Below, one piece after another: positions 1 to 64,000 of a stretch of DNA of 64,000 bases. Source of the stretch: Lingula anatina (Eukaryota > Animalia > Brachiopoda). The notes below the pieces were generated by a model. It did no database searches, was not told the origin of the DNA, and was given only the letters and a program-made list of their open reading frames with translations. Numbering within the stretch: the stretch's first letter is position 1; each line of letters begins with the position of its first letter. The stretch covers positions 7,502,001 through 7,566,000 of the forward strand of contig CM120642.1 of the NCBI GenBank assembly GCA_051362555.1, given 5' to 3'. Made by a program: the position numbers and the translations under genes.

Positions 1-1469
1 ATATCTGGAAAACTCATACCAGGACGCACTTCAATCTTACAATACTGCATCACTTTAATGTCGGTGTGACAAGTTGTGGAAAAGACTGCTACAAAAAATT
101 TGCAGCGATGACCACGATCCACCACCTTTTACCAAAACCGAGTGAACAGTTTTATATTATAATGCCCATGTACATGTATTTAAAGTGACAAGACTGAGAT
201 CAGCGAGAGCCTCAAGGCCTTTATTTTCTGGGCATCGTCAACTCTTCAATAATTTTATAATTTTGTCAAATACATCCAAAGATTCAATTCTAATGCAATT
301 CTTGAAAACTTTTTTAGAATATATTTCAATGTCGAACATGTTTTTCTAAGAACTAGCCCTTTAGTAAATTAACAACATGTACTATCCAACTGTTATTATT
401 AATTAACATATTGTTATGTACAAAGCATAAGCTGCAGTATCAATGTAGCATTAACTGGGTAGAGATTATGAATGAAATAAAAGTTTAAATATTGAAACAT
501 CTTCTATTTATATTTGGCAAAAATAGAAGAATAAACAAAGTTTGCTACATAAGTTTGGAATTTGGCCAAATCATCTTTATTATTACCTGTCACATGTAAT
601 GAATAAGACATACACAGATTTTGGAAGCTAGAATGCATAATTATTTTCATACTTATTAATGCCATCTTCATAAATAAGCCTTCTACTCAAGCATTCACAA
701 ACTTTCACATTGTGCAGTACACATTATAGTATGATTACATTTTTGAGAGAGACTTATTACTAGCCAGGCTATCATGTTAAGAGTCTGATGTACATGCAGA
801 CCCATGAGGATTGCAGATCAACAAATTATCCCCCTCTCTGTCAGCGTATTGACTCATGTGAGCTGACACAAAAGTCTCCATGCAAAGGGATGTGTCATAA
901 GAAAGGACCAACCCAACTTACACAAACATAAATTGTTTCATCGGTAAGATATTCACACATACTTTTCCAAGATGTGCAGGGAATAAATAGAAAGGTATAA
1001 ATATTTCTTTACAAAATACAGGCATGGCTTCCCTGCATGAATTCTAAATATTGGCTGAGTGGAGAATTGAATACAGGCACAAGTGTTCACTCAAACCATT
1101 TTTGTAGGTCTTAAAAGAAATGACATGCAGTCATTTGCCAAATACAGAATTTTATGCTGTAACAAAGTCACAAAACTGCAACTGGTGATCTTACAAAATC
1201 TAACAACACACTGGTTTAAAATAAGTAGAAATCACAATATGCCACCAGTACCATATTCCATAATACATTTGATGTCATTTAGATTTAAGAAGTAAATGCT
1301 GGACCAAAATGGTTTATTCTCAATATCAGGCATATGACTTAGGTTTGGGAGGAAAGACCACCTTGACTTCCAATCTGTCTGCATTATAGCATAAATTCCA
1401 GTGCTAGATGGTTTGAAGTCAACAGATTATGCTTTTGTCACAGTGGCAAGATGAGTTCACTGAATATAT

Positions 1470-3640
1470 CCTGTAAGCAGCACTCGAAAGTCAGGAAAAG
1501 TCTCTCACTATCCAACTCGTCCCCGCTTTGGACCCTCAAGAAAAGTCCCTCTTTTTTTGGTGGAGAGCCATGGAGTTCCTCTTCCATGTAAAAAACTCTT
1601 CTTCAGGACATCATACTGGCAGTTGCTCATAACCTTAAGGTCTAAAAAAGCAAATCAAAATAATAATAATAATAATTTATTAAGATTGCAACCCAGTGGG
1701 TTGAAGTTGTACATAGTGTTAAGAAAATTATAATGAAAATAAAGTGAATATTTGCTTGAATAAAACTGAGTTAAAAGACTGCTAATTGAACTTTAAAATT
1801 ATTGTACTTAGGATAAAAGACAACATAATACTATTGGAAATTTAAAAGTGCATACGGAATAAAAGAGCATCAGAATCTGTCGATCTTAAATTGTGGCACT
1901 TTGTTACTATTGTTTGATCTTAAAAGACGATTGGATTGATCAATAAAGATGTGATTCAGTTTGTCAGAGGATTCAGTTATTTTGTAAAAGAAAGTTTTGC
2001 ACAGATCTCTTCGTTTATCTAAAGTACACATATTTGCCAGGTTCAGGGTTTCATCATAGTGTAGGTCAGGGAAAATAATCTTCAAAGCACGAGTTTGGTC
2101 AGCCTCTTAGAGTTTGCATTGCTCTATAGTTAGTCCTGGATGCCACACAGGGCAGACATATTCTAGAATTGAGTGCACAATACTTTGGTAAAGCTTAGCT
2201 CGTTTCAGTTGACGGAGAAAATAGTCTTGCATTATGTTTACATTATGTGTCGCCAATTTGGAAAAAAAATTGATAAAAGAGAAATCATGCACCTATAATG
2301 CCTAATATATGAGGAGTGAATATCAGCTTATTAAAATTCTGCTTACTCTAAAGACATGTTTTAGTCCCATGTTGGATCATCAGGATCCTTTAATTCCCTC
2401 TTCTTCAGCATCATCCTCCTCCTCCATCTGCACTTCTTCCAGTTCAGGCATCCCATAGGAAAAAGTTACCTTGATACTGCAACCAAAAAAAAAGCAACAG
2501 TACATAAAATAAGATAATCAAGTTTGAGAAAAATCATGTAAAAACATAACTGAAATAAGTATAAATGCCATTTTTCTCAATATAATCACCTTAAAATATC
2601 TAGACTGTCATCTTCAACTGCACTAGTATTAACTACAACTTAATTTTGAAGTTTCTTGATCATTTCATATTGGTTTAATCTCCGAAATACTGGTTGGACT
2701 CTAAAGTTAAAATTGTATGATCTAAATTATTACTCTGGACTATTTAATACATTAGAGAGATGTACCAAACATAAACATGCAATATCCCCTTTCTGATTTA
2801 TTTATTTTTAATGTAAAAAGGAGACAAATTGTCTTTAAAATACTACTCAAAGATATTTTCAATTATAGTTAACATGCCATTTAACACTGAGTTAAACTTA
2901 GATACAATAACAGCTTCTGCACATTCATTTTGGGATTTAGATGCCTAAAGAAATAGCATCTTGGTCATATGTCTTAATTACTGTGGTATGCCTAGATGTT
3001 AGAGGCACAAGAAATGTGCCCTCGGTAAGTCAAAAATTCGCCCGGTCATTGTAATGTACATGTAATGAGACTAGTATCTCCCACCATGTCCGTTTCTATT
3101 TAAACTTTCTTTGCTCTATAAACTAACCCAAACCCTGTCAGAGTCGACATATGAGCAACACTTGCAATTTCTGTCATCGATACCACTCATATTAGTTACA
3201 ATTTCATGGCATATTTTGACAGACGAGCCTGACAATCGTTAAGAAATACAACGAACACACGTAAATAAACATAAATCTCTGTGCTTAATAAATATTTTCA
3301 CTGGTGTCTTATCTCAAACATTATTGTAAATGGTACTCACAAATCCAGTAAATACTTCGCGGCCAGGCCAGGCGATTCTTCGTATCCGCATGGCCACCCA
3401 AGCAGGTTTTCATCTGCCTTCTTCCTCGCCGGTGTTTATTGTTTGCCTGTCGTTCATTTGCTGATACACTGTTTTACGCATGTTTTTTCTGGTGCTGATT
3501 TTTGTAAAGGCTGTTTCTTTTTTCTTTTTGTTATCTGTCTTCGCTTCTTCGAAGGACTCCCAGCATAATTGAGCCTCCTGTGCCATGTTGGCTTTTCCCG
3601 GCAGCTTGAACTGGTTGTAACTAGGTCGCAATACGAGAAT
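1470..3640 (-). pseudogene. Putative spliced transcript or decayed gene of unknown family (3 exon-like segments)
   Basis: CpG-rich 5' end with aacATGg at 3586 and donor GTGAGT after 3341; exon 2476-2347 (ttgcag / GTAAGC); acceptor ttttag at 1641. The frame from ATG 3586 stops after 58 aa and the other frames are interrupted. Confidence 0.35.
1658..2230 (-). mobile_element. 5'-truncated, decayed non-LTR retrotransposon (CR1/L2/Rex1-group 3' end)
   Basis: Broken ORF2 C-terminal peptides YFLRQLKRA..ILEYVCPVWHPGLT..ALKIIFPDLHYDETLNLANMCTLDKRR..FFYKI; ends in AATAAA followed by an (ATT)n tail. Confidence 0.8.
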
Positions 3641-3873
3641 CTCGCGATATCCGGAAGGCTAGAGAGCTCAATAATGAAAATGGAGGTGGTTGTTGGTAAA
3701 CCTCCGCTTAAGCGGAGGTTTTCTTTTTATTGTATTTTCCAAAAATGTTACAGAGCGATGGCGAGTGCCGGGAATGATAGATTAAAGGTTGGTAAATCAC
3801 GGAAAAGTAGTGTTAACCTCGGGATAAATCGGGATAAATCAATTTTGGCGCGAAAATCCTCTTTTGTGTCCTT

Positions 3874-4331
3874 TTAAGTCTGTGTGGTGTCTGAATAAGA
3901 GCGCAAATCATTTTTTTTCGGCAAAAATTTTGTTTTTTTGAAAATTTTGGCCTGTTTGACCTTGAAATAAAGGTCAAAGGTCAAATCCAAGGGCATATTT
4001 GAAATCTACACATATGACTTTTGGAAAGCTGTCTGTAGAAATTTTTCCCATAATTCCTTCCGTAGGGGAGATAATTAGCATTTAATTTTGCCATTTTTGG
4101 ACAAGGGTGCATTGCAATGAATGCCACACCTAGACCCCAATACCGACAAAGCCCAAATTTTACGTGGAACGAGTTGAGATTATAGGTGACCTAAATCCAA
4201 GAGATGGGTATGGGGGCCATTACCGTCTAGGAGGAGAAGCGGTAACGGTAACATGGCGGCGGAGCCGGCGGAACGGACCGGACGGGACTAAAACCATGTG
4301 TACCGCCAGCGCTAACGCTGGTGGTACAATT
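3874..4331 (-). mobile_element. Truncated copy (5' part) of the same HINE family
   Basis: Reverse complement closely matches 22471-22955, including the subTIR GCTGGTGGTACAAT at ~4317-4330. Confidence 0.9.
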
Positions 4332-4689
4332 ATGAACTGCTTCTTTGCTAAACAAAGCCACTCATTAAATTTACAGTAAAACAAAAATACCGTTTGGCAG
4401 TTATGGGGCAAACACCATGTGCTGAACAGCAACAGCAATGACATGGACAGAGAAAGACTGGTCAGAATATGTACAGGAACTCCAAAAGCATGGGCTTTTT
4501 CTGCCCATTATGACAAGAATGGTGTGCTAAAAATGTGGGCTAAATTGTATATTAGTCAATTCTACCAACTAGTCAAAATTTATAGAAATTTCAAGTTCCA
4601 ATACTGAATCAGAAATAAAAATTGTCTTAATTTCTATTACCATTCAAATACTAAAGTAGATCGATCTAATCTCTGGGAATGGAGTCTAA

Positions 4690-4914
4690 GGGTGCATTCC
4701 CAGAGATTTAGATCAATCCAGAGATTTAGATTTAGAACGACCTTACTCCCTGGGGGTTCACGCTAAATTGCAGTCAACCGAGCGCACACCATAGTTAATT
4801 ACCCCCTTACAGCTTATAGTAGGCGGGACAGATGCTTAAGCCCCCTAAGCTGACAGTAATCTAGTGAGACTCCCCACAGGGATAGATCGATCTAAAATCT
4901 TTGGGAATGGGGTG
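4690..4914. mobile_element. MITE family A copy 1 (Tourist/PIF-like)
   Basis: Imperfect TIR GGGTGCATTCCCAGAGATTTAGATC / GATCTAAAATCTTTGGGAATGGGGTG with TAA TSD. A terminal fragment of another copy lies at 4657-4686. Confidence 0.85.
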
Positions 4915-4917
4915 TAA

Positions 4918-5023
4918 GAGAAGCGGTAACTGTGACATAGCTGCGGAGCTGGCGGATACGTAGGACAAGATGAGTCGGGCTAAAACCATGTGTACTGCCA
5001 GTGCCTACACTGGTGGTACAATT
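4918..5023 (-). mobile_element. Short diverged 5' end of HINE family, abutting the mini-CBP stop codon
   Basis: AAGCGGTAAC..AAAACCATGTGTACTGCCAGTG..CTGGTGGTACAAT parallels 4237-4330. Confidence 0.75.
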
Positions 5024-5025
5024 AA

Positions 5026-8000
5026 TTAAGTAAAAGAAATAAGCACTCTTTTACCTTGGGAAGTACTGAGGGGTGGACTATGCTCTGGATGACTGCAGGC
5101 CGCAGAGACCCCTGGTAGTTTCTGATCTTTAGTACTTTGCTTGATAAAAGCAGATGGAATATGCTGTTGTTGTTGTTGCTGCAGGCACTGACCTCCAAAC
5201 ATCATTTGCATTTGCTGCTGCTGTTGCTGCTGCTGCTGCTGTTGTTGTTGTTGCTGCCACTGGGCAAGCTGCATTAAGACAGCAGCCTTAAGTTGAGGGT
5301 TTGATTTCAGTATGGCCAGCACCTGCTGCTGCTGTTGCGGCGACGTCGGCAACTTCACCGTCTCTAAAAGTTTCTGCAAAGCAGATCTCTGTGGGTTTTG
5401 TGTGAGCCCTGCTTGCCCCTGCATGTTGGGGTTTTGAGGATGCATCATTCCTCCTTGAGCTCCCTGCTGCATGGGGCCTGGTTGTGGCTGTCGCGCCCCT
5501 GGATTCACATTGTACATCGACCAGCGATTTATTGAAGGCAATCCCTGCTGCTGCTGTTGCTGCTGTCCTGGCTGTGGCTGTTGAGGGGGAGGGCCACTTG
5601 GTTTGCCTCCCCCTGATCCATTGTAAGTGGTTTGAGGTATAAGGACTCGGGCGGGATGAATACTTTGAGTCTGACTTACGGGCTGCTTTGTGGATGTCAT
5701 CATCTGAGCTTGTTGCTGTCTTTGATGAAGTCGTTGTTGTTGTAGTATTATGTATTTGATATGGTCTTCCCCTGATCCATTGTAAGTGGTTTGAGGTATA
5801 GGGGCTGGGGCGGGCTGAATACTTGGAGTCTGACTTATGGACTGCTGCATTGTGGATAGTGCAATGTTCATTAAGGCCTTTCTTCTTCTCATCATCTGAG
5901 CTTGTTGTAGTCTTTGCTGAAGTTTTTGTACTTTTAGTTTTTGTTTGATATCCAAACAGAATGGCACAGGGCACTTTGTTTCCTCGCAATGATGGGCATG
6001 ACAACAACAGAGTGCACTAAGCTGTTTACAAATAGGACAGCCCCCATCAGTCTTTCTTTTGCAGCCTTTTGTGTGTGCCACCACACGCTTCATTTTCTGC
6101 CAGCTAGGGAGGCGACAGTTTGCATCTTTGCACTGACAAGCATGCACCAGTGACTCCTGGGGATTCTGCTGCTTTCCTGAATCACCTGGACTGTCATCCA
6201 GATCCAAGCCCAACTTGTCCATCTTGTGTTCGTGACCATCTTTTTCATAGCAGTGTATACACAAGCCATAGTCCTGAAGACAGAATAAAAAAAACCCATG
6301 AGTCATGGAAATAATTAATTATTACACAATGCAGGCAATTGTTCTTTGTTTACGGATTAAAACTAAAGGATCAGAGTTGCAATACCGCTGCCAGGTATTG
6401 TACCACCAGCAACATTAAGTGTAATGCCCATTCCAACTTCAGCAGTGAAGGCAACCTGTGCTCTGTGGACACTGTTCTGTGGTCTCTTTGCTTCACTGCA
6501 CAGAGGAAAGAGACTGTAATGCCCAGACCTGCTTTTGCAGTAAGACGTCCTGTGTACCATAAACACTGACCTGTGGCTGTCCCTGTTTCAGTGCAAGATG
6601 GAGAGAGACTGGAGGGTTAGCTGTTTGTGGTAGCTGCTTATCGCAAATCACCCCTCCATTCTTCCACTCCTGTTTCCCTCCAAAAACATGATTCTGGTTT
6701 CTGGGCATTTGTATAATTTTTCTGTAGTTTCTGGTTAACAGAAATATTTATCATAATCACTTTACATGTGTCAGAGGCTTTTCTTTTCACTTTTTGAAGT
6801 GTGATAACTAGTTTTTATTTGCCAGAATAGATTTTTTAAAAACAGAATACTGGAGTATCAGAGAGGCAATACCAAGTATTGTGCCAGGAGCTGGAGTAAA
6901 CGCATTCATATGAGAATAAGGGACACCACCCCCAGTGCTGTGCTTGACAAGCTCTACGAATACAATAATAAAAAGTTCTCAAAAGTTCTCAAATGTTTTT
7001 GTTGAAAACTACAATGTATAACAAAATCACGAGGAAAAGTAAAAGGTCAAATCCAAGGTTGCAGTATCATTGTGAATATAGGACTTCCCATCCAAGCTCT
7101 TACTTAGTCTACCGCATGGCAGGTGATCTCTCCCTTAAACCTAGTATATTTGATCATGAAAACAATCAGGGGTAATCTCAGTGGAGAGAGATGATAACAC
7201 ACATTTTTCCTAATACACAGCTGCTTCTTCTAAGGCTGTGTCCTGTACACACCGACCTATGCCCAGCTCAGCCTTCACAGTTAGGACTACCTGTGCGCCA
7301 AAGACACTGATCTGCTGTCATTTTGGTCTCCCAACAAGGCGGAGAGACAGTAATGCCCAGGTGGCTTCTACAGTGAAAGCTACCCATTCACCATAAACAA
7401 TAATGGCCTTCTAGGTCTCAGCGCAAGGTGAAGAGATACTTAAACATGTTACACTTCCACGACTCTAATTTCTAGATGCCAGATTAATTTTTTGAAAAAT
7501 GACACTACTTTCTATATGCCAGTATTGTTTTTAAATACATCACTAGTTTTTGGTTGTCAGGCTTATTGTTGAAAAATGAACCTGGAAACTAGACACTAAT
7601 TTCAGTGCCCCTCCTATCTCACACCGAAAAGTCAGGTAAAATATGCTTTAGCAAGAGTGCAGCATTTTCCTATAATGAAACCCCCCATAATGGTGATGAT
7701 GATGCTGTTTTGCGTCCAAAGCCAACTATAGCGATCACTATCTCTCACCTTGGGTGGCACACATAGTGTTTAAGTTAAAGTAAATTTATTTCTTGGGTTG
7801 CTAACTCACCTTTTGTACAATATGGTAACTGACACAGTGATCATCGGGAAAAAGTGAGGCCTAGCAACAAACATACAATTACTGGCCCAAAATGACAAAA
7901 TTTCATTATATTTTATTATATTTGTCATATTTATTGAATGGGTGTATCTCTGTCAGTTTTGGAGATATAAGGGTAAAAAAATTGATTTCCTATTCAAGTT

Positions 8001-9650
8001 AAGTAATAACTACGGGTGTCTCTCTGCCAGTTTCAGAGATATAAGGGCAAGAAAATTTGCAAAGTTCAGTTCATGGTGAAAAGTAATTCAAGGTCAAATT
8101 CATTGCAAGGTCACAGTAAGATACCCAATATATGAATTCCTGTTCAAGTTCAATAGTAACATGGGTGTATTTCTGCCACTTTGGGAGATATGAGGGTTGG
8201 AAAATTTATAAAGTACAGTTCATGTTAAAAATAGGTCAAATTCAAGGCCACCAGAAGATTGCCAATATACAACTTTCTATTTATGTTCAATATGGACATA
8301 CCTCTGCTAATTTTCCAGTATTTCAAATTTTATTTTCACCTATGAGCATTGTGACGTTGTACCATTTGAAACAGTGTAACTCCTAAACTGTATGGAAAAA
8401 AAAAACAGACACCATTTCCAGTATTGCACTTGACAAGCTCTACAAAATGCAACAAAACAAGTGGTCTCAACCATTTACAGTTCTAGAATTATAGAGTTTT
8501 CAGTTTTGACTTCTAATGGCTGTTTCTACTATAAAAATGCATCAACTGACAAGTTACATAAATCAGGTAAAGATACTGTACTTCAAACCATAGCCATTTA
8601 AATGTGTTATTTCACGATAAAATCAGAAACAAAATGGTATTTTTACTATCATAAATAGTTAACAGAATTCATAACCTCTGTCATACTAAATCGACCCCCT
8701 TCTTAGTAGCATCCTTGTTTCATGCTTGCAATAAACAAAATAAATATGTATTTTAACAAAAAAAAAGTTTTCAATTTGACTAATAAAACTATCATAAATG
8801 AACCTTCTGAAAAAGAAACAAAATTTTATCCTCAATGCTGATTTTCAAGAGTAAATATATAAATGAATATCAGACTTGTTCACCTAACTTTTTCTTTTAT
8901 TTCTTTGGTTTATGTTTAGCATTATTCACACAAGAAGGGCACTTACATCACAAATGCTGCAGTGGTATCTGGTTTCCACCTGTGCCTTGCAGTTGTTGCA
9001 AGTGTACACAAAGTTATCCCTGCCTGTGTTATGGAGATTCTGTAAGGTTAAACAAAAATACTGCAATAATAGGTTGAAGAACAGATGTGTCAGATGGCAA
9101 TTGTAATTATGATATGGACAGACACAGTTATCAGATTATACACAGAGAGACAAACAGTGAATTTATACGTATAACAAGGCAGCAAAGCTACCGACAAAAA
9201 TCAGAAATACAACACCCAGAATAATAAAATGCAGATATTCATTGTTTTATTATATTTTTTTTCAAACTCTGCTGACCTCAAAATGGCAAAAATAGGAAAA
9301 GCATTTTGTCAATTTTGATGCCAAATTACATATTATTATACCTCATACAATTCCGGCCGTTTATTGATCAGTTGCCATCGACTGTTTTGAATAGTTTCCT
9401 CTTTTTTTTTATTATATACAGACACTGTTAGTTGTGTTGTCACTGTTGCTGGCCAACACATGACCTTCGAACCGTAACGGCCAAACTGTACTTCTGTCTT
9501 ACTTTAAATTTACTGAGTGACTTTGTTTGGTAAAGAGCCAGGTTGCTTTTGGGAAAAAAATAAATTGAAAAAAATATATATATATACTTGTTGAGACATG
9601 GAATCATCTTGTTGGAACTCTGATGTTATTTCTTCTGGTTGACCAGCCAT
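5026..9650 (-). CDS. Chimeric truncated CBP paralog ('mini-CBP': ZZ + altered TAZ2 + NCBD), 3 coding exons, about 467 aa; could be a pseudogene
   Basis: Exon 9650-9588 (agcATGg, [21 protein letters not shown], phase 0). Exon 9039-8947 ([31 protein letters not shown]) copies the 3' end of CBP exon 22 behind a new acceptor ttaaccttacag. Exon 6273-5026 is a rearranged copy of CBP exon 23 ending in a CBP exon-5/intron-5-like piece. All junctions are GT-AG and in frame, with no internal stop. Confidence 0.7.
6362..8470 (-). mobile_element. Degenerate/nested HINE-family sequence inside the mini-CBP intron
   Basis: 3' terminus at 6362-6410 (revcomp GCTGGTGGTACAATA..GCGGTATTGC..TGATCCTTTAGTT). Decayed reverse copies of the 146-bp monomer at ~7940-8330. 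CTTGACAAGCTCTAC blocks at ~6944 and ~8430 match 25255-25300. Boundaries uncertain. Confidence 0.65.
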
Positions 9651-9795
9651 GCTTCTCCAGTCTGTATATCACAATCAACTCACTAGAATATATATCCTGC
9701 AGATTTCAAGCTTTACCTGGACAGAAAGAGAAGAAAGGAAACATACTGATTACATGTCGACAGTCTTCTCTGTGTGATTCCAGTTTATGCACTTA

Positions 9796-10006
9796 AACCC
9801 CCTTTACACTGGGCGGCTTCCTTTCTGCGTCCATGAAACTGGCATCACTATGGTCGTAAAAAGGGGCACGAGCATCACTTTGGTTGCAAAATGCATGCTC
9901 AATGATTGGCCAGCTGTCAGCATGTAAATTATTATTATTGTTTTTACTCCTAAACAAGGCCGCACCACGGGACGCAGAAAGCATGCCATACAGTGTAAAG
10001 GGGCCT
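9796..10006. mobile_element. MITE family B (PIF/Harbinger-like)
   Basis: TIR CCCCTTTACACTG..CTTTCTGCGTCC / GGACGCAGAAAG..CAGTGTAAAGGGG, with TTA on both flanks. Confidence 0.8.
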
Positions 10007-10209
10007 TTACATTAAGTAAACGTATGCATGAACGTATGTTCATGTATGGGTATATGTGTGATAATACACTGTAACCAGAGTGATGCATGCCAGAACATCC
10101 TGAGCTTCAGAGAGAGGTGCTCAAGGCACATATTGCGAGAGGGTGACAGTGTATTATTTGACATAAATACCATAAAAAATAATGTCATAGTGACCCGATA
10201 TCACGCTTA

Positions 10210-10428
10210 GACCGCATTTCCAGAGAGAGATTAGATTGATCTACTTTAGATCGACCTAACTCCCTGGGGGTTTACGCTAAATAGCTGTCAGCCGAGCGGA
10301 TACGAAAGTTAATTACCACCTTACAGCTTGTAGTAGGCGGGACAGACATTTAAGCCAGATTATCTGACAGTCATCTAGTGAGACTCCTCGCTGGGATAGA
10401 TCGATCTATAAGCTCTGGAAATACAGCC
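10210..10428. mobile_element. MITE family A copy 2
   Basis: Same core (CTCCCTGGGGG..GTTAATTACC..AGTAGGCGGGACAGA..GTGAGACTCC), TTA TSD. Confidence 0.85.
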
Positions 10429-11399
10429 TTAGAGATATTATACGGAATAAACTTGTCCTGTTTGCTGGTCACTTCCCACCAAATTCTTATGTAATGTCTG
10501 ACCAATTTGGTTATATTTTGTTAAATGCTTGATGTATAAGGTCAACTCATTGAACAGTATTCAATCCACTGTTGACATTGTCTATTTTGCCATGCGACTC
10601 TGCTGGGCCACACCTAGCTGGGACTGTATATATGTATAACAAGGCAGCAAAGTCACAGACAGAAATGATAATGCTTAAAATAATATAACACAGATATCAT
10701 TGATTTATTATATCGTCTTTCAAACTCCCAAGGTCCCAAGGCAAAACTTCCCCTTTTAGTGACATTTCTGTTAATGTCGGACCAGAATGTAGTCATGTTT
10801 ACAATTTTTTTTCAAATCCAAAGGAGAAATAAATTTATTTTTTAGTAAAATTTCTAATGACAAAGCAGTTTGGAATATAGTCAGTTTTTTCCTTTAATAT
10901 AAAATATTTTTATATGTGTATTTTGCTTAGTTTTTTGTGTGTAAGTGATATGACTAATTTATTTCATCATTCTGCTTAGTTGTTAATCAGCATTATGTTA
11001 ATTTGTTTTCACCATTTCTATTCATCTTTTTGTTGTTTCTTTTACATACATACATACATACATACATGTGTGCGCGCGTGTGTATGTGAATTTTCTAATT
11101 TTCTAGTATCTGACAGAAAGCATATAATGCTTCTATTATGCTTCTAGGTAACCCACACAACCTGCATTAAAAGGTTTGAGAATTGCAAATATTATTTTGT
11201 ATGCACATGTGTGGCTTAAATATGGAATAATTCCCTTTCTTAAACCATAACCAATTTATTTTTGCACCCAAGTATTAAAAAATACAGCTGCCTGTTAAAA
11301 CTTAGTTTAATAAAATGACAAATAATAATTTAAGAAAGTGAAAAGTTTGTTCTTATTTCTAGGAGTATGAGAAATATTAAATTTATCTACTAGTAGGTA

Positions 11400-13222
11400 T
11401 AATATGCTTGACTCGGTCCACTCTTATCTCCCATTACGAAAAAGAAGCCATTCACCACTTTACAGATACTTACAAAATCGCTGCGCGCATGCGTGAGAAT
11501 TGCATTGTGGGAAAAAATAGAGCAAAACAAAAACAGCGAGTATCCGAATAATGGGGAATAACCTCGACGATCGCACACTCTGGTCCATGATTGTAAAATT
11601 AGCGGGAAATTACCTTTCTCGATACCTTCTATCATTTCTGCAACTTGAAACACAGCAGGTAGTCATTATTTTGTGTTCAAGAGCCTTCGCGCCATGAGTT
11701 CACGCTCTTTCCCCTCCCCACAATGCAGTTCGAGTTTCCTGTCGATGTACAACTGTAAAGTGATGAATGCTATTGGACAATGCGACCTCTGCGGTTACGT
11801 CATTTCCTGAATTGGATTGTGGAGAGGACCAAGTCAAGCGTCAAAGCAGGAATTTGGATTTACGGTTTGATTGTGCGTATGCCATGCACGGGTTTTACAA
11901 ACAAGCGACGGGATGATGTAGCCTGCAGTATTTGCGGTAAACATGCCAAGTTTTAGGCCGCTCCGATGCCCGGCAGTATTTTATTTCGATTATTATGTTT
12001 AAAATTGTGGAATCTTGTTTCACAAGCTTACTCTATTTTATTGTCTCTATGGAGGTATATGGGGACTTTACAACATTCGATTTGAGGGCTTTAACCACTT
12101 GTTATAGTTTATTTTTGCATTGTATTGGATTAATGTGGCAGTCCAAGGTTGTCCTAGGTGGTTTTCAAGTTTATGCACCCGATTTTTATATCATTTAGCG
12201 ATTTTACGACAATCGTTTACTATCCAATCAAGGTGACAGCCGAGCGTGTTCCTTATTATCAGTAGAACGTTAAGTAAATATAACAAAGTAATAGTAGAAG
12301 TGTGGCGTCGGTTAGAAAGTCTACAACTGTACAAAGGGCAATGCACCATATAATGGTAAACGCGATCTACGGAAAGGGGTTTTCCCAGATTCCCTTTCCA
12401 AATATTTTTCATAAAAACCATAGAAAATTATACCGTTTTTAAATAAAAAAAATATTTAAGTGAACACGCACATACTTGTAAAATGCGCTATGGTTGCCAA
12501 TTCTGCAATTTTTTGTTTGCTGCACAGGCAAAGACTGCTTTAGAAACACTCCAAAAACAGCTCTCAACGCGCACGAAGAAACTCTTCAGTGGATGGAGGG
12601 AATAGGGATTTAATTCATTCCCACAATGCAACAGAATACCATTCGTTACTCTTCGGATCCTTTCGTCACTTGGTCATGTGATCAAATTGTGAAAAACTAC
12701 CCAATCAGATTACTTGTATTGAATCACATGGTAGGGAATCCCCATGAATAATCAATTTCCGGGTAAAGAATTTCCGCTCGGCAATCTTCGTTGTTTTCTG
12801 TGACAAGCGTAAAACTTTTCATCAACAGCCGCCATTTTGGGTAATTTTAGATCCTAAATTTTCCTTTTTTTAGCGTTAATATACCGTTCAGATTCTGATT
12901 CGAACGGATCGCTTCACATTGAACATATCTAGGATGACACACGGAACTCACTGAGATCGACAGGTGTGATTTTAGAGTGGATCTGGAGTAGTCAAAGTTC
13001 AGCGGAGATACGGGGTAATTTGCTTTGTGCGGCAATTCCAGGTGAAATTATGACTTGACATCAGGCGAAATTATCTTAACTGCTTATATGGCACCTTGGA
13101 TTTGATCTGCAAAGCTTTGTGAGCATTCGCAGACAACGATAGGATGTATTTAGACCGTTATTATTCAGTATTTATTCGAGAATTGTGAACCATTTGCAAA
13201 ATTCGCAAGAAGAGATCACAAC
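11400..13222. promoter_or_regulatory. CpG-rich promoter region between divergent CBP and mini-CBP
   Basis: CpG-enriched relative to gene bodies. Three ZNF143/Staf-like motifs (T/C)CCCACAATGCA at 11501-11513 (-), 11715-11727 (+) and 12618-12630 (+). Also NRF1-like GCGCATGCG near 11485, CCAAT boxes (11772, 11811, 12701), CRE-like TTACGTCA at 11795-11802 and YY1-like CCGCCATTTT at 12829-12838. Candidate minus-strand first-exon donors at 11473 and ~11613. Confidence 0.7.
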
Positions 13223-16200
13223 ATGGCCGACCAACTTGTGGACGGGCCTCCTAACAAGAGGCAAAAGATACAATCCCCGGCTCTTACTCCCAGCGAAAAT
13301 GTCGGTAAGTACCAGTTTTAAGTTTGAACAAGTGTAAAGATGTTTAAGTGCTGCATCTGTAAAAAAGATACTGGTGAAAATGTTCAAGTCTTAATTTTTC
13401 GAATCCAACGACTTTTGCAATGCGGCATGGGCCGGTGAAATAAACAGTTAATCTAAATTATAAAATGGTTACATGGTTGTTTATTTGACCAGCCCATATT
13501 GCACATATTTATATGTTATATATTAGCAGTATAAGGTTTAATATTTTGGATGCGTATGCTCTTTGCTGCATTTGCAAGGTATTTTGAGAACAAGCATTAT
13601 GTGATGCATGCTGAATTTCATTCATGTTTTTACATTAAAATAGATGTAATTTTTAAAAAATGTGTTAAAAATCATATGAATATAAAGTGTATTTGGTCAA
13701 AAAATAAAATTGTCTTTCCTTGTTTAATATTTAATTTTTAAATTAATTTTAGAATTCTTCGGCAAGTTATTGGACGACTTGGAAAATGACTTGCCAGACG
13801 AACTTGTTGGATCATCAACGGAGAACCAGAATGGGCCTACAGTGGCACAGAAAGCTCTGGATGATAACCCCAACAATCCTTCGAGGCACCAGCAACTGTC
13901 ACAGCTCCTCTCTTCAGATTCTCCCACTCCCGGACAGACCAGCAATAGCTCTAGCCCACAGCATTCGAGTTCAGGGCACATCCAAGGACAGGCATCTGTG
14001 GCCAGTAGCATGGCCAATAGCATGAACTCCAATGCCAACAACATGAAAAGTCCATTATCAAACAGTTTATCTTCCCCTCCAAACAGAGGGGTGGCAACTT
14101 CAACACCCCACAGTATGGGAGGCAATGACTTGAATTCCTTGAATTCAAACATGAACTCTATGAATAGCACTATGTACAGTATGGCTAACAATATGGGCAT
14201 TGGGAATAACATGTCAGTGGCTAATTCAATGGGAGGCATGTCTGTGTCCAATTCTATGAGCATGGCAAGTATGTCAATGGCAAATTCTATTAATTCAGTC
14301 AACTCCATGAATACAAAACTTGTGACTTCACAACCAATGATGAACACTGGTGGAAATATGCAGCATTTAAATCCATTGATGAATGGGCCAAGCACTATAT
14401 CACTGGGCGGCCCTAACAGGCCACAGCAGATGAATCCAAATTTTAATTCACAAGGCAATATGATGGGGGGACCCAATGCAATGGGAAACCACATGGGTCC
14501 ATCCTCAATGGGGAATACTATGAACAGTATGGGTAACGTCATGTCCAGCTCTGGAGGAAACCTGCTTGGGACACAACTCAATGCCTCCCAGCCTAACATG
14601 GGACATCCCGGAGGACCTGGGATGAACACGGGAGGAGGAGTGCCAAATGCATTGCTCAAGGTAGGTCATGTTTGTTATCTCATTACTGCTCTGTTCTTTT
14701 TTTAATGTTAGATGATATTCTTTACTAAAATGTTAGATGCCATTTATGGGAAGGTTTTTTCAATATTCTGCTGGATTTTGGAAAATGCTTGTGGTAATTT
14801 TCCAAGCATTATTTTCTAAAAAGTCAAAACTGTACAGAGGAGTAGTTGTTGACTTGGTTTTTCTTGTCTTCTCTAATTTAAATTGTATTGAATTCACCGA
14901 CACTGAAAAAACAAGGCAGTGTAGAATATGAGTGGGAGCATGGGTCATATTTGGGTAAATGACTTGTTAGAAACTAAGAGTTTGCTGTGGATGTCATGCT
15001 TTTTTCTGGAGGCCATTTGTTGCTTTGTCTCCTATCTAATTTGAAGTTGGACAATGCTTTTGGTATAGATTCAATCAGATCTTAACAAACGTATATGCTG
15101 TCAGGAACCCAGAACATTTAGAGACCAATTTTGCAAGCAATAGCCTTTTGCCTTTTGCTCAGACTAGAAGAACAAGAGGCAGAAAGGGGAGGGGCTGACA
15201 TTAAAAATTCTTGCCAAAGCTGCATCAGATTAATATTATAAATGAATATTGTGTTTATTTTTCTGAAGTGGATACTGTACTTCATTCCTGGGTGGAAAAT
15301 CTTCATTTTGATAAATGTCAGTGAGCAGAAGATGGGTTTTTGAAGTTGTTTGTGCCACTGTCCCACTCCAAGTTGGTGTGTGTGGAGAAACTAGGTCACT
15401 GCATGGGGAAGCCATGTTAGGTCTATTTACTTTGCACTGAATAGCCTAACTATAGTTGTAGCAAGAGTAGTTGGGTATTTTAAGACCCAGAAGATTCTTA
15501 AATCTGGGGCATTTCCTAAAGAAAGGAATAGCTTTGGCTTATTGATGTTAACATGGAAATATGTGAATGTCAAAAGGGGTCTTTCATAACTATGTTGCTG
15601 TTTAATTTGAACATTTATAGAAGAGGTGTGTCTGACTGTGGGAAACTCCTTTGTTCTTTGTCCTGAGCACATGTTGTAAAGGCAGTTCATTTTAGGATGG
15701 GTACTGTTTGTTCTTATTTTCCACATATTAATACTAGGCATTGTTGGTCTTGAGAATTTACATGTGAATTGGTTTTCATGTGGAAGTGAATGGTGAGACA
15801 AGGCAGTAGCTCACATGGCATGAGATCTATGGAGAATAGTCTCTTTAGTTCAGGGTTATATCAGGAATCATTTTATATACATATGATTGTTCCAATATTT
15901 AGCCAAATTATTTTATTTTAATTTTTAATCGGACATTAACCCTTCAGACAATACATGTAGGTTGTATGAAGAAAAACTCTGACTCCTGTGGTTTAAATAA
16001 AAAAAGGTTATGTATACATATTTGATTTTCAGTTGTTGTGACTCTTGATACTGTTAACTTTTGGACAATTTGAAAAACTGTGAATAATATAATGAATTGA
16101 AAGTTAAAGATTGACTGGCATTTATATGAAATATATATATTGAAAAGGTTATGTTTTGATAGTTAATGTGATTTATAAATAAAGTATATTTATAAATAAT

Positions 16201-19200
16201 ATAAGTAATATATTGTGTCAATTAACTGTACTGCTGCATGTGAGTAATATATATTAGTAAAATTATTTTGTACAGATAAGTATAGCATGTTATATGAAGT
16301 AGGAAGATGCCCAATTGTTTTCAGTTTCCTCCTAAGACTAGTGGGTTTTGAAAAGGTGTGGTAGACCACCTTCTGGTCTTAGGTATGATTAAACTCAAAG
16401 ATTGCAGATTGAGGACTTAAACTAAATGCTTAAGAATAAATTAATAATTATGTTTTTAAGTCAATTTGTCATTTACTTAATGGACAAAAATCAGCTAAAA
16501 TGAGAATGTTTGCCTTGATAGGGCTCTGATGGAGAGAGGGCATAGAAGGACATTTGTTAATAATGTTAATATGAATAATCAGAGTTAGGTTGATATTGCA
16601 TACTAAGGTGTTATAAGCGGCCTTGATTGTCCCCATACTGTTAATTCCATTAAAGAGGGTTAGGTTCTCTATTGTATGGTATTGACTTTGTAGAGGGTCA
16701 AATGAATGCAATCAAAGGGTGCTTTCCCAGAGATTTAGATCGATCTAAAGATTAAGTTTTAGATCGACCTAACTCCCTGGGGGTTCAGGCTAAATTGCAG
16801 TCAGCCGAGCGGACACCATAGTTAATTACCCCCTTACAGCTTTTAGTAGGCAGGACAGAGGCTTAAGCCGGCCAAGCTGACAGTAACCTTGTGAGACTCC
16901 CCACAGGGATAGATCTATCTAAAAATCTATGGAAATGGGGTGTAATTGACCTGTAATTTCAACAAGAGGTGTTAGGAGCCAGCAAGGCAAAATGCTTCTG
17001 AAGTGTGTGTTTGCAATTTAAGCTAATTTTGTAAGACTGGGCTTACTATTTTGCAATGTAGGAGTAGTAAGTATGGCAGTCTTGTAATTTGTGGTATAGA
17101 CCCAAAGTCTGTTTTTGGCTAACTGAGATTAAATTTTGTGTGTGTCTATATGTACACCAAGCTTGTGTCCTTGGGTGATTTTCCCAGTTGTTTTGTCAGT
17201 TGTAAGAGCCGTTTTATACTTAATGTCAGGAGGAGGCGAGGCATTTCACTCTATTGATTATCTCTGTAGTAGGGGCATTTCATTGGATTAATTGGTCATA
17301 AACAACAGAGTAAACTTGTTTCATCAGTTGAAAGTTGAGAGGCCTAGCACTGAGCGGGACATTTCAATCCCCCTTTTTTTTCCAAAGCTTTTAGTTTAGG
17401 TACACTATAAAAGATTCTGAAATTAGTTCTTGTGAAATTTACGTAATGTGATCACATCCTTACTCTTTATATTCATGTTAAATGTGAAAGGTTGAGGCAG
17501 ATGATACTGACAAGTTCATATTGAGAGGTCACAGAAGTTATACAAAAGATAATTTTCAAATTATTGCAACTACTGCAAACAGTTTTCTAGAGCAGACTGA
17601 TTTGATGAATTATTGATGCTGTTTCATATTGTTTATTAGGCAGTTTTATTTCATCTGTAAATTTAGGAATAACAAGAGTTTTCTATCTCCCTGCAACATC
17701 TAATTTGTGGCACAAATTTGGTGTGTACCGTAGATATACTCGCTTAGCTATAAGAATTGTGCCTATAACCAAAAAGCAATTAAAACTTCATTCCTCACAG
17801 TAATTGAGTATTTATGTTAAAGATATTTGTATCTGACTTTTCATTTCAGCTGGCTCCCCAACCAGGCTTGACCCAGCAGGCACCACCGACTGCACATGCA
17901 GACCCAGAGAAACGGAAACTTATCCAACAACAGTTGGTGCTGCTGCTTCATGCACACAAATGTCAGAGGCGTGAACAAGCCAATGGAGAAGTTCGCCAGT
18001 GTACACTGCCACATTGTCGTACCATGAAAAATGTATTGAATCACATGACAACTTGCAATGCAGGGAAGAACTGTCAGGGTAAATGCATCATCTTATTTTA
18101 TGGAACTTTATGCTTATACAATTAATTGAGGGATTTTTAGTGCTGACATTTTCAACCGACTCTTTTTGATATTGTGGAATCATTTGGAATATTCTTTTTC
18201 AGTTGCTCACTGTGCATCTTCACGCCAGATTATATCTCATTGGAAAAATTGTACTCGTCAGGATTGTCCTGTTTGCTTGCCGCTGAAGCATGCTTCAGCA
18301 GATAGGAGAACTACAGGTGAGTTTTAATATAAGATACTCATTTTATGACATACATTTGCTTTCCAGATTGTAGGTATGTTTTCCATATTTTACTCTTCCC
18401 AATTTCTTTCAGCATCTGTTCTTGCTGCTCTTGCAGGACCTAATTCAGGTCAAAATCTGTTAGGATCCAGTCAAGGCCCAGCTCCTATTGAGATGCAGAA
18501 GGCCTATGCTGCACTTGGTCTCCCCTATCCCTCACAGGGACCCAACAGTCAGCCACAGCTTAGGCCATCTCTCAATACTTCTCAAGGTAAAAGAAGGCTT
18601 ATTTCTTTTAATGAATAATATGAACTTGTGGTTGGGACATATTGAATTTTGTTGAATCTTTTACTTAGTTGGTTATGGAGAAATTAATCCCAAGCTGTGA
18701 TGAAATGGTCAGCATATATATTTCCAGCTAAATATTGACAGAACAGAAGATCTTGAAAGATTCTGGCAAGCGACTGAACAAGTTCTGGTTTTGTGATTTC
18801 TAGAAATTGTTTTAATTATAATTATTTTTTAGACCCTTATGATATTTGAATTGGAACAAAATCTATTATTTTAGGGGAAGGGGGGATAAATTTCCTTTCT
18901 TAAGGTGTCTCATTGTAGAAATTTTTCCAGGTCCAATGCAGCAAACTGGTGGCATAATGTCTCCTCCCATGGATGCTGCTCGTATGAACCAAAACACCAA
19001 CCTTATCTCACAGCAGCTGCAGATGGGAAGCACTGGTAATCTGAGTGGTTCTTTGGGGACTGGACCAAATCAGAATATAGCCATGACAAATAAAGGAACA
19101 AAAGACTGGCACAACCATGTGACACAGGACTTGAGAAATCACCTGGTGCATAAGTTGTAAGTTGTAGCCTGTATGCCTTGTTGCTGTTTTTGTTGTTGTT

Positions 19201-22200
19201 ATTGTTGACATAAAGTGTCATTTGTTATCCATTTTTAGTCACTGTAGTTTCATATCAATTGATAAATCCTCACTTCATCTTAATAGGTGTACTGTACATA
19301 GTTTAAAACTTGATTTCGTATGCCCATTTAAATAAAGGTTTGAAGAACAATGTTGAAGAGGTAAAGTGAAAAGTTGACAATTCTATTCAACAGGTTTTCT
19401 ACATTGTGTTCCAGGGTTCAAGCAATATTCCCTACCCCAGATCCCCAAGCATTAAAGGACAGGAGGATGAATAATCTAGTCGCCTACGCCCGTAAAGTTG
19501 AGGGAGACATGTACGAAACAGCAAACAGCCGAGAAGAGTATTACCACTTGTTAGCTGAGAAAATCTACAAGATCCAAAAGGAACTTGAGGAGAAAAGAAA
19601 AGCCAGGATGCAGGGCAAAGATCAAAATAACCAGCAAGGTGGAGGGTTGCAGAGCAGTCTGAATTCAGCCTTGGGCTTGTCAAGTCAAAGTAAGAATAAA
19701 TAGACACTGTGATTTAAGTATATTGCATTGTGTGTGTGTGTTGCTTTGCCATGGGCGATGAAACTTTTAAAAGTTTCCTGTTGCTTGTAAATGGAAAATT
19801 TTTATCTTTGCCCAAATATTGCAAAAGAAGAATTTGACGAAAATTTAAACTGCCTTTATAAAATGTAAAAAATTATAGTTCCAAGAGTTTAAAAAAAGTG
19901 AGAGTGATAGTTGTGGCTTGGAAATAATATCGACCTCGGTGTTGGGCACAGGCTCAATATTTGATTTTACAGACGGTCCGCCGCTGATGAACACCAACCT
20001 TAGGATGTCCAACCCCAACCTTCAGAACGACCCCTACTCCATGGCGCCAGCGACGCCCTTCCAGAGAACAGGGTCTCTGCAGGGTCTGAACAGCTTAGGG
20101 GGTCCCAGGCCACCCCTGGCAGGACCCCAGGGGAACAATGGACAGGTAATGCAAGGCGGGATGACCAATTCCAACACCCTGAGTGCAGCACTGAAGGAAT
20201 CAAGGGAGGCTTTACAAGCTTCTTTGCATAAAAATGAAATGCAGGTAAATAATCATTTTTTTCATGTTGTTTTATGAAATGTTTAAGTTACGATGAAATA
20301 TTGCTTGTTAACTGAAGTGATCGAAATTTTAAGCTGAAGTATTTCTTTCTATTTGTCTTTGTTTCCTGTACTTATTTGATGGGAATTTGTTTTATGAATT
20401 CAAGTTCAAGCAGCAGCAGCTGCAACAGCTACAGCAACAGCAGCAAAACCAACAACATCAACAATCTTTACAACAACAGCAGCAGCAACCACCTGGCTCT
20501 AACCAGTCCATGCAGCAGCAACAACAACAGCAGCAGCAACAGAAGCAGCAGTTAGTACAAGGACTGCAACAGATGGGCCAGGGGATGCAGGCAGGCCAGA
20601 CCCCTCTACAGTCAAACCAACAAGTCAAGGTGGAACCAGGACAGAAACCCCCCTCAGCTCAGGGTGGGAAAGGAACCCCCTTGTCTCAGGCATCAAACGC
20701 AGACAGCAGCAACATAGAGATCAAGAAGGAGCTGAAGCAGGAGTCGACTGGAAAGATGGAGCCCGAGGATGGAGGAGGTGGCGCCACCTCTGTGTCTGTG
20801 AAAGAGGACACTAGCTCCCAAGAGGTGCCCACTCCCAAGTCAACAGCCAGTGCAACTGGTGGGGAGAACAGTAATGATAGTAAACCCCCCAGTGTGGCCC
20901 CCTCTCCAGCACCCCAGTCCAAACCCAAGACAAAGAAAGGTACGGGGGTTACTCATCATCTTCAAGGGGGGATAAAAAATGTTTGCTAAATGATCATTTT
21001 TCTGTGAGGTTAGCTAGAAAAGGTTGTCGAGACATGCACTTGATGTTATAATAGTTTTGGAGATGTATTGAAGAGTGAATGAGAAATTGTTGAAATTTTT
21101 GTGAAAAAAAGTTTAGAAAGTAGATAGTAATAAAGCATTGGAACAAATTTTATAATACAGGAATATGATAGATGTGTAGAGAAAACATGACAAAACATTT
21201 AACCTTTCTTTCATTTAAGTGTTCAAACCTGATGAACTGAGGCAGGCATTAATGCCCACACTGGAGAAGCTATACAGGCAAGACCCTGAATCATTGCCGT
21301 TTAGGCAACCTGTGGATCCTATACTTTTACAAATACCAGTAAGTTCACTTCATCTTTTGTTGTAACTCAATTATTTTTGACTGTTTATAATTGAATTTTG
21401 TCATATTTAGTTTGACTGCTATATATAATCTTAAATGGAAGTAGACCTGAATTTTGTTCTTAATGTAACACTAATTTTTGGGCATAAGTTATTTTGTGGA
21501 ACTGTCCCCAAATATTCTCATCACAGACACGAAACGGTAGGCCAATTCTAGCCTTTAATAGTTAACTGACTTAGCTGTCAGTGCCTCAGTCTAAAGTGTC
21601 TCCCTTTATCTTCAGGATTACTACGATATTGTAAAGAAACCCATGGACCTGTCCACTATCAAGCGCAAGCTGGACACTGGTCAGTACCAGGACCCCTGGG
21701 AGTATGTGGAAGACGTCTACATCATGTTCAACAATGCCTGGCTCTACAACAGGAAGACCTCCCGGGTATATAAATACTGCTCCAAGGTAAGCGGTGCCTG
21801 TGCTCAAGTATCGTAGTGGGGTGGGAAATGTGTTGGGGTTGATGGCACATTGATTTTCATGGCACATCATCAAGTACTTAGTCTAGTGTTTCAGGTCTTC
21901 ACTGCTGTTTATATTTGATTTTCCCCCCAGTAAGGATTATAGTATTATTTTTCTTTTACAGAATATTTTGCCTTTTTTTTTTCTTATTGCCAAGAAAGAT
22001 TTAAAAACTTGCATTAATGTATGTGTCATGATAGCAAAAAATCTATTTTGTGAGAATTGAAATATATATCATTTAAATGTAAATGAAACAAAAGTTTTTA
22101 CATTATCAGGAACCATATAAGGAAAGGGCTCTGATAATAACCTTTTTCATTTTCTTTTCTTTTAGCTTTCCGAGGTGTTTGAAAATGAAATTGATGGGGT

Positions 22201-25200
22201 GATGCAGTCATTGGGCTATTGTTGTGGCAGGAAGTATGTCTTCTGTCCCCAAGTGTTGTGTTGCTATGGAAAACAACTCTGCACAATCCCAAGAGATGCT
22301 GTGTATTATGCTTATGAAAACAGGTGAGATCATCATTTTTTTTATTTCGCAGCATTCAGACCAGTGTTATTTTAGATTGGAGATGTTGAGTTTGGTCTCC
22401 TGATAGCATGTTAAAGACCAAGTTCCAATCTGAAATAGTTCGGGTCTGAACAGACCCTTTGCTGTTTTATTATTGTACCACCAGCGTTAGCGCTGGCGGT
22501 ACACATGGTTTCGGTCCCGTCCGGATCGTTCCGCCGGCTCCGCCGGCTCCGCCGGCTCCGTTGGCTCCGCCGGACAGCTACCGTTACCGCTTCTCCTCCT
22601 AGACGGTAAGGGCCCCCATACCCATCTCATGGATTTAGGTCACCTATAATCTCAACTCGTTCCACGTAAAATTTGGGCTTTGTCGGTATTGGGGTCTGGG
22701 TGTGGCACTCATTGCAATGCACCCTTGTCTAAAAATGGCAAAATTAAATGCTAATTATCTACCCTACGGAAGGAGTTATGGGAAAAATTTCTATAGACAG
22801 CTTTCCAAAAGTCATATGTGTAGATTTCAAATATACCCTTGGATTTGACCTTTGACCTTTACTTCAAGGTCAAATGGGCCAAAATTTTCAAAAAAATGAA
22901 ATTTTTTACGAAAAAAAATTTTTTTGCCCTGTTTTTCAGACACCACACAGACTTAACCAATAATATTATTGGAAAGTGTTACCCTTCAGGTCATCTTTCA
23001 TCTCCATGAATTTGGGGTCAATCGGTGCATTTTCACGGGAGTAGCGGCCATAAGATACCGAAACTGAAAACTGTCTCTAATTCGGGAACCGTTAATGCTA
23101 GAGACCCATTCTTTTTTGCATTTTGTAGAGCATGTAAAGCCCAACACTGGAGGTGGTCTCGGTTTTTTTGTATTCCATACGGTTTTCGAGTTACGCTGTA
23201 TCAAAAAGTACATATTAGTGGTAAAAGCAAAATGTGCAGTACGGTAATGGATAATAAATTTTGAACTCTGGAAAAATAAAACATAAGGCTTGGCAAAGCA
23301 GACAACTTGTGTTCAAAAATGACATTATTTCATCAAATTTGAACTTCTGAAACTTCAGAGCACCTCCTATTTCAAGAATTTTGACCAAAATGACATTTTC
23401 TTTATTTTAATTAATTTTTTCTGTACGAAATTTAAGGCACATTATGGTAACTCCAAAATTATAACATTTAGTCCCTTATATCTCCAAAACTGGCAGAGAT
23501 AGGTCCATAGTTACTATTGAAGTTGAATAGGAAGTCATATACTGGCAATCTTCCTATGACCTTGAAAGTGACCTTTGACCTACTTTTCACCATGAACTGA
23601 ACTTTGCAAATTTTTCTTCCCTTTTATCTCCAAAACTGGCAGAGATAGGTCCATAGTTACTATTGAACTTGAATAGGAAGTCATATACTGGCAATCTAAA
23701 TGTGACCTTAAAATTGACCTTTGACCTACTTTTCACCATAAACTGAACTTTGCAAAATTTGCTTCCCTTTTATCTCCAAAACTGGCAGAGATAGGTCCAT
23801 AGTTACTATTGAAGTTGAATAGGAAGTCATATACTGGCAATCTTCCTATGACCTTGAAAGTGACCTTTGACCTACTTTTCACCATGAACTGAACTTTGCA
23901 AATTTTTCTTCCCTTTTATCTCCAAAACTGGCAGAGATAGGTCCATAGTTACTATTGAACTTGAATAGGAAGTCATATACTGGCAATCTAAATGTGACCT
24001 TGAAATTGACCTTTGACCTACTTTTCACCATAAACTGAACTTTGCAAAATTTGCTTCCCTTTTATCTCCAAAACTGGCAGAGATAGGTCCATAGTTACTA
24101 TTGAACTTGAATAGGAAGTCATATACTGGCAATCTAAATGTGACCTTAAAATTGACCTTTGACCTACTTTACACCATGAACTGAATTTTGCAAATTTTGC
24201 TTTCCTTTTATCTCCAAAACTGGCAGAGATAGGTCCATAGTTACTATTGAACTTGAATAGGAAGTCATATACTGGCAATCTAAATGTGACCTTGAAATTG
24301 ACCTTTGACCTACTTTTCACCATGAACTGAACTTTGCAAATTTTGCTTTCCTTTTATCTCCAAAACTGGCAGAGATAGGTCCATAGTTACTATTGAACTT
24401 GAAAAGGAAGTCATATACTGGCAATCTAAATGTGACCTTAAAATTGACCTTTGACCTACTTTACACCATGAACTGAATTTTGCAAATTTTGCTTCCCTTT
24501 TATCTCCAAAACTGGCAGAGATAGGTCCATAGTTACTATTGAACTTGAATAGGAAGTCATATACTGGCAATCTAAATGTGACCTTGAAATTGACCTTTGA
24601 CCTACTTTTCACCATGAACTGAACTTTGCAAATTTTGCTTTCCTTTTATCTCCAAAACTGGCAGAGATAGGTCCATAGTTACTATTGAACTTGAATAGGA
24701 AGTCATATACTGGCAATCTAAATGTGACCTTAAAATTGACCTTTGACCTACTTTACACAATGAACTGAATTTTGCAAATTTTGCTTTCCTTTTATCTCCA
24801 AAACTGGCAGAGATAGGTCCATAGTTACTATTGAACTTGAATAGGAAGTCATATACTGGCATTATAAATGTGACATTAAAATTGACCTTTGTCCTACTTT
24901 TCACCATAAACTGAACTTTGCAAATTTTGCTTCCCTTTTATCTCCAAAACTGGCAGAGATAGGTCCATAGTTACTATTGAACTTGAATAGAAAGTCATAT
25001 ACTGGCAATCTAAATGTGACCTTGAAATTGACCTTTGACCTACTTTTTATCATGAACTGAACTCTGCTAATTTCTTTCTCTTTTAACTTCAAACTTGACA
25101 GAGATAGGTCCATAGTTACTCTTGAACTTGAATAGGAAGTCATATACTGGCAATTTACTGTGACCTTGAAATTGACCCTTGACCTACCTTACGAAGAACT

Positions 25201-28200
25201 TAAATTTGATTGTACCATATATATTTTTTGCAATAGTTTAAAAATTCTTGTTGATTGCATTTTTACAGCTTGTCAAGCACAAAACTGGTGGCTGTGTCCC
25301 TTATTTTGTGTATGTGGGGGTCTATACGAATGCGCTTGCTCCAGCTGGTGGTACAATATTCGGAGGCGGTATCGCCTCTCTGATCCTCTAGTTCATTTAG
25401 GCAATAAAAAAAGTTTCCAATGTGTAGTTGAATGCTTTTAATAGTTTTAGATAAGGGAGTTGGTCTTATGGATTTTTGCATTTTGAAGCATCAGAAACTA
25501 CCAGTTTCCCTTGATGGCATCATAACACTCTTGTAGTACTAAAAAAAAATGAAATTTTTCAGACAGGTAAAAGTTATTCTTAAGATTCCTAAGATGAATA
25601 TTGTAATGTTGCCTGTCTGTAAATATTTCTGTTAATAAGTAACATGTTTTTCTTCAGTAGCTTTTTTCCCTCTCTGTTCCTTTGGTGTGCTCCCTTTTTC
25701 TGTTTAACATGATTAAAGTGAACTTTTAATTGTATGCATATAGGCTTTTTTTAATGTGTTTATGGAAACTAATTCTTTTTTCCTTGTGTGTGGTTTGCTT
25801 GTCATCTGTTCTGTCTTGTTTTGTTCTGTCTTTTTTTTTTTCTTATCTTAGATCATATTAAAACTAATTTTGTGAATGTACTTTATTTAAACTAACACAT
25901 TTGATTTCTATGACTCACCAAGTCACTGGGATGTCATCACTTTTTGGTAACAAATCTATACTTATCCCTCTTTGGTGACAGGTCTCTTCTGCTGATTTAA
26001 TATTGACAGTATATAGAAAAAAGTTACATAATGAACTTCAGAATGCTTGGGTTATGGCAAGGTTGAATGAAAACAGCAGTTAACCCTTCTGTTAATGAAA
26101 TGAGATATATTATATGTAAAGCAAATATTTCAGTTTTGCCCCATATAGTGCAATTATGATTATGCATAAATATATTATTATTAATCGATTATTTAATTTA
26201 AATGCAATTTTTTTCATTGGTGACAGTTAACATAACTTTCAGAATGACCATTATTTATTGCAAATACTAACGTTTTATTTTATTATTTTTTTCTCCCTCT
26301 CTTTTATTTCCCATGTTTGTCTTGTGCCTATGTGTTGTGGTGTCCTTCACGTTTGCCCTTTCTGCTGCCCAAGCAGTCAGTTCAAATCTGGACTTTTAAA
26401 CACTAGGTACACTTTCTGCGAGAAGTGCTTCAATGAGATTCAAGGTGAAGATGTCGAGCTCTCTGACGACCCATCACAGCCAATTATGTGAGTAGAAATT
26501 GTTTTATCTTCTCATTCACTTTTTCTGCATTTGTTATACAGTTTGATTATTGTTATAAAATGGAGAGTAGGTGGAATATTTTTTTTCAAAGATTTCTGAT
26601 TTATACCAAATTAATTCTGACTTGGCAATACGCAAGTTTTAAGCCCATTTATGTTAATTTAAACGTTTTTATTGGAATTGCCAAATGATGGTCAACAACA
26701 CCTTTATCATATGAAAAATGCACCACTTTATCAATCATATCGGGATTAACTTATTCCATATTTTGAAGAAACTGCAAAGTTCCATAGCTTGAACTGTTCT
26801 AAATGCCATGTAGTATGCTTTTTCCTTTGTGATGAAAAGAAACAACCTAGTGCAGTAGGGCATGTGTTTTAGTGTGTCATGCTTCAACAGAGAACATTTA
26901 TTTTATAATAAACCATTACATTTTCAGTCGCATCAAGAAGGATCAATTTGTGAAGTTGAAGAACGACAATTTAGATTATGAACCGTGAGTGTTCCATGAC
27001 AGATAGCTGTAGTAACATTAATGCTGAGATATCTCATTATGTCTTGACTATAGAGTTGTTATTACCAGACACAGTGTATTGTATGTAATTAAATTGCCCT
27101 TCTATTAAAGTTATAAGGAATGATAGAGTTAAAGTTTTTTGTTTTAACCAGTTGACATTATCCAAAGGTTTAACGTGAATATATTTTGTTGTTGCGATGA
27201 TTACATCAATTTGAATGATGAAATTTGGGGGTGTGCTCATGTATCAATGTAATGATTAGACAATGGGGGAGGGAGGGCTGCCATCCTCAATCTATTAAAG
27301 ATATATTAATTTGTTAATCTTATTAGTAATATGTTAATTGCCATTTTTCATTTTCCACATCAGATTTATTGAGTGCAATGACTGTGGACGGAAAGTTCAC
27401 CAAATCTGTGTTACTCACATGGACACAATCTGGCCGAATGGATACACATGTGACAACTGTCATAAAGCTAAGGGGACACGGAGAAAAGAAAACAAATATA
27501 GCGCCAAAAGTAAGTTACTTACAGTTTGGGCCACAAACAGTCCAAGGAACTGGTAGTCTAAAGTAGTAATAGTGACAAGTAACTGTGCAAGTTTACACAT
27601 TTGTACTGGCATTTGGGAGTGGGGGCAGTGTTTAACATTATCTGTGGTTAGATGTTTACTTCTTTGCCTTAAATAAGATTGAACTCTGGATTTGTTCAGC
27701 ATGACTGTACACATTCAAACAATGAGACAAAATCATTCTTATCCTCATAAATACTTACACTTAAAATGTTGTATAAGTGTTATTCTGTGCTTTGCAAACA
27801 TAAATACCTGTTAGTCACAAGCATTATAGAAATTATAGCCTATTAAGAACCTTAATAGCAAAATTTATGTAGATTGGATAAAATGTTATTTATATATTTG
27901 TTTATTGATAGTTATGCACATATTGTGTACACACGTCTGCTGTTTGTTAACCTGTCTCTCTCTCTCTCTTTCCCCCATATCTAGAGCTTCCAAACACAAA
28001 ACTTGGTTTTTACCTGGAGAACAGAGTGAACAATTTCTTAAAGAAGAAAGATGTTGGTGCGGGTGAGGTGACCATTAGGGTGCTGTCAGCATTGGACAAA
28101 GTGGTGGAAGTGAAGCCAGGAATGAAGGCCAGGTGAGTGCTGCTCCAGACTGTGTTAGTTTAGGCATTAATTTAACCTTTTTATCATGATCAGTGCTGAG

Positions 28201-31200
28201 ATGAGTGTGCAGTGTTTTAGTGTAAGAAGAATGCCTTGGGGTGGGATTTAGTATGGATCAATTAACTTCGTGTTTGAGAGTTTATTTTGTTGAAGAAATA
28301 TCTGTTTTATTCAGAAGTGAGGGCCCTCCTCTGATTTGATCATATAAACAAACAAACAAACAAACAAAGATATAAAGATGCATTGATATATTGTCTGTAT
28401 TACTTTTCATTGTCTTCTTTGTTCTAGGTTTGGGAATGATATCCCAGATTCCTTCCCATACAGGACGAAAGCCATGTTTGCATTTGAAGAAATCGATGGC
28501 ACCGATGTCTGCTTTTTTGGGATGCACGTGCAGGAATACTCCTCTGACTGTCCTCAGCCAAATACAAGGTAAGCTTGACACATGGTTTGATATGGACACC
28601 ATGCTGAGGTCATTCTTTGGCATAAATATGGTTTTTAAAAGAACTGAAGAAAAGATGAACAATTTGTAAAATGCAGCTTTTCTGAAGCTAGTTGAAAGAG
28701 ACTAGTGTAAAAGCCAATAAACAGAAGTGCCTGGCATTAAGTTATAAGCCCTATGCAATCATATCAATTTTCTTTTGAAAAGCAAAACAATTTTGAATAA
28801 ATTCATTTGTATCATCACAAATCATACAAATATGAGTTGTGAACTGCATGTACAAGACGAGCTGAAAACATCTCAAAAAGTTTTGTCATTAGTCATGTCA
28901 TTTGTGACTCAACTGTTTAGAAATATAACAATTTAATGGGAATACATTTTTTTTCCAGGCGTGTGTACATATCTTACCTTGACAGTGTTCATTTCTTCCA
29001 ACCTCGCCAGTTCAGGACCGCGGTGTATCATGAAATCCTAATCGGATACCTAGATTATGTGAAGAGTCTGGGGTGAGTGACATAAAGAAAGATTTGCTTG
29101 CCAGCAGTTTTGAAATGCTTTTGTTTGGAGGTCTAAATAGTCTTCACTTTAACAACAAGACTGTACTCTTTTTCAGAAGGTTATTAGATATCTTAAAAAC
29201 TTCTTACTTAAAAATTTTTGGGAATTATTTAGCCTATTTAGACTGAAGTGAGCTGGGTGTGTGTTTCCAGGTACACCATGGCCCACATTTGGGCATGTCC
29301 GCCAAGTGAGGGGGATGACTACATCTTCCATTGCCACCCGGCGGAACAGAAGATTCCCAAACCCAAGAGGCTGCAAGAGTGGTATAAGAAGATGCTGGAC
29401 AAAGCCATCATTGAGAGGGTGGTCATAGATTACAAAGTAAGAACAATGGGATTATTGTTGGTGGTGTTTATCTCAACTTCAGATTCTTTTTAACTTCTTT
29501 TGATTTTTTTCTTTGTGAAAAAAAAAACAGTTAAAAAAATATTTGTTTATAGCAATGAATGTACATTATTTCATGTTTTCATGTCACAGTAATTATAGGA
29601 GATAATGGAGTTGCTTTGGTAATCATTTGCTTGTTTTTACATAGGATATACTAAAGGATGCAATAGAAAACAATATTCAGAGTGCCACTGAGATCCCGTA
29701 CTTTGAGGGAGACTTCTGGCCCAACGTGCTGGAGGAAAGCATTAAGGAGCTGGACCAGGAGGAAGAGGAAAGGGTGAAGAGAGAGGCGGCGGAGGCGGCT
29801 GCAGCAGCTGAAGATAGCGTGGATCTTGACCTAGATGGGGACGGTGCTGAGGTAGGTAGATGGGTAATACCCAGGGATGATACACCTAATTTACATTTTA
29901 CAGTCTGTGACACTGGAATCAGAGTATCAGTGATGTGGTCCAGTCCTTTTGAGAAACCTTGGCACTTAAATTGAGTGCAGTTAAGCTTCTTGCTCAATTA
30001 CTTTCTGTCCCAGAGTTAGTGGGGATCTTGTTAGTTGCCTGGGACTATAATCTCTGCTGCACAGATGAATTTCACTAGTGCTTCTTTTTCATACAACAGA
30101 TTTAAGTTGTCCATTTTAATGTGATATATAATGCTCTGTCCCTAGGGTGCTCAGGGTAAGAAAAAGGGGCAGAAGAACCAGAAGAAGAAAGCCAAGAACA
30201 CAAAGAGCAACCAACGCAAAAATGTGAAGAAGTCCAACTACCCACAAGGTGGCAGCGATCTCTCCGCCAAGCTGTTCCAGACAATGGAAAAGCATAAGGA
30301 GGTATGGCTAGAATGTTTTGGCATTGCTGTATTTTACTGTAACTCTATACCGGAGGACAAGAGTGCCAATGAAATATGCCCTGAAATTGAAGAAATGTAG
30401 AATTATGGGTGGCATGTATGTATATGGCGGCCAAACAGTAACATAGATATGTACACGCATGCAGTCTATAAAATAAAAGTACTTGATACTCAAGCAGCAC
30501 ATAACAGTGGGTGGGTGTGTTCTATACGGACTGGCTTGTGAAGAAAATTAACAGAGGTCTCAAGTAGATAATCTTGAAATACTTTTTCCCTATTGCTTCA
30601 TGAATGGAGATTTGAAGAATTTTGGCATGCTCTATTTTAGTATGCATGTTGAGTTTAGTGAAGATATAGAGGTGACAGATCTTATTTCTTTAATATCAGG
30701 TGTTCTTTGTGATCCGTCTCCACTCCGCCCAAGTGGCAGCTACATTGGGTCCGATTGTCGACCCTGATGGCATGAGCTCTTGCGACTTAATGGATGGACG
30801 CGATGCCTTCCTGACCATGGCAAGGGAAAAGCACTTTGAATTCTCCTCGCTAAGGAGAGCCAAATACTCTACCATGGCATTGTTGTATGAACTCCATAAC
30901 ACAGGCAGGGATAACTTTGTGTACACTTGCAACAACTGCAAGGCACAGGTGGAAACCAGATACCATTGCAGCATTTGTGATGTAAGTGCCCTACTTATAT
31001 GAATTATGCTAAACAAAGAAAAAATAAATGAAAGTTCTATTTATTTATTTATTTATTTATTTGTGCATTTTATTTCATTTTAAATTTTATTGTTAGCTCT
31101 GGTTTTTGTGTCAAAGGTTTGAGTGGTGTTATCCTGTTTTATGCAAGATTTTGCAGCAATTAAAAAGTTATTTGGACATTTGAATTTATTTTATTTATCA

Positions 31201-32384
31201 TTTTCTAACTGTAAACACAAACAACAAATATCTGCATTGTGTAATAGTCAATTATTTCCATGACTCATGGATTTCTGTATTTTTTCCATCTTCAGGACTA
31301 TGACTTGTGTATACAGTGCTATGAAAAAGATGGTCATGAACACAAGATGGACAAGTTGGGCTTGGATTTGGATGATGGTCCAGGTGATTCAGGAAAGCAG
31401 CAGAATCCCCAGGAGTCACGCAGGCTCTCCATTCAGAGGTGTATTCAGTCACTGGTGCATGCTTGTCAGTGCAGAGATGCAAACTGTCGCCTCCCTAGCT
31501 GCCAGAAAATGAAGCGTGTGGTGGCACACACAAAAAGCTGCAAAAGAAAGACTAATGGGGGCTGTCCTATTTGTAAACAGCTTATTGCACTCTGTTGTTA
31601 TCATGCCAAACATTGCCAGGAAACAAAGTGCCCTGTGCCATTCTGTTTGAATATCAAACACAAACTAAAACAACAACAACTTCAGCAAAGACTACAACAA
31701 GCTCAGATGATGAGAAGAAGAATGGCCTTAATGAACAGAGGTCCATCCACAATGCAGCAGTCCGTAAGTCAGACTCCAAGTATTCAACCCGCCCCGGCCC
31801 CTATACCTCAAACCACTTACAATGGATCAGGGGGAGGCAAACCCAGTGGCCCTCCACCAGGGGCGATGAGTGCCGCCCAACAGGCCCTGGTGCAGGCCCA
31901 ACGCCAGGCCGCGGTCCCTCCTTTTGGGAAGCCAACCACCATCAGTCAGCCTGGAATGCCCCCGCCTCAACCTCAAGTGAGTCAGATGAACCAACCCAGT
32001 CCAATGGGTATGCAGCAAGTTGCCAGCCCAATGCAAACTCAACAGCAACCACAACAGCAACCTCAACAGCCACAGCCAGGACAGCAGCAACAGCAGCAGC
32101 AGGGATTGCCTTCAATAAATCGCTGGTCGATGTACAATGTGAATCCAGGGGCGCGACAGCCACAACCAGGCCCCATGCAGCAGGGAGCTCAAGGAGGAAT
32201 GATGCATCCTCAAAACCCCAACATGCAGGGGCAAGCAGGGCTCACACAAAACCCACAGAGATCTGCTTTGCAGAAACTTTTAGAGACGCTGAAGTCGCCA
32301 ACGTCGCCGCAACAGCAGCAGCAGGTGCTGGCCATACTGAAATCAAACCCTCAACTTATGGCTGCTGTAATTAAGCAGCGTGCT

Positions 32385-32419
<35 letters not shown>

Positions 32420-33140
32420 GCAACAACAACAACAGCAGCAAATGCAAACGATGCCTGGAGGTCCGCCTCAAGGGTTATCAATACCACAACAACAGCAGTG
32501 GGTGCGTATGAGGCATATGCAGCAACAGCAGCAACAACAACAGCAACAGCAGCAGCAACAACAGTTTCAGCAGCCCCAGCCTCCACAGTTTGCTCAGCCC
32601 CAGAGGCCACGGATGGGCTACCCCCAACAGAACAGCTTTCAGGGAGAAGTGAGTCAGCAGATGCTGCAACAGTACCAGCAAAACCAGATGCTCCAAGCGA
32701 GACATCAACAGCAGGTGCAATACAAGCAACAGCTAGGGCCTATGAGCCCAGCACAGCAACAGTTGATTCAACAGGGGAACCCAGCTCAGCTTATGCAGCA
32801 GGTGCGCTCTCCCCCTTCTTCCCTGCCACAGACAGTGCGTTCTCCACAGCCAAATCTGTCGCCCCACCCCCAACCCACACCCTCTCCCAGGGGGGCGCAA
32901 CCATCCCCACATCATATTCCACCCACCCATTCCCCTCACCCCAACATGGGGGGCCCCTTAGACCAAATGAACACGGATCAGGTGATGCTTCCACAGATGC
33001 AAATGTCACAGCATGGCAATTTGTCACAGTTACAAAGTCCCCCCAACCCGGACATTAATGTGAACATGGGACAACAGGACAATAACATGGCTGAGCTCAC
33101 GGCTCAGGACAAATTACAGAGATACGTGGAGAGTTTATAG
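13223..33140 (+). CDS. CREBBP: CREB-binding protein / p300 histone acetyltransferase (KAT3), 23 coding exons
   Basis: Exons joined in phase at GT-AG sites: 13223-13304 ([15 protein letters not shown]), 13753-14660 ([10 protein letters not shown]), 17850-18078 and 18203-18316 (TAZ1: [22 protein letters not shown]), 18413-18586, 18931-19156 and 19415-19689 (KIX: [37 protein letters not shown]), 19973-20244, ~20405-20939, 21220-21338, 21616-21786, 22166-22323 (bromodomain/RING), 26377 or 26407-26487, 26928-26984, 27364-27509 (PHD), 27985-28132, 28428-28568, 28959-29072, 29271-29436, 29645-29851, 30146-30301, 30700-30981 (HAT: [42 protein letters not shown]; start of ZZ), 31296-33140 (ZZ, TAZ2, NCBD, Q-rich tail). 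Invertebrate co-ortholog of CREBBP/EP300. Confidence 0.98.
16717..16942. mobile_element. MITE family A copy 3 (CBP intron 2)
   Basis: Same core and TIRs; flanks AAA/TAA. Confidence 0.85.
22471..25391 (+). mobile_element. Non-autonomous Helentron / HINE-type element with internal satellite, in CBP intron 12
   Basis: 5' subTIR TATTGTACCACCAGC (22471-22485) with adjacent inverted repeat, then (GCCGGCTCC)n microrepeat, core and 146-bp tandem array. 3' subTIR GCTGGTGGTACAATA (25344-25358), hairpin GAGGCG-gtat-CGCCTC (25363-25378), end ..CTAG followed by TT; T-rich insertion context. Confidence 0.85.
23470..25200. repeat. 146-bp tandem satellite, about 12 copies with 292-bp dimer periodicity
   Basis: The marker TATCTCCAAAACTGGCAGAGATAGG recurs every 146 bp from ~23478 to ~25085. 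Near-identical spurious ORFs at 24018, 24310 and 24602 are spaced 292 bp apart. Confidence 0.97.
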
Positions 33141-33619
33141 CAGGTCCTATTAGTATGAGACGAATAAGAGAGAAAAAAGCAACTTCCAAATCCCCACATA
33201 GTAAGAGATGTTTTAACTTATGTACAAAGTGTGTAGAAAGTCAAAAAAACACAAGGACGTCGTTGTGTTTCTGTACAAAGTTTACTATTCACATTTTCAA
33301 GATGAATTTTTTCAAAAAACAAATGTTTTATTACTGCATAACAAATATTTTATTTTATAATAATAAAAAAGACAGGCATGGATATGATGAAAGAGGCTGT
33401 AAGATATTGGATTGTATATGCCCCCCATCATTTGCAACCATCATTTAGATATGATATAAAATGTTTTGTAAGAAAAAATATTAATATATGTGAGTGCATG
33501 AAATAAGGAGGAAGGTCCGGTCCGTCTTCTGGGCAGTCTAAAATGTTGGTTTGTACCGAAGGCATGTTGTAATGTAAGTAAATGATTATAATATTTTTCA
33601 CGAAAATTAGCTTAGCTAG

Positions 33620-34330
33620 GTTGAATAAAAATGATTTTATTATTATTATTTGATGAGTTTATGGCAGATAGTAGCTATAATTTTTAGCAGAATGTTTAGC
33701 CAGTGATTATTTTGAATCTCTGCCCCTCCCTTTTTTTCTTTTTATTTTATTATTATTGTGCCTCTTCGGACTTCCATGCAGCTTTTGTTAATTCTAGTTG
33801 AATATAGAATGAATCATGTCTGTACATATAGCGCACACAAAAATGTGTTCCATCTTGAATTCTCAAATAAATGTGTGCACATTTTCTATGTTAGAAACAA
33901 TTGTGGTGTTTTGTTTTATAATAAATGATGAATCCTTTCATAGTTACATTAAAATGCTTACTGCCTGAAGGAGACCTGGACAAGAATGAGTGGTTTTCAA
34001 TAAACTGGCTTTCAATCGAGGATAATTTTTGCAGACATTTGTGCATATTTGTTTTCTATGAAGTTGGCACACAGTAAAGTGGATCAATTTTCAAACTTCT
34101 GATAGTGGTTTGTGAACGAGTATCGGTAGTTTGTCTCATATAAAGTAGTGTGGAGCAAACTTTGGCAGTATAAAAATTTGCCATACTAGTAATTTAGAGC
34201 TTCCAAAAAACTTTTTAGCTGTACATACAAATTAAACTTGCAAAATCATTCCAGAAAACAGTTGAGCACGAAATGCTGGGTAAATGAAGAAAACCAAGGC
34301 AGAATACTGCAAATATGAATTTTATTATCA
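33620..34330. terminator. Convergent polyadenylation region of CBP and PDS5
   Basis: AATAAA on + at ~33624, ~33866 and ~33920, with GT/T-rich sequence nearby; AATAAA on - at ~34321-34326. Confidence 0.45.
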
Positions 34331-35846
34331 GTAAAAATGGCCAACCTTAACAACATTAGTACATCGTGGTAGTGAGCATTGTCACAACTAACACAACTAC
34401 GGCTGCACATTATGAAAGCTTATAATTCACAGATTTTCCCAAGAAGATGAGCCCAATTTGTGAACCCAAATGGAAAAAAAATTGACAAAATTTTTCTTCG
34501 TAAATGTAAGACACTGGGCCATGTAGTCTATATCTAAATATATTTAATTCAGTTGTAACTACTGACAATAACTATGAAATAAATGTTTAAAATCAGCAAC
34601 TTGTAAGAAGAGTCTATAAAACTGCATACAAACGTACTTTGTGTAATAAAAATCTGAACATTTACATATATACAAACATATGCACAAATTACAGTGGCCT
34701 TTCCACAAATTCATATACTCCTTTTTCATGTCATAAAAGTGGGGACACCTAACCTGAAAACTACTGGAAAGCTAAATTGAAGACACATTAACCAGAGGAT
34801 CCTCTTGATCTGTTGGTTTAATTTTCTCAGCAATTTAAGCATCAGAATATCACGCTTCTAATTGAGGGCATTTTTCAAAACACCAAGAATTTGTCCAGGT
34901 ATGTCAGAATGCATGCTATGGGTACAAACTTGGAAATCGAGGAGAATTTTGCAGCTCCAAGAAAATTCGAAAAGCATTTTGTAAATAACGACTACTGGTT
35001 TCGATAACTTTCATATACTGTTACCTTCTTTGGAAGGAAAAGGTGCTACTGTTTACTATACTATTGTTCAATGAGTAATTTTTTTATGAAGCCTGGCACT
35101 ATAAAAGACATTATCTTGGCCAATAGGTGCATATAACTAAATTGGTGCATCAATTTCATTTAGGCAGTGAATCCTGCATTAGACAAGAATAACCAGTAAC
35201 AGGAACAAAACTTGGAAGAAATACAAATCACATTCTTGCATAACATAAACACTTTGTGACTGAATAAAATTCCCAACACTTGGCTATTGCCAATGAAGTA
35301 GCTTAAATTTTTATTTTGATTGAGATTATTTCTACATATTTGACTAAAATTTAAAAAAATGATGTCTATTGTGCAGTTGGGCATAGGTATATCCAAAACT
35401 GCAAATCAAGCCGAGAAAGCTATCTCCACTTTTAATGTAAGCCAGGTTGTTCAGAATATATATTCTATGTCAAATATATACGAGTATAAAAAGCACCCAA
35501 CTTAAATTCTAGGAAAAAATTTTCTGACATAGTTGGATAAAGCAGGAGTTTAGTGGAACTACAATGTCCTGGACAATGGTTAAGGTCCAGTGCTTATGAC
35601 CACAATCTTTTACATGTTCTGTTATTTTTTCCCCAAGATGAACAAACACTTCTTTGCTATTCCAATGAACCATTTTCAATCTTCTTTTCCAGGTTTTCGT
35701 TTCTGTCTCATTTCACTTTTGGAAAAAAAATCTTCAATCTATTTGTATAATCACTGCTTGTGGACGTCAAAACATCTCTCTCCAAAGATAATCCTTGTTT
35801 CTTATTGTGAATAACCTTCCAGACTTTTTTTTTCTTAATCATAAAT

Positions 35847-36107
35847 TCATCTCTTTCTTTTCTGAGCCGCTGTCCTTCGCAAGCCCTGGAAAACAACAGA
35901 CACCACTTAACAACTCAAATTTGTCACATATTCTTTAAAACAGCTAGATCAATGATATCCTGCATGTATCCAAAGCTTTTATCTCTATGTCTAATTATGA
36001 AAACCACACAATAATGACAAGAACAATTGCATCAGAAATGAAAGTGGAACTTTTCACAAAATACTGATAATGTAAGCACCTGGGGTGCCCAATACTCATG
36101 CTATATG

Positions 36108-36161
<54 letters not shown>

Positions 36162-39100
36162 CATTTACCCTGGGAGACCTGGTGCCGTTCTCCACCGCAG
36201 CTGTCTCTATAGCCTTGGCCAGCTGAGCACTCCTCTTCCTGGGAGAAGGGGTGGAGTCCGTGGACGGGGTGCCCTGCTCCTCCCCATCTGAGGTGTTGCC
36301 GTTAGGAAGCCTGGCTCCTCTCCGCCTACACCAACACAGAATTGGTATAGAAAATGATTTTTAAAAAAACTGATAACATACACAAACCAAGACAGGATTG
36401 TTATAAAAAATGACAAAAATCCTGTTAAAATGCACATCTTTGCTGCGCTGTGACACAGGAATACATTTAAATTGAAAACCATAAAACATGGACTTTGGAG
36501 GTAAAAAAGGGTGGGTAATGAAAGGGGTTTAAAATGATTTAATATCATGCAAGAACCTTAGTTAAGTATGTCTTTTCTGCACTGTGAGATAAAGCATGAT
36601 CTGCCATAAATATCAACCAGATTTTTTTCCCCATTTTTAAAATCTTTGCAAGATTTCAAAAGAATCCGTTTTTGACTGCACATTAAAAAAGTTGTAAATC
36701 AGTTCACTTTAGGTGCTACTGCAATGTAAACTTACACGTTGCCTCTCATTGGATAGGACTTCTTGGGCATACTGGCCAGCGCCTTGGGAAGTTTCTTCTT
36801 TGGGGAAGAAGCAGAGGTGGAACCGGAGGACGGAATGTCATTATCATCATCATCAGTCTTTGCATTGCGGCTCCTATTTCAAAAGGGTAAAAAAATCAAA
36901 TAATTTTTTTAAAAAGTAAAAAATTAATCAAAAGATAAACTGATCTACATCACTACACACCAACTGGGCCACTTTTTACAAAATATGTAAACTTTATAAA
37001 CTTGATTTAGTGTACAGCACTGCACTTCATGTACAACATAGCATACATATAATATAATACCTGTTATATGAGTAATATAGATAACTTAACACAAACTTAT
37101 AGGTATAATATATGCATTAGAAAATGTCCCAAATTCAAATTTTCTATGTCTACATATCCTGCAAATCAATAATCTTTCCCAATTCATATCTTACAAATGA
37201 TAAAACCCTCAAAATGATAGTTCCTGATATCAATATTTCTTTCAAAAATGTACAGGAAGACGTGGTGTAAAAACACAGCCATATATTGTAAACTAAACTA
37301 TTTAATGAAAATCGTTATTAATCCAAGTTCAGCTTTAAAGCAAAAACTTGTGTGTAAATTTTTTTTTGGAGGAAATGCAATTTCAAATTGGCAAATTCAA
37401 AATCTCAAGAGGGATCCCTTTAAAAATCAAATCAACATAATAAAAACTTCTCCGAGTGCAACCTGTTCGTACCTTTTTGCTGGGGAGCCTTTCACTGGAG
37501 AAGAATCTGCCTGACGTTTGCGTTGCGATGACCTGGTACTGTCACTAGGGGCTTTTCTTGGCGAAGACCTGGTGCTGCTGACCTCTGATGGCGACGACAC
37601 TTTGCCATCAGAATTAACAGTAAAATCAGGACTCAAGTTCTTGGTTACTTTCCTGGATATACAATAAGTTATTTCACAAACACAAACATGGATATTTAAT
37701 GAAATTGGTTTCACATCAAAATATATATCATATATTTTTTGTGATAGCAAGGAGATATTTCTTCAAATTTCCCAGCTACAATGCAATTTGCAAGAATCAT
37801 AGCAAAAGTATATATTCTGGTAATGATCAAATGAGATCCACTTTTAGAAGCTCTATCTCAGCCATGGAAATTACTCCAGCAAGTAGAAAGTACTACAGTG
37901 TCTAGTTCTCAAGTTATTGTAGCAACATGACAATAACATAGAGATAGCGGTTTATATTTAGTACATATATATATAATAACAGTCTTTTTTTATCTTATCA
38001 TATCTTCTTTCCCAAAACAAGTTCGAACAAAACCATTTGAAACCTGGTAGTATTGTAACATACCTGATATTTTTGTTAATTGCTATCTTTTTTGCTGGTT
38101 TTGGCGATGAAGCAGGTGCTCCTCTTAATCTTTTCACTGGACTAGGTGAGGAAGCAGGCGAACCACGTCGAGATGACCTAATTCCAGGGCCCTCTGACCT
38201 TGGAGATGATCTTGATGACCTTGAACTAGATGCTGGACTAGCAGGCACTTTCCGTTTAAGTTTTGCCCCTATTGGTGTCTTTTTCAAAGTTTTGTTTGGG
38301 GACTTGTTTGCATTTGTTTTTGCCGGTCTACCTCTAACGGGTGACCTGACAGTTTTTTTGTCTGGTGACAAATTCTTGGCAGGAGACGGTGCTCCCTTAT
38401 TTTGAAGATTTTTATTTTTCAAGTCTGTCAGTTTTGTTTGTTTGTATTTTATACTTGTGTTCCCTTTTGTGTTGTCCATTTTCTTGACTGATTTCACAGG
38501 AGATTTAACAGGCGACTTGACTGCTGCTTTCCTGTAAGTTAAAATAACAAGTTATAATTTTTTCTTCCTTTCATTCAGATAAATACTCAATTTATTCAAC
38601 AAATAACTTTTTCTCCCCCCCCTTTTCTTTTAGTTCAAACAAACAAAATCATCTAATTCTCTCTTTTTTTTCAAAATTGAGTTTTAGAGAAGGAGAGTCC
38701 ATTTAACTGTCACTTCATTTACATTACAATTGCTTTCCTCACTTACTGAAAAGCCACCAAAACTAAGTTCAATTTAAAAACGAGCACCAACCTCCCTCTA
38801 CTTCTTGTCCCAGTCTCCTGTGACTTTTCTTCAACATCCTCTTCTTCCTCCTCATCTTCATCCTCCTCCTCTTCCTCAACTTCCTTTTCATCCTCTTCAA
38901 CCTTTTTCTTGGCCCCCTTCTTTCCACCACCTTTGCTGCTAGGTGTTTGTTTTTTGGCATTCCCTTTCTTGCTTGGTTCCTTGTTCTCCTTCACATTGGG
39001 GACAGGGGAAGCTTTACTGTCACCTTTGGCCTTTGTTTTGGCCTTCTTGTTGACCACTGGTGACTGGACTTTATTGTCCTGGGTTGTTGACAGGGCAATT

Positions 39101-39593
39101 GCTGGTTTCTTCTGCAATGACAGAAATATTTGAATGCAATGACCAAGAACAACTCATTGGTTTCTGCTGTGATAATAGCACGGATATTTTTTAAACATAA
39201 CCAGAAGCTTCTTTTTCATTGCCTGTATCCTCCCCTGGGAGGTGAGAACTTCTACAGTCATTCTGAATATCAGCATCAAAACATATGCCATGCATATTGT
39301 GATATGCTGTAAACTAAACATATGGTGGAGGGAGGCAAATAAGAAAAAGACACAATTTGTAGCACTTATAGGACTCCTGGCAATACAGCATGGGAAATCA
39401 AAGCTGTTACAAATGAAAGTCCAAGTTTAGAATATATATGGCATGTATTGCTCAGTACACAAATAAGAAACATTTTATTATAACGATTGATCCTAATCAA
39501 TATTTCTGTAAACTATATTCATCTATTTGTTTGATTCTTTGAACATGCATCAACATACACATGCATATTTGTATTTATAGATCTTTATCATCC

Positions 39594-39643
<50 letters not shown>

Positions 39644-42600
39644 AATAAACACACACACACTATTAACTTTGAATCATAATTGCCAAAACCCTAACCTTGT
39701 TAGCTTCAGTGACCAAAAGTTCATCTGGCAGGTAAATCTTGGTGTTGTGGAAGTTCTGTCAAAGAAAAAATATTCGGATATCATAAAGGCTTAAAAAAAG
39801 AACAAATTGCACAAGTTAAATTGCAATAAAAATTAAATGAAGTATTAATTTAAGTTAACCTATAGGAATATTAGTAAGTACCAGATTAAGAAAGGAATTT
39901 GAAAATTGACTTTAAGACTACAAATTTGGGTCTACTCTAGATAATTCTAAAATAACTAGTCCTGAACAACAGAAATGAAGCAGTAAGTACCACTGACCAT
40001 TTTCCTTTAAAAATGTTATAAAACAGGTAAAATACTCGTTTTAATTGAACTAACAGATTTATCTTGCATCAAAGTGGACTCAATTTTGGGTCTTAAGGTA
40101 AAGCCAATCCTCACGCTAAGTATCACTTGTGAAAATGGCTCAATGATAATAAATAATACCACAGAATCTGATACGGAATGTATCATTTTAAAACTGCAGA
40201 CCTTTGAAATATTATGAACTCCTGTACAGTGATTGTTAACTTTAAAAGGACTGGATATAAAGTGTCTATCTAGAGCAATTCCATCAGAGGATTAGATGAT
40301 AATTAGACAGTGAAATATTGGAGGTAAACTACAATTCAATACTGGTTGGTGATTAAAGGAAAGTAACTTTCTTCTTAAATTTTGTCTCACCTCATCTGCC
40401 TGACTAAACAGCTTCATTGGCAGAACTGGCTTGGCTGGGCCATCTTTGAACACAAAGTTGGTGGACTTGGAAATTAGGAGCCCATGGCCCAAGTCACACA
40501 CTGCATACAATTTCTGTGGGATGAAATAAATTTTGAAAAATCATAATAAAATAAAAATAAATAAATAAATATCATTACTATCATCATCATCATTACCAAT
40601 AAATTTTAATACAAAATAAAAGAAAACAGTAAGCTCTTTTAAAAACAAATTTAGCTCACTTTGAAACACCATGATAATTTGTAAGTCTATCAAACAATTC
40701 ACGATTTTTTCACATGCTTTTGTACACCACCAGAAATTTGAAACTAGAAAAAAATCTAAAGCTATCAGTTTTTTAAAAATATATTATTTAGGGGAATTCT
40801 AAAAAATCACTTACGCAATTCATCTCTTCATTAGTGGGTCCCTGTGCATCCCTTGTCTGCTTGATCATCTCGAAGATTTTCCTGAAGAAGTTATAGCTCT
40901 GGTTCTCCGATTTAATCAGAGGTTCCATAACAAACCACAGACATCTGAAATGGCATGTAACAAGGCTTATTCAGTAGTTTCATGACAGACCACATACATC
41001 TAAATGGTACATAACTATTAGACTTGTTCAATAGCTAATAGCTTACAAACTGACATCCTGTACACTGTGCATGTGTAAACATGCACATGCGCCCAAACAC
41101 AAACAGAAGCAGGATCACTTCTAGCAGAAATTCATAATTTGTACACAAACCAACCCACTCTCTCTCACATGCATGCACACACACATAGGCACACACACAG
41201 ACACACACACACACACACACACACACTCAGAGTACTATTAGTCTACTTACTCCCTGATGTTAATGAGAGCTGGTACATTTTTGTAAGTTGTCAAATCTGG
41301 GTCATGAGCTAGCAGGTGTATGGTATAAGGTAAGACATACTCTGGCAAGAGGGAGAACAGCTTGTCTGAAACAAAAATTAACAAATTTTATTACAGGTAA
41401 AACGGGCTCAATGATAAAAATATACCCACAAGATTTAAATAATTTTATTTCATCTTTCACTTTCCATTACTATTTACTTTCTCATTTTGCAATGACCTTT
41501 CAGATATTAAAGTAAAAATGAAAAACTCCTTTGTAACTTTGCTGTCACTTAGTATTAAGTGCTTTATCTTCAAAAAGTATATTTTTAAAATCTCCCTTTT
41601 TTCAAATAGTGAAGATATGAAGACCCCTAACTCTCAACCAGAAAAAAAATAAATAAAAAGATTTCCCAACTAAGTCAGAGAAGCATCTGTTTATACTCAC
41701 TTGCGGCTGCCGAGTGCTGCTTTATATATTCCCTCCTCTTCTGTATGTTTAGAGAGATGTATTGTTTTACTGCCTGTTTTCTCTCCTTGAATGGGTCATT
41801 GGCTGCCAGGGAGAAGATGCTCATGTAGCGAAGTGGAAGTTTCATGGAAAACAGACCTTTGTGCAATTTCTGGGCGAACCTCGCTCGAACTTCAAAGCAA
41901 CTATCCTGATGGTAAAATATAGGAGAAAAATGTGGAGTTTTGTAACAAAGAGCACACCCTCATGAAACAGTCTTGAAATTTAAATATAGTTATAATAATA
42001 TCAACAACAACAATAACGATAATAAGAGATTATCCACTTTACAGGTTTTAAAGGAAGCAAGACAACAAACTTGTGAGAGCATTATACTTCCATTTCTATG
42101 AAATTATTTAGTTCTTGCACCATAACAGAATCAGGAAAAAATAATGTGACCATTGTGTACAATGATTTTCTTTGGAAAGCATTTGTGGCTTCATGGCCAA
42201 TTAATTTGGCCAATTTTGCTTAGTCTACTGAATTAGAACAACCTAAACGAATACTTACATTTATAAGCAAAGCTAAAGCTTGGAACTGTTCATGAGTGAT
42301 TAGCTCTGCGAAAACATTCTCTTGGGCCAGCTTCAGCATGCAGCATCCTGCCGCTAGACGTAACCGACTGGTCTCTGGTTTGCTACAAAAATCATGTGAA
42401 GTGATCAATTACACCTCAGCATAAAATCTAAGAACAGTCATTTTTCAGAATATAGTGCTGTAATATTTAAGAATTTTAAATCTTTTTAGAGCATATACTG
42501 ATAACTGTAAAGTGACGGGACATATAATTTGCCACACAAGAAATCCTTATCATCAACCTTGGCTCATGTAAGAATACGTCCACCTTGAGTAATCATTTCT

Positions 42601-45600
42601 TCAGTGATTATCTTTCGATGATTTAAACCTTTATAATGGCTACAGAGTTCTATTTGAACTTTTATTGACTCGTTTCTCATTCAGAATCCTGCATTACATG
42701 CTTGACAGTGTGCAATCCTGCTCTGTCATTGTATACACTGTTCAATGTTCAAGGCTACTTACTTGATATTTCCCCTCTCCATGAGATCTCCGTCATGTAT
42801 GATACAGGTGTGTAATAACCTGAGTGTAGACTGGCCCAGGTTGTTCATATTGGTCTTTAACCCAAGCAGCCACCGGCAGATCAGCTTCATGCCATGGATC
42901 TGAAATAACAGTGAATAGAGTTGAAGTCATTTCATCGCGTGTGTGCAGCATGACACAAATAGTTTAGACATATTTTAATTGACTTTGCATTGTCTGAAAA
43001 TGGAAGTGGCAGACTCCTACAAATTCCACCTACTGCTCCACCTAAAACTAATCAAGTGGTAGCTATATTCAGTCACTTCTGTCTCTGCATATAAAAAAGT
43101 ACAAGCCACAAGTCAAGCTATATGTGACTGCAACACAGTGAAAAGAAATTTTTTATCAAAAGTTATCTCTCAACTTGCTTTCCCTAATGGTGTAGACATT
43201 TTTGAATGCGTTTATTACTCCAAAAATTTCAAACATGCCCACCTTAGCTTGTGTTTCCTCTGACACCATATGATCACCATACCAACTTTCTGAGCTTGAC
43301 TTTGGTTTACTCTAAAATAAAAGGTAAAATAAAATAAAATAAACATTAATAACAGTCAAATACATAGACCAAACAAAATAAAACTAACGTACAACAATTA
43401 CACATTTTCAAATCCCACCATGTAGCCTCTATCAAATACTTTGCCCTATGAAGAAAACAATTATGAAGCACATATTACTCTGAGCATCGACTCCGTTTTA
43501 CAGAATTATCATCAAACATCTAAGGCTAATTCAAACTGTATTAGTCACAAAATACACAGCTTAGCATCCCCAGTCTCCTGTCTTACCCTGTCCTGCATCA
43601 GTAAGTCTTTGACAATAAATTTGGATACGATGCTCCTCAGGTCTCCTGCGACGTGCTGCGGGCAGTAGAACGCTATATGACCTATGGCAACTAATGCTGT
43701 CAGGAAGTTCACCGATTCATGATTCAGAGATTTCTTCAGGTGCTGGATAGAAAGTTCGAGTTGAGAATTTTTTACATATAAACCTGTATCTTTGTATCTT
43801 TGTCATTCGCAAGGAGTTGAAAGCAAGCATCTTGTCTTAGAAAACAATTAACACATACTTTTGACTAAAAGAAAATGAGAAATATGTCGCACCCCACCCC
43901 TTAAAAAATCCTTGGCAGATTATGAGTACAACAGTGTGACCCCTTTCTCACCTCCATCATCTGAGCATAAATCACTTCTTTGTTTGAGCATAATACTGCT
44001 ATCCCTTTGACAGCATGCTTGGCCTGCTTTGGGGACCCGATCTTCACCATGCTTGTCAACACAGGCAGCAAGCTCCTGAAATTTATAAAATGTGAAATTG
44101 GGTCTACTTCTGGGAGTCATGTCACTGAACTCCTTTTGTCCCACCAAAAAAAGGCATTTTGTCCTGTAATCTTTTAGGCCAGGCCCGTAGCCAGGGGGGG
44201 GTTCGGGGGGTTCGAAAGAACCGCCCCTTTTGCTGGAAAAAGGTCCACTTTGGGTAAAATTTGATGAAGGTACATGGGAAAAGGTTTATGGGAAAAGGTC
44301 CACTTTTTCAGAAAAAGAACCCCCCTTTTGAAATTGCTGGCTACGGGCCTGTAGGCACCGTGTGCCTTTTCTTCAGTAGGCATGAATTCATCTATATTCT
44401 GATGAAGTATTATTTTCGGACATAAAAAACACTTAAAAATAAAATACTTACGAATATATGTTTGGGAACTTTTCTTGCAATGCATAACCGGTGTTGCAAA
44501 ATATCTGGAGGGTAAGGTCGGCTGAAAATTTAAAAAGAAAATGCTTAAATTTCATGTCAGATATTAAAGTCTTAATTTTTAACACATTCAAATATCCACT
44601 GACAGTTAAAATAAATGTATCACTCTCCTGTGGTTTTGTATTATACTGTAACATAACTGTTTAACACCACAGAAATAAATAAATAAAAAGAGAGGGAAAA
44701 TAAGAATAATAAATATTCAGTTACAGTTGTTTTCCTATAATACATGCTGCTTCCTATAAAACATGCTGCATATTAGTAAGCTAAATAATGGTAAGTATAC
44801 TCACAGACTCCCTCATCCTCATGTTTTAGTAGAGCTATCAAATGTGTAAAAGTGGCTTCTGTCTGGTAAGCTCCAGGGTACACATATGACAGTGTCTGGA
44901 ATAACAAACCATGCTGTTTATGGACTTACAAAAATATGTTGGGATAACAATTTTATCATGACTATCAACTGACTAAAAAAGCAAGCCAAAATTATTTCAG
45001 ATTTAGATACACACATGCAAAAGGCACTGGCAAAAAGGGGATGTATAGTAAAATAATGGTAAAAGGGTCAATTCAAATATGACTTCAACCCAATTTTACA
45101 CTGAGATTCCTTTCAAAAGCCCTAGACAGAAATCAGCATTTGCTATTTCATTTTTCCCAGCATAATTTTTGTGGAATATTTATCTTGAGGCAATGCACTT
45201 CAAAAACACATTGTAAACAACTAAATTATTTTTCACCTGTGCAGTAAAACCACCTGCATTAACCTCAACTCACATATAACAGCTTCATCCCTGCCAGTGA
45301 TGCCGACTTGATTTCATCATTCATCTCGCCCAGCCCCCTGATGGCTTCGTCCACCAGGGTCATGAGGTGGGAGATGGCTTCCTGGTCTATGAGGACAGGC
45401 GCTATTCTCTCCAGCAGCACCTTTACTGTGCCGTAGATACCCTGCTGTGCCGCGGGGACCTGGCCCTGACCTCCAATCTTCTTCAAGATTTCTTTCTGTT
45501 GTAAAAGACGGGGGTTAAGAGAGGCATTTTAATGAAGGCATGTCTATTTCATTCCAGTACATCTTAATAAAAATTCATTTAAAAATTAATAAGTTAAATT

Positions 45601-48600
45601 CTAAAAAATCAATGATAAATTTTTTAAACAGCTACTGTAAATTTGAAAGAGGTACTAGATTATAGAATTTATCATAGTATTATATCTTTCTGAAACTAAA
45701 AAAGACCCGTTTTACAAACAACTTAATAAAAAGAAAAAAAATTAAAGAAAAAAATTTTAAAAATCAGCATCCAACTTTTTGTGACACAGCCTTTAGGCAA
45801 TTATTAAGAATTATCAGGACATAATATCCATGACAGTAAACTGACCACATGTTCCTCTGCCATCTTGCATGGGCAGCCAGGAGAGACCAAGTCCTGTAAG
45901 TGGGTCCTGATCCTCTTGTCATCCCTCAGAATTTGGTTAAATTTTTTTACATGTTCCAGGGCTTTGTTGCTGTCAGGAAGATTTCCTGAAAAATAACATA
46001 GTGTAACTTTTTAAAGAATCCCAGAGAAAATGTTTTTGAAAAATTTCAATTTTTTGTTTATTTCTGTAAAGGTGGCTGGGGTGTATTAATACATGTGATG
46101 TCAAATTACAAAATAAAGTAAAAATTTGCCTAATGAAGGTTATATAATGTGTCCACTGACATATTGCTTAAACATTTTTGTTGAAAATTTTGAACTAATG
46201 TTTCTGGATATGACATTTCTGAATATTAATATTTTTATATCAAGGCCTTACACTCCTTTTGTACTTTTGATATTAATATTCTACTTACTTGATAGAAAAT
46301 AAACCTTGGACATCATGAGGCTGACACTGTCTGCTGTCTGCAGATCTCTACTGTGTAAGTCTAACAAGCCGCGGACATGACACCTCAAACTGTACTGCAT
46401 CTTCAACAGCTCATTTAGTGCTCTGGAAAAGTTGACAAGTGGATTAAATCTGTAATCCCTCTGTAATACAGAAACCTTGGAAATTTCCCCCAACATCTAA
46501 CATACTTTACAATGACTTAAGAAAATGACTTTTTTCTTCCTTTTTTTTTTATTGTTCAATTTCGTCAATGCTGGAGTTAGCCCAGACTTGATAATTTGAA
46601 GTGAAAGTACTGAAAAAAAATTCTGCAAAATTTTTACTGAAAATAATTTTGGATAAACCCCCCAATGAAAAATGCACAAACAGAGGTAAAAATATCAATA
46701 CCATCAATATTTCATAAGTTAACTGGGAGTAAATCCTTAAAGAATTTTGCACTTTTTCTGTTTGGTAATTATCTTTATCTTAACTGCATATAATCTAATG
46801 TCAGCACTAAAAATGACTTCATAATCGTTATCATATCTATATATTGTCCATATCTGGCATTCTTCACTCACTTAATGGCACTTTGGTCTAGAGTTGCATA
46901 CAAGTAATAAAGTCGCTTCATGCGTTCCTTCACATCCAGCATGTATGGCACAAGGCATGTGTTGAAGATTCTCTCCACAACAAGTCTTGGAAAAGAAACA
47001 ATAAAATATATTTAGAGTGACTCCAAATACAGGAGAGTAAAAGCCACGTGCACTGGTAGAAAATACACACTAAAACTACAACTTAACTGTTATCAACTCC
47101 AACTCCTTAATAAGGCTACCATCTCTATTACAATTCATACCTAGCTCATAACTTCCGACAATTACAGAACTGCAGATAAATAAATTATCATGTATTTTGA
47201 AGATGGATTAAATTTAAGTTAACCTGATAGCCCTTGGAAATGTCAGAAAAGTGGAGAATTATATTTCCCAATTATTTAATTCATCAGTGTTACCCCCACT
47301 CTTACCTGTCTTCTATATTGGTCTGGTAGTACCCATTGATCACTCTGTCCTTCATCCAGTCCACCCTCTTACGCAGCTCCTTGTTTTCTTCAGTGTCTTC
47401 AGACTTGGACATTACCTTCTTAAACAGGTGCCCCAGCCCCAACAGTGCCTCACGGCGCACCTTGAACTACAAGTCAAACCAAATGCATTTTATGAAACAG
47501 CTATTCATGGGTGAGAACTTTATAACAAAAGTCATACAGCTCATTTCCTGGGTGTTGCATTCAGCCATAAAAAATCAGAAAAATCCCTACTCGGACTATC
47601 AAGAACCTCCTTCACAGTGAATTGAAAAACCTTTTTACCATTAGAAAACATTAATATTTGGCTTGGTAAAGACGTACAATGCTCTGCATATAACAAAGTA
47701 AAAGTTCTTTAATGAAATTGTTTTCATAAAAATGCCTAATGTTTTTTAACTCAGGCGGTTAGTAACAATTATAAACGCTAAACCTACTTGTGTTGTTCAG
47801 TATTCAATATGTGTTCTGAATATAATCAAAATTACTAGAAAAGATTATTTGAAATTGAATGTTAAGAGAATGATACGATTTTAAAAGAGCAGTATTTAAG
47901 TTTATTTATTTATTGGAGAAAAAGATATTCATTTATTCGAAAGAGGTCTTCAGTCTGATAAAATGAACATGTTTCTCTTACTTTCTTGTCCAGTGTTCTC
48001 TCCTTGACAAAACCCAGCAGTTCATCATTGATACCAGGCAAGTCTTTCTTGGCTGCGGCAATGATGGACTGGACGACATCATAGCGGATATTCTCCTCCT
48101 GGTCATGTTGACGCTGCTTCAAGTTTTCTACAATAAAGTGAGAAAGAATTAAGCACTGTTAACTTCAAAGACATGTATTCTCCAGGTTCTTTTTATTTTG
48201 AAAGGCAGTAAAGAAGTGGATATATACATTCTTCATGCTGTCACCTATTCAATTCCCAACATTAAGTTAATAAAGATTTGAACATCACGTTATTGACCAT
48301 GAAAATGGCAGTAAGGTTACATGACCTGTCAGACCTGAAGATCACATTACCTGACATGAAACAGGTGGACCTGAAGGTCACATTACATGCCATAAAATAT
48401 GTGGGAAGGTTAAATTACCTGTCATGTCTCCCCTCAGAGCTGGGTGGTTAATCAAGAACTGCTGGCTGTACTGCACACATATGGTCCTCACTGACGCACT
48501 GATATCATTAAATCTAAATGTGGAAAAAAAAACAAAATACTTGACAAATCTAAATGTGGATAAAACAAAATACTTGAAATATTTAAAACTGCCTAAAAAA

Positions 48601-51600
48601 CTATAATCATTTTGATCATATGTAAATGTGATTTATTTAGATAAACTGGTAGTCATCCTGAATTAAAAACATTCATGATATGGAGATATAACCTGTTGTG
48701 AGAGACTGTAATAGGGAAATATACCTGAACAGTTATTAAGCCAAACATATTTGCTTCAATATATAAAATAATGAAAAACACATTTCAAAATATTTCTTAG
48801 CAACATTCAATAAATAGACAAGAAATTTGTCATATAATTGTATACTTTTGCATATTATGTACATATTATTTTGCTCAGCATAGATGTGACTACATAAGGT
48901 GTCACAGCAACCTTGCACATGGACAAGAAGTTTGCAAAGGGGCAAGAAACTTGGGCCATTTGTAAGCTACAAATTGCTTTATTTAGTGCACAGACATGAC
49001 AGGCTACATATAATGCAATAAAATTTTACAGATGAATAAGAATTTACAAAAACCATATCTATACAATGTTTTATCATGATTAGACACTAAACAAGGGAAT
49101 GAATGACACAAAAGAGAGATCGTACCTCCCTAGAAAGCACAGCCACAGTGGCTTGTTTTGAACAGCAAGGTCCGAGTCTGTGTCTGAAAACATACGTGCC
49201 AACAACTTGGTGACTGCCTTTCTTTCACCCTCATCATTACTCTGAAAGATAGAAAATAATTACAACATAAACAGTCTGTGTCACCATTGCAAAGGTTACT
49301 TGAACTAGTGGGCCTGATAAAGTGTTTGGCCCATATCAAAATTAGTGGCAAGATGAAATCTACAGATTATGGAAAATAATCAAAACCACCTTACAATTAA
49401 TAAATAAGACTAGTTACTTTGAAATTTTTCATTTTACTTAAACTAGGCAGAGTTTCAAAAAAGAAATATTGCACAAAAATTAGTTAGATCTTTCAGATAA
49501 AAAAATCTGGCCTTCTTCAAGTCCACATAAATGAAGTAATGGTCTGAAACACTAACCGCAGATTTCTTGTTATAAAAGTGTTACACAGTCTGATCAATTG
49601 CAAGCCCAATGTTATCCACGTGGTATTTAAAATGGTTAAAGATTTCAATTTTTTTCTCATTTTTCTACTAAGCCAGTGGTTTTTGTTCTTTCTTTTTATT
49701 TTTCCATAATCACCCTGCCAATCCTACCTTAAGTTTGAACTCCAACTGTGGTAACACTGCTAAAAGAATACTGGGGGATATCATGTTGAGTTCATAGATC
49801 AGCTTAAAGATGTGATCTGATACTTCACTCTCCGAGGTCTTGCCCAGCATTAAAGCATTGTTGAAAAACTGAAATGTGGTGCAAGCACAGTTGCTGAGTA
49901 TTAATTTTTAAGTTCACACATAGCATGAAGAACTTTCTAGTACCAAATGCAAAAGTGATTATGTACACCAGGTGTAAATATTTTTTAAAATTGCTAAGTC
50001 ATTGCTTACAAACATACAGGTGTGTTTGCAAAAAACAAAAAAGGGATAACCCAACAAACAGCACTTTTTTTTTCAAAAATAATGTTAACATTGTAATATG
50101 CAACTGTTAAAATAAAAAGACTTCTATAACTTACAGTTTGAATGTAGGGTTCAATGGCATTTGATGTGCGTTTGATCAAGTCTTTAGCTAAGTCATATGC
50201 TTGGCGGTTCTGACTCTGGAAAGTTATACAAACAATGACATAAAAACTCAGTAAGGAAGTTGTTATTTACACAGCAGTAACTATCAAAATAAGAACAAAA
50301 TGTAATTTACTATTTTTAGTCCAGCTACATTTAGGTTTCCATTGCTTATTTCGTACCACATGAGCAATTTTCTGCCTAAAATCACATGACACTAAATATG
50401 GGACCATGGTGTAATGTTAATAATTTGTACAGTAAACAAGAACAAAACTGCAGCAAAACTTGGGATCAATGGTTGTCTGCTAAACAATAATAAGATCTTC
50501 TGTGCAAACCTGATGTTCAAGATGAGCTGTGACTTTACTGAATGAAGCTTTAGTGCTTTACTTATTTTGCTGGTACATGGCATATTGTGCTTCTTTTGAA
50601 CATAATATAATATAATATACCAAAAGGAGCATATTTATATAAAATTATTCTAACTTCCAAGATATCAATAATGATACATGATAATAGTCTTTTACAACAA
50701 GTTGATAAGGGCAAAGCTATTTCAAGAGATAAACTGTAAAAAGCAAAAACATAGTCCTACTACATTCTCAGCCGGAACCCAAAAGCTTTAAAAAATCAAA
50801 TAACTTTAATTTACCTTCCAAGGCTCAATGATGTTAACTAAAATGATGTCCAGAAGTTTTTGGGACACACTGTCCGCCTCGGCTATGAGTGGACACATCA
50901 TGTCCAACATAAAGTTTTTCACTTTGGCCGTGTGCTTGTCACTAAAATAGTAATGAAAAATATACAGACAATCAGTACTTGCTGATGACTGTGATAAAAT
51001 AATTGAATTTTTTTCACAAAACCGGACTGAAATTCTTAAGCTTTTTGATTCAAACAAAATTATTTATAGTCAGTCCAATGATTTATTTTGAATATTTTTC
51101 ATAAATAAACACACTTATATCCTGAATATGGTCAACAACTTTCCCTTACTTGATTATGTCAAACATCAGTTTGAAGAGACTGCAGAAAATTTCCTGGTTG
51201 TCCTCCAGTTCAATGCAGATATTGAATGACTTAACCCAGGCAAGGTTCTGAAAAGACGTCATTTCATAAGGTTTGAAACAAAAAAATTTAGAATGAAAAA
51301 ATGAAGAATTCCATAATTTGATTTAACCATAAGGAAAGATTAAGGACCCTATTAATGTTTGATTATATACATTTGATTAGTACAGAACAGCACACAGGAT
51401 ATCACAATCAAATGATCAAAAGTCTGACATATGACACACATTTCTTTTCTTCTAGGCGCTCTCACCCAAGTTAATGATAAATGCTAAAGCAGGAGAGTGA
51501 ACCTTACATAAGTGTCAGAATTCCCTCCTATAAACAAATACCACAAAAAGGCCTTAGAACTCTGCAACATATCACTTTTAATTATTTGGCAGAGAAATGA

Positions 51601-52502
51601 ATGAAAAGCCTTTAATTCATACCTCTAGCAGGTAAAAATATCTCTTGAACTGTGGTGCTTCTGGGTCATCCAGTCCCCTTAGCTGCTTGATCAGGAACAA
51701 GAAAATTTCCTGGAAGACAAAAGTTTCTTAAGATCATTGAGGGGTGGGGTGGGGGTATAAATGCAACACCCAAAATATCTAGATAAATCAGAAAGTCTTT
51801 TTATCTCTACACGATTTATCTCAAATATATATCTGAATAATCCTAAACAAACAAATCAATTCTTTCAACCTTTAACTGATCCTGATTGGTGTACGGTGCC
51901 TCTGGAGCAAAAATTCTGAACACGTCCGCAATGCAGCAGGCCACAAGCAGGCGCACATCCTTGCTGCTGTGATCTATGAAGAACTCCGAGGCAAGGTGGA
52001 GGGCCAATTCCGTGTACTTCTCATTATCATCCTGTCCCATGTCCTGAAAGGCCCTAGCCAATGCCTGGAATTACAACAAAGCCATAAGAAATGGTAGGAA
52101 CTCTGCCTTAGTATCATTTAAAGAAAATGTCATATGAAGTGACCAAAGAGTTAACAAGGACAAAAAGATCAACACAAAACAACCCAATGACTGTAATCAG
52201 AAATGAGAACACAATGTTTACATGAAAAAAATATATATGTATATTTCTCCACTAAAATGTTTTCAAAATTTCACATACATCCTTATATTTTCAAAATTTA
52301 TTATTCAACAAGGAGAAAAAATTAACAATAACTTCCATCCATGCCATGTTACAATCAGCCCAAAAATGAATCATACAGACTCCAAATGACCACAACTGAC
52401 CTTCAGTCTCTTGACCAGTTCTTCCTTGTTCATGTCTCCAGAGACTTCCTTGCACCCTGCAGGGTACACCAGCTTGGCTCCCTTGGATGCAGCTTTAGGC
52501 AT
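35847..52502 (-). CDS. PDS5: Sister chromatid cohesion protein PDS5 homolog (about 30 coding exons)
   Basis: First coding exon 52502-52401 [34 protein letters not shown]. Next exon from 52064 [37 protein letters not shown]. Internal exons include [74 protein letters not shown] and [21 protein letters not shown]-rich C-terminal exons lie at 39.1-36.2 kb; the last exon from 35885 reads [16 protein letters not shown] non-coding first exon ends at a donor near 53673. Confidence 0.96.
36111..36158. repeat. (TA)n microsatellite
   Basis: Long TA run in the last PDS5 intron. Confidence 0.95.
39594..39660. repeat. (CA)n microsatellite
   Basis: CA runs in a PDS5 intron; similar tracts at 41170-41226, 59423-59440 and 63027-63066. 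Confidence 0.95.
44180..44351. mobile_element. 172-bp MITE in PDS5 intron
   Basis: Perfect 15-bp TIR CAGGCCCGTAGCCAG / CTGGCTACGGGCCTG with 5-bp direct repeat TAGGC on both sides. A decayed relative lies at ~62992-63196. Confidence 0.85.
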
Positions 52503-53439
52503 CTTGGGGGCCACAGTCAACACCCTGAGAATCAAGAGGCAGATAAAAACTTCAAATATGAAAATATACCATTTGTTGTTGATATGATCTTAATATCATC
52601 TACTGATTCAAATCAACATTTAAATTACTATCTGGAAGTGCACTCTAACATAAAAAGACGAAATTAAAGCAAAGATGTATGTCAAACTGAACTGCAGCAT
52701 TAAAAACACACAATCAACTTATCAAGTATGAACAGATCTACATATTTCAAGCAAACTGAAAAGATAATTTTGAATGTGATCAAGCTGATTTCTTTTTTCC
52801 AATCAAAGCCACATACTTATTAACCTCAAACTTCTAAAACATTTTCTTTTGGTCAAATAACTGGGTTGTGCCAACCAAATCCAAATCTGAATTATGTACA
52901 TCAATGATAAACTTGTTGAAGCAAAGAAAAGTCCTTGCATTTTCCTGAGTCACAGTGCATTCTAAAGTAAGTATCAAGTGTGTGCTTAGCCTATATTTTC
53001 TCAATTTAAAATACCTGTATCAAATACACGTACTGGGAAACTAAAAACATGTCTGTAACACCAAGTTATCAGCTCTTGCAAATGGAACACAATCAACTTG
53101 GACAGAATAATGCTGTCTCACCTTTATTTCAAGGCATTTCTGAGTGTTTGAAATCTTGCTACAAATTTATAATAATGTGACCAAGCTATTTTTAATAAAA
53201 AGACTGCAGTTTGACTTCATAATCAATCAATGCCACCTATTTCAACAAAGCCCTTCAATGACAATATCATTCAATCGATCCACTATTTGACAGCAAGCAC
53301 TAACTTCCTGGCAATATGAATACGACCAAATCAAATATTATAGCTCCTCAAAGTGATTCTACCATGATCATCCCTGTAATTCCAATGAGACCAAAATGAA
53401 AAATTTGATATGCAAAGCCAGCCTGCAGTACTTTATTTG

Positions 53440-54550
53440 TGAAGTCAGGCGCCCAAAACGGTGCTTTGCTCCGAAATATTACACTCAACATAAGAATAGT
53501 CTCACATGGTTAACATACACTACCTATCAAACCAACAGACACAAATGAGGAGCAATCGGTGTAAAAACCACAGCAATTTTGTTTGTTGGGTCTGCCGCAA
53601 TCACCATGCAAAATGGGAAGTTTCATTTCACGGCCATCTTGGATGTCTCACATGCAGCCGACTACCGCTTACCTTGAAACACTTGTATCAAGTGAAGTAC
53701 AGTGTATTGCGCACTTTTACTCCCCTGAGCTCTAGCAGGTCGGTTGATTATGTTAACAGAATAATGCGATTATTTTTTAAAGGTACCTATGTTGAAAGAT
53801 CTTCAGTAATTAATGTCAATAAAACAATCTTTGAATCAAAATGGCGCCAAACCTATTGGGCTCCAAGTGATTGACGTTTGCAAACTTGCACGCTATTGGT
53901 CAAATATCTAGAAAGATATTCTTAAAATAATTGCCATTCTCGACTGAATTTTAATTTAGGTAAATGCGTTTCTTTATAATACATATCTTTTTCAGTGTCG
54001 TACATGATATGTTTATATAAGGTGCTATTTAAAGAATCTATTTCATAAAAAGTAGATGGGTTTACTGAATGATTGACCAATCAAGTTGAAGCTACTTTTA
54101 CCATTTGGAAATTTAAAGTATGTCTGCACATGCGTGGATGTACTCAAGTGCACAAACCCCGGTACCACAGGCAATGAAGGGGCAGTCGAAGGGGTGGTCT
54201 TATTGCGTGTCGGCTTCTTTCTATTTAAACTCTTTTAAAAAATCATAAGAGTGCTCCTTAACACTTCAATTTTCTTCTATCAGTTACACTAGAGGAAAAG
54301 TAATTTTCCATTTTTTCGAATGAGAACAGAACATTTGTATTGTTTTTATGTATTTACATGTGTGAATCTACCCCACTACTTGAACCCCAGGGGCCACCAT
54401 TCTTACTATGATCTGTTGATAACGCAACATTGATTACTACTAGGGCCGACTGTCCTACAAATCGAGCCTTTTCGTAACCCGCATGTGACAAGTATAGCTA
54501 CTGTACAGTAACAGGATATTTATTGCAGGTCCAGAAAAAAATAGAAAAAT
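53440..54550. promoter_or_regulatory. Bidirectional promoter region PDS5 / N4BP2-like
   Basis: CpG-enriched; YY1-like AAAATGGCG at 53838-53846 and several ATTGG/CCAAT boxes. PDS5 non-coding exon donor at ~53673 (-) and an acceptor ttgcag at 54528 (+) before the N4BP2 ATG. Confidence 0.65.
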
Positions 54551-57500
54551 ATGAATCAGAAAGCAGAACAGTTACAGAGCCGTGATTCTACGTTCGAGAA
54601 CCTCCAGGATATGTTTAAAGGGAGTGTTGAACCTGAAGTGATACACATGGTCCTCTCGGAGTATGAATGGAATGGTAGGGTTCATTATTTGTGTAGCTTT
54701 GACTAATTGTTGTACCAATACTCTAATTTGATATGCTCAGTACTATAGATACCCTTAATAATAATTATTTACTAATTTAGTAACAGACGCTTTAAGTTAA
54801 AACACCTGTTATTAAAATATAACATATTTTTGATGGTCAAGCTACATGTACCTAGACCATCATTTCTCCAAACAAATTCCAGCATAATAATATTTCTCTT
54901 CCTTCCCCCCCCCCCCCCTTTGGTCAAGCTGCCAGGACCATCAGTTCTCCAAATAAATTCCAAGGCAATGATGTGTCTCTATCCCTCAATCCCCCCCCCC
55001 CGAAACAAATATGTTTAAGTTACAAAGCATGTCCAGTTGCTGTTCTTCTCACCTCTGTACAGCTAGGTGAGCACAATTAAGGTACAGGAAAAACTGAGAA
55101 AATTTGAATTAGTTTTTATCTTCAGACCACCCCTGTCACTCACACGCACTGGTAGTGACTCATAACCTTCAAAAGACAATTGGTCATTCGTTGCTCACTC
55201 TCAGATAGCCAAAATGTACCCTCTATTATCAGTTTGGCAAATATTACAGGGAAAATGTGAAAAAGCCACCCTGTTATTTTTGGCCAGATGGAAGCAATTA
55301 AATCTACATGCAGATGGCATAGTATTGCTCTGTAGGGAGCTACTACAGCAGATGCCTCAGTTGACTTCAATCTGTAGTAACAAGCTATTCAGAAGGGACT
55401 ATTTTTATCTGTCACAAAAGAGCAAGTGATTAAAGTGCACACAACCTAGGTATTGAAACAGGTAGACATGAAAAAATTCCTCAAGCAGACAGAATTTGCA
55501 AAAAGTGTAATTCTGGGGAAATAGAAGATGAAATCCATTTCCTTGTGTCGTGCCCTCTTTATACAGATCTCCTATATGATCTTTATTCAGTGTACAAAAA
55601 ACAAGATAGTAACTTTGAGCATCTTACCAGAATGGATAAATTTATAACACTAATGACTGGTAAGAAGAATGAACAGATGATTGCTCTTGCCAAATATTTA
55701 TGGTTAGCCTTTCAAAAAAAGGGACTGTGCTGCACCCATTACCAACAAGTGTACTGGCTGTTGAGTAGGTAAAGCCACTTGGGCTCTGCCAATTATGTTT
55801 TGTATTTTTCTTACATATAGTCGTATCATTTCACTACTTGATATAATTCATACTTATTTATAAGTGCATTCCTATTGTACATTTTCATCTACACATGTAG
55901 ATGCATACAATACAATGAATAAAGAAAGAATATTAAATTCAGAGCAATTAACAGTCTTGATTGCTGTCAAGGGGACTTTGCTTGGGTCAGATAAGTGGCA
56001 GTGCCTAAGCAGATATGCAAACATTTGCCAACCATGTAATCAACCTAGAGATTTCAGCACAGGGTCAGAGATAGTAAAATGACTTTCTATTTGTCTAAAG
56101 GCATACCTGTGAATACCCTGTGAAAAGTCAATCTGTGGCCCTGGTAGAGGGTAGCCAAAATGGCAGTTCTTAATGTCTTGAAACCCCTTGCCTACAAAAA
56201 ATATTTTCCCTGTTGAAGATCAGTGGTAACTATCCCAACATTGGATTATTGTATTGTGTAAGTTTATCTTGGCATGAAACATTTTGTTACAACCAATGAT
56301 GACAATACCCATCCTAGAATATGTCGGCAAAATTTTTTGAAGGCCATCTGTTCATTTAAAGATCTTGGACCAATATGGCAGGTACAATATATATCAGTGG
56401 TAAAAATTTAAAAATTCCATTGGCCTTGAAAAATTCATCAGAAGACTATGTTTTGACAAGAAATCAGTTTCAGATCAGTCAAATTTTTTTGGGGTGGCAA
56501 ACAAAGCAACAAAAAGGGGTGTTTTAACTTCTAAAGTGTTTTTTATTGTACTTAGGCCACACTTTTTTATTTTTATGGATGACATCCTCTGGGGACCCGA
56601 AATCTGTGCCAGAGGGCGAGAAAAAAAAAAAAAAAACGTCCCAAAAAAAAAATACTGCCTTAGTAAAGGAATGCTGTCAGTACACAGCTGGAAACACAAA
56701 TTTATCACAGAAACGCGTATCAAACTAACAATATGTCTTTATCTATGCTCTCAAAATATTAAAGCATTGTGAATACTTCACAGAAATGTTTAAAAATCAT
56801 GCAAAGATATGCTTAATACTACCAAATCCATTAAAGGTCATTTCAGTCAAAGCTGTTTTGTCTACTTCGACTCGCACGAAGCAGCCAAACTGTCGGGTAG
56901 CCTGTCCGACCTTCAGCACACCAAATACCTTGACGCCTTTGTCGACCTTGTTTTCGCTACAAAAAAAAAAAAAAAAACTGGTACGTGCTGCTTTGGACAG
57001 AATGTCACTGAAAATTTCCAGGCAACAATCGCCAGCCTTTTGTATAATTGTAGAAAGGTGATATATCCATGCCCAATATCAATGGCATACCAATCCAAAA
57101 CGACGGCCCCCGTCCCCTTTATGACTTTAATTGTCGTGTAATTTGACAGCAATCCTAGAGATGACTTTGACAGTGTAGTGCCAGGGGCAGGTAGAACCGG
57201 CTGGATAGCTCAGGCGGTAGAGCACTCGCCCTGTTAGCGAGAGGTCCCGGGTTCGATTCCTGGTCTGGTCGGTGATTTTTCTGCACTCACCCCAAATCGC
57301 TACAGTGGTGGCAGCGGTGTTGCGAGATAGGGCTCACAGCTTTCGGCATTTGGGGGGGAGGAGTGTAGTGCCAAGGGCAGGTAGAACCGGCCGGATAGCT
57401 CAGGCGGTAGAGCAGTCGCCCTGTTAGCGAGAGGTCCCGGGTTCGATTCCTGGTCTGGTCGGTGATTTTTCTGCACTCACCCCAAATCGCTACAACAGCA

Positions 57501-59404
57501 AAGCCGCCACATTTCCACATGGCAATAATATGCATGTGCAGAAAACTCATTTTCTGGCAAATTCAATAACGGCGTTTGCGACAACCGACTTCGTTGGGGG
57601 TGATTTTTTTTTTTTTTTTTTTTTGGAGAGCGGTGCGCGCGCAGGACGCAGGAAGTCATCCATAAAAATTAAAAAGTGTGGCCTTATATTAAAATATAAT
57701 TGCTCACAGAGCAAAGTCAATGACTTGCAAATTATTAATAAATAATAAGTACTTTAAAATCGTAGAAACTTTAAAAAGCTCTTGATTAATATATTCAGTT
57801 TGTTCAGTTTATTCAGTTTGTTCATCAAATATTGTGAGAGCTGTATCTTATACCCCGTTCACACTACAGTTGCCAAAATGCGCATTTCTATAATTCGGAT
57901 TTTTCGTAAGGAATCCAATTCGGTATTGCGTTCACACTTGCTAAGCGAATCCGAATCCCACGTTGAAAATTTCAGGTTAAACTTCCTGTTTTGAACACTC
58001 GGGCATGCGCCGCACAGGAAATCTTAAAATATCAACAAAAATTTGTGACGACAAATGCAACTCAAAAGACATTCCAGCATTCTTGAGAAGTATAAGGTGG
58101 CAAAATAAGTTTGTTTCCTCATGTTGTAGTGAGTGGTGACCGCCAAATACGTTTGGTGCAATCGCTAAAGTAATAAACCAGCGTTCATAGATACCCGCAC
58201 TTATCTGCACACATGCGCAGTAAGATCTGTACAGGTGTCGATTCCGGTAAGTTATCCGGATCGCACTTAGAAATCCACCTCGCTTGCAGGATTTTGAAAA
58301 TGCGCATTTTCAAAATCCTCTTGCGTTCACACTACTGCATTTATTCGAATTGTGACCTAATTCGCAACTTATCCGGATAACTGAGCGTAGTGTGAACGGG
58401 GTATTAATTGTTTCGGCACATTTGATTACTTTGCTTTCTAATGAATACTGTGGGGCATAATGCTTTCTGGATTCCATATACTGCATTTTATTAAAGACTG
58501 TTGACTTAGGATGCTGGCCTGGTAATCAGGTGATTTCATATGGGGTGTGCTGTGTCTATAATACCTTTGGACTTGATATTTGTGTTTATTATTTGTACAA
58601 GGGACAGAAGTTTAATCACCTGCAAAGGATGCAACATATGTGGGCATATCTCTCTAGGCTTTTTTTTTTTTAAGATACAAGGTGACAAAATCTTTAGCCA
58701 TGTGACATAAAAAAAACTGTGACATTGAAAGTTATTGAAGAGTTCAATAAGACACTTCATTTCTCAATTTTGTGGTCCCTGCTCATTCCTCTTTTCAAGT
58801 TATCTGGTTAAGATATTTTTGTTGGAGTGACCTCACTCACCTGAAAAGAGCAGGTTTAATGGTTAAATCAAAGTGACAGTCATCTTTAAGTTATTGCAAA
58901 TTCATCTGAGACCTCCAGAGAACATCAGTTATTCAGATACTAAGAGGTACTAATTTTAAACTAAAGGATGATTAAGTTTGCTTCTTTCATTATTTTAGGG
59001 TCCCGACTGAAATGTTTTGCCTTATCATCAACCATTTTGACAGCCAATTGATTTGCACTTTGACTTCTATGCTGTGATTTATTATGCCTAGATATAATTG
59101 CCCTTTCTAGTGTGCAGCTTTTTATTGCTCATAATATAATGATTTCCCAACCGTATATTTGGGAATTAGAATACAGTTTAGAATTTTTATGTGTTAATTT
59201 ATTTAATATGTAGACACAGTATATACATTTACCTGGAAGAGTGGCAAAAGTGACATATATACCTCCAAATATTTTTCCATAACTGTAATTATTTTTCATG
59301 TCATTCACAAATTTGGTAGGTACCTCAGTGAGAAATAAGCATTGTTTATGGCACATTCAAAAGTGACTCTCGGCATGCTGACAGGGTGCATATCAGATAT
59401 GGCG

Positions 59405-59436
<32 letters not shown>

Positions 59437-62400
59437 TGTGATTTCCTATGCAAAAAGCATATCTACAGAAATGCAAAACAGGTGGTTTGATGTGGAAAAC
59501 TTTTAGCAAGAAGTTAAATATAGAAAAGGTTTCAAAGGCCACTCACATGTGTAGTAAACATTTTATAGGTGGATACGGACCCATCAGTAAGCAGGTACAA
59601 TCTGTCTTATAATTATAGTAGCTAATTGACAGTTGATCTGTTATTACTACTATAATTTATTTTTATTCAATAATAATTGTTGTCAAGGAAAAAGGTTCAT
59701 TAATCATTGGAAATAAAATAATAATAAGGTTATTGGGCACAAGGTAGATTTCTTCTCACTGTTAACTTTTGGACAACCTAATCAGAAGCCATATCACAGT
59801 GAATGTTGTCACTGACTGACTGCAATGTTGTCACTGACTGACTGCAATGTGGAATGGATTGTTGTCCTAATAAACATGATGTCTTTTAGTGACAAATAGG
59901 TTCAAGGCCCAGTCACTATAAAAATACTACATTCTACTCTATTGTAGGCTCTTGTGATTTCATCAACTTCACCAAGTTTCAGATAATTTTGCAGATCAGT
60001 AGCTAACTATTATCACTAAGAGTGCATTCCCAGAGATCGATCCATCTGGATCGACCTAACTCCCTGAGGGTTCACGTTAAATTGCTGTCAACCAAGCGCG
60101 CACGGCAGTTAATTACACCTTTTAGTAGACAGGACAGACATTTAAGCCAGTTAAGCTGACACCAATCTAGTGAGACTCCCCAGGGGGATAGATCGATCTA
60201 AATGTTTATGGGAATGGGATCTTACAGTGATGAATAGTGCACTTATCAATGTTGTAATCCTTACTAGTTTATGTCAGCTGGTGAGTTTGGTTTGACCATT
60301 ACATATACCTTTGCTCACCTGTTTAATCCTGAGATATATTTTTTCTCCAAAAGTTTAATTTGATCTTCTCCATTACACCTTTGTCGACAGCTGAAGTGTC
60401 TCTGCTATTCAAATAAGTGAATTAGTTGCCCAGTCAGAAAGGAAAAGTCAACGTATTGGCAATACAGCAATTTGTGTGATGTTCATGCACAGATCATTAT
60501 TTTGTCTTTTTCTTATGTCAAATTTTCTTGGTCAAAAATCTGTCAACATCAGGTAACCGTATATAATATTTCAGTATTAGCAAGTGGATATTTACATGGC
60601 GTTACAGTTAAAATTGTATGCTAAATGGAGATGTCAAAACTTGCATTGGCCTTGACTGTGCATCCATATTTCATGGCCATATGATACAGTTATGGTGGCT
60701 TTGCTGTAAAAATATCTTGCTGGCAATTTTCAATAACTGCTTGGATCAATTTATTTATAATGATAATATATGTATGTAGTCTATATGTACACACGTGGCC
60801 ATCTGTTTGAGCCTGCCTCTTTTAGGATTATCTATTTATTATTATTATTATTATTATTTTTTTTTTTTTTGGGGGGGGGGAGGGGGAGAGAGAGAGAGAA
60901 TTGCTGAATTTTCATAGATTCTGCATCCATTATATGACTGCCCTGTAAATTATCTATATTTTAGCCATCAGAGAGTGGTAGGTGAGGGATGCATTGCACT
61001 TTGCAGATCTATAAGCTCAGAGGGTATGGATGTCGTGAAGGAGTTGCACAATTGGCAAATGTATATAATACATGTACTATAAATATTTACTAGTACCTTT
61101 GCCTAGGAGGCTATGTTTTCATCTCATAGTCTCTTTGCCTCTTTGTCACCAGCCTAACTCAAAAACTTATGAATGATTTTGATTGACTTTCAGGATAGGT
61201 GATAAATGGGCTGACTTTACATTTGTTAGATTTTGGTCGTGATATATGATCCATGAATTTTTTATAGGATACTTCACCATTGCGACTTAGGGCCAATTTC
61301 GCTGACCCCTAAATCAGGAAAGGTGCTAATAGGTCACTGTGCAATGAATGTGCTTTCAACCACCAATCTTATTGATCAATTTATCAACTGTGCTAAGTCC
61401 TTGACGAAGGTCCAACTTGAGTGGACAAAATTTGACTGGAAACACGGAGTTAACAACTGAACCGCTTTTTATTGTAGCATTGTCCCATTATCATCCTTAT
61501 AAATATACGGCTGGTGGTACATGTGTGGGGACCACCCCCATCTCTCAGTGCCTCTATTTCATACAGGATGAATACTCTAATTTTCTCATTTTATTTAACC
61601 AAAGCAAATTATCTTTCGATATTTGGAAGTAATTTTTATATGCTATCCTTGGTAGGCTTAATATGGTCGGCTAAATGCGAGTTATTTATGTCATTAGGTT
61701 CATATGCCCTAGATATAAATTGCATGCTGATTATCAGGCAGCTATCATGTGCCACTACTGCTACACTGTAATGTGTTCCAAGGGTTTGCATGTACTGAAG
61801 TAAACCACAAAAAATCAATAAGTGGATGTTTATTACTTTCCAATGCTATTTCTGCTTGGTATAGTGCTTTTTGAATTATTGGTGAGAAATACTACTCTCT
61901 CGTGTGTATTGCACATTTTAGAAATCAGCCAAATCTTTTAAATATTGCAAATTTACTGCATCATCTGTGTACCTAGTAGAGCTAAGTAAGCTTAAAAAAT
62001 TTTCACCTTATATCAGGGGCTCATAACTCTATGACGAAAACATTTACACCAAAATGTTGGCACAGGATTGAAGACCATACACTTGTCTTCACCTATGCCA
62101 ATTTTATATTACTGGTGATCTATCTATCTATCTATCTTTTTTTGATGGATTTTAATTATATTTTGTCAGCACAAATGTAGATGCATTATTGAATAATAAC
62201 AGAGAGGAAAAACCTCATTTTCAGTATCTGGATGATCATTCACCCTAACAGTATCCTGAAACATTAACTGAGGAAGTCTGCTTGTAAAAGCAATTATTAC
62301 ACACAGTGTCCAGTGTTTAAATGATCAGTATCTTGATTCCTTAAGGAACAGGCTTTGTCCCATGACAACATTAACATACATAGTGTTCAGGATGTTACTC

Positions 62401-64000
62401 ACACAAAGACCTGATGTGGTTTTGTCTTTGGCTTTTATTATTATTATTATTTAATCAATTGTTTATAGCAGTCACTACCCTCTGTAAGTGAATCTAAGAA
62501 AGCAATTGTGTGACAGCACATTTTCGTGAATGAAGTCACTGCACATGCTAAGGAAAGGAAAGAGAGAAAAGTCTGATAGATATGGAGATTTTGTCTGAAT
62601 CGAAGAGATATGTCCCTAAATCAGGAGAGTCCCAACAAGATCAGGAGTGTTGAGGGGTTTGGATTGTCAAAAGTTGATTGTATAACCACTGTAATACATA
62701 GTCGTAACCCAATTGACTTCTCCTGGTGGGAAGTTTTCTTAGTGAGAACTGGTGCAGTGTTAGGCCACTGTAGATAAGACTTTATAATCCAAGGAGCATT
62801 TACTAGGACTAGTAAACAGACAGATGCATCTATTCCTGTCAGTCTACATTGCATCACTAGAAAACCAAAGCAGTTCATGGGTTACCAGCTATCGCACCAT
62901 CATTAAGTCAGTCTGAAATGGGTCTGAGAAGAGGACAGTCTAAAAAGATATACCACTGTGCCAAAGACTGCTTAATTACTAGTATGTCATTCATGCCTGT
63001 AGCCAGCAATTTCATTTTTTTTTTTTTGTGTGTGTGTGTGTGTGTGTGGGTGTGTGTGTGTGTGTGAAAAAGTGGACTTTTTAACTATAATGGCACAGGA
63101 AATTTTGACACAAAAGACACATTTTTCAAACCAAAATGACAGTGTATTATAACCCTTCCCGCCCCCCCCCCCCCCGCCCCCTTGCCTCCAGGCCCTAATT
63201 AATTGATATGTCTGACTGATACATGTATCTTAATACAGTATAGACCTTAATACAGTATAGAATCAGTCTGACTTCCTAGTTATGTCTGAATTGGCCTTTA
63301 TATATATATATATATATATAGGTTAGATCTAGGCTTATCAATAGAACAAGAATAATGCGGAACAGATGTTATTAAGTATGTATCTCCCATTGAATGGCCT
63401 TAGTGTATCAGTCGGGTTCAAATGATCTAGTATTCATCTGTGTCTGCGTGATTTGCCATGGAGGTTGTGTAAGTAACATCTTTATGTACTTTATTTGATT
63501 TGACAGAGGTGAAGTAATTTTATTTTTGTGTTGAATATGAGTTTGAGTGACATGTATAACAAAGGTAGTGACAAAATTTAATAATTGTGCTCCCAGGAAC
63601 CCAAACAAAACTCAGTTATGATTAATGGGTTATTGCATATTTACTGTGCCATGTCATAACCATATGATTTTGTTTGTTCCAGTTGAGCAAGCTGTAGAGG
63701 CTCTCTTCAATTTGTCCAGCACAACCTCCACCCCACCAAAAATAGCAGCAGCCTCTCCATTTAGGATGATAGCACAGTCCTTACAAAACTCAGAAGAAAG
63801 TCAAAAATCACAGCAATTGGAAAATTTCGAAGAGCAAAGCCTTCAGAACCACTGTAAACAAATAACTTCCGGGGATTTTTACCAAGATGACAGCTGGTCA
63901 ACCTCTGTGGTACCCTCAGAGGAGAGATCACATGGCAATTTAGACGAGTTGGATTCTTTTTTAAGCCCAGAGGGAGAGGTGTTGGCTTTTGACACATCGC
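54551..64000 (+). CDS. N4BP2: 5' part of a CUE-domain protein, probably NEDD4-binding protein 2 (runs off window end)
   Basis: Exon 54551-54674 MNQKAEQLQSRDSTFENLQDMFKGSVEPEVIHMVLSEYEWN has an in-frame TAG upstream and a phase-1 donor. It joins exon 63683 onward (V-EQAVEALFNLSSTT..), which is open to the window end. The spliced segment fits the CUE consensus and resembles the N4BP2 N-terminal CUE; position is head-to-head with PDS5. Kinase/Smr domains are not visible in this window. Confidence 0.75.
55340..55930 (+). mobile_element. Decayed non-LTR retrotransposon 3' end (RTEX-like, clade uncertain)
   Basis: Frameshifted peptides SAHNLGIETGR..KCNSGEIEDEIHFLVSCPLY (ORF2 C-terminal zinc-knuckle motif), then AATAAAGAAAGAA at ~55918. 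Confidence 0.7.
57199..57271 (+). ncRNA. tRNA-like Pol III unit within 5' LTR (pseudo-tRNA)
   Basis: 73-nt cloverleaf with A box TAGCTCAGGCGG, B box GGTTCGATTCC, anticodon stem CTCGC/GCGAG with non-canonical loop CCTGTTA, and a TTTTT terminator 4 nt downstream. Confidence 0.8.
57389..57461 (+). ncRNA. tRNA-like Pol III unit within 3' LTR (pseudo-tRNA)
   Basis: Second copy; acceptor stem GGCCGGA/TCTGGTC, same A/B boxes and T-run. Confidence 0.8.
57851..58403. mobile_element. MITE, PIF/Harbinger-like
   Basis: Perfect 17-bp TIR TACCCCGTTCACACTAC / GTAGTGTGAACGGGGTA, TTA TSD, internal GCGTTCACAC subterminal repeats. Confidence 0.88.
60020..60221. mobile_element. MITE family A copy 4 (N4BP2-like intron)
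   Basis: Same core and TIRs; flanks TAA/TTA. Confidence 0.82.
61088..61310 (+). mobile_element. Possible decayed Helentron-type non-autonomous element 5' end
   Basis: TACCTTTGCCTAGGAGGCTATGTTTTC..GTCTCTTTG..TAACTCAAAAACTTATGAATGATTTTGAT matches the general HINE 5' layout; no second copy in the window. Confidence 0.4.

What the first reader, a model, noticed from the sequence alone, without database searches (positions are those of the whole stretch)
57170..57498. 321-bp LTR retroelement whose LTRs are built around a tRNA gene (SINE-like promoter, LTR-type replication)
Seen: what looks like two tandem tRNA genes is a complete TRIM. It has TG..CA-bounded 131-bp LTRs, each holding a 73-nt cloverleaf with intact A/B boxes and a T5 terminator, a tRNA-Leu PBS one base after the 5' LTR, a G-rich PPT, only 59 bp of internal sequence and an ACAG TSD. 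LTR identity of 128/131 implies a fairly recent insertion. Established: Cassandra TRIMs carry 5S rRNA in their LTRs. From memory, tRNA-bearing TRIMs with 4-bp TSDs in animals have been described as Helenus, so the class is probably known but rare, and this family may be new. Puzzle: the Pol III terminator lies before the PBS, so the genomic RNA needs read-through or another promoter, while the short product would be a free tRNA mimic with an aberrant anticodon loop.
Basis: partly seen in the sequence, partly recalled or inferred. Interest (0 to 1): 0.75.

Follow-up and report, generated by a model that had tools for sequence, protein, structure and literature searches.

The report
Known Helenus-1 mini-retrotransposon copy
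This is a real 321-base, gene-less jumping element with a tRNA look-alike in each end repeat, about 94% identical to the Helenus-1 family already published from the brachiopod Lingula anatina, so it is an ordinary copy of a known family, likely transcribed by RNA polymerase III and likely moved by a Gypsy retrotransposon's enzymes.

Summary
The anatomy is as described: two 131-bp TG..CA LTRs (128/131 identical), each with a 73-nt cloverleaf and a T5 run, a 14-nt tRNA-Leu PBS, a 12-nt PPT, 59 bp inside, ACAG on both sides. The family is not new. By eye it matches the Helenus-1_LAn consensus of Kojima 2024 at 304 of 323 columns; the middle of its tRNA part follows the sister family Helenus-3_LAn. 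Public DNA runs show many copies with other flanks and an empty site shorter by exactly 325 bp (321+4), which confirms the 4-bp TSD. It sits inside a high-copy 0.8-kb inverted-repeat element, about 5 kb upstream of a PDS5 gene. The terminator puzzle is real, and the paper does not address it for Helenus. Likely answer: T5 leaks (5-26% read-through in human cells), and read-through gives the R-U5-PBS-PPT-U3-R template. mRNA-type reads neither support nor exclude this. The scan has noted Helenus-type elements before in at least 21 other genomes. Verdict: already known; interest 0.15.

The parts
57170..57173 (+). left copy of 4-bp target-site duplication (ACAG)
   Evidence: empty-site joint skipping 325 bp in run X1
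57174..57304 (+). 5' LTR, 131 bp, TGTAG..CTACA
   Evidence: 125 of 132 columns match Helenus-1_LAn-LTR by eye
57199..57271 (+). tRNA-like cloverleaf in the 5' LTR (A box 57206-57217, B box 57250-57260; anticodon loop with C33 and U37)
   Evidence: Rfam RF00005 52.4 bits; cloverleaf is the minimum-energy fold
57276..57280 (+). T5 run, Pol III terminator-like, 4 nt behind the cloverleaf and upstream of the PBS
   Evidence: function not tested
57305..57363 (+). internal region, 59 bp, non-coding
   Evidence: 55 of 59 match Helenus-1_LAn-I by eye
57306..57319 (+). [quoted passage not shown]
   Evidence: compared by eye with Fig. S2 of PMC10886601
57352..57363 (+). polypurine tract, 12 nt, abutting the 3' LTR
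   Evidence: sequence
57364..57494 (+). 3' LTR, 131 bp
   Evidence: 124 of 132 columns match Helenus-1_LAn-LTR by eye
57389..57461 (+). tRNA-like unit in the 3' LTR; the change at 57415 breaks the top pair of the anticodon stem
   Evidence: Rfam 47.9 bits
57466..57470 (+). T5 run of the 3' LTR, predicted 3' end of the genomic RNA
   Evidence: inferred
57495..57498 (+). right copy of the target-site duplication (ACAG)
56555..57683 (.). host repeat that received the insertion: non-coding element with 34-bp terminal inverted repeats (56555-56588, 57650-57683) and TTA on both sides, about 0.8 kb without the TRIM; likely a PIF/Harbinger-type MITE (class recalled from TSD and ends)
   Evidence: summed contig depth up to 1e5 against 50-100 at 57712-57843; no Pfam family in 8 of 8 overlapping frames scanned

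Best explanation
The element is a fairly young copy of the published non-autonomous LTR retrotransposon Helenus-1_LAn, inserted with a 4-bp duplication into a high-copy repeat; it is likely transcribed by RNA polymerase III from the tRNA-type A/B boxes in its 5' LTR, and would be reverse-transcribed from a host tRNA-Leu primer and integrated by proteins likely borrowed from a Gypsy element. Shown: anatomy, family identity, many copies, 4-bp TSD. Inferred steps: (1) Pol III starts a few bases before the cloverleaf. (2) Most transcripts likely stop at the T5 of the 5' LTR and give a roughly 90-nt tRNA-like by-product whose anticodon loop is non-standard. (3) A minority likely reads through; no other T-run of 4 or more lies between the two T5 runs, so these would end at the T5 of the 3' LTR as a roughly 280-nt RNA with the whole tRNA unit as the terminal repeat R. 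(4) tRNA-Leu would prime at the PBS, the first DNA strand would jump via R, the PPT would prime the second strand, and a Gypsy-type integrase would make the 4-bp duplication. Family identity about 0.97; Gypsy dependence about 0.85; Pol III with leaky T5 about 0.6.
For: Family: 304 of 323 columns match Helenus-1_LAn by eye; the same 59-bp interior and 4-bp TSD are listed in Table S1. Copies: 104 contigs of run X6 lie on the element, and loose ends before 57174 disagree with one another (4 contigs, agreement 0.54), so the flanks differ. Summed depth over the element is tens to hundreds of times that of the neighbouring low-copy stretch in 3 of 3 runs of organism A (not a copy number). Empty site: joint 57169-57495 in X1, and related joints with a single 4-letter target in X1, X2 and X6. 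Age: LTR distance 0.023, 95% range 0.005-0.067. Gypsy link: Gypsy-57_CaAu and Gypsy-130_CGi carry a PBS for the same tRNA-Leu; the paper reports PBS similarity of animal Helenus only to Gypsy. Leakiness: T5 terminated 95% (U6) and 74% (7SK, H1) in human cells, full stop only from T6 (PMC5725217, passages); read-through is common at human tRNA genes (bioRxiv 10.1101/2025.10.17.683076, passages). Cassandra is described as starting in the 5' LTR and ending in the 3' LTR despite terminators in both. By eye, 17 of 45 bivalve, brachiopod and nemertean Helenus LTRs have no T-run of 4 or more behind the B box, so the run is dispensable; 5 of 44 interiors have a sense-strand T4 or longer against 31 of 44 with A4 or longer.
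Against: No Pol III transcript was seen: 38, 9 and 15 reads in three RNA runs, on both strands, no place where many molecules begin or end, and 53-100% of laid reads run on into unlike sequence; these fit passive carriage in longer transcripts. The libraries (PolyA, unspecified, oligo-dT) are poorly suited to a short non-polyadenylated RNA. The termination figures come from human type 3 promoters, not a brachiopod tRNA-type promoter. The T-run tally is by eye, the families are related, and A-richness near PBS and PPT could explain much of the contrast; one family has a T5 inside. The paper itself calls the Pol III promoter unvalidated. No autonomous partner was found, as no genome was held. 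The host species is inferred from the element alone: two protein searches did not return a near-identical CBP or PDS5 (best 89% and 67%).
Confidence: 0.8

Rival explanations
1. Same element and same reverse-transcription route, but the genomic RNA comes from Pol II, either an LTR promoter or host transcripts running through a copy; the tRNA unit and its T5 then only make a short by-product or act as a chromatin or structure signal.
For: The RNA reads seen are on both strands and mostly continue into other flanks. A T5 stops 74-95% of Pol III in human cells. Cassandra arrays are found in longer transcripts (PMC7215508, passages).
Against: Only 25 bp of LTR lie upstream of the cloverleaf, leaving little room for a Pol II promoter. 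A and B boxes are the conserved part across Helenus families, and element size stays at 311-1263 bp. mRNA-type libraries would show passive reads under either model.
Confidence: 0.15
2. Two genuine tandem tRNA genes that arose by local duplication.
For: Both pass the Rfam tRNA threshold and ARAGORN; the 5' copy folds as a cloverleaf.
Against: The repeat extends 25 bp before and 33 bp behind the cloverleaf to TG..CA ends, with PBS, PPT and TSD. The whole unit is missing, to the base, in empty-site contigs. It matches a published TRIM. The anticodon loop lacks U33 and purine 37, and the two copies get different isotype calls.
Confidence: 0.02
3. The element makes its own primer: the short tRNA-like transcript, with CCA added, binds the element's PBS.
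For: Lead from an earlier scan note on a diatom element (e1-7504483); the short transcript is predicted to exist.
Against: By eye, the 3' end of the cloverleaf pairs with this PBS for only about 4 nt beyond CCA, two of them G-U, against 14 of 14 for host tRNA-Leu. The paper also found no such complementarity in Helenus.
Confidence: 0.02

Closest known systems
Helenus-1_LAn (Lingula anatina), Kojima 2024, Biology 13:119, PMC10886601, Data S1 and Table S1
   Same: LTR 132 versus 131 bp, interior 59 bp, 4-bp TSD, same ends, PBS, PPT and T5; 304 of 323 columns identical by eye.
   Different: Six LTR columns shared by both LTRs (five substitutions, one 1-bp gap, from the acceptor stem to the variable loop) differ from Helenus-1; seven further changes are not the majority state in the runs and look private to this copy.
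Helenus-3_LAn (same paper)
   Same: All six shared LTR differences are the Helenus-3 states; about 58 nt (57190-57247) follow Helenus-3. Reads with the Helenus-3 LTR start occur in organism A.
   Different: LTR start, T arm, U5 and PBS flank follow Helenus-1. The copy is thus a Helenus-1/-3 intermediate subfamily or recombinant; which one was not resolved.
Cassandra and Ajax (TRIMp3 with 5S rRNA-derived LTRs)
   Same: Non-autonomous LTR element with a small-RNA-gene promoter inside each LTR; Cassandra has terminators in both LTRs and reported LTR-to-LTR transcripts.
   Different: 5S rather than tRNA origin; plants (Cassandra) or nemerteans with 5-bp TSD (Ajax).
tRNA-derived SINEs (SINE2)
   Same: Internal A/B-box promoter from a tRNA.
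   Different: SINEs use LINE machinery and target-primed reverse transcription; this element has LTRs, PBS, PPT and a 4-bp TSD.

Membership tests
Helenus (TRIMp3) | two LTRs with TG..CA ends, whole element short (311-1263 bp) and non-coding | tested here: met
   321 bp, 131-bp LTRs; no Pfam match in the 3 frames of 70 or more codons that overlap it
Helenus (TRIMp3) | tRNA-derived sequence with A and B boxes inside each LTR | tested here: met
   Rfam RF00005 52.4 and 47.9 bits; boxes
Helenus (TRIMp3) | PBS for a host tRNA and PPT between the LTRs | tested here: met
   14-nt match to tRNA-Leu-AAG of Fig. S2 by eye (the tRNA shown is from bee and human, the host's own was not available); 12-nt PPT
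Helenus (animal type) | 4-bp target-site duplication | tested here: met
   ACAG both sides; empty site shorter by 325 bp. TSDs of other copies could not be read
Helenus (TRIMp3) | interspersed multi-copy family | tested here: met
   many contigs and differing flanks in DNA runs
Helenus-1_LAn | at least 90% identity over at least 90% of the consensus (the paper's full-length criterion) | tested here: met
   125/132, 55/59, 124/132 by eye; not scripted
Helenus-1_LAn | host is Lingula anatina | tested here: inconclusive
   runs of organism A carry both Helenus-1 and Helenus-3 diagnostic stretches; protein searches show an animal but did not name the species
TRIMp3 | transcription by RNA polymerase III | tested here: inconclusive
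   few reads, no start or end pile-up, unsuitable libraries; also unvalidated in the paper
Helenus (animal type) | mobilised by an autonomous Gypsy element | not testable with these tools
   no host genome held; only PBS likeness to Gypsy elements of other species
functional tRNA gene | canonical anticodon loop (U33, purine 37) and one consistent isotype | tested here: not met
   loop has C33 and U37; ARAGORN gives Thr and Asn for the two copies; tRNAscan-SE not available; no Lingula family stands in the Fig. S1 lines read
PIF/Harbinger MITE (host repeat) | terminal inverted repeats and 3-bp TTA/TAA duplication | tested here: met
   34-bp arms, TTA on both sides; the class criteria are recalled, no transposase partner was sought

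The most novel reading that the evidence does not exclude
The Helenus RNA is a tuned two-product unit. A leaky T5 yields an abundant tRNA mimic and a rarer genomic RNA. The genomic RNA is protected and presented by structure: the 5' leader and 3' trailer extend the acceptor stem by 3 bp, which could hinder RNase P and Z from cutting the genome out as a pre-tRNA, and U5 pairs with the PPT end to close a domain that holds the PBS. The U5-PPT pairing can be drawn, with different letters, in the three Lingula families, Helenus-1_LiLo and Helenus-2_TeGr (by eye). At 321 bp this would be a minimal test bed for how a Pol III transcript becomes an LTR-retroelement genome.
Probability: 0.25. Interest if true: 0.45.

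Novelty: already known. Interest (0 to 1): 0.15.

Why it matters
As a finding it adds little: the family, its size and its TSD were published in 2024. Practical value: such copies are called as tRNA genes (here as Thr and Asn) and inflate tRNA counts. The open point, whether Pol III really makes the genomic RNA across its own terminator, belongs to the whole Helenus group; this very short family with a T5 is a convenient object for that test. The Helenus-1/-3 mosaic hints at template switching between co-packaged sister families.

Tried and rejected
No genome was held, so copy number, solo LTRs, other TSDs and the autonomous partner could not be searched directly. No other copy in the window. 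The run search listed no RNA holder; this is no evidence on expression. The RNA lay gave 38, 9 and 15 reads from about 6%, 6% and 25% of three runs, with no joints and no pile-up of ends: inconclusive. Folding gave no strong signal: predicted genomic RNA z -0.36; cloverleaves z 0.19 and 0.21, U5 plus interior z -1.5 and -1.7, whole LTR z -1.65, interior alone z 0.16; the U5-PPT helix appears in these folds but partly follows from base composition. Two protein searches to name the host failed; the first was capped at 2000 residues, which likely excludes full-length CBP. Contigs bridging this exact insertion were not seen in X6, and this copy's private interior letters were not seen in X1, X2 or X6; contigs cannot show absence, so polymorphism is only a possibility. 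Earlier scan notes by sequence and by place: none. Kalendar 2008 was not held; it is cited only through Kojima 2024. Rejected: tandem tRNA genes, self-priming, SINE dimer (no poly-A tail, LTR ends, PBS and PPT present), assembly artefact (the LTRs differ at 3 sites and the structure equals a published consensus).

Full report
Observation. The sequence holds two 131-bp direct repeats at 57174-57304 and 57364-57494 with 3 differences, TGTAG..CTACA ends, 59 bp between them and ACAG on both outer sides. Each repeat contains a 73-nt tRNA match (Rfam 52.4 and 47.9 bits) with intact A and B boxes, followed after 4 nt by T5. The 5' cloverleaf is the minimum-energy fold, though no more stable than shuffles (z 0.19). 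The anticodon loop has C33 and U37, and ARAGORN calls the two copies Thr and Asn. The PBS (57306-57319) is complementary over 14 nt to the tRNA-Leu-AAG end printed in the Helenus paper's Fig. S2 (by eye). The PPT is 57352-57363.

Is it a mobile, multi-copy element? No genome was held, so public runs were used (11 of 22 listed rows hold part of the stretch, 10 of them organism A). Contigs of 4 runs were laid on 56700-58000. In the 3 runs of organism A the summed depth over the element is tens to hundreds of times that of the low-copy stretch at 57712-57843; the tool warns that this is no copy number, so only 'many copies' is claimed. The fourth run (organism B) gave 2 contigs, one on the element. 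One X1 contig joins 57169 to 57495, skipping exactly 325 bp with 4 letters fitting either side and 66 letters on the shorter side; related joints in X1, X2 and X6 also show a single 4-letter target. This is the empty site, in an allele or in a paralogue of the host repeat, and it proves the 4-bp duplication. In one search, 104 X6 contigs lay on the element alone, and loose ends before 57174 disagree (4 contigs, agreement 0.54), so other copies have other flanks. Their TSDs could not be read.

Surroundings. The TRIM interrupts a non-coding repeat at 56555-57683 with 34-bp terminal inverted repeats and TTA on both sides, of very high depth; by recalled criteria a PIF/Harbinger-type MITE. The window is animal DNA with a CBP/p300 gene on the + strand and a PDS5 gene on the - strand whose first domain exon ends near 52070 (70 of 81 frames of 70 or more codons beyond 33.2 kb were scanned, 9 matched PDS5). 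The element lies about 5 kb upstream of that exon.

Identity. Kojima 2024 (PMC10886601; I read parts 1-5 of 6 of the text, and supplement parts 1, 6, 7, 9, 10 and 11 of 11 plus one motif search) lists three Helenus families from Lingula anatina. Helenus-1_LAn has a 132-bp LTR, a 59-bp interior and a 4-bp TSD. By eye the window copy matches it at 125/132, 55/59 and 124/132 columns, 304 of 323 in all (94%), above the paper's 90% criterion for a full-length copy. Six LTR columns differ in both LTRs alike, and all six are the Helenus-3_LAn states, while the LTR start, T arm, U5 and PBS flank are Helenus-1. Both states are common in organism A (at 57235 the Helenus-1 letter has 1830 of 4241 depth in X6). 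The copy is therefore an intermediate subfamily or a recombinant; since both LTRs share the pattern, it was present when the copy inserted. Seven other changes look private (57202, 57305, 57336, 57338, 57339, 57374, 57415). The LTR distance is 0.023 (95% range 0.005-0.067): fairly young, not dated. The host is likely L. anatina or a close relative; protein searches did not confirm this.

Mechanism. Shown are the cis parts and the integration mark. Inferred from standard LTR replication (described): host tRNA-Leu primes at the PBS, the strand jumps via R, the PPT primes the second strand. A Gypsy helper is inferred from the paper (animal Helenus PBSs resemble only Gypsy) and from two Gypsy elements with this PBS type. 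Self-priming fails by eye (about 4 nt beyond CCA, two G-U) and was not found in the paper either.

The terminator puzzle. In the paper's main text 'terminat' occurs twice, both for Cassandra, and read-through not at all; searches for TRIMp3 and for Helenus, TRIM and tRNA listed no follow-up that tests it (one 2026 sugar-beet paper mentions Helenus 3 times; seen as a listing only). The simplest answer is a leak. T5 stopped 95% (U6) or 74% (7SK, H1) of human Pol III, T4 18-75%, and only T6 or longer stopped all (PMC5725217, abstract and passages); read-through is common at human tRNA genes (bioRxiv 10.1101/2025.10.17.683076, passages). Between the two T5 runs the sense strand has nothing longer than T3, so a read-through transcript would end at the second T5, giving about 280 nt with the tRNA unit as R. 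A by-eye tally of the supplement parts read found a T-run of 4 or more behind the B box in 28 of 45 bivalve, brachiopod and nemertean LTRs and none in 17; A-runs there in 3 of 45; T4 or longer in 5 of 44 interiors against A4 or longer in 31 of 44. This fits Pol III passage but is weak: it is unscripted, the families are related, and the interiors are purine-rich.

RNA. Three RNA runs gave 38, 9 and 15 reads, on both strands, mostly continuing into unlike sequence, with no pile-up of ends. In X13 reads cross the interior, 10 in one direction and 2 in the other. This shows family members inside longer transcripts and says nothing on a short Pol III RNA.

Structure leads. Folds place a helix between U5 and the PPT end (z -1.5 to -1.7 for the sub-regions, -0.36 for the whole predicted RNA) and extend the acceptor stem with leader-trailer pairs. 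Similar U5-PPT pairing can be drawn in five published families looked at for it (by eye); the others were not scored. I did not see this in the parts of the paper that I read. It is a lead only.

Verdict. A true element, correctly read, but a copy of a published family. Earlier notes of this scan hold the words Helenus, TRIM, tRNA, LTR, retrotransposon in 111 findings from at least 21 genomes (unchecked notes). Novelty: already known. Interest 0.15.

Noticed in passing
window 56555-57683: Very high-copy non-coding element with 34-bp terminal inverted repeats and TTA flanks (likely PIF/Harbinger MITE) that hosts the TRIM; about 0.8 kb when empty.
   Followed up: partly
window 13728-33140, + strand: CBP/p300 gene; the last exon (31248-33140) holds ZZ, TAZ2 and Q-rich parts.
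   Followed up: partly
window 5026-6349, - strand: Inverted, rearranged partial duplicate of the last CBP exon, 88-94% identical, still an open frame of 430 codons with changed zinc-finger residues.
   Followed up: no
window about 37000-52070, - strand: PDS5 cohesin-regulator gene, converging on CBP; 9 exon frames match PF20168.
   Followed up: partly
window 23328-25190: Tandem array of about 12 units of 146 bp, 90-99% alike, with related inverted pieces at 7940-8206.
   Followed up: no
window 4677-4912, 10191-10426, 16704-16939, 60049-60218: Dispersed repeat family of about 240 bp, four copies, 70-93% alike.
   Followed up: no
window 57850-58404: A second inverted-repeat element next to the host repeat, 18-bp perfect arms 519 bp apart, high depth in the DNA runs.
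   Followed up: no
window 57229-57388, run X11 (organism B): One low-depth contig (depth 3.7, 9 differences in 160 letters) of another organism label carries the Helenus-1 type junction; a relative or carry-over.
   Followed up: no
window 57190-57247: The middle of both LTRs follows Helenus-3_LAn while the rest follows Helenus-1_LAn: intermediate subfamily or recombinant.
   Followed up: partly
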